Assembly (NCBI RefSeq): GCF_964204645.1 | Contig: NC_134027.1 | Span: forward strand, 15,656,485-15,720,484 | Source: Tubulanus polymorphus | Lineage: Eukaryota; Animalia; Nemertea | DNA length: 64,000 nucleotides | Reading direction: 5' to 3' | Part shown: positions 1-64,000 of the stretch, in pieces | Numbering within the stretch: the stretch's first letter is position 1 | How the letters are laid out: each line of letters starts with the position of its first letter | Notes under the pieces: model-generated | Seen by the model: the letters and a program-made list of their open reading frames with translations, nothing else | Database searches by the model: none | What the model was told of the DNA's origin: nothing | Made by a program: the position numbers and the translations under genes

Positions 1-223
1 TACTCACTCGCCCCTTCAACCTTTATGAACCCCCATATTCCCTTAATTACTTAATTACTTTATTCCCATAATTACTTTAGTATTCATATATATGAAAAAC
101 ATATACATGAATAACATATTTAAATGAATAACTTCAAAAATCAATTTTAATAAAAAATATGTTATCAAAATGGAGAGTTAACAAGTACACAAATCATTTT
201 TAAATAGAATGAAAGATATCATT
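1..223 (+). mobile_element. Remnant of PLV left end fused to the degenerate 5' start of the 117-aa gene
   Basis: Resembles 42545-42670 (ctcg..ccttcaaccttt, tattcatatatatgaa, aatcaattttaataaaaaa); atggagagttaacaagtacac at 170 matches the start of ORF 46729. Confidence 0.65.
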
Positions 224-246
224 TATTTAGTAAAAAAATTATGTAT

Positions 247-468
247 TTATATAGGAGGAATATATTTTTGTTTTTCTAAATAATCAATTGTTAAATTAGA
301 TAAAGTTACTGCTAATGTTAATTTTAAAATATCATTGATATCAAATTTATCAACATTAATACTTCCCATTCTAAATACTTTTTTTAATACCATTGTATAA
401 CCAACAGTTCCCACTGATAATAATGCTCCATTATATAAACCAGTTATTATCCACTTCTGATCCGCCAT
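247..468 (-). CDS. PLV 73-aa small hydrophobic protein
   Basis: Near-identical to ORF 48220-48441. Confidence 0.8.
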   Translation of the reverse strand: MADQKWIITGLYNGALLSVGTVGYTMVLKKVFRMGSINVDKFDINDILKLTLAVTLSNLTIDYLEKQKYIPPI

Positions 469-812
469 TTATTTAGAAAAAAATTACTATCTTCAAAATA
501 TTTAGTTATCTTAGTTATAATTATTTCAACATTTATAGTATTATTAGTTTCATTTTCATATATTTCAGTTATCATTCTTTTAATATCATCAATGATAAAA
601 TCTTCATCTAGTTCATAAAATCTTAAAGAATTTGTAGTTAAATCAATTGCTTTTTCTATATCATTATTTTCTTCATTAATCATTGATGCATTATTAAATG
701 ATTTACTTTTAATATCAGTAATCACATCATTTAGTTTAATTCTCATTTCTTTACCACGTTTAAAATTAAATCCAAAACATATACTTATACTCGGTCCAAC
801 AGTTATATTCAT
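447..812 (-). CDS. PLV 113/121-aa protein of unknown function
   Basis: Homologous to 47878-48219 and 19773-20141. Confidence 0.75.
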   Translation of the reverse strand: MNITVGPSISICFGFNFKRGKEMRIKLNDVITDIKSKSFNNASMINEENNDIEKAIDLTTNSLRFYELDEDFIIDDIKRMITEIYENETNNTINVEIIITKITKYFEDSNFFLNKWRIRSG

Positions 813-828
813 TTATATAGTGAAAAAA

Positions 829-1540
829 TTATTCTTTACATCTTATCACTAATTCATAAATTACAGGAAAATTATTCAAATCAATAAAGTAACCATTGTG
901 ATTTCTAATTTCTAACTTAAAATTATTAAATTGTGAAATGCAAGGTTTAAAATCACATTCTGTTAAATTATAATTCATTTGCATTCCAAATTCTTTAACG
1001 TTCTTCAGTGGTAGAATATTTAATATACTACTATTAGAAGTTATATCTTTAGTTGCTTCAAATGTTTTTGTAGGATCAATTAAATTCCAATAGATATAGA
1101 AATGTGTGTAAGGTATTAAGTTTGGTATAGCATCAACATTTGAATAAAGTTTATCTGGTGTAATTCCTAACAGTTTAGCTATAGGTTTTTTAACTAAAAA
1201 TTGATATTTTTCACCATGAGTTAACCTAATCCTTATTTTATCAGAACTATCACTTTTTAAAAATCTAATGTAAAACCCAGCATTACTACCTAACTTGAGC
1301 CAGGCTTTTCTATTAATTTCTTGTGACAATGTATCTGAATTCTATAACCCTGGTTTTAGATATAAATGATAGCTTTTATTTTTTTCCTGAACCATAAAAA
1401 ATCTATGATCAATAGTTTTATCCGTTATATTATAAAAATTACATAGACTAATATTTACTAATTTTTAATCTACACAATCTCTAAATTCTCTATCTAATTG
1501 TACAAGTAAATTATGTGATTTATAATTTGTAAGTCTTCTT
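829..1540 (-). pseudogene. Penton-like minor capsid protein, 5' part disrupted
   Basis: ORF 829-1329 homologous to 47100-47861. Confidence 0.75.
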
Positions 1541-1603
1541 ATAACACAAAAAAATTACCTCGAACCACTAAAAAATAATTTTAAGTAAATTTTTCCTAAA
1601 TAA

Positions 1604-2450
1604 ATATGAGAAGATAGAATGTGAAATTCGTGGTGAACTTCAAAGAAAAAGTAATATGGCTCGACATATGAAAAAACATGATAAAAATTACAAACCCCCT
1701 AAAATAAACTGCCCAAATTGTAATAAATCATTCTCAAGAAATTATGTTAAAAAACATTCAGAGAAGTGTAAAATTAATGACTTAACGGTTAATGTTGATA
1801 GTCACGAAAGTAATAATAATTCTGTTGAAGTTGAACCTGAAATTATTTGGAAAAGACCTTTTTTTATTTTATGACAAGAATAATATAAAAGATCATTTCT
1901 GTGAGCATTGTCGAATAAAATATAGCCCTGAAAATATAGAAGATTGGGAGAATCATCAATTTCGTAAAGCACATATAGATAAAATTTCTCATAAATTTGA
2001 AGCAGAATTTAATGAAAAAAAAATAATATATTATAAAAAATAAAATATGAGAAAACGTTACCAAATAATAAAGAAACACTTGAAAAGTTGGAAAAACAAT
2101 ATAGTTAATTAGTAAGAAAAACATATTATTATAAATATTGTAAATTGATTATTACAACAAGTAATTCAAATCTACATAATAGAACAATAAAACATAAAGA
2201 AAACGTAAGAAAATACCAAGAACTTAATGAAGATCTATTACCAAGATATGATAGAAAAAAATGCCCACAATGTATTTATGAGTACTTAAGACAAGACGAT
2301 TCTGTGATATTTTGTAATGAATGTGGATGGCAAAAAATGTATGGGGTGATGAAAAAACTAGATATTCTTATAGAACCAAAATTAAAATATCTAGATGAAA
2401 TTTTAAAGACCATCACGCGAAATATATCTTTTATCATCGAACGGATTTAA
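1604..2450 (+). pseudogene. Multi-zinc-finger/VLTF3-like gene, frameshifted and 3'-truncated
   Basis: CPNC, CEHC, CKYC, CPQC..CNECG motifs; homologous to 20977-22242. Confidence 0.7.
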
Positions 2451-4845
2451 ACTAGTTTTTTCAACTTCATTAATGTACATCTCGTGATCTTCGGATCTTG
2501 AACAATTCATTTCGTTTCATTACAACTGAGTTATATAAACACTTTATATAATCTTGAAATTCTATGTGTTTATGAACCACATGTTTTGTTATTCCTTTTA
2601 ACTTTTTTGCTTCATGATCTTTTGTTCTATAACTATACATTTTACTTCTTATCCCAACAAATTCAATCATTTCATCGCCCTCTAATTCATCTTTAAATTT
2701 ACCAGGAATATTTCTATTATCATTGCTAAATAGTTCATGATCTTTTGGATAATTGCTTAAGTCAAAATGATGTTTTAATGTTTTTAAGTCTTTTGTTATG
2801 TCATTGGTCTTGATTTTTAGTATGTACGCATCCGTATCGACCGCTATTAATGGAAATCCACAGTTAAATGTGCCATCTTCAGTTGATAAATCATAAACAT
2901 AATCTGATGGGTTATATATTTCGAATAGATCTTTAACTTCTTCAGTTATTTCTTTTTCTGTATGCCTTAGATTAGAACAATTTGGCATAGATTTAATCAA
3001 TCCAATATTCATATTAAAACCTAATGAATTACCTAATGGATTCAATCCTGATATACCAACTTTTCCTTTTTGTGCAAATGTTATTACCGGAGAACTCGTA
3101 AATTTTTTAGCATCATCTGCTGCGTAGAATCCAATGAAGAACCATTTTCTTAAATTATCTTTTGCATTTAATACATAATCTGGAACTATCTTTTATTTTG
3201 TTGAAGTATTACTTTTAACTATTGCATGAATATAGAATTCATCATTATATTTTATAGCAAAATCTTTAGGATTATTCACAAGTATTCTATGAACTGCTGA
3301 TGATTTCACATGATCATCGATTCTAAATGTTTTATTTGGATTAACTTCTTCACAGTATTTTTTAATTCTTTCTAATAATTTCAAATCTTGGTTACACAAA
3401 TACCCACAATATTTAGTTCCACTAACAGATTTATACACACCTGCTGATCCATCTCCTATAAAAAATCCTTTTATAGAATATTCTTTTTCTTCTAATGTTT
3501 CGGGTTCTATATTATAAATATTATTAATTATTTCATCAAATGACATATGATTCATTCTTAGAAAAAATCTTTTATGTAATAATTCATCTCCAATTTTTAT
3601 ATCAGTTAGTTTTATTTCATCACCATTTCGTTTAATTAAACTGTGATCTTCAGAAACATCTACAAACCCTAATTTAGTTCTAACTCTATTGATTTTCTTA
3701 TTTGTTTTATGCCTATTAATATTCTTTAATTTTTTCCATCCATTTTTTGTTCAAACATTCATTAATCCATTTATTTGTATTAATTCATTTTCACCATATG
3801 AAATATAACGTTGATTTTGTTTTGGAATTATTTCTGAAATTCTTCTTATCAATATTTTATCATTACATTTTAATAATATTGGGGTGTCAGCTGTTACAGA
3901 ATCAAAATATAATATTCCAATATGCTTTTCCCCAAAAAGTGGTTGTAAAACATTATAATAAAAATCATACATTAATAATTTTGATATTTCAAAAACAGTT
4001 GAACCAATGAATATAGGTTTATTAAATTTCATTGACGTTCTTTTTAATGTTACTGCTGTTAAATAATCTTCAAATCTTTTATTTCCTAAATGTCTAGGAC
4101 TTGCTTGTAAATGTCTTAATCGTTCAGAATTATTTACTAATTCAATATCATTTCTATTTCTAACATTTTCACATGTTTTTCCATAAAAACTATTATTCAT
4201 TAATTTTAAAAAATCTTTTTCAAAATCGGTTTTTGATATGGTTCTCTGTTGAGTATTGAAATCTATATATTTTTCTAACCACTTCGATTGATTAAATTCA
4301 ATATATCTATGTACTTTTTTAAATTTCATTCCTTGTTTTAGATACAATTTTAACATTCAATAATGGGCAATATAATTACATTTATTATTTTGTGTTAATA
4401 TTAATTTTTCTGTAAAAACATGATCTTTCGGTTTTATTTTTTTCTGGTATTCACTTAAATAACTATCATCTACAGCTAAATGTTTAGGGCAATAAGGTAA
4501 ATTTCTTGTTATAAACTTTATGTTATCAGGATATTCTAAATCAACTATAAAAAAAATAACCAATTGGTGCTTCATCTTCTAAACTCATAATTGCGCTTTC
4601 CCAATTAGTTTTATCATCATTTTCAACTTCTGTTAATATAAAATTTTTATATGGTTGAGGTTGCATCATTGCCCAACCATATAAATTATTGGCGTCAATA
4701 TATAATAATTTATAATCATTATTTGCTTTAAAATACTCCCATAACACTACTAATTCCACCTCTTATTGATTTTTCAAATAATAAAACCATGTCTGGTTCT
4801 TTTAATAAATCTAATTCTACATTTGTATATTTTAAACCACATAAT
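2445..4845 (-). pseudogene. Protein-primed PolB C-terminal half with intein
   Basis: YIDANNLYG (motif A), KLMNNSFYGK (motif B), YFD/TDA (motif C split by insertion), KKLKGI. Confidence 0.92.
2836..3900 (-). mobile_element. Intein with LAGLIDADG homing endonuclease (two in-frame stops; terminal Asn changed to Asp)
   Basis: Starts SVTADTP after YFD; SEDH block B; GFFIGDGS and GFYAADD endonuclease motifs; VYDLSTEDGTF block F; ends AVD before T; 1065 bp. Confidence 0.9.
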
Positions 4846-5262
4846 TCATTTAATATTAATCTTATTTGAAAGTATGTATGGAATCTAAAGGGCGATAATA
4901 TTAATGGTAAATTTGGTTCATTTAAATGATTATTCCAACTTATACCACACCCTGTTGTTGCACAATGAACTGCAAAATTTAATTGGTTTTGCCAGAATTG
5001 CATATTTGATTTTAACATCCATAATTCTGCTTTACTTAATTCTTTTTCAAAATTAATTTCATAAACATTGAACATATTTTCCATCTTTACATTAAAATTA
5101 TTACTTTCAGTAACATAAATATCTAAATTAATTAATGAATTTAAAACTTCATTTCTATATGTAATATTTTTATTAAAATCTATTGCAGGAATATTATATT
5201 TACTTGATTTATTATATTGGAAAGCTTTTGGAAAATTTTTTTCCATTTATATAATAAAGAAA

Positions 5263-5697
5263 TCAATAATTAATTAATTCTTTTAATAATTTATCTTGTT
5301 CTTCAACTTTTATATTACCATTTAAACTCATTATATAATCTATTGTAGTTTTCAATTTTTTTATTTCTTTTATACTAGATTTTATTTTTTCCTTATTACC
5401 TTTTATATTTAATTTTGAACTTATTCCGGTTAAAACACTTGATGATAATCCTAGCACACCAATTGGTATAGCTAAAGGTGTTAATGGTGAGAATATTGCT
5501 AAAAATGTTATCACCGAACTAATTGTAACCGAACCACTTATAATAAAATAATATATAATTTTGAATTTTAAATATGTTTTCTGTTTTATCTTTAAATCAT
5601 TTTCCAATTCTAATATTTGTTTTTCTAAATATAATTTTAATTCAGTTCTATTTATATCATGAGGAATAATAACATTATTATCAACTTTATAACCCAT
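5263..5697 (-). CDS. PLV 144-aa protein with two hydrophobic helices
   Basis: Homologous to 48908-49330. Confidence 0.75.
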   Translation of the reverse strand: MGYKVDNNVIIPHDINRTELKLYLEKQILELENDLKIKQKTYLKFKIIYYFIISGSVTISSVITFLAIFSPLTPLAIPIGVLGLSSSVLTGISSKLNIKGNKEKIKSSIKEIKKLKTTIDYIMSLNGNIKVEEQDKLLKELINY

Positions 5698-5724
5698 TTA
5701 TTTAACAAAAAATAATATATAATT

Positions 5725-6145
5725 AATTAGTGAACTTATATGCTACAAATATAACAACAACTGTTCCACCTAAAATTCATATTATTTCATATTGTTGTTG
5801 TTCTTAACTTGGTGTATAATAATCTGATAATTTAGGTTTATATAGATGTAATTTTTCACGATTTGTTACTGCGTTATATAAACTCATAGCTTCATCGACT
5901 GATTGAAAATCTCTATGTGTAATTTTCTGATTATATAATTCTTTATTGATGTAATCCATATAGTTTTGCCTCTTTTCTCTATATTCTTCTGCAGGTTTAT
6001 TGTATTTCTCCAATGCTAAGTTATGTCTTCTTTGTTCTCCTAATGAACTATTTTTATCAATATGTTCAAATAAATATCCACCAACAGTAAATGCCAAAGC
6101 GTTAACAATTGCCGATCCTATAATAGTAATAATTGCAGATGCCAT
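5725..6145 (-). pseudogene. PLV 140-aa protein with N- and C-terminal hydrophobic segments (premature stop)
   Basis: Homologous to 48466-48888. Confidence 0.75.
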
Positions 6146-6760
6146 TTATTTAGTAAAAAAATTATGCATTTATATAGGAGGAATATATTTTTGTTTTTCT
6201 AAATAATCAATTGTTAAATTAGATAAAGTAACTGCTAATGTTAATTTTCAAATATCATTGATATCAAATCTATCAACATTAACACTTCCTATTTTGAATA
6301 CTTTTTTAATACCATTGTATAACCAACTGTTCCAACTGATAGTAAGGCACCATTATATAATCCATTTACTATCCACTTATTATCAGTCATTTATTTATCA
6401 AAAAAATTATTATCTTCAAAATATCTAGTTATCTTAGTTTTAATTGTTTCACCATTTATAATATTGTTAGTTTCATTTTCATATATTTCAGTTATTATTT
6501 TTTCAATTTCATCAATGATAAAATCTTCATCTAATTCATAAAATCTTAAAGACTCTCTAATTAAATCGGTAATCTTTTCTACATTAAAAGTTTCTTTATC
6601 TATTGTTTTTTAAAAATCAAATGTTTCATTAGAAAATGCAATATTTTTAATATGTGTAATTGTATCATTAATATCAAATTTCATTTCTTTCTCACGTTTA
6701 AAATCAAATCCAAAACATATACTCGGTCCTACTGTAATATTCATTTATATAATGAAAAAA

Positions 6761-7523
6761 TTACTCCCTACATCTTAAAACTAATTCATAAATTACAGGA
6801 AAGTCATTCAAATAAATTAAATAACCATTATGATTTCTTATTTCTAATTTGAAATTATTGAAATGTGGAATACAAGGTTTAAAATCACATTCAGCTAAAT
6901 TATAATTTATTTGCGTTCCAAATTGTTTAACATTTTTTAATGGTAAAATATTTAAAATACTAGAATTAGAAGTTGTATCTTTAGTTGCTTCAAGTGTTTT
7001 TGTAGCATCAATTAAATTGCAATAAATATAAAGATGAGTGTAAGGTATAAGGTTTGGCGAAGCCTTAATATTTGAACAAAGTTTATCTGGTGTAATTCCT
7101 AACAGTTTAGCTATAGTTTTTTTAACTAAAAATTGATGTTTTTCACTATAAGCTAACCTTATCTTTATTTTATCAGAACTATCACTTTTTAAAAATCTAC
7201 TGTTAAATCCAGCATCACTACCTAACTTGTGCCAGGCTTTTTTATTAATTTCTTGTACCAATGTATCTTAATTATATAACCCTGGTTTTAGATATAGATG
7301 ATACCATTTATTTTTACTTTTATTAAAAATTAAAAAGGCTCTATGTTCAAGAGTTTCATTCGATATATTATAAAAAGAATTACATAAACTTACATTTACT
7401 AATTTTAAAAATACACAATTCTTAAATTCTCTAAATTATCTAATTGTACTAGTAAATTATGTGATTTATAATTTGTAAGTCTTCTAGAATCAACAAATAT
7501 TCTATATTCTTTGAATTCACCCG
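6761..7523 (-). pseudogene. Penton-like minor capsid protein
   Basis: Homologous to 47100-47861; start codon appears mutated to ACG. Confidence 0.75.
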
Positions 7524-7591
7524 TTATTTATAAGACAAAAAATTACATCGAACCATTAAAAATTAATCTTAATAAATTTTTTCCAAAATAA

Positions 7592-8666
7592 ATGGATGAG
7601 AAGATAGGATGTGAAATTTGTGGTGAACTTCAAAGAAAAAGTAATATGGCTCGACATGATGAAAATTATAAACCCCCTAAAATAAACTGCCCAAATCGTA
7701 ATAAATTATTCTCAAGAAATTATGTAAAAAACATTCAGAGAAGTGTAAAATTAATGACTCAACGGTTAATGTTGATAGTAACGAAAGTAATAGTAATTCT
7801 GTTGAAACTGAACCTGAAATTATTTCGAAAAGACCTTTCTTATTCTATGATAAGAATAATATAAAAGATCATTTCTGTGAGCCTTGTCGAACAAAATATA
7901 GCCCTGAAAATATAGAAGATTGGGAGAATCATCAATTTCGTAAAGCACATATAGATAAAATTTCTAATAAATTTGAAACATAATTCAATGAAAGAAAAAA
8001 TAAAATATTAGAAAAAATGAAATATGAGAAAACGTTACCAGATAATAAAGAAACACTTGAAAAGTTGGAAAAACAATATAATGAATTAGCAAGAAAAACA
8101 TATTATTGTAAATGATGTAAATTGATTATTACAACAAGTGATTCAAATCTACATAGTAGAACAATAAAACATAAAGAAAACGTAAGTAAATACCAAGAAC
8201 TTAATGAAGATCTTTTACCAAGATATGACAGTAAAAATGCCCACAATGTATTTATGAGTACTTAAGACAAGAAAATTCTGTGATACTTTGTAATGAATGT
8301 GGATGGCAAAGAAATTTATGGGGTGATGAAAAAACTAGAGATATTCTTATAGAACCAAAATTAAAATATCTAGATGTCATTTTTAAGATATTTTCTATGG
8401 AAGATCATACACCAGAATATAAGCAATGGCTTGAAAAAATGAAAATGATAGAAAATAATAATGGTGAAATAACTAAGAAAGATATAATAAAAACAATTAT
8501 TCCATCAACATTTAACACAAATGAAAAGAAAATGTATTTATACTTATTATTTAACGATTATTATAAAAATCCTAAATTAACAAAAGAAGATATGGAAAAT
8601 ATAAAAGAAACATTCACAAACATATTAGAATATTATGTGGATATTAAAATAACAGATTCCTTATAA
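7592..8666 (+). pseudogene. Multi-zinc-finger/VLTF3-like gene
   Basis: Homologous to 20977-22242; frameshifted. Confidence 0.7.
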
Positions 8667-9396
8667 CTTTTTAGCTTCATGATCTTTTGTTCTATAGCTA
8701 TACATTTTACTTCTTATCCCAACAAATTCATGATTAGTAAATTTCAACTTACATTCTTTTTTTGTTGGCATTATTAATTTACAAAAAAAACTTTCCCAGA
8801 GATACTCATTTTTGGATATTCAACATCTGTAATAAAGTCCATTATTTTTTCCATTATTTCAATAAATTGACTATACTTCTATTGTTGCTCCTTTAAAAAA
8901 TCTAAATATAATAGCTGCAGGACCAATTTTACTACGTAATGTTTCTAAAATTTCAATTGTATCTTTTATTTCTAGAGTATCAATATACTTTCTAACATTT
9001 TCCATGTAAGGTTTATTTGAAATAGATTTAGTTTTTGAAACTGGTTTTTTTACTTGTTGAGGTTTATCATCAAAATAATCTGTTCCTAAAACATTATTAC
9101 TTAAATTTTGTTTGTGTTTTTGCAATTCGAGATGTCTTTTATAATTCCTTTTTGCTATTAATTCATTACAAACTTCACATTTTATTTCATCCACATTCAT
9201 ATTTTCTAATTGTTTTTCTAATTAGAATAATTTTTTGTGTAATTTATCTTGTTTTACTTGACGCCATATATTTTTGGTTGAAGAATAAGCAACCGAACTC
9301 TCAGGGTTGTAATATAAATTTCTTAGATATTGTTCTTTAGTATTAGGAGTTTTTTTACCACCCCATTTATATATTGTTAATTTTAACTTTATATTT

Positions 9397-10090
9397 CTAA
9401 TATTGAATACTATCTAATTGAGAATTTATAATATTTAATTGCGCGTCAGATATAATATAAATGTGCATTCTGAAATTGTTGACTCCTTTTTTCTTTTTCG
9501 TGAATAATTGTATTTACATCTTTAGTGTTCTGTAATTTTTTACCAGAACCATGTAATGAATTATCCTCTGTTGTTCTAATAACCATAATGCATATTTATT
9601 GCCGGTATAATAATCAATTTGATTAATATTACAATTTTCAGATGGTTTTTACTTTTTCATTCATAAAATGCTTTCTAATTTCTGGCCACTGATCTACCAC
9701 TCTCATTCTCATAATAATTATCAACATTTATTGCACCGTTAGAATATGTTGTAATGGTAAAAAATATTAATATACCTTTAATAGATCATATTGGGAAGTT
9801 AATATTCTCATTAATTATTTCATCATTTGCATTAATAGTTACAGTTTTAAATTTATCAATATAATCATATAACAATGAAAAATCCTTGATTGTATTGACT
9901 TTGAATTATGCTTGAAATATTTTCATCAGTTACTGTATCATATTCTAAACATATATTCGATGATTTATATCCCATATCTTTAACAACGCTAGATAGCACA
10001 ATTTCATTAACAGGAGCAAATGTTATCTCGAATATAATATCTTCTAGAATTGCGTATTTATACAAAGGTGCATTATTATTGATTATTTCA
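9397..10090 (-). pseudogene. Major capsid protein C-terminal half
   Basis: NNAPLYKYAI..NICLEYDTV..SDAQLNI matches 52750-53505. Confidence 0.8.
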
Positions 10091-10437
10091 AATAATTCAT
10101 TAATTCTTTGTTTAAATACTCTTTTATTTTGATTTATTTCTGTGTCGGTAACATTTTCTATTTCATTACTATTACTTATTCTTTTAATTCTAGATGGTTC
10201 TAAATTACTCAAAGTTGATTCTGCTAATATTTTGTTTTGATTTTTATAAGAGATATTAATATAATAATCATCTTTCAAATGATAATAATATTCACCACTA
10301 TTCATATCTGGCACCTCTATCATTTATATTATATCCAGATTTTTCAAATATAGGTTTAAAATTATTTATATTCAAGTTCAAGTTCAAGTTCAAGTTTATT
10401 TTCCATATATATATATATATGATTAACAAATTACAAA

Positions 10438-10617
<180 letters not shown>

Positions 10618-10884
10618 GGCAGGATACATGGAAGCCATTATAGGCTGTAAACCCGAGAGTCCCATGCACGCTGACAACAATACAATGCAAGTACAAGTGT
10701 TATGGTTGAGATGAAATGGAATGGGGCGGATGAAGAGAGAAATAGCCTGCCTAAAATTTGATTCCACAAATAGAACATTTTTATCAATGTTTAAAGCGAC
10801 AATGAATTGGAGAATTATTATTTAAGAGTACGATTATTTAATTTCGATTGATTTCAATAAGAGGAAATTGTGATTTTCTTAAAT

Positions 10885-13863
10885 CTATTTATCAGTGTTT
10901 TGATGCTTGCTTCTCAAGGTGTCTGTGCTGTTTTGCCATATCATTGGTATATTTTTCATAAAGGATCTATTATATAAACTTGTGTTATGTAAGCCTATTC
11001 TGGGATGGTTTCTTTGGCGGGTGTTATAATTATGAGTAAATGAATTTCTATTAAATATATCTAGGACCGGTGCCGGTAGTTTGGATTTGCAGAAGTTATA
11101 TGCAGTTTTTAACATTTCAAGATTGATTAGATCATATAGCTTTAATATATTTAATGATTTGAATGCGGGGGACGATGGTGAGCAAATATCTGAATTTTTG
11201 ATCAAACGTACTGCTCTTTTTTGAAGGATGAATATTTTGTCCAGAGTAGATTTGGTAATTAGAGGAAAGTTTAGGCAATATGTTAGATGGCTTTGGATAT
11301 AACTGAAGTATAGGATTCTTTTGGTCCGGGTTGGAACAAAATTTTTAAGTGTTTTAATCATGTATAGATTTTTATTGATTTTGTTAATTACGGTATGGAC
11401 ATGTTCTTCAAAGGACAAATTTTCACTTATATTAAGACCAAGCAGATTGAAATTTTTTTCATTTTTTACGGACTGATTGCCAAATTTCAGATTAATTTCA
11501 TTATGATTAACTTTAAATGAATAAGGCTTAAATAACATATATGCTGTTTTAGTAAGGTTAAGGGTAAGCTTATTGGCTTTAAACCAATTCCATAACAACA
11601 TTTAGGTCATTTTTCATATTAGAAACTAGAACTTTAAGATTTTTATTAATAACAAATAGTGTAGTGTCGTCCGCAAAGAGAACAGCTTTACAATTTTTTA
11701 AATTCAGTGTCAAGTCGTTGGTATAAATGATAAAAAGCAGAGGCCCTAATATTGAGCCCTGTGGTATTCTCAACTCTGAATTATGATTTTTATATTGCAC
11801 AAACATATTTCGATCTGTACGATAGCTTTTAAACCAATCTAAAGCTATTCCACGAACGCCATAATAATTTAATTTTTTGATAAGAATATCAATATCGAGT
11901 GAGTCGAAAGCTTTAGAAAGATCTAAATATACACTTAACATAAAGTTCTTTGTATCGATACTATTAATAGCATGACTCAAAAATTCAGTCAAAGCATGAC
12001 TGGTTGAGTGATTGGCTCTAAATCCGTATTGGCTTTTATAGAGTAAGTTATTTTTATTGACAAAGTCGTAGAGTCTTTAATGTATGATCTTTTCCAGTAA
12101 TTTAGATAAAACTGGTAGGAGGGATATCGGTCTATAATTATTGATGTCCTTTTTGTCTTTAGCTTTAAAAATAGGTACAACTTTAGCGGTTTTCATATTT
12201 GTAGGGAAGTGACCTTCACTCATCGACTTGTTGAATACAACTGTTAAAGGCATAGAAATCTCATGGGCAATTGATTTTATTAGTATGTTATTCAAATTAC
12301 CATGACCACAGCTAGTTTTGTAAGGTAGACTATTTATGAAAGTTTGAACTTCTTTTTGGTCTGTAGGAAAAGACATATTGAGTTATTGTTAGATCGCTTT
12401 AAGTATACATCATAATTATTGGTAGGGCTCTGTATTTTTGAGGCAAATGACTTTCCAACTGTCCTGAAAAAATCATTGAAAGAGTTACATATTTCTACAG
12501 GATCACTTATTACTTTTCCTTTAATTATGAAATTACTAGAAGTTACACATGTTTTATCATTTTGCTTACCTATGACTGTTTTCCAAAAACTCCACAGCTT
12601 TCTTGCATTATTTTCAAACGATGAAATTTTGTCAGCGTAGTAGATTTTCTTGGCCCTACGCTTTATATGATTTAAGTTGTTCCGATAATTTAAGTAGTTT
12701 ACATATCGTGGGTGAGTTTTCTCAAGTCCTATTACTTTTTTATACATTTTATCTTTAGTGCGCGAAGCTATACAAAGGCCTTTAGTCATTCAAGGTTCGT
12801 TAATGTTCAGTTTTCTAGTGGTTTTAAGTTTGCAAGGAGATACTTCATCTACAGAATGTTTTATATTTTGGACAACAAAATCATAACCGGCTTCACAGTT
12901 TAATTCTTGCAGAGTGTGCCAATTTATATTAGACAATTTTTGTTTTATTTTAATGACATTTGCATCAGATAAATCTGTATAATAAAACTGTTCATTGACT
13001 ACTTTGGTTGTATGCTTTTGTGTATCAATTGTAGTGAGGCACGCAAAATGATCAGATACATGATTAGTAAGAATGTAGCTTTCATAATTATTGAACTCTG
13101 AACTAATATATATGTTATCTATTAAAGTTGCTGTTTTAGAAGTTACTCTAGTTGGTCTTATGATAGTTGGTAATAAGTTATGACTAAGATTTGAATTTAA
13201 AAATTCCGCAGTGTTTTTATGCTGATTGATTTTAATTAGGTCAAGATTCTGGTCCATGCCTAATATAGCGAGTTTATTTTCTCGACTTATAGCTTCAAGC
13301 AAGTTGTTGTAGTCGGACAGGAATTCCATTTCACTTGTTCCTGGGATTCTATAGATCTCACCTAGTATTATATTTTTAGAGTTTATTCTTTTTATTTCGA
13401 GGATACACGATTCAAACTGTCTTTCTTTAAAAATTGATAGATCACCTCGAATTTTAAAATCGATTTCATCATTTATATAGATTGCAACTCCTCCTCGAAT
13501 TAGATTGGTGCGGTGCCTTTCTACAAAATTATATCCCGGTATATTATAGAGATCAAAATTTAAATCGTTTAGAAATGTCTCGCATAACATTATTACATCT
13601 ATTTCATAATTGCATTGTCGGCAGCTTTTTATTACATTTTCTAGTTCATCTAGTTTAGACGGTAAATTATGAAAATTCAAATGAAGTACATTAAGACTAC
13701 CTATACAGTCAAGTTGCCCAAGCTCTGATGATTCAACGTAAGGACACAATTTTTCAAACATTTGAAAATCATCAATTAACCTTGAAAAATCAAATTCTTT
13801 ATCATTATAAATTTTCTCCAATCTTGTCGACATATCCATGTTACCTAGACACATATTTATCAA
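10885..13863 (-). pseudogene. LINE ORF2 (AP endonuclease + reverse transcriptase)
   Basis: LCETFL, GGVAIY, PTRVT..LIDNI, SDHF; YRPISLLP, DLSKAFD, PQGSILGPLLF, FADDT; stop and frameshifts. Confidence 0.93.
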
Positions 13864-14265
13864 AAAGGTCTAAGCAGGCTAGTACTCCAATGAAAAGATG
13901 AGGAAATGATAACATGATGGATGGATAAACATTTAATGACATTTCTAAGTTTATGTTGGGGTACTCAACAACCTGAATATTTTAAAACTTGAGTTGGATA
14001 TCATATTGTTATGGAATGCAGGAGTTCTAGTAGGGGTTAATTTTCTGGGAATTCACGGCGATAAAATGTATAGAAAATTGTTCACAGATAAGATATTGCA
14101 TTATACGAAAACATTTCAAGATTAAGCCCGTTTGATTTTGGCAGGATCGTCCACAATTCTTTTTATCATGGAACTATGTACAAACATAATGAGTGTAGTG
14201 TAGAAGCCATTTACAACATATGCAATATATGTAATGCATGGATTTCGGGTTGACTGAGAATCCAT

Positions 14266-14621
<356 letters not shown>

Positions 14622-15050
14622 GCATACACATAAATGTATACGAAGCTATTCATAAAAAATATATATACGAGTACATTCTGAATTGAGCCAGTACTTTATG
14701 TTAATCAATTGGATGAGAACTCCAAGGTGGAAAGACCATATTTGATATATACGTGGTGAGAATAATTCACAGTAAAGTAAAAGCTTCTTTCAAGCCAACT
14801 GAAGGTCTTGTAGTATGTTTACTGCAGTTTCCGAAGAAGAAATATTTCGTATAATATATATGTGAACTAGGGGGAAACGTGTAATTTCCATGTCTATACA
14901 TATGAGCATATATGATCATGGGATTTTCAAGCCAAGTGGAGATCATAAAGTATGTTTGCTACAAGTTACAAAGCAATAATGCACAACTGATATAGTATAC
15001 TATAATACAGTGAGGAAATGTCAACTTAGCGGAACATGTAGTTACCATAT

Positions 15051-15935
15051 CTATCTAAATAGTACAATAGCCCAACAAAGCACTGGATTTTTCAACCCAA
15101 ATTCAGGATCAAAAATTTTCAGTTTGTGCTTTTCTTCCGTGACGTTATCGATACCATAGACAAAACCATTTTGAGTCCAAACTTTCGTAAATTCATCACT
15201 GTCCGATGCTCTCATTTTACATTTGTACACTTCGGGGCACAAGTCCTCACGAAGAAATAATTCTTTACCCTTCAAATGTTTTCTGTTAGCATAGATATCG
15301 TTTCTAAGTTCCCGATCATTGAATCTGACGATTATCCCATCTGGGGTATTATCGCTGGACTGTTTGTTTTTCCTGGGTACTCGATGAGCAATCTCAATAT
15401 CGATCTTTTTAACCTTTCGCACATATGTACTGAGATTGTTGTTTATTTCATCAATAACTAGTCTTTTACAGTTTTAATTCGGCAGTTCCTGGATGTTGAA
15501 AAAGCGCAAATTATTCCTTCTAGAATACTGATTATTTTCAACAATTTTTGTTTTCATTTCTGACATTTCTTGCTGTACTTTCTTTTTTATTGGCTAGTTC
15601 GCCATCACTACACCTCTTTTCCATTGATTTCAGATCCTCTCTTAGTTTACGATTCTCTGTTTCAATGTCGCTTATCCTCTGATCATATTTAATCATAAGT
15701 TCGTCTTTGAGCTCTTTAATCACGTTTGCTGTAGAAGTTTTAAGTCCTTCGATGCTCGCCAGTATATCTGCCAATGAAATATTTTCTGGATCATCTTCTA
15801 ATGTTGAAGTTCTCCCTCGTTTTGCTGCTGGTTTAGACTTAGATGACTTGGTTGGCTTTACAGCATTCTCAGCTGAGCAATCATCAGAATTTTGGGCAGC
15901 ATCCAGTGCAGTAAAGTCTTTTATGGATGTTTGAC
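15051..15935 (-). pseudogene. LINE ORF1 (coiled coil + RRM/CTD)
   Basis: Coiled coil, QYSRRNNLRF, IEIAHRV..IIVRF..FLREDL. Confidence 0.8.
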
Positions 15936-16542
15936 TCTTGTTCTAGAGTTATTGTTGCGCTGTTGTGACTATTTGATAGTTTATTTTAAGATAATTGATT
16001 ACTCACTTGACTGATGTCAATAAAATCAATTCAAATTCACAGAAATTCACAGTTCCACTCCTCTAGATAATGAAGTCCATTCTACACCACTTTAGTCACC
16101 ATGTGTATTGATATATTCCATTTATTGGTAGTCCAATGCATTAGATTTACATTCTACATTACTTTAGAATCCATAACAGTATCCTGGGTGTAGATTTTGG
16201 TGGTTGAAGTTGCCTGTGATTTTAAGACCAAACAACACAGGCGGCCATTTTCGTATCAAATCATTTTCATCATATTCTAAATTCTGTCTTACTAAATCTG
16301 GATTTTAATTTTCAATATTTATTCTCCGTCCAGCTCTTCTATCAAAATCGCCTGTTGATATTATATTATCATTAAAACCACTATCTGCTAAATTATTATT
16401 ATATTCCTGCTCATTACCGTCATTAAAACTTGTTTCATTGAAATCAGGCGGTTGTTCTTCAGTTATGCAGGGTTCATCAAAAGTATCCATTCCAATATCT
16501 TCTCCACCTTCTACATCCATATATATTATAAAAAAATTAAAA

Positions 16543-17955
16543 TTAAAAATAAAATATTCCTCCTATTACAATTCCTATGCAAGTAATAGCTAATTCAGTA
16601 TTTTCCTGTGATTTATTATCATTATTACTTTTAATTATATCATGTTGAATATTATCAGAGTTTATGTTTTCTGTAGTATTGTAATCTTTTATTTTAGAAT
16701 CACTATCCAATTTAATATTTTTAGTTTTAGTTTCTGTTGATTGAATATGTTTTTTAATTTTTTCACCTTCCATTAGTTTTGGAGCAGTAATAATCCTTTC
16801 ATTTATATCATTTAATCCAAACTTATCATTTTTTGTTGCAGTTTTAATTAGATTATCATAACAAATTATATTTCCCATCTTTAATATTAAATCATCAGAA
16901 ACAATTAATAAATTAGGTCCTATACAATAATTGAATCTTACATGAGATTTATCTAAATAATTTTGGTACCTGACTATATTTTCTGGAATCGATCTATTTT
17001 TATCATTATGAATGGAATCTTCAAATAAAACTTTAAATTGTTTTTGTGTATCAAATGATGTATTTAAATTTCCAATTATTGGGGATCTTGTTTCAACTTG
17101 AGCGCCTATGATACATATCAAATAAGTTCTAATTGAGTATCAAATAAGTATACCAGCTTTAGTAAATCCTTCACTATTTTCTAAAATAAAATAAACCCAA
17201 CCATTATTATTTTCTTGTTTTAAATTATCATAAGATTTCGGTAATTTATTGAAATTTATTGTTTCTAAATCCAAAGTTTCTATTTTACCATAACCTTATT
17301 TATTATTATAGATATTATAAAAACTATTAGATGGTATGGCAACTGCACAATATTCTACAATTTTTTTAGGGCAAGGAAGTGATCTTATTGTTCCAATTTT
17401 TGTTCTAAAAATCAGAATTATTTATATCTATATTAAATTCATTACAAACTTGATAAAACTTTGATAAATTAATATTATTATCTAATTCTTTGAAATATCT
17501 AGATCCTGGCAAAGGAGTCTCTAATTCATTTAATATTAATCTTATTTGAACACTAATTCATTTAATATTAATCTTATTTGAACATAAGTATGGAATCTAA
17601 ATGAACTTTGAATTAATTTATATTTAGAATTATTCAAATGATCATTCCAACTAATTCCACATCCTGTTGTAGCACAATAAACTGCAAAATTTAATTGGTT
17701 TTGCCAATACTTCATATTAGATTTTAATAACCATTGTTTTTCAACTTTCAATTTTTTTAAATTAATTAGACATACATGAAAAATATTTTCCATCTTTGCA
17801 TTAAAATTATTAGTTTCAGTAACATAAATATCTAAATTAATTAATGAATTTAAAACTTCATTCTTATAAGAAATATCTTTATTAAAATCTATTGCTGGAA
17901 TATTATATTTAATTTATTTATTATATTGAAAAGCTTTTGGAAAGCTATCTACCAT
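16543..17955 (-). pseudogene. PLV ~450-aa protein with C-terminal hydrophobic anchor
   Basis: Homologous to 49346-50703 (WQNQLNFAV, GCGISW, QVETRSPI). Confidence 0.8.
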
Positions 17956-18060
17956 TTATATAATAAAAAAATTAATAATTTATTAATTCTTTTAATAATT
18001 TATCTTGTTCTTCAACTGTTATATCACCATTTAAACTTATTATATAATCTAATGTATTAT

Positions 18061-18761
18061 TAGGCCATTAATGTATTATTATTGACCTTTTTTGTTCCCA
18101 AAAATGTCAATTTTGGCCTGAATTCTGAGTCCTCTAGCTTTCTAATGGTGTGCCATGTTTCATTGCAATTTGTAATGGGTATTCTTTGGAAAGGGATCTT
18201 TTATATCCGAGAGGGTATTTTTGACCAGGCAATTATGACGCAATTGGCGGCCATCTTGGGGTCATCAGTACTCATTCGTAGGTGGAAAAAAAGTTTTTCC
18301 ACATCATATTGATACTTAAGCATATTTTGCTACCATAATCAATTGGAAAGATGTAGCTCATGACATGTTCTATGATCGAGGTGAGTTTCAAGCTCATTAG
18401 TTTTTGTTTATGGCCACCAGGGGGCGTTGGACAATACAATAACTTAGTATATCTATATTACATTTGTACCTATGCATATTTTGCTACCACAATCAATTGG
18501 AAAGTTGTAGCTCATGACATGGTCCATGATCTTGGTGAGTTTCAAGCTCATTGGTTTTTGTATATGGCCACCAGGGGCGTTGAACAATACAATAACTTAG
18601 TATTTCTATTTTACATTCGTTCCTGCTGTCTGTGTTAACACACGATTTTACTATGTAAATGATATTGAGCAGGGAGTGTTTGATAAATATAACCCACAGA
18701 TTACATCATTTATAAAAAGCAAATCTGACAGGCTGGCCATTGTGCCCCTTGGGGCTCTTGT
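18061..18761 (+). mobile_element. Non-autonomous Helentron-like (HINE) element
   Basis: Inserted in a T-run of a PLV gene without TSD; internal ~155-bp tandem repeats; 3' hairpin gccccttggggc followed by tcttgt. Confidence 0.6.
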
Positions 18762-19572
18762 TTAATTTATTAATTTCTTTTATATTAGATTTCATTTCTT
18801 CTTTATAACTTTTTACATTTAATTTTGAACTTATGCCGGTTAATACACTTGAACTTAAACCTAAAGCTCCAATTGAGATAGCTAAAGGTGTTAATGGTGA
18901 GAATAATGCTAGAAATGTTATTACAGAACTAATTGTAGCTGAACTACTAATAATAAAATAATATATAATCTTACTTTTAAAATATTTTTTCGTTTTAATT
19001 TTAAACCATTTTCAAATTCTAATATTTGTTTTTCCAAATATGATTTTAATTAAGTTGTATTTATATCATAAGGAATAATATCAATATTATCAATTTTATC
19101 ATCCATTTATTTAGAAAAGAAATTACTAATTAGTGAATTTATAAGCAACAAATAATACAATAACTGTTCCACCTAAAATCCAAATTATTTCATATTTCTG
19201 TTGTTCACTACTTGGGGTATAATAATCTGATAATTTAGGTTTGTATAGATGTAATTTTTCGTTTTTTGTTACTGCGTTATATAAACTCATAGCTTCATCA
19301 ACTGATTGAAAATCTCTATGTGTAATTTTCTGATTATATAATTCTTTGTAAATATAATCCATATAATTTTGTCTCTTTTCTCAATATTCTTCTGCTGCTT
19401 TATTATATTTCTCTAATGCTAAGTTATGTCTTCTTTGTTCTGCTAATGAACTATTTTAATCAATATGCTTAAATAAATAACCACCACCTGTAAATGCTAA
19501 AGCGTTAACAATTGCTGATCCTATAATAGTTATAATTGCAGATGCCATTTATTAAGTAAACAAATTATGTAT

Positions 19573-19794
19573 TTATAAAGGAGGAATATATTTTTGTTTT
19601 TCTAAATAATCAATTGTTAAATTAGATAAAGTAACTGCTAATGTTAATTTTAAAATATCATTGATATCAAATTTATCAACATTAATACTTCCCATTCCAA
19701 ATACTTTTTTTAATACCATTGTATAACCAACAGTTCCCACTGATAATAATTCTCCTTTATATAAACCAGTTATTATCCACTTCTGATCCGCCAT
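19573..19794 (-). CDS. PLV 73-aa small hydrophobic protein
   Basis: Homologous to 48220-48441. Confidence 0.78.
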   Translation of the reverse strand: MADQKWIITGLYKGELLSVGTVGYTMVLKKVFGMGSINVDKFDINDILKLTLAVTLSNLTIDYLEKQKYIPPL

Positions 19795-20141
19795 TTATTT
19801 AGAAAAAAATTACTATCTTCAAAATATTTAGTTAACTTAGTTATAATTATTTCAACATTTATAATATCATTAGTTTCATTTTCATGTATTTCAGTTATTA
19901 TTTCTTTAATATCATTAATAATAAAATCTTCATCTAATTCATAAAATCTTAAAGACTCTCTAATTAAATCAGTAATCATTTCTACATTAAAAGTTTCTTT
20001 ATTTATTGTTGTTTCATATTCAAATGTTGTTTCATTAGTAAATGCAATATTTTTCAGATGAGTTATTACATCAAATTTCATTTCTTTCTCACGTTTAAAA
20101 TCAAATCCAAAACATATACTCGGTCCAACAGTTATATTCAT
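19773..20141 (-). CDS. PLV 122-aa protein of unknown function
   Basis: Homologous to 47878-48219. Confidence 0.75.
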   Translation of the reverse strand: MNITVGPSICFGFDFKREKEMKFDVITHLKNIAFTNETTFEYETTINKETFNVEMITDLIRESLRFYELDEDFIINDIKEIITEIHENETNDIINVEIIITKLTKYFEDSNFFLNKWRIRSG

Positions 20142-20157
20142 TTATATAATGAAAAAA

Positions 20158-20908
20158 TTACTCTCTAAATCTTATAACTAATTCATATATTACAGGAAAA
20201 CTATTCAAATCAATTAAGTATCCATTATGATTCCTAATTTCTAACTTAAAATTGTTAAATTGTGAAATACAGGGCTTAAAATCACATTCAGCTAAATTAT
20301 AATTTAATTTTGTTCCAAATTGCTTGACATTTTTTAATGGTAAAATATTCAATAAACTAGAATTACATGTTATATCTTTAGTTGCTTCGAATGTTTTTGA
20401 AGCATCAATTAAATTGCAATAAATATAAAAGTGTGTGTAAGGTATTAAGTTTGGTGTAGCATCAACATTTGAATAAATTTTATCTGGTGTAATTCCTAAT
20501 AGTTTAGCTATAGGTTTTTTAACTAAAAATTGATATTTTTCATCATTAGTTAACCTTATCTTTATTTTATTAGAACTATCACTTTTTGAAAATCTAATAT
20601 CAAATCTGGAATCACTACCTAATTTGTGCAAGGCTTTTCTATTAATTTCTTGAGATAATGTATCTAAATTATATAACCCTGGTTTTAGAAATAGAGGATA
20701 CCATTTATTTTTGTTAATAACTGCAAAACTTCGATGATCAATAGTTATCTGATATATAATAAGAAGAATTACATAAACTAATATTTAATAATTTTAAATC
20801 TACACAATTCTTAAATTATCTATCTGATTGTACTAGTAAATTATGTGATTTATAATTTGTAAGTCTTCTAGAATCAACAAATATTCTATATTCTTTTAAT
20901 TCACCCAT
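20158..20908 (-). pseudogene. Penton-like minor capsid protein (frameshifted)
   Basis: Homologous to 47100-47861. Confidence 0.78.
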
Positions 20909-20976
20909 TATTTATAACACAAAAAATTACCTCGAACCATTAAAAATTAATCTTAATAAAATTTTTTCCTAAATAA

Positions 20977-22242
20977 ATGGATGAGAAGATAGGATGTGAA
21001 ATCTGTGGTGAACTTCAAAGAAAAAGTAATATGGCTCGACATATGAAAAAACATGATGAAAATTATAAACCCCCTAAAATAAACCGTCCGAATTGTAATA
21101 AATTTTTCTCAAGAAATTATGTTAAAAAACATTCAGAGAAGTGTAAAATTAATGACTCAACGGTTAATGTTGATATTAATGAAAGTAATAGTAATTCTGT
21201 TGAAGTTGAATCTGAAATTATTTCGAAAAGACCTTTCTTATTCTATGATAAGAAAAATATAAAAGATCATTTCTGTGAGCATTGTCGAATAAAATATAGC
21301 CCCGAAAATATAGAAGATTTGGAAAATCATCAATTTCGTAAAGCACATATAGATAAAATTTCTAGTAAATTTGAAACATAATTTAATGAAAGAAAAAATA
21401 AAATATTAGAAAAAATAAAATATGAGAAAACGTTACCAGATAATGCAGAAACACTTGAAAAGTTAGAAAAACAATATAATGAATTAGTAAGAAAAAAATA
21501 TTATTGCAAATATTGTAAATTGATTATTACAACAAGTAATTCAAAACTACATAATAGAACAATAAAACATAAAGAAAACGTAAGAAAATACCAAGAACTT
21601 AATGAAGATCTATAGCCAAGATATGATGCCCACAATAATGCCCACAATGTATTTATGTCTACTTAAGACAAGAAGATTCTGTGATATTTTGTAATGAATG
21701 TGGATGGCAAAAAATGTATGGGGTGATGAAAAAACTAGAGATATTCTTATAGAACCAAAATTAAAAAATGAAAATGAAAAAATGAAAAAATGAAAATGAT
21801 AGAAAATAAAAATGGTGAAATAACTAAGAAAGATATAATAAAAACAATTATTCTATCAACATGTAACACAAAAGAGAAGAAAATTTATTTATATTTATTA
21901 TTTAACGATTATTATAAAAAACCTAAATTAACAAAAGAAGATATGGAAAATATAAAAGAAACATTCAGAAACACATTAAAATATTATGTGGATAATAAAA
22001 TAACAGATTCAATTAATTATGAATTCTGTTTAAATAAGATTGTAAATTTTTTAAACATCGATATTATAATTCCATTTGATGAATTAACAAACAAAAAGAA
22101 ACAAAGAGAGCTAGATGAAATGTGGAATAATATAGAACTTTATTTAAATGAGAAAAATGAAATAGAAGAACCTAAACAATTAAATAAAAATGAAGAAACC
22201 AGTAGTGATTTCGAGTATGATGATATTGATTATATGTTTTAA
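20977..22242 (+). pseudogene. Multi-zinc-finger protein with C-terminal VLTF3-like domain
   Basis: Several C2H2-like fingers, CxxC..CNECG ribbon, then PKL..D..I..F..Y..SINYEFCLNKI..L..K..D.MW..I..L. Confidence 0.6.
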
Positions 22243-25020
22243 TGGCCATAAGGTAATGTTTTTATTCCATCACCCAAAATATATCTTTTATCATCAAATG
22301 GATTTAAACTAGTTTTTTCAACTTCAATAATGTACATCTCGTGATCTTCTGATCTTAAACAATTCATTGTGTGTTTCATTACAATTGCGTTATATAAACA
22401 CTTTATATAATCTTGAAATTCTATATGTTTATCAACCACATGCTTTGTTATTCCTTTTAACTTTTTAGCTTCATGATCTTTTGTTCTATAACTATACATT
22501 TTACTTCTTATCCCAACAAATTCAACCATTTCATCACCTCCTAATTCATCTTTAAACTTACCAGGCTGCTTTTTATTATCATTGCAAAATAGTTCATGAT
22601 CTTTTGGATAATTGCTAAAGTCAAAATGATGTTTTAATGTTTTTAAGTCTTTTGTTATGTCATTTGTCTTAATTTTTAGTATGTAACTGTCAGTATTGGC
22701 CGCTATTAATGGAAATCCACAGTTAAATGTTCCATCTTCAGTTGATAAATCATAAACATAATCTGTTGGGTTATATATTTCAAATAAATCTTTAACTTCT
22801 TCAGTTAACTCATTTTCTACATGGCTTAAATTAAAGCAATTTGGTTTAGATTTAATCAATGCAATATTCATATTAAAACCTAATGAACTACATAACACAT
22901 TTAACCCACTTATTGCACATTTTCCTTTCTGAGCTAAAGATATTGTTTTGCGGTTTTTGAAACTTTTTGTTCCCTCTGCTGCGTAGAATCCAATGAAGAA
23001 CCATTTTCTTAAATTATATTTTGCATTTAATACATAATCTGGAACTATCTTTTCTTTTGTTGAAGTATTACTTTTGACTAATGTATGAATATAGAATTCA
23101 TCATTATATTTTATAGCAAAATCTTTAGGATTATTTACATGTATTCTATAACATTGTGATGATTTCATAACATCTATGATTTTAAATGTTTTATGTAAAT
23201 AAACTTCTTCACAATATTTCTTTATTCTTTCTAATAATTTCAAATCTTGATTGCATAAATACCAACAATATTCATTACCCCAAACATATTTATAGACACC
23301 TGCTGAACCATCTCCCATGAAAAATCCTTTGATAAAATATTCTTTTTCTTCTAATGTTTTGGGTTCTATATTATAAATATTATCAATTATTTCATCAAAT
23401 GACATATGATTCATTCTTTGGAAAAATCTTTTATGTAATAATTCATCTCCAATTTTTATATCAGTTGGTTTTATTTCATCACCATTTCGTTTAATTAAAC
23501 TATGATCTTCAGTAAAATCTACAAACCCTAATTTAGTTCTAACTCTATAGATTTTCTTATTTGTTTAATGCCTTATAATATTCTTTAATTTTTTCCATCC
23601 ATTTCTTGTCCAAACATCCATTAATCCATTTATTTGTATTAATTCTTTTTCACCATATGAAATATAAAGTTCATTTTGTTTTGGAATTATTTCTGAAATT
23701 CCTCTAATTAATATTTGGTTATTGTATTTTAATAATATTGGGGTATCAGCTGTTACAGAATCAAAATATAATATTTCAATATGCTTTTCCCCAGAAAGTG
23801 GTTGTAAAACATTTTGATAAAAATCATACATTAATAATTTTGATATTTCTAAAACAGTTGAACTAATGAATATAGGTTTATTAAATTTCATTGACGTTCT
23901 TTTTAATTTTACCGCGGTTAAATAATCTTCAAATCTTTTATTTCCTAAATGTCTAGGACTTGATTGTAAATGTCTCAATCGTTCAGAATTATTTACTAAT
24001 TCAATATCATTTCTATTTCTAATATTTTCACGTGTTTTTCCATAAAACTATTATTCATTAATTTGAAGAAATCTGTTTCAAAATCTGTTTTAGATATGGT
24101 TCTCTGTTGAGTATTAAAATCTATATATTTTTCTAACCACTTCGATTGATTAAATTCAATATATCTATGTACTTTCTTTAATTTCATTCCTTGTTTTAGA
24201 TAAAATTTTAACATTCTATAATGGACAATATAATCGTATTTATTATTTTGAGTAAGTATTAATTTTTCTGTAAAAACATGATCTTTCGGTTTTATTGTGT
24301 CTTTTAAATTCATTAAATATTTTTTCTAATTTCTCTTTTATTTGTGTTTTTGAAATTATTTCTTTAGAGTGTGTTTGAATATTATAATCCATTTTTTCTT
24401 CTGATTTTACAAAACTTACTTTCCCAGAGATACTAATTTTTGGATATTCAACATCTGTAACAAAGTCCATAATTTTTTCCATGATTTCAATAAATTTACT
24501 ATAATCTTCTATTGTTGTACCTTTAAAAAATCTAAATATAATAGCTGCAGGACCAGTTTTAGTACGTAATATTTCTTAAATTTCAATTGTATCTTTTATT
24601 TCTAATGAATCGATATAATTTCTAACATTTTCCATATAAGGTTTATTTGAAATAGATTTAGTTTTTGAAACTGGTTTTTTTACTTGTTGAGGTTTATCAT
24701 CAAAACAATCTGTTCCTAAAACATTATTACTTAAATTTTGTTTGTGTTTTTGCGATTCGAGATGTCTTTTATAGTCCCTTTTTGCTATAAATTCATTACA
24801 AACTTCACATTTTACTTCATCCACATTCATATTTTCTAATTGTTCTTTTCTTTCATTGGAATTTTCTGGAATTTCAAAATCTATAACATTTTTCATATGA
24901 TATGCAGTTTTTTTAATGTCGTGCTTTATGAGATTTATCAATGTATTTTTTACAATATGTACAATAATATTGATTTTCATTAACATCAATTTTTTCTGTG
25001 TGGTACTCACTGTCTCCCAT
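22239..25020 (-). pseudogene. Protein-primed PolB with intein and a large internal deletion
   Basis: N-terminal zinc fingers at 24243-25020 joined to KLMNNSF..YFD|intein|TDS..DDKRY. Confidence 0.92.
22695..23759 (-). mobile_element. Intein with LAGLIDADG homing endonuclease, 355 codons, one premature stop
   Basis: S1 (SVTADTP), TEDH, GFFMGDGS, GFYAAEGT, VYDLSTEDGTF, terminal N followed by +1 T of TDS. Confidence 0.93.
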
Positions 25021-26297
25021 TTATTAGGAAAAAAAAGTACTTTTAGTCTCGAAAGTCTCGAGTAGCCCCATTGAAAAAATTAACGATTCCACTATGAGTG
25101 TTCGAACTCATGCGATGCTTAAGAGAGAGCTCAACTTGGAAGCCACGAATGTGTTTTTTGGACCGATGGCGGTTTTGCACTACATAAGGAACGATTCAAC
25201 CCAGTTCAAAACGTATGTCGCTAATCGTGTGTCGGTCATTCGCGCGATCTCATATCCGCACGATTGGAGGTTCGTCAGTACAAATTTCAATCCGGCGGAT
25301 ATAGCCTCCAGGGGCATGGATCCCTCGTGTGATGGTGAAACGTGGTTTTATGGCCTGGATTTCTTGAAACATGAGGAAAAAGAATGGCCACGAGAGCCTC
25401 ATCTCATGATACACCCATACAGTGTGAAGATGATCCTGAGTTGAAAAAAGCGGTGTTGTCTTCCTGCGTGGGGGAGGGTTGCAGTTCGACCAGCAAGGTA
25501 GTCGATAAGTTGTTAAACCATTGTTCGGATTGGAGTAAAACCAAACGTCTCACTGGTCGGTTGCTTAAAGTTCGAGATTACTTACGGTTCAAGGCTATGG
25601 AGCGTAAAGGAATAGAAACTGGATTATCAACAACTCTTAAGTATGCTGGAAGTACTGCTAAGTGGAAAACCGAGATAGGTAGTGTTTTGTGGAAGTCTCT
25701 GAAGAATAGGGACTTCATTACGCTTGACAAGTCAACGTTGAATGAAGCAGAATGCATCATTATCAGTTCTAAATTCTTCCACGATGAGTTGGTATTGGTG
25801 AAGGCCGGTAAACCAGTTAAAAAGTCCAGGTCAAATTGATCCGTTCATCGACTCGGGAAGCGGTCTCTTGAGAGTTGGCGGTAGACTCGCTCGTGTCTCG
25901 TTCAATATGAAGCATCCCGTTATCATACCTAAGAAGTCTTGTATCGCTGAAAAGATTATCAGGCATGTTCACGTGAATTTGGTTGGACATCTTGGAAAGA
26001 ATTCAATACTTTCTAAACCGAATGAAGATTATTGGGTTATCAGCGCAAATCGGATAGTGAAGAAGATGCTCATTTCATGTGTTAATTTTCGCAAATATAG
26101 TGGTCTGTTGAATAGCCAAAAGATGGCGAACCCCTGCAGATCGCGTTTCTACTGATCCCCCTTTTTCACATACAGGGGTTGAATATTTTGGGCCCTATGA
26201 AGTCAGGCGTGGCAGATCAAGAGTTAAACGTTATGGTGTAATCTTTACATGTCTTTCTAGTAGAGCTATCCATCTAGAGGTCGCGTCGTCGCTTGAT

Positions 26298-27068
26298 ATG
26301 GATTCATGCATCAATGCCATTCGTCGGTTTAGGGCTAGGCGTGGCAAAGTCAAAACAATACGATCAGATAATGGAACCAATCTCGTTGCGGCCGAGAAAG
26401 AACTTCGTAATGAGTTAGATAAGTGGAATCGCAGCATCATGATTGAAAGATTGGCTCAAGAAGGAATTGATTGGCGTTTCAACCCTCCCTCCTCGTCTCA
26501 TTTTGGTGGTTCTTGGGAAAGGCTCATTAGGTCTGTGCGAAAAGTGATGTATCCTTTACTAAAGGAGCAAGTGTTCCACTTAGATGACGAAGGTTTGTGC
26601 ACGTTATTGTGCGAAGTGGAGAACATTTTGAATTCACGACCACTGACTAGAACTTCAAATGATCCATGTGATTTACGTCCTCTTTCACCTAATGACGTTT
26701 TGTTGTTCCATTCTGCTGATTCTTTGCCACCAGTGCTCACCTCTGAAAATTATAACTACGCTAGAAAACGATGGAAGCAGGTCCAATATCTTTCTGACAT
26801 ATTTTGGAAGCAGTGGACCAATGAATATTTGCCTAGCTTGCAACGTCGTGCAAAATGGTGTAAACAGCGTACTAATGTAGCCGTCGGAGACATAGTTATG
26901 TTAATTGAAAGCAACATTCGAGGGTATTGGTTAGTTGGCAGAGTGGTAAAAAAGTTTCCTGATGCGCATGGGCATGTTCAATTCTGCGATGTGAAAACTA
27001 AAAGTTATGTGTTGAGAAGACCGATACACAAGTTATCTTCCATTTTGGAGATGGATATTGATACATGA
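26298..27068 (+). pseudogene. BEL/Pao integrase core and C-terminal domain
   Basis: SDNGTNL..FGGSWERLI..LNSRPL..RRPIHKL. Confidence 0.88.
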
Positions 27069-27217
27069 GATAATATTTGAGGTTGTCAGATGTAATACAA
27101 GTAACAGTCTTCTTGATTCATAATCTTTAATATGCTACTGTAATTGTATATCTTATTAGTATAGTATTATTGTTATTAGTTTAGTATTATTTCGGTGCCC
27201 GAAATAGGGGCCGGGTA

Positions 27218-27666
27218 TGTTAGGTTGTGTAGTTTCTTTTATTAAGGACTGGCGATTCTACCTGTTTTGTGTGTATGGTATTTACGTAAGCTTCATTGAT
27301 TTTGTTAGGATAAGGATACACTTGGTCAGTTTTTGTATAGGTTAGCTTGTATATCTGTGTAGGTGGGGTTTTGTATAAGTCTAGCTTGTATGTGGACATG
27401 ATGTAGACTCATATCATGTGGGCATAAATTTTGTAAGAAAATCATTACATTAATATAATGTTATTCAAAGTCGTTATTTCACTAGAATTATTAATTAATG
27501 TATTCAAATTTTGTTACGTTTCTAACTAAGTTTGGACTTGTTGTATTTTTGTAGTGAATCGTCGTTATCGTCGTCATTGAGTCCTCATTAAAGAGATATA
27601 TTATACCGTGAATTCAGTTGCGTCGTTTTTCATGTGTTGCGTTATTCGTTGGATGAGGACATTACA
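27218..27666 (+). repeat. Putative 3' LTR of the BEL element
   Basis: TGT...ACA after aaataggggccgggta; no second copy in the window. Confidence 0.6.
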
Positions 27667-28497
27667 AATGGACGCATTCTATTTATGCTGATTTTAGTCT
27701 GCAGTGGTTTATAACGTTTCACCTTACAACAGTAGATGACCACCGATAACGAACCGAAATAAATTTGATGAGAGCACTCTCAAAATTCATCCGTCACCCA
27801 CAAGGAAGTTGGACCTCAGTGACTCCGGAAGTAATCTCTTCTCATGGAATCCAGAGCATTATGACGCAATGCCGGATAATTTAGTGTTTTAGATGCAACC
27901 TGAATGATGACGGCGGTTATAAATGCCGATTCCTAAGATGTTATTGACCTTATCAATAACTAAGAGAATGGAACTAGGCAGGAGTTCCTTTGTTATCTCT
28001 AAGAAAAATAAGTTGTTTAATAACGACAGTATTAATGTTGGTGAGTCTAGTGGATAGTCTGCTGGTCCAACTTGGCGTCTAACTTTATGTACGGCGATGT
28101 CAAAGCCGAGCGTTCTTCTTAATTCTTAAATCTTAGTGTCACAGACATTCATAAATGACATTTGGTGAGTAGTCTCTTGTTTTCTGGAACGACAGTCCAG
28201 CCTGTGGCGCCCTCTCAGTTATGTTCTGGTTGTGGGTTTGATGTGGGTCATTCATCGTATATGATTCCGCGAATGGCGGTAACATACTTGGTTAATGAAT
28301 AAATATTTGATAGTTATTATAAAATATTGTGTTTGTCGCAGGTTGGTGGAGAGGCGAGGAAGGAACTCATTTTTACTGGTGATTGAAGCCAAAGGCCAAG
28401 GTTGTACACTTCCAACAAAGCTGCTGCAACGAGGAACAAGCGAATCGTCGGATTGTCGAATCGATACTACAACGTGTGCGACCCCTGATTACCCCTC

Positions 28498-28746
28498 TGT
28501 TACGTATTCGATGTTTGTCTAGCATCACTGGTTTTCAAGTTCCTATTTCGTCATGTCAGTGTTCATTGTGAATATTGTAAGCTTTAATCTCTGTCTGTAT
28601 TCTTCTATTGTTGTTTCCTGTATATATATGTTCGTACTGTTGATATTCAGCAGTTCAGTTGAGTTCTGTTTAATAAAGCAGTTGGTGTTATGTAGATGGC
28701 AGTCTTCCGAGTTGTGTTTGTAGTTTGGCTTTTTCTGGCCGTAACA
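28498..28746 (+). repeat. 5' LTR
   Basis: tgttacg...cgtaaca; repeated at 33480. Confidence 0.96.
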
Positions 28747-28751
28747 GAAAT

Positions 28752-28768
28752 TGGGGGCTCGTCCGGGA
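28752..28768 (+). promoter_or_regulatory. tRNA-Pro primer binding site
   Basis: TGGGGGCTCGTCCGGGA, complementary to the 3' end of tRNA-Pro. Confidence 0.9.
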
Positions 28769-28834
28769 GACCTTGCCGTTTCGTTCTGCAATTGGAAGAT
28801 TCGTACATTTTGAACTGCTTTTTGTCGTCGACGA

Positions 28835-30889
28835 TTGTCAACTTTTCAACTGAACTCCGGAATCAGGATTTCCTCAGTGATAGAGACTTTTATTAGTTCT
28901 CCTACGAGGGAGGCTTTAGGACTCTTTACTAAAAAAGAGTTGTTGGATGTTGCCACATTTTATGAACTCGGTGTTAAATCGTCTATGCTAAAATCGAACA
29001 TTAAGGATGTCATAGACAGTTATCTCGTTTTGAAGGGTTTATTTCAACAGTGTGAAGTAGAACCAATTTCTGACCATGCCTACGAAATTCGAAAGATGGA
29101 GCCTGAATTTGAAGCCGGACAACGCGAACGGGATCGTGAAAGGGATCGTGAGCGGGAGCAACATGAGCTACAACTTAGAGAGATGGAAATTCGTCTTCGT
29201 GAAGTTGAGACCAGTCGTCAGACGAATCGTCTACAGTCGAATCATCTACACTTCGATGTTACACGTCACATCCGATTGGTTCCGAAGTTCCAAGATTCCA
29301 ATATAGATAAGTATTTTTCGCATTTTGAAAAAGTCGCGCTTAATCTAAATTGGCCGCAGGAAAACTGGACTTTGCTACTCCAGAGTGTTCTAACTGGGAA
29401 GGCTCAAGAAGTGTATTCGTCGCTTACATCCGAACAGTCATATGATTATGAAATTGTAAAATCTTGTATTCTTAAAGCGTATGAATTAGTTCCAGAAGCC
29501 TATCGACAACGGTTCAGAGATCGTAAAAAGGTTGAAAATGAAACATATTCAGAATTTGCTAGGGAAAAAGAAACCTTGTTCACTCGCTGGTGTGATTCTA
29601 AATTAGGTAAAAGCGATTTTGACAAATTGCGACAGTTAATGCTTTTGGAAGAATTTAAACAGTGTGTACCAGTGGAAATTAAAACCTATTTGGATGAACA
29701 AAAGGTTTATGATTTAAATGAGGCAGCTACAGCTGCTGATGACTATTCCTTAACCCATAAGGTCTTTAAAGAGGTTAAATCTTATGATACTGTTCGTAGT
29801 CAAGCTTCTAGTTATCAGCTAAAAGGGCAAAATTCACCCGTTATTTGCAATTATTGTAAAAAATCTGGACATTTAATGTCTTCGTGCTTCAAATTACAGG
29901 CAAAGAGAAAACGGGAATCTACTGGGTCGATCGCCTTACTTACACCCCATCCTCCAGTACTGTCAGATGAATCAACAATTTCGTCATCAACTACCTACAA
30001 GAGGTCGTTTGAACCGTTTATAAGTGATGGCAAAGTATCGTTCAGTGAAAATAATTCAATGGTGAGTGTCAAGATATTACGCGATACTGGCGCGTCACAA
30101 ACCATAATTTTAGAAGGAACCATACCATTGTCTAAGCACACTTATACCGGTAAAAACGTACTTCTTAGGGGTGTTGGGTCCGAGATTCTCGATGTACCAA
30201 TTCATAAACTATATTTGGATTGTGATTTAATGTCTGGCTGGTTTGAGATGGGTGTGTGTCCGTCGTTGCCAGTTCAGGGTATCTCTCTGTTACTTGGAAA
30301 TGATTTGGCCGGTGGTAATGTTAGGGTAAATCCTTTTGTTTCTAAGAACCCTGTTCTTAGTTTTGAGACTGAGTTATTAGACCAGGAAATTCCTGGGTTA
30401 TTTCCGTCATGTGTGGTAACTAGGTCTATGTCTAAAAAGACTAGCGGCGGATTTGAAAATTTAGAATCTAAGAATGACTTAAGATCTATTGATGATGAAA
30501 ATTCAGAGAATTCTTTTCATTTACGTGACACGTTTTTATCGAAGATATTTGATGATTCTCTTCTTGTTTCTGATTTTGATGTTGTGTCACGTTCTAACTT
30601 AATTAAGTTTCAAAAAAGTGATAGGGATTTGGAGAAACTAATTTCTATTGCTTATGCCTCAAAAGAGGATCTTGCTGATAGCCATTGTGGTTATTTTTTG
30701 GATTCAGGTGTGCTAATGCGCAAATTTCGCCCACCTGATGTCCCTGCATCTACTGAATGGAAAGTTAATTATCAGATTGTCATTCCATCAGTTTATCGTG
30801 AAGATATTTTGCGTTTGGCTCACGAAAAACCAAAAACGTATAACAAAGTATTGCAACATTTCTTTTGGCCGGGCATAAAAAAGATGTGA
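28835..30889 (+). CDS. Gag (CCHC knuckle) - aspartic protease - start of integrase; true start uncertain
   Basis: CNYCKKSGHLMSSC; LRDTGAS. Confidence 0.88.
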   Translation: MSTFQLNSGIRISSVIETFISSPTREALGLFTKKELLDVATFYELGVKSSMLKSNIKDVIDSYLVLKGLFQQCEVEPISDHAYEIRKMEPEFEAGQRERDRERDREREQHELQLREMEIRLREVETSRQTNRLQSNHLHFDVTRHIRLVPKFQDSNIDKYFSHFEKVALNLNWPQENWTLLLQSVLTGKAQEVYSSLTSEQSYDYEIVKSCILKAYELVPEAYRQRFRDRKKVENETYSEFAREKETLFTRWCDSKLGKSDFDKLRQLMLLEEFKQCVPVEIKTYLDEQKVYDLNEAATAADDYSLTHKVFKEVKSYDTVRSQASSYQLKGQNSPVICNYCKKSGHLMSSCFKLQAKRKRESTGSIALLTPHPPVLSDESTISSSTTYKRSFEPFISDGKVSFSENNSMVSVKILRDTGASQTIILEGTIPLSKHTYTGKNVLLRGVGSEILDVPIHKLYLDCDLMSGWFEMGVCPSLPVQGISLLLGNDLAGGNVRVNPFVSKNPVLSFETELLDQEIPGLFPSCVVTRSMSKKTSGGFENLESKNDLRSIDDENSENSFHLRDTFLSKIFDDSLLVSDFDVVSRSNLIKFQKSDRDLEKLISIAYASKEDLADSHCGYFLDSGVLMRKFRPPDVPASTEWKVNYQIVIPSVYREDILRLAHEKPKTYNKVLQHFFWPGIKKM

Positions 30890-33360
30890 GTAATTTTTGT
30901 GCCTCATGCCATTATTGCCAAATATGTGGTAAGCCTAATCAGGCTATACCCAAACATCCGTTGATACCTGTACCTGCATTTAATGAACCATTTTCGGACG
31001 TTATCTGTGACTGTGTTGGTAAGTTACCAAAAACTCGATCTGGTAATGAGTATTTGTTGACGATCATGTGCAAGTCAACTCACTATCCAGAGGCAATTCC
31101 TCTGCGTACAATTAATGCTCCTACAATATTAAAAGCACTCACAAAATTCTTTACGTCATACGGGTTTCCAAAAACTATACAGTCTGATCAGGGATCAAAT
31201 TTTGTTTCTGGAGTGTTTCAACAGGTCATGTATCAACTGGGTGTTAAACAAAGTACTTCGAGTGCGTATCATCCTGAATCTCAGGGGGCGCTTGAGAGGT
31301 TTCATCAAACGTTGAACACAATGCTTACAGTTTACTGTGAAGAAAATCAAAAAGATTGGGATGAAGGGGTTCCGTTTCTTTTGTTTGCCGTTAGAGATGC
31401 GGTCCAAGAGTCATTAGGATTTAGTCCCTTCGAATTAGTTTTTGGGCATGAAGTGCGCGGTCCGCTTAAATTGCTTAAAGAAAGATTTCTACTTGATAAT
31501 GATGAAAAACAGAATGACTGTAACTTAATGAAGTATGTTTCTAGTTTTAGAAATAGATTATTCAAGGCGTGGGAGAGTGCCCGTAGATATTTGAAGGACT
31601 CTCAAATGACTATGAAAACATGGTATGATAAAAAGGCTCGGAAACGAATATTTAGTCCGGGGGACAAAGTTCTTGTATTGTTTCCTTTTAAGGGGGCGAG
31701 CCTTCAGGCGAAATTTCGAGGTCCTTACATTGTACTCGAAAAATTAAATGATGTAAATTATTTGATAGCGACTCCTGACCGTAGGAAAGATAGTCAGGTT
31801 TGTCATGTTAACATGATGAAACGTTATTTAGAAAGAAACCAAGACTCTGCTAGTAGTATAAATATGTGTATAGATACTGTTCATTCTTCTAATTTACTGG
31901 ATGCGGATGATGTCGGTAGTGCAGTTGATAAAACGTTACCGTTTTGTAGCAGACCAGTTTCTAATGGTGGTGACAGTCAGAGTAATTATGTAGATTTTCT
32001 ATTTGAAAATTCGAAAGTGATGGATAATATTAATGCCAAATTAGATCACTTGGAGCCTCGTGAGAAATCTGATTTAAAACAATTGTTAAATGAATTTCAA
32101 CATCTCTTTACAGATACTCCGGGCTTGACTACGCTCGCTTGTCACGATGTGGATGTTGGTGAGGCTAAACCAATGAAGCAGCATCCATATCGTGTGAATC
32201 CTGTTAAATCTGAAATTATGAAAGAGGAGGTTATCGCTATGTTAAAGACGGGTATTGCCGAGCCTAGCACGAGTGATTGGAGTTCACCCTGTATTTTAGT
32301 TCCGAAACAGAATGGTAAGTGGCGGTTCTGTACGGACTATCGTAAGGTTAATTCGGTTACCAAATCTGATTCTTACCCAATTCCAAGAATTGACGATTTG
32401 ATAGATAGAATCGGTAGAGCCAAATACATCAGTAAATTTGACCTTACAAAAGGTTATTGGCAGGTTCCTCTTTCTCAGCGTGCTCGGGAAATATCCGCCT
32501 TTTGTACCCCTCATGGTTTATTCCAATACTGTAGAATGCCATTTGGGATGAAAAATTCGGCAGCCACGTTTCAACGGCTGATGAATCAAGTCATTAAAGG
32601 TCTTATATGTGTTGTTGTATATATTGATGACATAATTGTATTTTCTGATACGTGGAATGAACACTTGTATCAATTAAGATGCCTATTCGAGAGATTAACT
32701 GAGGCTAACTTGACGGTAAATCTAATTAAAAGTGATTTTGGTCAAGCTAAATGTATATATTTGGGTCACGTTGTAGGCCATGGGCAAGTTAAACCCGTAA
32801 ATGCAAAAATTGAAGCTATTGTTAATTATCCCGCCCCCCAGGATCGTCGATCTTTAATGCGATTTCTGGGTATGGCAGGTTATTATAGAAAATTCTGTGT
32901 GAACTTTGCCCAGGTTACATCGGTATTGACTGATTTGTTGAAGAAGAATGTTAAATTTGAGTGGACTAATCATCGTGATGAGGCGTTCTTGAACGTAAAA
33001 AGATTGTTGAGTAATAAACCAGTGCTTATTGCGCCGGACTTTGGTAGGCAATTCAAATTAATGATCGACGCCTGTGACATTGGTGCAGGTGCTGTATTAA
33101 TTCAAGCTGACGATTGTGGTATAGACCATCCAATTTGTTACTTCTCAAAAAAATTTGATGTTTCGCAACAAAATTACTCAACTATTGAGAAAGAATGTTT
33201 AGCCTTGATACTTGCTTTAGAACATTTTAACGTATATACTACTATGTGTCTCTTTCCGGTGATTGTCTATACTGATCATAATCCGTTAACTTTTGTAAAT
33301 AGTATGAAGAATAAGAACAAGAGGTTGATGAGATGGTGTTTGAACCTTACAGGAGTATGA
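30865..33360 (+). CDS. Integrase - reverse transcriptase - RNase H (frameshifted from upstream ORF)
   Basis: SDQGSNF, YHPESQG, GPY, DYRKVN, YIDD, DACD, TDHNPL. Confidence 0.92.
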   Translation: MAGHKKDVSNFCASCHYCQICGKPNQAIPKHPLIPVPAFNEPFSDVICDCVGKLPKTRSGNEYLLTIMCKSTHYPEAIPLRTINAPTILKALTKFFTSYGFPKTIQSDQGSNFVSGVFQQVMYQLGVKQSTSSAYHPESQGALERFHQTLNTMLTVYCEENQKDWDEGVPFLLFAVRDAVQESLGFSPFELVFGHEVRGPLKLLKERFLLDNDEKQNDCNLMKYVSSFRNRLFKAWESARRYLKDSQMTMKTWYDKKARKRIFSPGDKVLVLFPFKGASLQAKFRGPYIVLEKLNDVNYLIATPDRRKDSQVCHVNMMKRYLERNQDSASSINMCIDTVHSSNLLDADDVGSAVDKTLPFCSRPVSNGGDSQSNYVDFLFENSKVMDNINAKLDHLEPREKSDLKQLLNEFQHLFTDTPGLTTLACHDVDVGEAKPMKQHPYRVNPVKSEIMKEEVIAMLKTGIAEPSTSDWSSPCILVPKQNGKWRFCTDYRKVNSVTKSDSYPIPRIDDLIDRIGRAKYISKFDLTKGYWQVPLSQRAREISAFCTPHGLFQYCRMPFGMKNSAATFQRLMNQVIKGLICVVVYIDDIIVFSDTWNEHLYQLRCLFERLTEANLTVNLIKSDFGQAKCIYLGHVVGHGQVKPVNAKIEAIVNYPAPQDRRSLMRFLGMAGYYRKFCVNFAQVTSVLTDLLKKNVKFEWTNHRDEAFLNVKRLLSNKPVLIAPDFGRQFKLMIDACDIGAGAVLIQADDCGIDHPICYFSKKFDVSQQNYSTIEKECLALILALEHFNVYTTMCLFPVIVYTDHNPLTFVNSMKNKNKRLMRWCLNLTGV

Positions 33361-33479
33361 TCTCCCTATATTACATGTACGTGGTTGTAATAATGTTGTG
33401 GCGGATGCGTTGTCTAGAGCGTAAATTAGTAATGGTAATTGTAAATAACTACTTTATGGTCACTTCTTTAAGAAGGGGG

Positions 33480-33728
33480 TGTTACGTATTCGATGTTTGT
33501 CTCGCATCACTGGTTTTCAAGTTCCTATTTCGTCATGTCAGTGTTCATTGTGAATATTGTAAGCTTTAATCTCTGTCTGTATTCTTCTATTGTTGTTTCC
33601 TGTATATATATGTTCGTACTGTTGATATTCAGCAGTTCAGTTGAGTTCTGTTTAATAAAGCAGTTGGTGTTATGTAGATGGCAGTCTTCCGAGTTGTGTT
33701 TGTAGTTTGGCTTTTTCTGGCCGTAACA
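33480..33728 (+). repeat. 3' LTR
   Basis: Preceded by PPT aagaaggggg. Confidence 0.96.
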
Positions 33729-34779
33729 CTCACGATCGCCGGAGGAGTAGGGCGTGCACAAATAGCACCCTCGATGGGATCTCGAAATTGCGATTCATAT
33801 TAGGATCTTCAAATGCGGGAGATCTGCTTATAGTTCCGTAGCTCGATTATGGTTCAAAGCGAATTCGAAAGTCGAAATTGAGAAGAGTGGAGCAACGTTG
33901 CCGCTGATTACAAAACGTGGATTACGTGCGATATTGATGGTCAAGTCGTCAATTCTAAAGATCACTCGAAGGTAATCTAGTGAGAGGCGAATGTGGAAGC
34001 TAGCTTATTATAGTTATTTATGTTAACCGGTACCGGTGATAATACTGTGTTGTCCTGTGTTGTGTATTGTGTGTACGTTTTATTGTGCTTTGACGGTGTA
34101 TTGCATGTGGCCTGTTAGTTATATAGTTTAGTATTGCTTTGTGTGTATTTCCTTCCGTCCTGGTCGAGGAGATCCGTGGATGGTGAAACCAAAACTTTAT
34201 GTTTACGGTGGTGTAAGAAACTGATTTTAGAGTTGTGGATTGTTGGTTTGGTGTAGAGACAGAGACTCTTCTTTTTTATCTTATAGTTTATTTCCTTTGC
34301 TTAATTTGATTTACTTTGATTTATGCTGGTAGCATCAAACTTGATTATTTTGATTTGCTTGACAGTATGATTATTCAAGTGCATGTTATAAATTTCATTA
34401 GGTGTATTTTTCTTAAGCGTAGAGGATTGCTCGCTTATTATCATAATTAATTGTTTCGTTGGTTATTGATTATTAATTGCTTGCTTGACACCCAGGAGGT
34501 GATTCAGGTTTTTTGATTTGTAAAAAGGAAAAAAACGTATATTTGTAAGAGGGTTCTTCCAGGTTATTATATGATTTAAGCTGTGTTACGTTAATAGTTT
34601 AATAACTGGAGTTTCCCGCTCTTGGGTGTAAGCGTGGTAAGTGCTATAATCGAGGTAGGTGAGTACCTGTGTAATCTGAACCAACCCTGTCATTTTCTGA
34701 AATTGGGGTTGTGCAAACCGATTCATTTGTAGGTAGTTAGCTCAGATAATCAATACAGATAATCCAATTCAGTCCAATT

Positions 34780-35290
34780 ATGTCGTCGATGCGGGCTGGT
34801 CATGTCGTTTCAGCTGGGTTCATTGGTTCAGTGAGTCTGGACCGGGAGGTAATTCGAGCGGAGTTTTGCAGATTCGGTGAGGTTAATTCGTTTGTGTATC
34901 TGGACAGACAGAATATGTTGTGTTTGTCAACGCCAGCTCAGCTAAGAATGCAGTAGCTGCAGAAATTGAATTTCAGGGTAATGCGGTGCAGATAGCGATT
35001 GTGCCGTTGGACCAGTTATCAGATGTCGAACAACAAATCGCTGAAGCGCGTATAGAGGAGATCCTTGGTGGGTTAAACCCTACTTTACGTGGATCCGTTG
35101 TAAACAGATTTTCTTACGGGGATGGTGCTACTTCACGGAAGCGATTGGGGTTTGAGCCGGTGTCTCCGCCCAGTTTTGCGTCGTTCGAGGACCCGAGGCC
35201 GAAGGAGTCTGCGGAGTCGGCTAAAGGAAGACAAAATGTCGTGATGAACACTCCATCACGCCTCAGTACGTTTTCCGATGAGGAGAATAA
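34780..35290 (+). pseudogene. Possible truncated gag N-terminus of another LTR element
   Basis: Ends in PSRLSTFS, resembling PNMA/Gypsy gag; weak. Confidence 0.3.
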
Positions 35291-35560
35291 GACTTTCTCA
35301 AAATGTATCAAAAATTAAACTAATTTTTAGTTCATAAGTCCTCAAATATTCATAAATGAACGGTTAAAAATTGATGAAACATGCCGTAAAATCAACCTAT
35401 TAACAGTCCGGAATGTGGGATAATGTCGGGCTTTAGAGAACATAATGCCCCCGAGGTCTTCACATTTACAGAAAAGATTACGTAAGTGATTCACGCGCAG
35501 CGTGCGATAGGCGCACAATAGAAATCTGAGCCGCTCGTTCTTTGAGTGTCACCAATTTAA

Positions 35561-38500
35561 GGGGACCGCTATTGTGAAAATTGACCTTGGGAGGAATATT
35601 CCTCCCAAAGTCAATCGATGGAAACTTGACCAAGGGGTTCGACATCCAAACAATTGACTTTGGCAGGAATATTCCTCCCAAGGTCAAACGAAGAGAATTT
35701 GACCTTCAGGTCTGATATTCAAAATATCGACTTCGGGAGGAATGTTCCTCCGAATGTCAAACGAAGGAAACTGGACCTGGTCTGTTATTCGAAATATCGA
35801 CTTTGGGATGAATGTCCTTCCAAACCACTAAACGCTAAAAACCTGAGGTAATATAAACTAGATTGGTGTAATCATTGTTTTTGATAAGTAGTATATACTA
35901 TAGTGACGACACCAGACATATTTAGGCAATTTGAGTGATAATGTACATGGTATTTGAGGGTCTGCGACGAACGATTTTTAGAAAGTTAAATAGCTGTAGT
36001 GCAGGTTCAAATAATGAGTCTAATATAGTCTTCACATCGCAATCAGTTTTTAGAATGTATCTTCCTTTTTCTTTACTTGATCTTGAGTCTTTGACTCGTT
36101 AAATTTTTTCTTGATTGATTGATGCTGGGAGGTCTAGATCAAATTATATTGTTAATCAAATCAATTATTTTTCAACTGCAAATTCACACTTGATATTGAT
36201 ATTAGTAATCAATATTACTCATTTCATAATATAGCGCACTGCTGCAAATAGTTATCAGTGTGCTTTGCATGAGTATAAAATAAACACAAGCTGAAAAATC
36301 GAAATGTAAATACGTGGATGATAAAAATCAAGTTAAAAGGTGTAGGGGCGGAGAGATCTGGCGAGAAAAAAAAACAGTAATGGGCGCAAAATGGACCCGT
36401 GCCTAATTGCCCGACCAAAAACGACCAGACCAGACCTGAGTCAAATTAAGCGTGTTAATTTAAACTGGTTTTGGAAATCAGTCATTTCGCTTTGTTTAAA
36501 GTTTGGACTCGTTTTAGATTCCATTGCTTAAGCATTGTTTAGTATCGAATGAATGGGTTTGAATTTGAATGTGAAATGAATTTGAACATGAAAATCGGCG
36601 CGCTCTTTGGTAAGCTATGCGTAAAATTTAAGTCGGACCTGATTCGAGCCAATTTAGCCCCGCCAAATCGTCTCTATAGCCGCGATCACACGTGCATTTT
36701 TGGCCCGGGCCAATTTTGGCCCGTGTCAAATTTAGCCCGGAGCAACTGTTTACACGGGTGCCAAGTGGGCCCGAGCCTGTTTGGCCCGGGCCAAATTTGG
36801 CCCGACCAAAAACGTCGGACCAGGCCCGAGCCTTTTTTGGCATCAGACAAATGACTGCGTTTGAATTGCACCGGGAATGATCCACTTCCCTTTGTTTGAG
36901 CATTGTTAAGTATCGAGTGAATGGTTTGCTTGTGAACGCGCTCTCTAATTTGGCCCGGGCGAAATCGTCTCCGTGTGATCGCGGCTCATGGGATCCCGGC
37001 TTATGTGGGTCATGAGTGATAAGATAAATCTTTCCCTTTATGTTTGCAAATTAGCCATTGTCCTAGTTTTAACTTCTGATTTGTACCCTGTGTAGGGGTT
37101 TATATTTCTGTTTGTACTCTTTCATAGAAATACGACAGATATCAAATGGGATCTTTGATTAAAGACACTGTAGACCGGTACACACCAATATGTCAATCCA
37201 TCCGACCTACGAGCAATCATCTCATTAATGAGATTATTGCTCGTAAATCCGACAGCTACGTTTTACAACAAGAAATATATTAGATGAGATTCCTAATGAT
37301 AAAATCATTACTATTAAGAATATGTTATTAATTATGAAAAGATTCAAAAAGAATTGACAAAATATATTACTTTGAATGGCCTTTAGATATTGGATAGGGC
37401 GATTTTGAATTATTTTTGGGGAATTTTATCAAGAAGCTCAAACTCCCTAAGGCGATAAAGTGTTTAAGGCAGATCTTTCCCGATTATGATCCCACCATAT
37501 GAATTGCTCATGAAACTATTATGTATAAACACCTCCCAATTAACGTAATGACTGAGTGACGTCCTGTTGCACAAGCTATATTACACCATGATAAAAAGCC
37601 TATTATAGTCAAGTTGGGTTTCTCGATGTATAAATGCAGGGAGGGTCGGGAGCTTTATGTTCAATAACATTAGGTTCCTATAAATGTTTGCTCTATGGAT
37701 TTCAAAATAAAAGAAAAATTTACGTTAAACGTGATATCTGTTTCATTACTCGTGATATATCGGGGAATCTCTGCAATAAAATTTGACGATTTCAAAACTA
37801 TTACAAAATGAGCAAATTGCGATTCTTAGTGATATTTGCTAACATTATGAATTCTAGCGTATAAGCGGATTTGTGTGATATGTAATAAGTATCGTAGCGA
37901 TAATCAATGAGAAAAGTATCTACCGTAGCTAGAAATGACAATTAAATCAGAATATCTCCCTCAAAATACCTACATCCGTTCAAAAAAATATCCCCCTGGT
38001 AAAAATTTCCTATGTAGAAATCTAAAAAAATCTAAACCCTATATAAACATGGTAAACATACCCTGGGTATAAATCCCCAAATATTCAATAATCTCTACTT
38101 CGTGATTATCAAGAACATTTCAATCGACGATGTTTCTCCAATTTAATTCATTTGCAATGAGACTGAAATATGTTTGAAATTTTTAATGAAATCTTTCATT
38201 GCGATAAACTCTTAAGGATAAAATAAATTGTAAGAATAAATAAGAGTAATAAACTTTTATTTGTAATATCTTAAGATTCGAACTGGAATACTTTTGAACT
38301 GCGGACTCTCGATAACTTTTGGTATATTTCAGCTGTGCGATGCCATGAATTGAAATGTGCGATGAACCCCTTTACTAAGCTGTGCAATAACTACATGTAT
38401 ATGTACTAATTTAGTATCAATGAAACATTAATTTGTAGTATGTCTTAATTCAAATAGCATAGTTTGTATGGGCATATTGATATCCTTATGGTGTTCGACA

Positions 38501-38737
38501 GTAAAATATGAATAAATTGGATAATACGTATCAATAATACGAATTAATTGACCTTAAGATTGTATATATACTTATAATCCCTTCAAAGGGAGGGGATTAC
38601 CTACTTTGAAGAATTGGGGATTTTTACCGAGGGGATTTTTACCTGGGGGATTTCTACTCAGGGGATTTTTACCACTAACCCTTAGCAATGCACTGTAATG
38701 AACAATTTACTTTGTTTTGCTAAATTAACTACTTGTA
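35561..38737 (+). mobile_element. Truncated copy of a TTAA-flanked non-autonomous DNA transposon
   Basis: Inverted homologue of 60262-63817; begins ttaa|ggggaccgctatt. Confidence 0.75.
36679..36985. mobile_element. MITE (Harbinger-like) with internal ttggcccgggccaa palindromes
   Basis: TIR gccgcgatcacacg / cgtgtgatcgcggc; second copy at ~62363-62685. Confidence 0.55.
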
Positions 38738-40619
38738 ACACTATAGAACTGTGGACGATCCTAACAAGGAGTCCGGCCTGCTATTCTAAACATCAGGGGA
38801 CAAAGATATCTTTCTAAAAATTATATTGCTAAGATATTCCTAGTCTTCATCCTTCAACATGAACTCTAGATTTTGGGCCTGGATATATTTCGGATTCATT
38901 AAATGGTATCATGTGTGTGTAGAACGTTTAGGCGAAGGTATTATCCCCCGGTTTCACGCGTAAAACAAACAGAAAAAATATTTTCGTACATTGTTCATCG
39001 CATTATAGAAATTGAAGTGTTGACAAGTTGTATTAAATCTCTATAGATGAAACACTTTTAAGGAAAACGCATTATGTTTGTAGTTTCTATATATCTACTT
39101 TTGACTGTGCGCCTCGGGCTCAGTCAACTCATTTCCATGATTGAAATATTTGATTAGGCAGTCTTATCAAAAGTGGCGTAAATTCATACAAGCGAATAAT
39201 TTGTTGTTTCCAAAGGTTTTTGTTACCATCTCGTCTACACGGTAATGGCCGAAATTCCCCGGTAAAAATACCCATTAAAGAGCTTATGATTTGCTGCCGC
39301 TGGCATGTTTGCGTTTCTATTGCAAAATTAAGTCCAAAATAACTGGAATCGTTTTAAAAGGATTTCTGTGAAAATTTTCAATTTTTCCCCAAACGTCAAC
39401 AAGTGCCTTTCAAATCAAGATAGATTCCTCATGCGTAAAAACGATTGTAGCAATTTTTCAGTTTTATTTATCTATGGTTTGATACGTCAAGATTTCAGTA
39501 AAAAGGGCAACATCATCGTTTATGTTAGCGAAGCTTGGTATACAAGCAATCTGACAATAACAAGCCACTGAATTTTATCGGGTTAGGCTTTGTATAGCTC
39601 ATTATCTATAGAAAGTCAGTGATTAAGTCCTAAGTAAATATTGCTCAATTAAAGAGAATTCATTAGTCGATGAACAATGTACAAGCGATGACAGGCCTAT
39701 GAGGCACCCGATAATCAAAAATGTATTTCACGGATTTCGCTGTGCGATGCGATAAATTATTGAAACTTTTAATTTCAAATATCTTTGAAATACTATTTGA
39801 AATTTGAAATATTATTTTACCAGTGCGATAACTTTTAGTATTAGTTTAGTATTAATGAAGTATTTCAATCTTTGGATAAACGTCGGAAAATGGCAAGGGG
39901 AAAATTGTCGCTAAATAAATATTAGAATTTGCAAGTTTTGTAATAACTTTGAATTGTTAAATTTTACTGGACATTGGTGTATGCTGAATTCAAGAACAAC
40001 GAAACATATATCTCATACAAACGCTGATTGTCTTTTTCATCTTTCTTCATTTCAATAACAATCAATCGATTTTTAAGTAGATTTAATTACCAGGATAGCG
40101 ACTATATGAGTTTGTGCTTTTAATCAACTAGTTTCCGAATCCGTGGTATGCCAATCAAAAAATAATTTTTAAGTCGAGAAAAAGTAAGATGCATTCTATC
40201 AACTAATTTCATTGTAAAGACTATAACGCATCGTATATGAATCAATACTAAAGCATTCACACCGCAGGCCACTTAATCTTAAGCTTGATTGTGAGAGGTG
40301 TTTAAACATAATGGTCACATGAGTAATTAAATGGTTGTGAAGGAGCGCGACCGTTATATTTCGAAATTGATTGCCGAAATCATAACCGACTCGTCTCCAG
40401 AAACCGAAAACTAGCGAATTGTTCAAATATTTGCGCGCACCACCGCTACTACTACTACTATTGTACTTATGTTCCACCACGGCACCACCGACAACCTCGA
40501 GTGATATGGTTTCTTTATATTTCATTTGTATTTCTACCCTTTGTTGTTTTCTTTCAGACTCAAAGCATTGTAATATTATGTAGGCAGGGAATTACGGAAG
40601 TGAGAAAGGGAATTGGGTA

Positions 40620-42377
40620 ATGCCAATTAGTTACTTATATCACCGTATTAGGATAGGTTCTTTTTTCTTGAAAACTCCATCTGCACCGCCAGTGGCTAGC
40701 GTAAGACATGCACCTGACAAAAGACTGTACGTGCCTTTAATATTAAAGCTTTTCATGTACTTATCTCTATTTCTATCCGACGGCATACCTATTATACTTG
40801 TCCGGTTAGTATTATTTGTTATGGTAGTCACGTGCTTTATGATTGGGTGTCTGATGGTGTATGCATGGGTAAAATTCTTAGCAGCAAATAGCAAGCATAC
40901 TTTCAATTTACGCAGTATCTACTTAACTATTTTGGCTATTTTTTCAGTGATCCTACTCCTGGGTAGCGGAAACTTAGTTTATATCTATAAAACACGCTAT
41001 TATATTTTACTTCTATGTAATGATGTCGAAGTCAACCCTGGTCCTGAGACAACAACTGATCTTACTATTTTATTTTCAAATATTAGAAGCATCACTGCTG
41101 ACAATGGACTACGTTTCGATTGTCTCAAATCCCGTATCACTGAATCAAAAGCAAAAGTCGTTGCTCTTTGCGAAGTTGGAGATATTTCAACAAGACTTGA
41201 TGACTTCACAATAGAGGGTTTCTCCATAGGGTATTATACGCCAAATAATCGAGGATTAATTTTATATTATCACGACTCGTTAATCTGTAATGTTAGAAAT
41301 GATCTGATTTCTAAGTGTAACCACTCGATATGGTTAAATATTAAAGAAAAGTTTAAAACGATGTTGTTGTGTATCACTTATAGATCCCCCTCACAACCTC
41401 CGAATGAACGGAAGCGATTTTTTGATTCGATGAAAGCTATTATATGTGACGAACAGAAAAAGATAAATCCACTGAATAATTGTATACATATTATAGGCGA
41501 TTTCAATGCAAAAAAATACACTATGGTGCAACAGCGATGTTACAAATACACCTGGCCGCGAACTGTATCAGATCGCCAGGGATCTTTTTTCTCCCAAATA
41601 GTACATTCTCCAACCCGCGTTACAGCTAGCACCAGCAGCTGTATTGATCTACTTTTTACAGATTCTCCGAGTCTCATTAATGAATGCTCAGTGACCATGC
41701 CTATCGGCAATACAGATCGTAGTACTTTTTTGATCAATGCGGCGTTTCAAAACTCGAAACTGCTACTGAGACGGAAAATAGTCTGGAACTATAATGCTTG
41801 CGATATTACTCGCCTCAACGAATCTATTGAACAATTTGATTGGAATCTTATTTTTCAAACTTTGGACACAAACAGTTTGGCTGAGTCATTTACAAATTCG
41901 CTATTTGCTATTTACCCCTCTCATGTACCGCATAGATCAGTGCACATAAAATCTAACGACCAACCGTGGATAAAAGATTATGTCAAACAGGCCATGAACA
42001 CCCGAAATAGGCTATATAGGCGCTTTAAAACTACTGGCTACGCTTCATACTATTACCGATACAAATCCCAAACCAATATTGTAAATTCTCTAATAAACAA
42101 AGCAAAACGCGAACTGGAAAATAATCTTATCAACAAGCTTGAAAACTCGTCAAAAACCAAGTGCGACTATTGGCATTTGCTAAAAACTTTTCTTGGAGAT
42201 AAATTTTCATCTCAGATTCCTAGCATAATTGATCCTGCTACTTCAACCATGTGCGATACTGAAAGCGAAAAGGCAAAAGTGTTTCTCCGAATCATATCTG
42301 ATAAATATCACTCAAACTCTAAAATTGATGCCTTGCCCCCCTTTGCAAATAGAAGCCCGCACGATATATTCATGCCA
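40620..42377 (+). pseudogene. LINE ORF, 5' part: hydrophobic leader, 2A-like peptide, AP endonuclease
   Basis: DVEVNPGP, NIRS, ALCE, YRSPS, GDFNA, PTRVT..CIDL, QPWI. Confidence 0.88.
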
Positions 42378-42397
42378 CTTCGCTACCGCTCCGCTCC

Positions 42398-42533
42398 GCG
42401 ACCAATTGATTTATTTACAATACACAAATTCATATAATCAAATATATTCAAATGATAATAATTATTCTATTATTCAACTGAAATACACACGGTTATGAAA
42501 ATATATTATAGTTTTTAATTACTTTTAATATAT
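42398..42533 (+). repeat. Left terminal inverted repeat (136 bp)
   Basis: Reverse complement of 55111-55246. Confidence 0.95.
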
Positions 42534-42670
42534 GTTTTTAATGAACTCGACCATTCAACCTTTAACCCGAAAGCCCATTACCCCTATTACTCTTAAAATA
42601 TTCATATATATGAATAAAATATAGATGAATAACTTCTAAAATCAATTTTAATAAAAAATTTAGTATTAAA

Positions 42671-45600
42671 ATGGAAGCAAATAAGTACTACTGTCCAACA
42701 TGTAATATCAATATAGATAAATCCCAAAAAGCAAGACACAATAAAACTAAAACACATTTAAAGAATAAATTGAAACTAGAATATGAAGATGATATATTAG
42801 AAACTAAATTAGAAGAATTAAAGAATGAAAAAGAAACATACAAATGTGATACATGTAATCAATCATTCAGTGATAAAAGATATTATAAAGAACATTTAAA
42901 ATCTATAAGTCATATTAGAAATAAGAATAATGATATTTTAGGTGAAGATTATTTTGATAATGATAACGATAAGAAACAGAAGACAATTAAAAGCATAAAA
43001 AATAAATTAAACAATAAAAGACCATACATGGAAGATGTAAGAAATTATATTAATTCATTAGATAATAAAAAAGATATAGAGATAACCGAAGCATTTAAAA
43101 GTGATATTGGTCCAGCAGCTATCGAGTTTAAATTTCATAAAGGAAAAACATTAGAAGAAAATAAAAAACATTTAGAAAATATGAAAAATATTATAAAAAT
43201 AATTACTGATGTTGAATATCCTAAAATTAGTATATCAGTTAAAGTAAAGTTTATAAAATCTGAAGATAAACCAATATATAATATAAATTCTCATTCACAA
43301 CATATTATATCTAAACAACATATAGATGATAAATTAGATAAATGTTATAATGAAGTAAAAACTAAAATAGAAGAGAAATATTTTGAAAGATCTGGTTTAA
43401 TATTTGATGAGATAATATTTATAACTTTACATGTTTATACAAAATATAATAAGTTAACTAAATCAAAACCAATTGATGAAAATAATTTATCATATTATAA
43501 AGATGATAGTATAAATGGAACAAGTTATATTAAACTACCATTTAAAACTAATGCTGTAATAAATGTACAAAATTTTGATAATAAATGTTTTCTATGGGCT
43601 ATAATAAGTTGTTTACATCCTGCAACTTATAATATTTGTAGATTAACTCATTATAAACCATTTAAAAATAATTATAAGATAGATAAGTATCCTGTTATAA
43701 TTAAAGACATCCCAAAAATAGAAAGAGATAATAATATAAAGATAAATGTGTTTGATTTAATCAAATTACCAAATACAAAAGGTAACAATATAAAACATTA
43801 TACATTAGAACCTTTATATCTATCAAAAGATTATGATTCAAACGATGTTATAGATATACTATATTATGAGAATCATTATATGTGGATTAAACAAATAGAT
43901 TTATTTTTTAAATCAGAAAATGATCACCATAAAATATATCTTTGTAGAAAATGTTTACATAGATTCAGTAATGAAAGTACATTATTAAATCATAAACAAT
44001 TATGTGAAAATCATGATTATTGTAAATTAGTTTTACCAAATGAAAAAGATAAAATATTAGAATTCAAAAAATATGATTACAAAAATAAAGTACCATTTGT
44101 AATATATGGAGATTTTGAATCATTAAATAAAGAACTAACTGATCAAGATAGAAAAGAAATATATTATAAAAGAAAGAAATTAAATTCTAATGAAAATGAT
44201 TTTTCAGATGAACCACCAAAAACAAATACTATTAAAAAGATTCATCAATCAGCTGCAGCTTTCGGGTTATATATTAAATCTGATTATCCAGAACTAATTG
44301 AAAGTGAATATTATAATTATAGAAATGAAAATGTTATCAATCATTTTTGTGACTTATTGATTGAATATGAAATAAGATTTAGTAAATTATTGAATACAAA
44401 TATAGAAATTATAATGACAGAAGAAGATAAAGAAGTATTTGCGTTTGCAGATAAATGTTATTATTGTGAAAAGATATTTAATTATAAAGATAAAAAAGTA
44501 AGAGACCATTATCATTTGAATGGAAAGTTTAGAGGCGCTGCACATGAGAATTGTAACTTACAAGCTAAGAAAATTAACTTTGTACCAGTTATATTTCATA
44601 ATCTATCAGGATATGATGCACATTTATTTATCAAACAGTTATGCTATAAAATAGAAGAAATCAATAATGAAATAGAAATATTAAATTCAAATAGATCAAA
44701 AGATAAAATACCAACTTATAAATTTAGAATGTTAGCTAAAACATCTGAGAATTATATATCATTCCAATTTGGTTGTCTAAGATTTATAGATTCATATAGA
44801 TTTTTAAATAGTTCATTAGATAACTTATCAAAATCATTAGTTGATGATGAATTAAAGATATTAAAAGAATATTACCCAAATAATGATGATTTTAAATTAA
44901 TGAGATATAAAGGAGCAATTCCATATTCTTTCTATAAAAATCATAATGATTTTAAAATAACTGAATTATTGAAAGAACAATTTTATGATGAATTAAAAAA
45001 TGAATATGTTAAAGATGAAGTCTATAATAGAACATTGAATATTTGGAATCATTTCAAAATAGAAAATCATGGGCAATTAGTAGATTTATATTTAAAATCA
45101 GATGTATTATTATTAACCGATATATTCGAAAGGTTTAGAGATGTAAACCTAAAATATTTCAATATTGATCCTTGTCATTGTTATTCATCACCAGGATTAA
45201 CATGGGATTGTGGATTAAAATTTACAGATATAAAAATGGATTTGTTAACAAATATAGATCAATTATTATTATTTGAAAAATCTATAAGAGGAGGTGTTTC
45301 AGGTGTATTAGGTGATAGATATTTCAATGTAAATGATAAACCCGGATATAAGTTATTATATATAGATGCAAATAATTTGTATGGTTGGGCAATGATGGAA
45401 CCACAACCTTATGGAGTATTTGAAATAAGTGAAGTTTTACAGAATGAAAATAATGATAAATTTGATTGGAAGAAAAGAATTCTAGATATTGCAGATGATT
45501 CAGATACTGGTTACTTTTTTGTTGTAGATTTAGAATATCCTGAACATATTAAATTTAAATCTAGAAATCTAGCTTACTGTCCCGAACATAAAACTGTAAC

Positions 45601-46699
45601 TCATGAAGAATTATCAAATTATCAAAAAAGAATTAAACCTGAAAATCATATTCATACAGAAAAGTTAATGGTAACTCAAGAAGATAAATATAATTATGTA
45701 GTACATTATAGAATGTTAAAGTTTTATCTAAATCAAGGAATGATTCTAAAAAAAGTACATAGATATATTTCATTTAACCAATCTAAGTGGTTAGAAAAAT
45801 ATATAGATTTTAACACCAAACAGAGAACTAAAGCTAAAACTGATTTCGAGAAAGATTTCTTCAAGTTAATGAATAATGCATTCTATGGTAAGACTTGTGA
45901 AAATATTAGAAATAGAAATGATATTGAGTTAGTTAGTAATGGTAAAAGAATTAGACATTTACAATCATATCCTAAGTTCATTGGTAACAGAATATTTGAT
46001 GAAAATTTAGCCGCAGTTAAAATGAGAAGAACATCAATGAAATTTAATAAACCAATCTATGTTGGCGCTTCAGTTTTAGAATTATCAAAATTACTAATGT
46101 ATGAATTCTATTATAATGTATTACAACCACTTTTTGGAGAAAAACATATAGAAATATTATATTTTGATACAGATTCTTACATATTAAAGATAAAAACTGA
46201 TAACATAACTGATGATTTAAAAACATTAAAACATCATTTTGATTTTAGTAATTATCCTAAAAATCATGAATTGTTTAGCAATGATAATAAAAAAGTTCCA
46301 GGGAAGTTTAAGGATGAATTAGGTGGTGAAGAAATGATTGAATTCATCGGTATTAGATCTAAAATGTATTCATATAAAACTAAAGAACATGAAGCTAAAA
46401 AGTTAAAAGGAATAACCAAAAGTGTAGTAGAAAAGAATATTCATTTCAAAGATTACATCAATTGTATATTCAATGAAGAAGTTAGAAAACATAAAATGAG
46501 ATGTTTAAGATCTGAAGATCATGAACTGTTTATTGAAGAAATTGAAAAGATAAGTCTAAACCCATTTGATGATAAAAGATATATTTTAGATGATGGAATT
46601 CATACAGTTGCTTATGGTTGTAATTTAGATGAATACTTAAAATTTAAAAGAGAAGAAACAAAAGAGAACGAGATAATGAAAAGAATTCTAACGTGTTAA
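42671..46699 (+). CDS. polB: Protein-primed family B DNA polymerase, intein-free, with N-terminal C2H2 fingers and an endonuclease VII-like insert
   Basis: YGDFES, FHNLSGYD, YLKSDV (exonuclease); RDHYHLNGKFRGAAHENCN; YIDANNLYG, KLMNNAFYGK, YFDTDS. Confidence 0.97.
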   Translation: MEANKYYCPTCNINIDKSQKARHNKTKTHLKNKLKLEYEDDILETKLEELKNEKETYKCDTCNQSFSDKRYYKEHLKSISHIRNKNNDILGEDYFDNDNDKKQKTIKSIKNKLNNKRPYMEDVRNYINSLDNKKDIEITEAFKSDIGPAAIEFKFHKGKTLEENKKHLENMKNIIKIITDVEYPKISISVKVKFIKSEDKPIYNINSHSQHIISKQHIDDKLDKCYNEVKTKIEEKYFERSGLIFDEIIFITLHVYTKYNKLTKSKPIDENNLSYYKDDSINGTSYIKLPFKTNAVINVQNFDNKCFLWAIISCLHPATYNICRLTHYKPFKNNYKIDKYPVIIKDIPKIERDNNIKINVFDLIKLPNTKGNNIKHYTLEPLYLSKDYDSNDVIDILYYENHYMWIKQIDLFFKSENDHHKIYLCRKCLHRFSNESTLLNHKQLCENHDYCKLVLPNEKDKILEFKKYDYKNKVPFVIYGDFESLNKELTDQDRKEIYYKRKKLNSNENDFSDEPPKTNTIKKIHQSAAAFGLYIKSDYPELIESEYYNYRNENVINHFCDLLIEYEIRFSKLLNTNIEIIMTEEDKEVFAFADKCYYCEKIFNYKDKKVRDHYHLNGKFRGAAHENCNLQAKKINFVPVIFHNLSGYDAHLFIKQLCYKIEEINNEIEILNSNRSKDKIPTYKFRMLAKTSENYISFQFGCLRFIDSYRFLNSSLDNLSKSLVDDELKILKEYYPNNDDFKLMRYKGAIPYSFYKNHNDFKITELLKEQFYDELKNEYVKDEVYNRTLNIWNHFKIENHGQLVDLYLKSDVLLLTDIFERFRDVNLKYFNIDPCHCYSSPGLTWDCGLKFTDIKMDLLTNIDQLLLFEKSIRGGVSGVLGDRYFNVNDKPGYKLLYIDANNLYGWAMMEPQPYGVFEISEVLQNENNDKFDWKKRILDIADDSDTGYFFVVDLEYPEHIKFKSRNLAYCPEHKTVTHEELSNYQKRIKPENHIHTEKLMVTQEDKYNYVVHYRMLKFYLNQGMILKKVHRYISFNQSKWLEKYIDFNTKQRTKAKTDFEKDFFKLMNNAFYGKTCENIRNRNDIELVSNGKRIRHLQSYPKFIGNRIFDENLAAVKMRRTSMKFNKPIYVGASVLELSKLLMYEFYYNVLQPLFGEKHIEILYFDTDSYILKIKTDNITDDLKTLKHHFDFSNYPKNHELFSNDNKKVPGKFKDELGGEEMIEFIGIRSKMYSYKTKEHEAKKLKGITKSVVEKNIHFKDYINCIFNEEVRKHKMRCLRSEDHELFIEEIEKISLNPFDDKRYILDDGIHTVAYGCNLDEYLKFKREETKENEIMKRILTC

Positions 46700-46728
46700 T
46701 CAAATTTTAATAAAAATATGTTATTAAA

Positions 46729-47082
46729 ATGGAGAGTAAACAAGCGCACAGTGAGAACAACAAATCATTTCTAGATAGAATAAAAGATACTACAAATGTA
46801 AAATCTGTAGATTATAAATTCAAAAAGTTAACAGAATTAACAATCCATAAGAAATATCTACTTACAAATATTGATACAGTTACTAATAACTATGGAGATA
46901 AATTAGTTATACACTTAGAATATGAAGGATTAAAAGGAAATACATATAAATTCAGAACATATTTACCGGATAGATTTCATAGATTATCAAGTGAAGATTT
47001 AGAAGAATTATGTTCTGGAGATTTCTATTTCGTATATAAAGGTAAGAATGAAAAAGGTCACCATGAATTAGATTTCGAATGA
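46729..47082 (+). CDS. 117-aa protein, possibly a small beta-rich nucleic-acid-binding protein
   Basis: Intact ORF sharing its upstream motif with polB; function is a guess. Confidence 0.7.
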   Translation: MESKQAHSENNKSFLDRIKDTTNVKSVDYKFKKLTELTIHKKYLLTNIDTVTNNYGDKLVIHLEYEGLKGNTYKFRTYLPDRFHRLSSEDLEELCSGDFYFVYKGKNEKGHHELDFE

Positions 47083-47099
47083 GAAAATATGTAAAATAA

Positions 47100-47861
47100 A
47101 TGGCAGAATTAAAAGAATACAGAATATTTGTTGATTCTAGAAGGCTTACAAATTATATATCACATAATTTAATAGTTCAATTAGATAGAGAATTTAAGAA
47201 TTGTGTAGATTTGAAATTAGTTAATATAAGTTTATGTAATTGTTTTTACAATATATCGAATAAAACTATTGAACATAGAGCTTTTTTAATTTTTAATAAA
47301 AATAAAAATGAATGGGTCTATATATATTTAAAACCGGGGTTATATAATTTAGATACATTAGCACAAGAAATTAATAGAAAAGCCTGGCAAAAATTAGGTA
47401 GTAGTTCTGGGTTTAGTATTAGATTTTTAAAAAGTGAGAGTTCTGATAGAATAAAGATAAGGTTGTCTAATAGTGAAAAACATAAATTTATGGTAAAAAA
47501 ACCTATAGCTAAACTGTTAGGAATTCTTCCAGATAGATCTTTTACAAATATTGACGCTACTACACCAAACTTAATACCTTACACACATTTTAATATTTAT
47601 TGCAATTTAATCGATCCTACAAAAACATTCGAAGCAACTAAAGATATAACTTGTAATTCTGGTTTACTAAACATTTTACCATTGAAGAATGTTAAAGAAT
47701 TTGGAACGCAAATAAATTATAATTTAACAGAATGTGATTTCAAACCATGCATTCCTCGTTTTAATAATTTTAGATTAGAAATTAGAAATCATAATGGATA
47801 CTTAATTGATTTAAATAATTTCCCTGTAATTTATGAATTAGTTATAAGATGTAAAGAGTAA
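47100..47861 (+). CDS. Penton-like minor capsid protein
   Basis: IFVDSR..IVQLDR; IYCNLI..LLNILP..FRLEIRNHNGYLIDLN pattern of Polinton/PLV minor capsid proteins. Confidence 0.8.
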   Translation: MAELKEYRIFVDSRRLTNYISHNLIVQLDREFKNCVDLKLVNISLCNCFYNISNKTIEHRAFLIFNKNKNEWVYIYLKPGLYNLDTLAQEINRKAWQKLGSSSGFSIRFLKSESSDRIKIRLSNSEKHKFMVKKPIAKLLGILPDRSFTNIDATTPNLIPYTHFNIYCNLIDPTKTFEATKDITCNSGLLNILPLKNVKEFGTQINYNLTECDFKPCIPRFNNFRLEIRNHNGYLIDLNNFPVIYELVIRCKE

Positions 47862-47877
47862 TTTTTTCATTATATAA

Positions 47878-48219
47878 ATGAATATAACTGTTGGACCGAG
47901 TATATGTTTTGGGTTTGATTTTAAACATGGTAAAGAAATGAGAATTAAACTAAATGATGTAATTACTGATATAAAAAGTAAATCATTTAACAATGCATCA
48001 ATGATTGATAAAGAAAATTATAATATAGAAAAAGTAATTGATTTTATTAAATCACCTTTAGAATATTATGAATTAAATGAAGATGGAATTATTGATGATA
48101 TTAAAAACATATTAACCAAAATATATGATAATCATAAAACTAGTAATGAAATAAATGTTGAAATAATCATCACTAAGATAACTAAATATTTTGATGATAG
48201 TAATTTTTTTGATAAATAA
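47878..48219 (+). CDS. 113-aa hypothetical viral protein
   Basis: Present in four copies. Confidence 0.75.
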   Translation: MNITVGPSICFGFDFKHGKEMRIKLNDVITDIKSKSFNNASMIDKENYNIEKVIDFIKSPLEYYELNEDGIIDDIKNILTKIYDNHKTSNEINVEIIITKITKYFDDSNFFDK

Positions 48220-48441
48220 ATGAGTGATAATAAGTGGATAATAACTGGATTATATAATGGAGCATTACTATCAGTTGGAACTGTTGGTTATTCAATGGTA
48301 TTAAAAAAAGTATTCAAAATGGGAAGTATTAATGTTGATAGATTTGATATAAATGATATTTTAAAATTAACATTAGCAGTTACTTTATCTAATTTAACAA
48401 TTGATTATTTGGAAAAACAAAAATATATTCCTCCCATATAA
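48220..48441 (+). CDS. 73-aa hydrophobic viral protein
   Basis: Present in four copies. Confidence 0.8.
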   Translation: MSDNKWIITGLYNGALLSVGTVGYSMVLKKVFKMGSINVDRFDINDILKLTLAVTLSNLTIDYLEKQKYIPPI

Positions 48442-48465
48442 ATGCATAATTTTTTTGCTAAATAG

Positions 48466-48888
48466 ATGGCTTCTGCAATTATAACTATTATAGGATCGGC
48501 AATTGTTAACGCTTTAGCATTTACTGGTGGTGGTTATTTATTTAAACATATTGATAAAAATAGTTCATTAGGAGAACAAAGAAGGCATAACTTAGCGTTA
48601 GAGAAATATAATAAAGCTGCAGAAGAATATAGAGAAAAGAGACAAAACTATATGGATTACATCAATAAAGAATTATATGATCAGAAGATTTCACATAGAG
48701 ATTTTCAATCAGTTGATGATGCAATGAGTTTACATAACGCGGTAACCAATAAAGAAAAATTACATCTATACAAACCTAAATTATCAGATTATTATACCCC
48801 AAGTAATGAACAGAAGAAATATGAAATAATTTGGATTTTAGGTGGAACAGTTATTGTTATATTTGTAGCATATAAATTTACTAATTAG
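48466..48888 (+). CDS. 140-aa viral protein with hydrophobic termini and coiled-coil middle
   Basis: Present in three copies. Confidence 0.8.
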   Translation: MASAIITIIGSAIVNALAFTGGGYLFKHIDKNSSLGEQRRHNLALEKYNKAAEEYREKRQNYMDYINKELYDQKISHRDFQSVDDAMSLHNAVTNKEKLHLYKPKLSDYYTPSNEQKKYEIIWILGGTVIVIFVAYKFTN

Positions 48889-48907
48889 TAATTTTTTTTC
48901 TAAATAA

Positions 48908-49330
48908 ATGGAAGATAAAGTTGATAATATTGATATTATTCCTCATGATATAAATAAAACTAAATTAAAAATATATTTAGAAAAACAAATATTAGAATTT
49001 GAAAGTGACTTAAAAGTTAAAAAGAAAAAATATCTAAAAAGTAAAATTATATATTATTTGATTATAAGTGGTTCGGTTACAATTAGTTCTGTAATAACAT
49101 TTTTAGCAATATTCAGCCCATTAACACCTTTAGCTATATCAATTGGTGTGTCAAGTGTTTTAACCGGTATAAGTTCAAAATTAAATATAAAAAGTAATAA
49201 AGAAAAAATTAAAACTAATATAAAAGAAATTAATAAATTAAAGAATACACTAGATTATATCATAAGTTTAAATGGTCATATAACAGTTGAAGAACAAGAT
49301 AAATTATTAAAAGAATTAATAAATTATTAA
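48908..49330 (+). CDS. 140-aa viral membrane protein
   Basis: Central hydrophobic hairpin; present in three copies. Confidence 0.8.
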   Translation: MEDKVDNIDIIPHDINKTKLKIYLEKQILEFESDLKVKKKKYLKSKIIYYLIISGSVTISSVITFLAIFSPLTPLAISIGVSSVLTGISSKLNIKSNKEKIKTNIKEINKLKNTLDYIISLNGHITVEEQDKLLKELINY

Positions 49331-49345
49331 TGTTTTAGTATATAA

Positions 49346-50703
49346 ATGGCAGATAGTTTTCCAAAAGCTTTCCAATATAATAAATCAATTAAATATAATA
49401 TTCCAGCAATAGATTTTAATAAAGATATTACATATAGAAATGAAGTTTTAGATTCATTAACTAATTTAGAAATTTATGTTACTGAAACTAATAATTTTAA
49501 TGCAAAGATGGAAAATATATTTCATGTATATTTAATTAATCTTAAAAAATTGAAAGATGAAAAACAATGGTTATTAAAATCTAATATGAAGTATTGGCAG
49601 AATCAATTAAATTTTGCTGTTTATTGTGCAACAACAGGTTGTGGAATTAGTTGGAATGATCATTTGAATAATTCTAAATATAAATTAATTCAAAGTTTAT
49701 TTATATTTCATACATACTTTCAAATCAGAATAATATTAAATAAATTAGAGTGTGCTTTACCAGGATCTAGGTATTTCAAAGATTTAGATAATAATATTAA
49801 TTTATCTAAGTTTTATAAAATTTGCAATGAATTTAATATAGATATAAATAATTCTGATTTTAGAACAAAAATTGGGACAATAAGATCACTTCCTTGCCCT
49901 AAAAAGATTGCAGAATATTGTGCACTTCCCATACCATCCAATAAATTAGGTTATGGTAAAATAGAAACTAAGGATTTAGAAACATTAAATTTCAATAAAT
50001 TACCGAAATTTTATGATCATTTAAAACAAGAAAACAATAATGGTTGGGTTTATTTTATTTTAGAAAATAGTGAAGGTTTTACTAAATCAGGTATAGAAAG
50101 AATAAATCAATCTATTAGAACTTATTTGATTTGTATTCTAGGATCACAAGTTGAAACAAGATCACCGATAATTGGAAATTTGAATACATCATTCGAAACA
50201 CAAAAACAATTTAAAGTTTTATTTGAAGATTCCATACATAATGATAAAAAAATAGATCGATTCCAGAAAACATTATAAGATATCAAAATTATTTAGATAA
50301 ATCTCATGTAAGACTTAATTATTGTATAGGCCCTAATCTATTAATTATTTCTAATGATTTAGTATTAAAGATGGGAAACATAATTGGTTATAATAATCTA
50401 ATTAAAACTGCAACAATAAATAATTCATTTGGATTGAATGATATAAATAAAAAGATTATTACTGCTCCAAAATTAATGGAAGGAGAAAAAAATAAAAAAC
50501 ATTCAATCAACTGAAACTAAAACTAAGAATATTAAATTAAATAATGATTCTAAAATAAAAGATTATAATACATCAGAAAATATAAAAACTGATATTATTC
50601 AACATGATATAATTAAACCAAATGATGATAATAAATCCCATGAAAATACTAAATTAGCTATAACTTGTATAGGAATTGTAATCGGAGGAATATTATATTT
50701 TAA
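49346..50703 (+). CDS. ~450-aa viral protein with C-terminal TM segment (frameshifts near 50250 and 50500)
   Basis: Homologue 16543-17121 reads through both shifts. Confidence 0.75.
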
Positions 50704-50726
50704 ATTTTAATTTTTTTATTATGTAA

Positions 50727-52191
50727 ATGGCAGAAGGTGGGGAAGATATTCCATTTGATACTTTTGGTGATGAACCCGGTATAAGTGATGAACCAAAACC
50801 TGATTTTAATGAAACTAATATTGATAATGATGATGAATCAGCATATAATTCTAATATAGCAGATAGTGGTTCTAAAGTCCCATCAACAGAAAAAATGATA
50901 GAAGAATTAGATCGAGAATACCTGCTGAATATGAAAATCAAGGTTTATCGAGTCGAGATTTAGAAAATAAAAAATTTATATATAAATTCCAACCTGTATT
51001 TGAAAGATCTGGATATAATATAAATGACAGAGGGGCCAGATTTTTAGTAGAAGATTTAAAATATTTAGATGGTGAATAATATTATAAATTGAAAGATGAT
51101 TATTATATTAATATCACTAATCAAAGTACAAGACTAAGTAAAATATTAGCAGAATCAACTTTGCTTAAGTTAGAACCAGATAGAATTAAGAGAATAATTA
51201 ATAGTAATGAAATAACCAATGTTACACAAGAAGAAAGAGATGATAATATAAGAGTATTTAGTCAAAGAATTGATGACTTATTTGAAATAATCGATAATAA
51301 TTTAGAACCAGAAACAAGTTCTGAACAGAATAAAACTTCCAAAACTAGTAGACCTAATTCAAGAGAAGTTCAAACTGAAAAAATTTTACCGAAGGGATTA
51401 CTTGATGCAACAGATCAAGAATTAGAAGATTTAGATATATTTTCTGATAAAGCAATTAGAGAAATTATTAGTATAAGAAATGCATCTGATAAAATTGCGC
51501 ATGATAAAAGTATAAGAGATTTTAAAATTAGAACTGTAGAAAAATAATTAACTGATAAAAATAAAGAAATAGAACAATTAAAATTAGATATAGATAATAA
51601 AGTTATTGAAGAAATTGAATATAGGCGAAAAGAATTACGCTTAGAAAAAGAAATAGATTATTTAGAATATAACATAGAATTACAAAAAGAAGAAATTAAA
51701 TCATTATTAAAATCATATGATTATAATATAAATAGATTAAAAGATGTTTTTAAAAGATATCTAATAAAACCAGATTCTGAAATATCATTGAAAGATAGAA
51801 TAAAGTTATTATTTAAATTAGAAGGAATAACAATTCTTTCAATTCTAACAGCTGTAACTATGTTATTTACAACAATAGGTTTAGCTATATCAAATGCTTT
51901 AAAATCTACTCCTACTCCCACTCCCAATAAACCAGATAAACCCCCAGGTAATAATTCTATACAAGATAAAGTTAAAGATGGTTTAAAGAAATTAGCAAAA
52001 TATTTATGGGAACTATTAAAAAATCTGCTGCAGCTTTACCAGGAATTATTGCATCAATTGTTGGTTTTAAATTGAAATCTGCAGGAAACATTATTAACTT
52101 TGCTGCTGAACATATTATTTTATTTTTAATTACAGTTGTAAGTGCTATTATTTTTGGGTTAGTAAATATGATATCAAAAAATATCAAGTAA
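50727..52191 (+). CDS. ~480-aa acidic/coiled-coil protein with C-terminal TM helices and Pro-rich linker (several frameshifts)
   Basis: ORF pieces 50727, 51089, 51788 and 52006 are contiguous. Confidence 0.65.
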
Positions 52192-52258
52192 CCATGATAT
52201 CAAAAAACATCAAGTAAACCATGATCAAAAATAAATAATTAATTTTTTTGTTAAATAA

Positions 52259-53505
52259 ATGAGTGGGAGTTATATCAATCCTTCTAAGAATCATAGAATA
52301 TCTAATGCTATTAAAGCAGAAAGATCACATCATATAATTACTAATAACCTTTCAAATATTAATCCCGATGAAACTTTATACGTTAGAATCCCTCGATTAA
52401 CACAAAATACTTTTTATGTTCCAAATAGTATTTATTTATCGGCCGATATAAAAGTAATCGGTAATAATAATAATTATGTTGTTGATAATGTTGGAAGATA
52501 TTTGATTAAAAAGTTAACAATAAAGATTGGTCCAGAAACAGTTTTCTCATTAGATGATTATAATTTATTTATGCATTATAAAGATTTATGGTTAACTAAA
52601 GAAAATAGAAATAATATGATATTTCAGGGTATTCAATCAGAAAACCATAATAAATTAAGATCTGAAGCCAATAATGCAGTAGTAACTAATGCTGTAGATA
52701 ATTTGATAAAAAAGATTTATGGAAGCAAATATAAAATTCCATTAGACTTTGAATTGATAAATAATAATGCACCTTTATATAAATACGCAATTCAAGAAGA
52801 CGTTATATTCGAAATAACATTTGCTCCTGTTAATGAAATTGTATTATCTAGCGTTAATAAAGATATGAGTTATAAATTATCGAATATATGTTTAGAATAT
52901 GATACAGTAACTGATGAAAATATTTCAAGTATAATTCAAACTAAATACAATCAAGGATTTTCATTATTATATGATTATATTGATAAATTTAAAACCGTAA
53001 CTATTAATGCAAATGATGAAATAATTAATGAGAATATTAACTTCTCAAGAAGATCTATTAAAGGCATATTAATATTTTCTACCATTGCAACATATACTAA
53101 TGGCGCAATAAATGTTGATAATTATTATAATCCTGAAATAACAAAAGTAGAAATAACTATCGAAGGAATAGCAAATAAAATATTTTGCCAAGGAATGAGA
53201 ATGATAGATCAGTGGCCAGAAATTAGAAAACATTTTATGAATGAAAAAGTAAAATCATCTGAAAATTGTAATATTAATCAAATTGATTATTATACCGGCA
53301 ATAAATATGCATTATGGTTAGATTTTAGAACAACAGAGGATAATTCATTACATGGTTCTGGAAAAAATTACAAAACACTAAAGATGGAATACAATTATTC
53401 ATGACAAAGAATAAAGGAATCAAAAATTTTAAAATGCACATTTATATTATATCTGACGCGCAATTAAATATTGTAAATTCACAATTAGATAGTGTTATGT
53501 ATTAA
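52259..53505 (+). CDS. Major capsid protein (putative double jelly-roll), frameshift near 53365
   Basis: ~415 aa, beta-rich; NVGRYLIKKLTIKIG, ICLEYD, ALWLDFRT, SDAQLNI; near the packaging ATPase. Confidence 0.75.
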
Positions 53506-53537
53506 AATTTTAACTTTAATAAATATTTATTATATAA

Positions 53538-54326
53538 ATGGAAGGAGGTAAAGTATATAAACATATTCCATACATCGATACACATGAAAATAATGATGGT
53601 TTATATTATGTAATACCTTGTAATATAGCTTTGATATTTGATCCTATTTTCAAAATTTATAAAACTAAACTAATAGAAATCGATAATAATAAAAGTGAAG
53701 TTGTTGATAATTTAAGTAATGTAATTGATGATAATGTAATACCTACTACAGTAATACCTACTACAGTAATACCTACTACATCTAATAATGTAATACCTTC
53801 TACATATAATAATGCAATAATATTAAATGTTAGTAAAAATAGAAATTATTGTGATTATTGTAAAGGTGAATTTTCAAACGCTCCATCAAATTGGAATAAA
53901 CATATGAATACAAGGGTACATATAAATAATGTTATAGAACGTGTTGGTTTAAAAGAATTTATAGAACACCCATTTAGATATGTTACAAAGTTTGTTTCAA
54001 ATCAAAAAGTAAATGGTAAAGAATTATATAAAGATTTATTATTAGCAACACCTAATAAAGATGAATTAGATCTAACCGATGCTAATGAAATATTAGAATC
54101 AAACACTGTAAATGAAATATTAGGAGCAAACACTAATAAAGATTCTATGAAACATAAAGTAGAAAATAATGATAACTTTGATTGGATGAATAAGCATAAC
54201 AATGAAACAACTATTGATGATGCGGTAAAAAGGGCGAATAATAAGTATAAAAATAAGACAACTATTGATGATGATACGGTAGAGAGTTTGAATAAATTGT
54301 TAGGGTCTGATAGTGAAAGTGATTAA
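53538..54326 (+). CDS. 262-aa protein with VIPTT repeats and one C2H2 finger
   Basis: YCDYC..WNKHMNTRVH. Confidence 0.7.
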   Translation: MEGGKVYKHIPYIDTHENNDGLYYVIPCNIALIFDPIFKIYKTKLIEIDNNKSEVVDNLSNVIDDNVIPTTVIPTTVIPTTSNNVIPSTYNNAIILNVSKNRNYCDYCKGEFSNAPSNWNKHMNTRVHINNVIERVGLKEFIEHPFRYVTKFVSNQKVNGKELYKDLLLATPNKDELDLTDANEILESNTVNEILGANTNKDSMKHKVENNDNFDWMNKHNNETTIDDAVKRANNKYKNKTTIDDDTVESLNKLLGSDSESD

Positions 54327-54409
54327 GATATTAATTATATTTAACTCAAATAATAATATTAGTTGAAAATTGTATAAAATAATATTTATTTTAAAAAAGG
54401 GGGTTTTAA

Positions 54410-54497
54410 GTATTTAAGGTATCTAATAGGGTATCAGGTATTAGGGTATCAGGTATTAGGGTCTCTAATGGGGTATCAGGTATTAGGGTATCTAATA
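54410..54497. repeat. G-rich tandem repeats (gggtatcaggtatta) between convergent genes
   Basis: Direct observation. Confidence 0.85.
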
Positions 54498-54514
54498 CAT
54501 AGTCATACAAATAG

Positions 54515-55090
54515 TTATTTTATAAATTTATATTCATAGGGAAATTGTAGTCTCAGTAATAATTTTGAACCTTTATTATTCTTTAATTTATTCATATATT
54601 CATCATGTAATTCAGTAGGTATAATTTGATTTTCTTCCAATGATTGTTGCATAGATTTTTTATCTTTGTTATAAAATAAAACTAGAAATCTAATGTTTTC
54701 TCTAAAGTCTTTAACAATTGAATTATATTTTTGATTTAAAACCCAAGTTGTTATCCCAAAATGTCTTCCAGAGAAAGCTAAATAACATAACTCACTTTCT
54801 CTAACTTTTGAATTATGTAAATTTGCGCAATCATCTATAATGAATAATGTATTTGATCCTTTATAAGTATCAATTGCTATTTTAATACAATTATCTAAAT
54901 TTTCTTTTACTGTTTTAGGATCTAATATAATAAACTTTTTCATCTTAACTATATCTCTATTATATGTTTTATTCATTTCATAAGTAGGACAGAATAATAT
55001 TATATTATCAAAATGATTCTTATAAATAGTTTCTAACAAGTCTAATATGAAATGTGTTTTACCACAATTGGTTACTCCAGTTATTAACAT
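54515..55090 (-). CDS. A32/FtsK-HerA family genome-packaging ATPase
   Basis: GVTNCGKT Walker A, IIDD Walker B, SGRH, Q sensor, REN. Confidence 0.92.
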   Translation of the reverse strand: MLITGVTNCGKTHFILDLLETIYKNHFDNIILFCPTYEMNKTYNRDIVKMKKFIILDPKTVKENLDNCIKIAIDTYKGSNTLFIIDDCANLHNSKVRESELCYLAFSGRHFGITTWVLNQKYNSIVKDFRENIRFLVLFYNKDKKSMQQSLEENQIIPTELHDEYMNKLKNNKGSKLLLRLQFPYEYKFIK

Positions 55091-55110
55091 ATTATGCGGT
55101 TCAAATATAA

Positions 55111-55246
55111 ATATATTAAAAGTAATTAAAAACTATAATATATTTTCATAACCGTGTGTATTTCAGTTGAATAATAGAATAATTATTATCATTTGAATAT
55201 ATTTGATTATATGAATTTGTGTATTGTAAATAAATCAATTGGTCGC
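55111..55246 (-). repeat. Right terminal inverted repeat (136 bp)
   Basis: Reverse complement of 42398-42533. Confidence 0.95.
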
Positions 55247-55247
55247 T

Positions 55248-55456
55248 CCACTTCGCTACCGCTCCGCTACGCGACCAATTGATTTAATACAATATGCTTT
55301 TTAGATTATTGATATCTTAGAATAAATATTTAGTTTTAATATAAAATACACACGGTTATGAAAATATATTATAGTTTTTAATTACTTTTAATGTTTTGTT
55401 TTTTAATGAGCTCGACCCTTCGACCTTTGATCTGAAAGCCCATTACCCCTATTACT
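55248..55456 (+). repeat. Diverged direct repeat of the viral left end (42375-42591)
   Basis: ccacttcgctaccgctccgct..gcgaccaattgattta..aaatacacacggttatg..gaaagcccattacccctattact. Confidence 0.9.
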
Positions 55457-56965
55457 GCCATTTCACCAGTGCTAGCACGTCTCTTTAATACTTTAGCCGA
55501 TCGCAGTAATTATATGGAAAATCGCTCAAGTTTCAGTAATCCATAAAAAGGACGCTCGTGATGACCCTAACAATTATCGACCAATTTCCCTTCTCTGCAC
55601 CATTTCAAAACTGTTTGAAAGATTGATTTATCCAAATATATACAATCATGTTATAAATAATATTCTAATTTTCTCAAACCAGTCAGGTTTTCTTCCTGGT
55701 CATAGTACTACTGACCAACTACCATCTATTTCGGCCTTTATTAATGCCAAATTGGAACAGGGACTTGATGTTCGGGTGGCTTTTCTTGACATATCAGCTG
55801 CTTCTTATACACTACCTCATAAATTATTACTTCACAAGCTAAAGGCATATGGAATTAACGGCAAAATACATGATCTTATCTCCTCCTACCTATCTAAACA
55901 AACTGGAGAGGATTCACTACAGAGCTGCGATCCTTGTCTCCGGTTGTACCCATGGCTCAAACACTAATAAGGTCCTGCATATTTTGAACTGGCAAACTCT
56001 AGCCGCCAGGCTTAAAGAGCGGCAATTGCTGTATATGTTTAAAGTAAAAAACCGGTTTGTCCCACCATACGTAAATTCAATTTTCATAAATTTCCATAAC
56101 GCGGCCAGCAACCAACCTCGTGCCCTTAGAACGCAGCGACCTTTTAGAATCCCAGCATCTTATTCTTCATTTATGAGGCGATCACCCCTTGTTCAACTTA
56201 TGGAACAATGGAATTATTCCGAATAATGTTACACCTGAGCTTCAAAACTGCGATTCATTTTCCCTTTTCAAATCTAGAACCTGCTTTAATAAAGACCACT
56301 CCAATGTTCTTAGTTCAACCATAATAAAAAACCTCAATCGAAATGAAGAAATCTGCCTCAATCGTCTGCGTGTAGACCTCTTCCTGAGATCTCATTTCTA
56401 TTCTCATAATTTCGTTGATGTAAGTGATCCTGACTGCCCCTACTGCAACCAAATCCAATCGACAACACATTTCCTTCATCAGTGTCGAGAACCTTTCCTC
56501 CATCATGACTTTTGCAATCTCCTCACTTCGCTTAATTGCCTACAACTACTTCCGTACTTCAATAGATTAAATATGTTGAATAAATGCGAATTCCTACTTT
56601 TTGGAAATTCCATTTATAACTATGATTTAAACTCGACAGTAATCTGTCTTGTTGCAAAATTCATTTCTAGGAACCAAAGAATCTCAAACTGATGATAATA
56701 ATCATCATTATCATTATTATCATTATTATTATCATTTACTATTATTTATTATTATCATTACTTTTATTGTTACAACTCATTGCATATTATCATCCTTTAG
56801 TGTAATTATCAGTTTACGTGCATTTATTAATTTTCGATCACCGTCAAATGTCTCTGTAATTTCGATTATAATTGTAATTGCTTGTAATGTCCTCTGGACC
56901 TTAGCATGTATTCATTTTGTATACCATTGACTTGTTCAATAAAATTAATTTGTACTTTAAAAAAG
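55457..56965 (+). pseudogene. LINE 3' part: RT (internally deleted), C-terminal CCHC, (CAT/TAT)n, AATAAA and A tail
   Basis: NYRPISLL, QSGF..HST, FLDIS; CPYC..TTHFLHQC. Confidence 0.85.
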
Positions 56966-57131
56966 AAATGGTTGTGTCACAAAGGGAGAAATTTGCCTTA
57001 GACATATCATCCCGATATCTGGAGTTCTGGGCTTAGTAACGCATATTTAGAATGGATTCTATCCGATATTCTTGTAACATAATGTCTTCTCTCAGCAAAT
57101 TCCTGACGTTTTCTGGGTGCTAACGTTCAGT

Positions 57132-59505
57132 CGGTTCCTGAACTTCGCTGAAAAAGCTGAAACACTGAAAAGCTGAAATAAAAACGCTGAAATTTCAGGG
57201 AATTTCCGAAAAACGCCGAAATTTCAGGGAATTCCCGAAAAACGCTGAAATCGTGCTTGGTACCGGCAATACACGTTTTGAAATATTTTCCGGGCCGGTG
57301 TCCGCTGACGAGTCCTGAACCGTGTTTTATGCTCAACCTTCGGTTACAGAGACATGCCTTAAGGTCGTCGTCATGATCGACTTGATCGATTGCGGATTGC
57401 GTGGATTGTTAGATGTGTTTTTTGCCATAGTTTTATGTGCATATAGCGGTACGATCTAACAATGAAGTTATCAGTTCATTTGAATAAATACTTAATTACA
57501 GTAATATTAATTCACAATATTTTTTCTTATGTTTGGTGATTTCTTGCAACTTATCATTGCCAAGTCTCATACAAGTAGTAGCTGAATGATGAAAGTACAA
57601 TTAGGCTGAACCTGATAACCCAAATTAAGTGCTAGCAGGGAACTAATGATTATTTTGATTCTATTTTCGGTGTCATTGAAATTCGTTAATAAAGGTTCAA
57701 CCGTCATAGTATACTGTACTGTACTGCATTGCTACGATTGGGTGCCATATTTCTACAATTTCTACAAGGAGGAAGGAGTCTAAGTGTCTTTGTTCCCGGG
57801 TAGGGTACGGGGTAAAACCTGGTTTACTTTCTCTTTCGACTTGCCGGAGACTACTATCTGCATTGCATGCATCTGTATTGCATGCATTGATTTGTCTGGC
57901 CTATAGGAGTCGAACGATATATTCCCATACACAGGCTTGGCTTTAGTGTAGATGAAGGCTAGGCACTGCACATTGTGGATTGACTGGAACTCTTAACTCA
58001 CAAAATTAAACGAGTCAACAAGAAAGATCCAATAATTGGACGTTTGTCTAACTATATTATCTAACAGCTTAGAATAATACATAACACATTCTGCAAGAGT
58101 ACACAAAGGAAATCAGTTCTTACATTATATCAGAATCAATACTTCGCTTAACTCTGGCTAGAAATCTGGTTCCATTGCTTCATATTCTAATGAAACTCAC
58201 TAGCATACCTTAGAATATCGCTTAGCTTAAGACTAAAAATTTGGTACCAGGAAACAGGGAAGAAAAGTGGGTGTACTGTACATCCGCAATTGACTTATTT
58301 CTCTCTGGTTGAATCCAGTTATTATTGAAATAGCATTCGAATAGCCATTTTATTTTTAAAAATTGTGTCGTTCAGCTATCCTGCTGCAAATTTCGCAGTT
58401 GAAATTTACTGGTGTCATCTGATTTCTCAGTATCTCAAAAAATTTGCACATTCTAAGCCTGAATCTAAAAATAGAAAAAGGTGCATTTTAGTAGGATATA
58501 AAAGATTAGTGGCTAATACACCCTGAACTATATAGCCTATGGGGTGGGCCTAGTTTGAAAGCACTGAGGTCCGAGGGAACAGCACTTAGTAAATAAATAC
58601 TGAAATTAAACTTACAAAACACCCAGTACTTGAGATGATGTTCTTGACAAGAAGTGTCTCCAGCTAAGCAAATCAACTTTGTCTATGACTCCTCCTTTTA
58701 TAGATTCAGTAGTAGTCTAAAAATAAGAATCTGTACATTCTAACAGTTGGTATGTCATTTCTTCAAAAAAACTAATTATTATCACGCCACAGCAAATAAA
58801 TTATTCACAGTTGTTGAGTGGTTTGCCCGATTTAGATTAATTGGTTGACGCTAATCAGTATGACCCATACGTAGGGGCCTACTGCATGCCATTGGCGTCA
58901 ATCCATTCCATTCCATTCCACAGTGAATTAAAAATAAATTTAGTTAGATCCCTTTTGTCCAAAAGCTGCATCATTTATATAACTAGCTGTCAAATTTAAT
59001 TTACCTCCTTCAGAGAATACCATAGTGACATGGGCATGTCCGTCGCCCATCAACGTGTTGACAAAAGAAAAGTTGCTCCATGTTTTATACATGAACGTTC
59101 AAATAAGATATTTTGCGTCTTGCAGGGAATAATGAGCATAGTGTTTAAGTTGGCTTGCACGGTTTGTGAATGGGTTTTCCTCATTATGCTGCCTGTATGC
59201 ATTAAAAATCCAGATTTCAAGCAAATTAATTTGTCCAACAGGTGGCCCTCTAGAAGTATACTCCACACATACTGTCCATGCATGTCTCTGTAACCGAAGG
59301 TAGAGACTAAAACACGGTTCAGGACTCGTCAGCGGACACCGGCCCGGAAATTATTTCAAAACGTGTATTGTCGGTACCTAGCACGATTTCAGCGTTTTTC
59401 GGGAATTCCCTGAAATTTCGGCGTTTTTCGGAAATTCCCTGAAATTTCAGCGTTTTTATTTCAGCGTTTCAGTGATTCAGCTTTTTCGGCGAAGTTCAGG
59501 AACCG
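57132..59505. mobile_element. Non-autonomous element with ~200-bp TIRs
   Basis: 57132-57329 is the inverted match of 59308-59505; no coding ORF inside. Confidence 0.75.
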
Positions 59506-59511
59506 CATTAA

Positions 59512-62500
59512 GAGGACCGCTATTGTGAAAATTGACCTTGAGAGGAATATTCCTCCCAAAGTCAATCGATGGAAACTTGACCAAGGGGTTCGATATTTAA
59601 AGAATTGACTTTGGGAGGAATATTCCTCCCAAGGTCAAACGAAGAGAATTTGACCTTCAGGTCTGATATTCAAAGTATCGACTTCGAGAGGAATGTTCCT
59701 CCCTATGTCAAACGAAGGAAAATGGACCTGGTCTGATATTCGAAATATTGTCATACGTCAACTGAAGGAAAATAAACCCGAGTCTTAGATTCAAAGTATA
59801 TTGATTTAGGGAGGAATTTTTTCTCCCACCACTAAACGCTATAACCTGAATTTTTAGAAAGATAGGTATTGGTTTTTTGGGTGTAATTAGTTTTTTTAAA
59901 GCCATAAAGCCAGGTAGATTTATGAATTTCGAGTGATACGATACACAGTGTTCGAGGTAATGAGACGGTATGAGACATACATACAATCTTAGAAAACTAA
60001 ATAGATTTTGTATTTTCTTTGTCTAACAGTAAATTGCTATAACTTTGTTGACAATAAATTGTAATCAGATTGTAATCAGGCACTTCTCGATAAACATGTA
60101 GAGGGGAAATCGTATTTAAAACACGTGCATATATCATAACATAGAAATTAAGTTTTGATTATACAGGGAATATATTAGGACTAGGTGATACGATACACAG
60201 TGTTCGAGGTAATGAGACGGTATGAGACATACATACAATCTTAGAAAACTAAATAGATTTTGTACAAGTAGTTAATCTAGCAAAACAAAGTAAATTGTTC
60301 ATTACAGTGCATTGCTAAGGGTTAGCGTTAAAAACCCCAGAATGTTTGAAAATGGCCAAGGAAAAAATGGCCAGGAAAGAATGGCCAAATGGCCAAGGTA
60401 ATTTGTCTAGGAAATAAATGGCCAAGAAAAAATGGCCACGGAAAAAAAGGCCAAGGAAAATTTATGAGAACTACTGCTAATGTTAATAAAACATTAAGCT
60501 TTCAATTTAATGACATCACATATTTTTCATGGGGCTAAAAACAATTAAAATCGGTATTAATGAGTTCAGAAATGTGATGAATTTACATTTCATTTCATTG
60601 CATATAATGAATATATCAAGAACTATCATGCAAGTGGTCAATGAATAAACTTACTAAAGATGAACTTAAACTTAATAAAATAACTAAGTCAATAATTCAA
60701 AACATCTAAGTAAGCGAGTAAAAATCCCCTAGGTAAAAATCCCCAATTCTTCAAAGTAGGTGATCCCCTTCCTTTGAAGGGATTATAGGTAGATACAATT
60801 TATTCATATTTTACTGTCGAACACCATAAGGATATCAATATGCCCATACAAATTACGCTATTTAAATTAAAACATACTCCAAATTATTAATTGATACTAA
60901 ATTAGTACATATACATGTAGTTATTGCACAGCTTAGTAAATGGGTTCATCGCACATTTCAAATATATTACACTAGCTTGAATCTAAAATATTTAATATCA
61001 AAAGTACGTTATTTCTAATAGTTCATGGCATCGCACAGCTGAAATATACCACAAGTTAACAAGAGTCCGCAGTTCAAAAATATTCCAGTTCGAATCTTAA
61101 GATATTACAAATAAAAGTTTATTACTCTTATTAATTCTTACAATTTATTTTATCCGTAAGAATTTATCGCAACGAAAGATTTCATTTAAAAGTTCAAACA
61201 TATTTCAGTCTCATTGCAAATTCGATAAACATCGTGCTTTGAAATGTTCTTGACAATCACCAAGTATGAATATTTGGGGGATTTTTACCCAGGGTATGTT
61301 TACCATGTTTACTTAGGGTTTAGATTTTTTAGATTTCTACATAGGAAATCTTTACCAGGGGATCTTTTTTGAACGGATGAAGGTATTTTGAAGGAGATAT
61401 TCCGGAGGGATTTTTAATTGTCATATCTAGCTACGGTAGATACTTTTCTCATTGATTATTCGCTACGATACTTATTACATATCGCACGTGTCACCGCGTA
61501 TACGCTAGAATCAATACTGTTAGCAAAAATCACTAAGAATCGCAATTTGCTCATTTTGTAATATTTTTGATATCGTCCAATTTTATTGCAGAGATTCCCC
61601 GATATATCACGAGTAATGAAACAGATATCACGTTTAAACGTAGATTTTTCTTTTATTTTGAAATACATACAGCAAACATTGGAACCTAATGTTATTGAAC
61701 ATAAAGCTCCCGACCCTCCCTGCATTTATACATCGAGAAATCCAACTCGACTATAATAGGCTTTTTATTATGGTGTAATATAGCTTGTGCAACAGGACGT
61801 CACTGAGTCATTACGTTAATTGTGAGGTGTTTATACATAATAGTTTCATGAGGAATTCATATGGTGGGATCATAATCGGGAAAGATCTGCCTTTAACAGT
61901 TTATCGCCTTAGGGAGTTTGAGCTTCTCAATAAAATTCCCCAAAAATAATTCAAAATCGCCCTATCCAATATCTAAAGGCCATTCAAAGCAATGTATTTT
62001 GTCAATTCTTTTTGAATTTATTCATAATTAGTAACATATTCTTAATAGTAATGATTTTATTATTAGCAATCTGATCTAATATATTTCTAGTTGTAAAACG
62101 TAGCGTGTAAACGGATGAACGAGCAATTATCTCATTAATGAGATGATCGCTTGTAGGTCGGATGGATGGACGTATTGGTGTGTACCGGTTTACAGTGTCT
62201 TTAATCAAAGATTCCATTTGATATCTGTCGTATTTCTATGAAAGAGTACAAACAGAAATATAAACCCCTATACAGGGTATAAATCAGAAATTAAAACTAG
62301 GACAATGGCTAATTTGCAAACATAAAGGGAAAGATTTCTCTCAACAATCATGACCCACATAAACCGCGATCACACGGAGACGATTTGGCCCGGGCCAAAT
62401 TAGCACCGATCAGGCTCGGGCCAAATTTGGTAATTAGAGAGTGCGTTCACACGCATACCATTCACTCGATACTAAACAATGCTCAAATAAAGCGAAGTGG

Positions 62501-63817
62501 ATCATTTACGGTGCTAGTTGCAATTCAAACGCAGTCATTTGTCTGGTGCTTGGGCCAGGTCCGACGTTTTTTGTCGGGCCAAATTTGGCCCGGGCCAAAC
62601 AGACTCGGGCACATTTGGCACCCGTGTGAACAGTTGTTCCGGGCCAAATTTGGCCCTGGCCAAATATACACGTGCGATCGCGGCTATAGAGACGATTTGT
62701 CGGGGCTAAATTGGCTCGAATCAGGTCCGACTTAAATTTTACGTATGGCTCGCCAAAGAGCGCGCAGATTTTCATGTTCAAATTCATTTCACATTCAAAT
62801 TCAAACCCATTCATTCGTTAATAAACAATGCTTAAACCATGGAATCTAAACCGAGTCCATACTTAAACCAAGCGAAGTGACTGTCTCCCAGAACCAGTTT
62901 AAATCAACACGCTTAATTTAATTTGACTCAGGTCTGGTCCGTCGTTTTTGGTCGGGCAATTAGGCACGGGTCCATTTTGCGCCCATTACTGTTTTTTTCG
63001 CCAGATCTCTCCGTTCCTACACCTTTTAACTTGATTTTTATCATCCACGTATTTAAATTTCGATTCTTTCAGCTGGTGTTAATTTAATACTCATGCAAAG
63101 CACACTGATTACAATTTGCAGCAGTGCGTTATATAATGAAATAAGTAATATTGATTGTTAATATCAATATCAAGTGTGAATTTGCAGTTGTAAAATAATT
63201 GATTTGATTAACAGTATAGTTTGATCTAGACCTCCCAGCGTCAATCAATGAAGAAAAAATTTAACTAGTCAAAGACTCAAGATCAAGTAAAGAAAAAGGA
63301 AGATGCATTCTAACAACTGATTGCGATGTGAAGACTATATTAGGCTTATTATTAGAACCTGCACTACAGCTATTCAACTTTCTATAAACCATTCGTCCCA
63401 GACCCTCAAGTACCGTGTACATTATCACTCAAATTGCCTAAATATGTCTGGTGTCGTCGCTATAGTATACTACTTATTAAAACAATTATTACACCAATAT
63501 AATTAATATATATACCTATCATTCTAAAAGCTCAGGTTTTTAGCGTTTAGTGGTTTTGAAGAACATTCATCCCAAACTCTATATATCGAATAACAGACCA
63601 GGTCCAGTTTCCTTCGTTTGACATTCGGAGGAACATTCCTCCCGAAGTCGATACTTTGAATATCAGACCTGAAGGTCAAATTCTCTTCGTTTGACCTTGG
63701 GAGGAATATTCCTCCCTAAGTCAATTGTTAAAATATCGGACCCCATGGTCAAGTTTCCATCGATTGACATTGGGAGGAATATTCTTCCCAAGGTCAATTT
63801 TCCCAATAGCGGTCCTC
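59512..63817. mobile_element. 4.3-kb TTAA-flanked non-autonomous DNA transposon (Kolobok-like) with ~300-bp TIRs
   Basis: ttaa|gaggaccgctatt ... aatagcggtcctc|ttaa; subterminal ggaggaatattcctcc palindromes. Confidence 0.75.
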
Positions 63818-64000
63818 TTAATTGGTGACACTCAAAGCGGTGTTGTCATATCGCGGAAAGACGGAATCGCGGAATTTTTTCCAAAAACGCGGAATTTCTT
63901 CATTTTTACTTTAAAAAGTAAACGGGTTTTCCCACGGGGATACCCACTGTCGGACAGGGCACCGGACCGATCGATGCAACGAGTTAGGTTCGAATCCCAT

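Follow-up and report, generated by a model that had tools for sequence, protein, structure and literature searches.

A decayed homing-endonuclease-type intein and its empty allele in protein-primed polymerases of polinton-like elements, probably in an animal chromosome

The question raised by this locus is what kind of insert splits the catalytic motif of a protein-primed PolB (pPolB) in the window, the whole 64,000-nt stretch analysed here, and how it came to be there. A sequence-only reading had proposed a full-size homing-endonuclease intein that passed from a giant virus into an animal endogenous virus. The insert, intein A, measures 1065 nt or 355 codons and lies in frame between EILYFD and TDSYIL, at YFD/TDS (the slash marks the junction) of the catalytic motif; we take this site to be the one labelled pol-c. 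Both boundaries are fixed because an uninterrupted LYFD/TDSY allele is present in the same window, and this allele, together with the reading frame, confirmed the in-frame split that had been described. Intein A and its surroundings are composed as follows:

22695..23759, minus strand: intein A, 355 codons from Ser1 to Asn355, with one stop at codon 65
23430..23759, minus strand: N-terminal Hint region, residues about 1-110, with Ser1 and block B T83xxH86 (TIGR01445 on residues 2-88, and model strands)
22821..23399, minus strand: two-repeat LAGLIDADG homing endonuclease domain, residues about 121-313 (PF14528, model, Foldseek and motifs)
22695..22802, minus strand: C-terminal Hint region, with block F YD337, an FNCGFPL motif and Ala354-Asn355
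23565..23567, minus strand: stop codon private to this copy (codon 65)
23760..24990, minus strand: N-extein remnants of the pPolB, whose frame breaks near 24047 and which lack about 750 residues at about 24303-24316 (tblastn map)
22239..22694, minus strand: C-extein of the pPolB, beginning with TDS (+1 Thr)

Class 1 inteins are defined by Ser1 or Cys1, a block B TxxH, a block F Asp, a terminal Asn and a +1 Ser, Thr or Cys (PMC4031507, excerpt). Intein A presents all of these residues (S1, T83-E-D-H86, D337, N355 and +1 Thr), and its two LAGLIDADG helices (136-150, GFFMGD150G, and 248-262, GFYAAE262G) end in the acidic residues D150 and E262. Every motif named in the sequence-only reading, from Ser1 and TEDH to block F, the terminal Asn, the +1 Thr and the two LAGLIDADG-like helices, was thus located. 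The penultimate residue is indeed Ala (Ala354) and not His, a state found in one of the 171 inteins examined, where His (83) and Lys (70) prevail. Penultimate His in class 1 inteins is an assisting residue and not an obligatory one. A further His near block F, found in some relatives, is absent from intein A.

We then searched the insert with Hint and LAGLIDADG profiles, as had been proposed. TIGR01445 (intein_Nterm) and PF14528 (LAGLIDADG_3) passed their cut-offs (27.1 against 24.5 bits and 30.9 against 22.5 bits, respectively); PF14890 (Intein_splicing) gave E 7e-6 and 26.3 bits, under its cut-off of 35.8, and exceeded it for the relative P0003. The AlphaFold2 model of intein A (pLDDT 90.6, pTM 0.91) found its best Foldseek matches in the PDB among TliVMA, PhoVMA, PI-PkoII, PI-PfuI and PI-SceI (E 5e-17 to 1e-8), and the endonuclease part also matched I-DmoI (rmsd 3.7). 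In BFVD, the best named matches were PolBs of phycodnavirus, Pandoravirus, Marseillevirus and Megavirus. A PDB sequence search with the relative P0002 returned PI-PkoII as sole match (E 4e-4). In the predicted structure the Hint fold of the insert is complete. Profiles, model, Foldseek matches and homologues at the same site all uphold the proposal of a full-size homing-endonuclease intein in a pPolB.

One could still regard the insert as a non-splicing nuclease domain tolerated by the polymerase, like the HNH/VSR inserts of Polinton pPolBs that are on record (10.1101/2023.08.22.554363, partial text), and the missing penultimate His of copy A would suit that reading. It is hard to reconcile, however, with an insert that breaks the catalytic DTD motif, with the complete Hint fold of the model and with the ends of the 84 extracted inteins, all of which start with Ser and 83 of which end with Asn; we consider it extremely improbable.

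Copy A itself is a dead fossil of the pPolB intein family that cannot work, because of its stop, its frame break and the missing polymerase residues (about 245-994 of the 1356-residue allele, by tblastn map). The earlier count of a single stop thus holds for the intein alone but not for the polymerase. At the stop codon, 219 of the 229 reads placed from the sequencing run X6 differed from the window copy. Third-position GC content was 14% in both intein and extein, so composition gives no hint of a recent jump.

Besides the copy described in the sequence-only reading, the window contains a second filled one, along with an intein-free polymerase:

2836..3900, minus strand: intein B, with two stops and a terminal Asp in place of Asn, within a pPolB remnant at 2406-4841
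42629..46699, plus strand: intein-free pPolB ORF, 1356 codons, with the empty site LYFD/TDSY at 46168/46169

Inteins A and B share 88% of nucleotides and 81% of amino acids, and the flanks of the empty allele are 77-79% identical to those of filled copy A. The dN/dS ratio between the two inteins was 0.42 over the whole and 0.38 in the endonuclease part (Fisher p 3e-5 and 9e-5). These ratios indicate purifying selection during the divergence of the two inteins, and the lineage would therefore have been functional before its decay.

In run X6 (genomic, one species, 1.9 Gb read), depth was about 200 over the intein and about 400 over the exteins. Seventeen reads joined both flanks with exactly the intein absent, and 103 left the empty site to enter the start of the intein, so that both states are multi-copy DNA. 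Just 72 of 6076 reads were 99% alike to the window; the run may therefore come from another individual or a related species. The first nine bases past intein A (22686-22694) equal those at the empty site of the giant-virus PolB L015 and differ from the empty allele of the window in the Ser codon family, a stretch too short to prove co-conversion. Among other candidates, an intron was ruled out by the unchanged frame and the Hint fold, a Hedgehog-type Hint domain by the terminal Asn, the endonuclease and the empty alleles, and an assembly artefact by the two window copies, the reads and independent relatives.

The elements that host these polymerases, and their neighbours, are laid out as follows:

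42398..55246, plus strand: best-kept copy of the host element, with perfect 136-bp terminal inverted repeats (42398-42533 and 55111-55246)
52259-53404: capsid-like ORF of this copy
54515-55132, minus strand: A32 ATPase of this copy (Pox_A32, E 7e-12)
205..24990, minus strand: members of this element family in tandem, with deletions and LINE interruptions, carrying inteins A and B (self-blastn, tblastn map, Pfam on LINE ORFs)
25028..27068, plus strand: BEL/Pao-type retroelement remnant (rve and DUF5641, the latter presumably a BEL/Pao mark)

As a candidate double jelly-roll capsid, the capsid-like ORF scored 0.97-0.98 against viral capsid-like clusters in the Atlas, with a recognition value of 1862, under the bar of the tool, and no Pfam match. 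The intein-free polymerase ORF of the window was not matched by PF03175, which was over its cut-off in the relatives P0002 and P0003 (P0002 shares 64% identity with this window ORF across the matched stretch); the window polymerase also gave a weak Endonuclease_7 match. Pfam profiles detected neither integrase nor protease among the 12 ORFs of the best copy. As no integrase was found there, we file the element as polinton-like and not as a canonical Polinton. A zinc-finger ORF (20977-21381) and a second ORF (21778-22242, plus strand) occur in filled-family copies and have no tblastn match in the empty-allele element.

The right terminal repeat of the best-kept element is followed by a second left end (81% similar), forming a large palindrome (42375-42591 and 55248-55456; 55100-55406), and the element sits inside a LINE ORF2. 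No target-site duplication was seen by eye at its ends. The palindrome, the location and the lack of a target duplication together suggest concatemer integration without an integrase. Nearby, 28498-33728 is a SCAN-bearing Gypsy element with its integrase before the reverse transcriptase, which we would call Gmr1-like; its 249-bp LTRs are 99.6% identical, hence a recent insertion. An inverted pair of 2.9 kb (35540-38349 and 61022-63837, 89%) with internal short repeats probably belongs to another transposon family.

We infer an animal host from the BEL/Pao and SCAN-Gypsy remnants that neighbour the element copies, BEL/Pao retroelements having a metazoan range (PMC3118150, excerpt), and the window is likely an animal chromosome. 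Were the elements instead protist or symbiont sequence outside the animal germ line, or a chimeric assembly, the scarcity of near-identical X6 reads and the mostly metagenomic records of the relatives would be readily accounted for. This is nonetheless very unlikely, given the interleaving of element copies with BEL/Pao, SCAN-bearing Gypsy and LINE remnants, the depth of about 200-400 in a genomic run of one species, the source name of the relative P0007, which points to a lucinid clam host sample, and the multi-copy state of relatives on contigs of up to 1 Mb.

To what family does the insert belong? Among 83 long homologues, the top 8 were pPolBs, 74 were RNA-primed PolB types and one was a topoisomerase II; the inteins of these 8 pPolBs are free of stops and occupy the same site (41-62% identity), and 10 shorter matches were mostly further pPolB fragments. 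Homologues at the D/TDS site have an SVT-x-DTP start, and nearly all pPolB inteins listed keep both LAGLIDADG motifs. Filled and empty alleles occur together in two clusters (136 and 121 members), whose contigs reach 1 Mb. A search of representatives gave 1111 relatives; the 148 newly listed ones comprised 129 RNA-primed PolB-like proteins, 2 topoisomerases and 17 unclassified, with no pPolB. The prokaryote genome collection held no relative among 275 pattern matches. Viral contigs gave 4 loci, with no pPolB found among those inspected, and metagenome contigs 9 loci, among them the pPolB L005 and three with giant-virus-type flanks (L007, L009 and L010). An Atlas search with part of P0002 stayed below scores of 0.9 and is a lead only.

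Several members of the wider set depart from the usual arrangement. In a cluster of 55 members on contigs of up to 825 kb (P0123, P0129, P0293-P0306), several ORFs with common ends extend from about 11 residues ahead of the intein to 4-8 residues past it; this is possibly a free-standing intein-endonuclease ORF amplified without a polymerase, or else a decayed family. Related inteins in type II topoisomerases (P0055, P0182 and P0236) lie at D/TDG or D/CDG junctions, non-allelic sites that resemble the polymerase motif. P0011, a giant-virus-type PolB, has the intein and, within its exonuclease region, also an in-frame dihydrofolate reductase domain; L015, 69% identical to it, has neither. In the RNA-primed PolBs P0140, P0160, P0189, P0191 and P0197, the best query match lies upstream of the motif C intein, which suggests that each of these proteins contains a further related intein.

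We examined the mobility of the intein on a polymerase tree of 11 filled and 54 empty exteins; of 119 empty polymerases, the first 16 were kept and about two thirds of those after them were left out, as was P0374. The distribution of the intein requires 9 changes of state, against a shuffled mean of 10.4, a count that merges gain with loss and is based on exteins picked by likeness to the window polymerase. Judged from this tree, presence of the intein is patchy. In P0005, the intein is 43-49% identical to other pPolB inteins, the extein only 18-23% to theirs, and the latter gave no significant BLASTP match to the window polymerase. By these identities P0005 is a case of horizontal intein jump between unrelated pPolB classes, since the intein is far more alike than the extein. 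Within the main pPolB class, identities of intein and extein track each other (62/58, 66/71 and 75/81), the pattern expected of vertical descent.

In homing, an empty allele is cleaved and its flanks are co-converted (PMC3943268, partial text). Across 750 positions of the P0003 cluster, 7 filled alleles are told apart from 5 empty ones by 10 residues, every one of which falls between -7 and +44 of the insertion site. Filled-empty divergence was 24.7% in this tract versus 2.9% nearby, and the empty alleles were the more variable there (10.2% versus 3.3%); p-values for this tract overstate, because it was delimited after seeing the data. No flank differences separated the filled P0102 from the empty P0105, the P0006 cluster had no flank tract, and window copy A showed no clear one against the empty allele. 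The P0003 pattern fits co-conversion or selection for cleavage-resistant empty sites, and either would need an active endonuclease.

A real intein acquired once, long ago, and then inherited with its polymerase under repeated loss would need no present homing in animals. The covarying identities of the main class, state-change counts blind to gain versus loss and the P0006 cluster without a flank tract all agree with such a history. It is at odds, however, with the P0005 jump and with the confinement of the P0003 differences to the flanks; an endonuclease out of use is expected to decay, whereas here the LAGLIDADG motifs are kept and the endonuclease part bears the mark of purifying selection. 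We therefore regard purely vertical descent as distinctly unlikely.

As to origin, pPolB inteins formed one clade in four intein trees (support 99 in three and 100/99 in another, unrooted one). Four proteins without a C-terminal junction were dropped beforehand, and new representatives lacking a full intein, 5 more with doubtful boundaries, short and very long inteins, copy B and near-duplicates were left out. With phage-like PolB inteins as outgroup, in three free trees, including a mixture model with 7 outgroup rows, the pPolB inteins were nested among those of RNA-primed PolBs. With 3 outgroup rows, the mixture model placed the root beside the pPolB inteins, with the RNA-primed PolB inteins as a clade (99/99), and a constrained nested tree was better by 1.3 lnL only (AU p 0.56).

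The sister of the pPolB inteins varies between trees: P0011/P0166 received 95/92 in the unrooted tree, a group with a G-x-P-L tail was not rejected (AU p 0.33) and the candidate sisters were not separated. A constraint that kept the pPolB inteins together but left P0005 outside could not be rejected either (p 0.26). The C-terminal G-x-P-L motif occurs in 13 pPolB and 10 RNA-primed PolB rows among 171. Close relatives of the tree neighbours P0011 and P0058, and of some G-x-P-L RNA-primed PolB rows, sit on giant-virus MAG contigs. These phylogenetic and genomic neighbours make a giant virus the likely donor.

Instead of a giant virus, the donor may have been the Pol delta of a protist, a mirusvirus or the PolB of a jumbo phage; alternatively, the pPolB inteins could be basal and have seeded some of the giant-virus ones, with intein and homing otherwise as described. 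Four observations lean that way: the root position in the tree with 3 outgroup rows, the related intein group in phage-like PolBs, the cysteine-rich C-terminus of the near neighbour P0010, presumably Pol delta-like, and the existence of protist Pol delta inteins (PMC10710043, excerpt). Against them stand the nesting in three free trees, the predominance of RNA-primed PolB-like proteins and lack of pPolBs among the newly listed representatives, and the G-x-P-L motif common to both groups, some of whose RNA-primed bearers have relatives on giant-virus MAG contigs. A donor other than a giant virus thus seems rather unlikely, though less so than the other alternatives weighed here.

The kinship with giant-virus PolB inteins that the sequence-only reading had put forward is backed by BFVD matches, the homologue set and the intein trees. 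For its more specific attribution to a Mimivirus type no particular link emerged, and the sister group changes between trees. The intein tree proposed as a check nests the pPolB inteins among RNA-primed PolB inteins in its three free versions, while intein and extein identities largely co-vary in the main pPolB class; the suggested transfer from a giant-virus to a polinton-like polymerase agrees with the nesting but is not particular to this element.

Taken together, we hold it highly probable that the locus derives from a splicing, homing-endonuclease intein in motif C of an endogenised polinton-like pPolB, in a likely animal genome, by way of an old giant-virus-type entry. This explanation has its sequence-level basis in the boundaries, the motifs, the predicted fold, the filled/empty allele pairs, the pPolB intein clade and the class jump. 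The precursor of intact copies is predicted to splice the intein out by the class 1 route (Ser1, Asn355 and +1 Thr). Since splicing would restore motif C, a filled polymerase would work only with a working intein. Intein-free copies would be cut by the endonuclease and likely acquire the intein when repaired on a filled template; the many integrated or replicating copies per nucleus would serve as targets for homing. After a single old entry from a giant-virus-type RNA-primed PolB, at the same D/TDS site and conceivably during co-infection, the intein would have spread by homing from one element copy to another within the host nucleus and been lost repeatedly. A stronger version has about an even chance of being right: that a giant-virus intein, having entered polinton-like polymerases and passed between unrelated pPolB classes, has become resident, mobile and self-driving in multi-copy element families of several animal hosts, with converted flanks, possibly resistant empty alleles and maybe a free-standing ORF (P0123).

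How does this system compare with those already known? Searches of the open literature gave no earlier account of inteins in the polymerases of Polintons, Mavericks, adintoviruses or PLVs. The word intein occurs 0 times in the main texts of PMC8502044, 10.1101/2023.08.22.554363, PMC11131425 and PMC8097293. Reviews describe metazoan genomes as devoid of inteins (PMC8529194), and a survey lists giant-virus families and unclassified viruses as the sole viral holders of polymerase inteins (PMC5784728). An available part of PMC11071308 suggests intein invasions for pPolB nuclease inserts, in one speculative sentence and with no Hint domain shown.

The host element shares pPolB, A32 ATPase, capsid-like ORF and terminal inverted repeats with Polintons/Mavericks, adintoviruses and integrase-less MELD viruses, but integrase and protease were not found in its best copy, and inteins go unmentioned in the consulted portions of surveys of these elements. 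HNH/VSR inserts likewise place a homing-type nuclease inside a pPolB; no Hint domain is reported for them in the partial texts at hand, whereas the window intein has a complete Hint in motif C, with filled and empty alleles coexisting. The RNR intein of Chilo iridescent virus is an intein of an animal-infecting virus (PMC549080, excerpt), but according to that excerpt it lies in another gene, has a Gln-type C-terminus and belongs to a free large virus instead of germ-line copies.

The archaeal inteins PI-PkoII, PI-PfuI, TliVMA and PhoVMA and the yeast PI-SceI combine Hint with a two-repeat LAGLIDADG domain as here (TM up to 0.64), but are 10-17% identical to the window intein, more compact and found in other host proteins or hosts. 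PolB inteins of Nucleocytoviricota (Mimivirus R322, phycodnavirus, Pandoravirus and Marseillevirus) are of the same size class and have Ser1/Asn/+1 Thr and LAGLIDADG as well; the D/TDS site recurs in homologues, and the closest named folds belong to this group. The R322 intein has 351 aa, Ser1/Asn/+1 Thr and a LAGLIDADG domain (PMC549080, excerpt), a likeness drawn from its published description. These inteins reside in RNA-primed PolBs, whereas the window intein lies in a protein-primed one with many integrated copies in a cellular genome, at 30-43% identity.

The insert is a real intein of a known kind in a new class of host enzyme; it probably resides in animal chromosomes, and the signs that it homes are indirect. 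The pPolB is a polymerase class where published inteins were not found, and its intein family would document, directly in sequence, that genes pass between giant viruses and polinton-like viruses, supporting the earlier guess of intein invasions in pPolBs. Complete inteins would thereby be placed in likely animal chromosomes through endogenous viruses, and the filled and empty alleles side by side would offer a natural homing system in animal cells.

Follow-up and report, generated by a model that had tools for sequence, protein, structure and literature searches.

Is a polymerase gene that lacks an intein, when two other copies of the gene carry it, an open target for the intein's homing endonuclease, or a site that the enzyme no longer recognizes well? 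The question is raised by the window analyzed here (the whole 64,000-nucleotide stretch of DNA), in which the pol-c intein site of the polB gene of one element, element C, is empty (positions 46139 to 46198, forward strand, junction at 46168/46169). The original prediction placed an empty allele at this junction beside two filled copies, and this was borne out: copies A and B each carry an insert of 1065 bp, in frame and precisely at the element C junction point.

The element that carries the empty site

The last base of the N-extein in element C is position 46168, and the polymerase reads NVLQPLFGEKHIEILYFD/TDSYILKIKT at the site (the slash marks the junction), with EKHIEILYFD before it. The empty site is motif C (YFD/TDS) in the uninterrupted polymerase of a Polinton-type element flanked by terminal inverted repeats (TIRs). 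The open reading frame (42629 to 46699, forward strand) has 1356 codons without a stop under the standard code, which rules out an alternative genetic code. The protein does not itself match the PF03175 model; it is 63% identical to the database polymerase P0003, which matches that model at 5e-17, and judged by this homology it is a protein-primed PolB (pPolB). A weak match to Endonuclease VII (HNH-type) lies inside it, at residues 583 to 631.

The left TIR (42398 to 42533, forward strand) is 136 bp long and 100% identical to the right one (55111 to 55246, reverse strand). Between them lie an A32-like packaging ATPase (54515 to 55132, reverse strand; PF04665, E 6.6e-12) and a predicted jelly-roll major capsid protein (52259 to 53404, forward strand). 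The capsid model is of low confidence (mean pLDDT 49.8), and its top structural matches (Z 7-8.6) cover the first domain only and come without exception from capsid or scaffold proteins of the double jelly-roll type, among them the PBCV-1 capsid (Z 8.6) and ASFV p72 (Z 8.5). Look-alikes of this protein in the Atlas are viral; its alignment left out L047, which has a stop in its stretch. A PHROGs search gave nothing specific besides the ATPase and Endonuclease VII matches, and no element C reading frame had a Pfam match to a maturation protease. In the accessible text on Polintons/Mavericks and adintoviruses (PMC8502044, PMC10748475), these elements likewise have TIRs, a pPolB with an HNH/EndoVII-like insert, an A32 ATPase, a jelly-roll capsid, and many copies; unlike them, element C has no integrase that we could find between its TIRs. 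An integrase remnant of 31 residues is present in the sister array described below (9338 to 9246), and the relative L006 encodes an integrase, so element C may be a deletion derivative.

The right end of element C joins a second, diverged left end, and the flanks are hence not comparable for a target-site duplication. There (55235 to 55456; compare 42375 to 42400), the right TIR leads into a short GC-rich spacer with inverted arms and then into a left end that is 81% identical, over about 210 bp, and the GC-rich motif recurs ahead of the left TIR of element C; the arrangement resembles a junction of the concatemer or hairpin type. Fragments of a degraded sister lineage that bears the intein form a rearranged array at 214 to 24990 (reverse strand; 68-92% identical to element C), in which at least three partial rearranged copies have common junctions (3.3 kb at 88% and 2.0 kb at 91% identity) and are interrupted by a LINE and by dinucleotide repeats. 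In downstream genes, this lineage of copies A and B is about 85% identical to C. Other neighbors of element C are LINE fragments and a DUF5641/rve element, presumably BEL/Pao. A Gmr1-type Gypsy retrotransposon with a SCAN domain and with the integrase ahead of the reverse transcriptase occupies 28814 to 33360; its insertion is recent, since LTR-like direct repeats of 249 bp (28498 to 28746 and 33480 to 33728) are 99.6% identical. In the text seen of a study in frogs, the SCAN domain is reported only in Gmr elements (PMC4131045). Judged by these neighbors, the host is probably an animal. Host-like DNA contains a pair of inverted repeats of 2.8 kb, 89% identical (35540 to 38349 and 61022 to 63837).

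Inteins of the filled copies

Both filled copies are remnants. Their polB genes, the exteins around inteins A and B, are truncated and frameshifted (2406 to 4841 and 22245 to 24316, both on the reverse strand), and each encloses a 355-codon intein with a LAGLIDADG endonuclease. Intein A (3900 to 2836, reverse strand) has in-frame stops at codons 50 and 236 and a last residue atypical of the class 1 intein pattern; intein B (23759 to 22695, reverse strand) begins with Ser1, ends with Asn before a +1 Thr, and has a single in-frame stop at codon 65. Both were translated with X at stop codons. The stops precede the endonuclease domain, and thus copies A and B themselves are not expected to cut.

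The assignment of the endonuclease to the LAGLIDADG family, made in the original prediction, agrees with the predicted structure of intein B (pLDDT 93.8, from an alignment of 59 rows), which combines a Hint fold with a two-domain LAGLIDADG fold and has 2cw7, 7qsu, PI-PfuI, PI-SceI, and I-DmoI as top Foldseek matches. It agrees as well with Pfam, where PF14528 scores above the cut-off and PF14890 below it. Ser or Cys at position 1, the block B His, the terminal Asn, and Ser, Thr, or Cys at +1 are present in B and in all eight intact pPolB relatives; the penultimate residue of B is Ala, where relatives have His (73/140) or Lys (53/140). The insert lies in frame at a conserved site and is absent from 118 of the 120 best pPolB homologs. 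Among 232 intein matches, 140 have the D/TDS boundaries of motif C, 126 of those after YGD. By sequence and structural model, the inserts in A and B are class 1 inteins with a homing endonuclease, of the pol-c allele.

Eight database pPolBs (P0003-P0010) have a homologous intein with an open frame at this point, 41-62% identical, and these eight together with A and B form one clade with support of 1.0. The tree was built with FastTree from these 10 sequences and 40 others, the nearest other full-length inteins, and was rooted at the midpoint; 134 of 142 extracted inteins were at least 300 residues long. The nearest outgroup consists of inteins 37-41% identical that reside in viral PolBs, and the hosts scanned were RNA-primed. 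The exteins of P0006 have no BLASTP match to the other seven hosts, and its intein is 40-46% identical to theirs, suggesting that the intein has moved between classes of pPolB. Another pPolB with an intein, P0008, is recorded in the genome bin of a clam gill symbiont, probably as host-derived contamination. One filled Polinton pPolB was found with its DNA (L056:3070-4089; 1 of 84 loci); its intein is 45% identical to B and apparently frameshifted. A search of IMG/VR with the intein returned a single weak partial match.

In the portions seen of PMC549080, the pol-c inteins of Mimivirus PolB and archaeal PolI have the same insertion point (the equivalent of YGD/TDS), a LAGLIDADG endonuclease and, as in B, Ser1, Asn, and +1 Thr. 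Unlike these, the present inteins are hosted by a protein-primed Polinton PolB and form the separate clade of 10. Viral polymerase inteins on eukaryotic nuclear scaffolds have likewise been described from endogenized giant viruses (PMC10710043, part text), in Klebsormidium, Tetrabaena, and a labyrinthulomycete; unlike those cases, the present inteins ride on a Polinton that occurs in many copies, some filled and some empty, in what is probably an animal. The part seen of a survey of eukaryotic inteins states that they are absent from metazoan genomes (PMC5784728). The word "intein" is absent from the main text, as far as accessible, of PMC8502044, PMC10748475, and 10.64898/2026.10.13.758929, and appears only generically in the accessible text of PMC12220804. 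In the portion of PMC11161782 available, intein invasions are proposed only to explain endonuclease insertions in pPolB, and the source cited there describes HNH and VSR domains. A search of main texts, in a collection with few subscription papers, found neither a Polinton described as carrying a Hint-plus-LAGLIDADG intein nor an intein described from an animal genome, a provisional result.

Inteins A and B differ at 48 of 771 nucleotides outside four blocks and at 17-38% inside the blocks. At the protein level, 29 of 77 residues differ in the beta-sheets and loops of the endonuclease versus 35 of 275 elsewhere (p 2e-6, a generous value because the blocks were first spotted in the same A/B pair). 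The beta-sheets of LAGLIDADG endonucleases bind DNA. On the model of B, the two inteins differ mainly in the predicted DNA-binding strands of the endonuclease, and since most blocks also have an excess of silent changes, patch exchange seems a better account of them than positive selection on individual codons.

Silent sites and same-species reads at the junction

The DNA of the empty site matches the joined filled flanks on the 5' side and fails to match them on the 3' side. The 15 bp upstream of the junction have 0 mismatches among the three copies, whereas downstream C differs from A and B at 3-4 of 15 bp and 8-9 of 30 bp. An early description of the exteins as almost identical thus holds for the protein and for the 15 upstream bp, but not for the downstream DNA; the divergence that had been pointed out further upstream, QSYPKFIGNRIFDEN versus QSSPRHLGNKRFEDY, is present. 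Within 20 codons on either side of the junction, protein identity of C is 35/40 with each of A and B, versus 199/280 and 214/284, respectively, elsewhere. Windows around motif B attain the same 95% protein identity as the site.

Co-conversion or precise intein loss had been offered as the cause of this local identity, with a peak of silent-site identity as its expected mark. Third positions of same-residue codons within 20 codons on either side are at background (23/34 versus 125/184 for C and A; 21/33 versus 138/198 for C and B), and no peak appears at the junction in windows from 7 to 50 codons on either side in either comparison. The sign of the signal is reversed. At codons +1 to +10, C and B have identical synonymous codons in 2 of 10 cases versus 145/214 elsewhere (p 0.0035), which ranks first of 304 windows in silent divergence; the figures are 3/9 versus 137/205 for C and A (p 0.047), and 5/9 versus 234/252 for A and B (p 0.0037), again the extreme, of 303 windows. 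Silent identity in the ten upstream codons (8/10) is not above background (p 0.33-0.39). With third positions at background and the ten 3' codons in a trough, the proposed cause is not supported; since motif B is as similar and there is no silent peak, the similarity of the site reflects purifying selection on a catalytic motif.

Filled and empty alleles were counted in run X6, whose reads are labeled as the same species; about 12% of the run was read, and the individual may differ from the assembled one, so the count applies to another sample rather than to the whole genome. Mapped on B at 85% identity or more, the reads cover the splicing region of the intein at a depth of 222-261, and the extein bins specific to the A/B lineage, in which divergence keeps C from mapping, at 244-286; because these depths are about equal, the A/B lineage is mostly filled. 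Reads mapped on C with at least 94% identity give a depth of 233-399, unbroken over the junction, and C-like reads have no joint and no intein-type loose end there among the 6 X6 rows listed (41 rows were unlisted). There are thus two polB lineages of similar read depth, one mostly filled and the other without a filled copy among the rows listed, and the filled (A, B) and empty (C) alleles belong to lineages about 75-81% identical. Filled and empty alleles do coexist in the host species, as had been proposed, but in two lineages and not in one population. The stop of B is present in 10 of 229 reads and is therefore rare among copies, and a drop in depth to about 90 (about a third of the intein depth) over the second endonuclease domain of B indicates several block variants.

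C-like reads are polymorphic at the empty site itself (46156, 46157, 46171, and 46174-46176). The +1 codon has three states (the other two letters in 85/250 and 74/250 reads), and the +2 and +3 codons are B-like in 109-111 of about 245 reads (~45%), with the other family of serine codons at +3. Further linked clusters of variants at 46300-46312, 46339-46348, and 45949-45955 indicate that the junction is not the sole mosaic spot. At 46179, 10 bp downstream of the insertion site, 25 X6 reads have a loose end, the mark of a genomic copy rearranged close to the homing site; breakpoints of similar depth lie nearby.

Explanations for the empty allele

We lean toward reading the empty site of element C, the insertion point of the LAGLIDADG intein, as an escape allele that is poorly cut, in an arms race between endonuclease and target. 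Given the 3' divergence, it is doubtful that the intein endonuclease cuts this site. The silent trough 3' of the junction, the variation of the target among empty copies, and the differences between A and B in the endonuclease sheets favor this reading. In the mechanism we envisage, intact copies would cut matching empty alleles at co-infection or reactivation and transfer the intein into them along with a stretch of adjoining donor sequence; alleles that were cut but mended from a divergent empty allele would acquire a resistant patch; and endonuclease variants with swapped recognition strands would re-target the escapees. Since most C sites would go unrecognized, the empty C lineage would then survive alongside a filled lineage close to fixation.

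Target variation among empties is clearest in two relatives, L006 and L007, which are 85% identical to C in amino acids and 99.55% identical to each other. They differ at 22 positions in 5124 bp, 15 of which fall within -43 to +9; no other dense cluster occurs in the 5.1 kb, and this one lies across the junction (p 4e-10). Among 42 close pairs, which are non-independent, an excess at the site is confined to four rows with L006 or L064, and so motif C is not generically variable. A second case comes from the family of P0004, a cluster of 136 members of which 15 are listed (7 filled, 6 empty, and 2 without coverage of the site), with proteins 98-99% identical upstream of the site. None of the eight empties listed from this family and two further relatives matches the filled flank, and they have three empty motifs. 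P0004 and P0098 have 0 differences from -120 to -8 and 16 from -7 onward, and differences between filled and empty members cover a tract that extends from -7 to about +104. Among seven empties of this family, the site window has 7 extra states versus a mean of 1.8, and the top window has 10 at -398. In the family of P0007, the empty P0106 is identical to the filled flank at the protein level. Across 124 empty pPolB domains, amino-acid homoplasy was also considered as evidence for an arms race (5 changes at +1, T/C, and 8 at +3, S/A/G, with the flanking Asp nearly invariant) and was dropped, since many other columns are equally variable; Cys replaces Thr at +1 in 37 of the 124 domains, and Ala or Gly is found at +3 in 27.

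Several observations count against escape. Even without selection on C, donor flanks in A and B could produce the trough; the B-like 3' codons occur in about 45% of C-like reads, which yet seem empty; P0106 matches the filled flank; the site window is not the top one in the P0004 family; C-like reads have the other variant clusters; and most of the variable blocks between inteins A and B, raised at silent sites as well, resemble exchanged patches. There is, moreover, another possible cutter in L006 and L007. Reading frames lie directly 3' of polB in the closest empty relatives (L006:4079-4849, L007:4842-5612, L005:5129-5833), and we take those of L006 and L007 to have an HNH-like motif. They have no Pfam match, and no homolog of the L006 frame was found within the 64-kb window.

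The strongest alternative, serious though on the whole unlikely, is that C belongs to an ancestrally empty lineage that has drifted, with the trough caused by different donor flanks in A and B and with C unshaped by escape. The predominance of the empty state (118 of the 120 best pPolB matches; 82 of the 83 loci with the site located) would be expected of it, as would the divergence of A from B 3' of the site, where the flank of A is richer in codons ending in G or C (9/25 at +1 to +25 versus 27/253 elsewhere), and the filled-versus-empty tract of the P0004 family. Between C and five empty metagenomic relatives, the 3' dip is non-significant (p 0.16-0.40), again as a drifted C would have it. 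What donor flanks leave unexplained are the site-centered differences between two empties, L006 and L007, the three empty motifs within one family 98-99% identical, and the serine codon-family switch that segregates in C-like reads.

That C is an open, cleavable target, similar to the filled exteins through co-conversion or precise intein loss, we regard as distinctly improbable. The 15 identical upstream bp and P0106, a matching empty allele in a related family, fit such a history, and LAGLIDADG enzymes are often tolerant of wobble changes, according to work cited in the part of 10.64898/2026.08.13.744650 seen (PMC3315327 holds nothing relevant on the tolerance of silent changes). A silent-site peak is missing at every window size tried, the upstream run is at background while the 3' side is a trough, and no filled C-type copy occurs among the rows listed. 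Thirty X6 reads that skip exactly 1065 bp on B would also speak for an open target, but these may be C-type reads with B-like 3' codons, because C is 83% identical to B there and the cut-off was 85%. Least probable is that the patches fall at the site by chance, as products of the recombination that makes multicopy elements mosaic in general or of free-standing nucleases encoded near polB: linked clusters elsewhere in C-like reads, a long patch between L039 and L064 (-23 to +258) in a clade without any observed intein, and the HNH-like frames after polB suit this idea, whereas the L006/L007 patch over the junction, the extreme rank of codons +1 to +10 among about 300 windows in two comparisons, and the coincidence of the variable intein blocks with the endonuclease sheets do not.

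An arms race of this kind has a parallel in the WHO elements of Torulaspora, for which the accessible text of 10.64898/2026.08.13.744650 describes LAGLIDADG variants, diversified targets at a catalytic site, and a proposed arms race. WHO elements are free-standing yeast genes that replace the 3' half of FBA1, with cleavage shown experimentally; unlike them, the putatively cutting enzyme here sits inside the intein of an endogenous virus. The persistence of inteins at conserved sites has been attributed to the difficulty that hosts have in evolving immunity there (PMC2814812, in the part seen). For the inteins described here, carried by multicopy Polintons whose host is probably an animal, the target in the catalytic motif of the polymerase turns over in patches. 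Tentatively, and with somewhat less confidence than we have in the escape reading of element C, we propose that a giant-virus-derived clade of pol-c LAGLIDADG inteins is spreading in high-copy animal Polintons amid an ongoing arms race, in which empty copies would exchange patches of motif DNA and inteins would exchange recognition strands, a gene drive with resistance in hundreds of copies. Within the intein family, strand variants of the endonuclease can be paired with matching targets. Since filled, empty, and variant alleles are preserved together in genomes, both resistance to a natural homing drive and the drive's counter-adaptation can be counted and tested.
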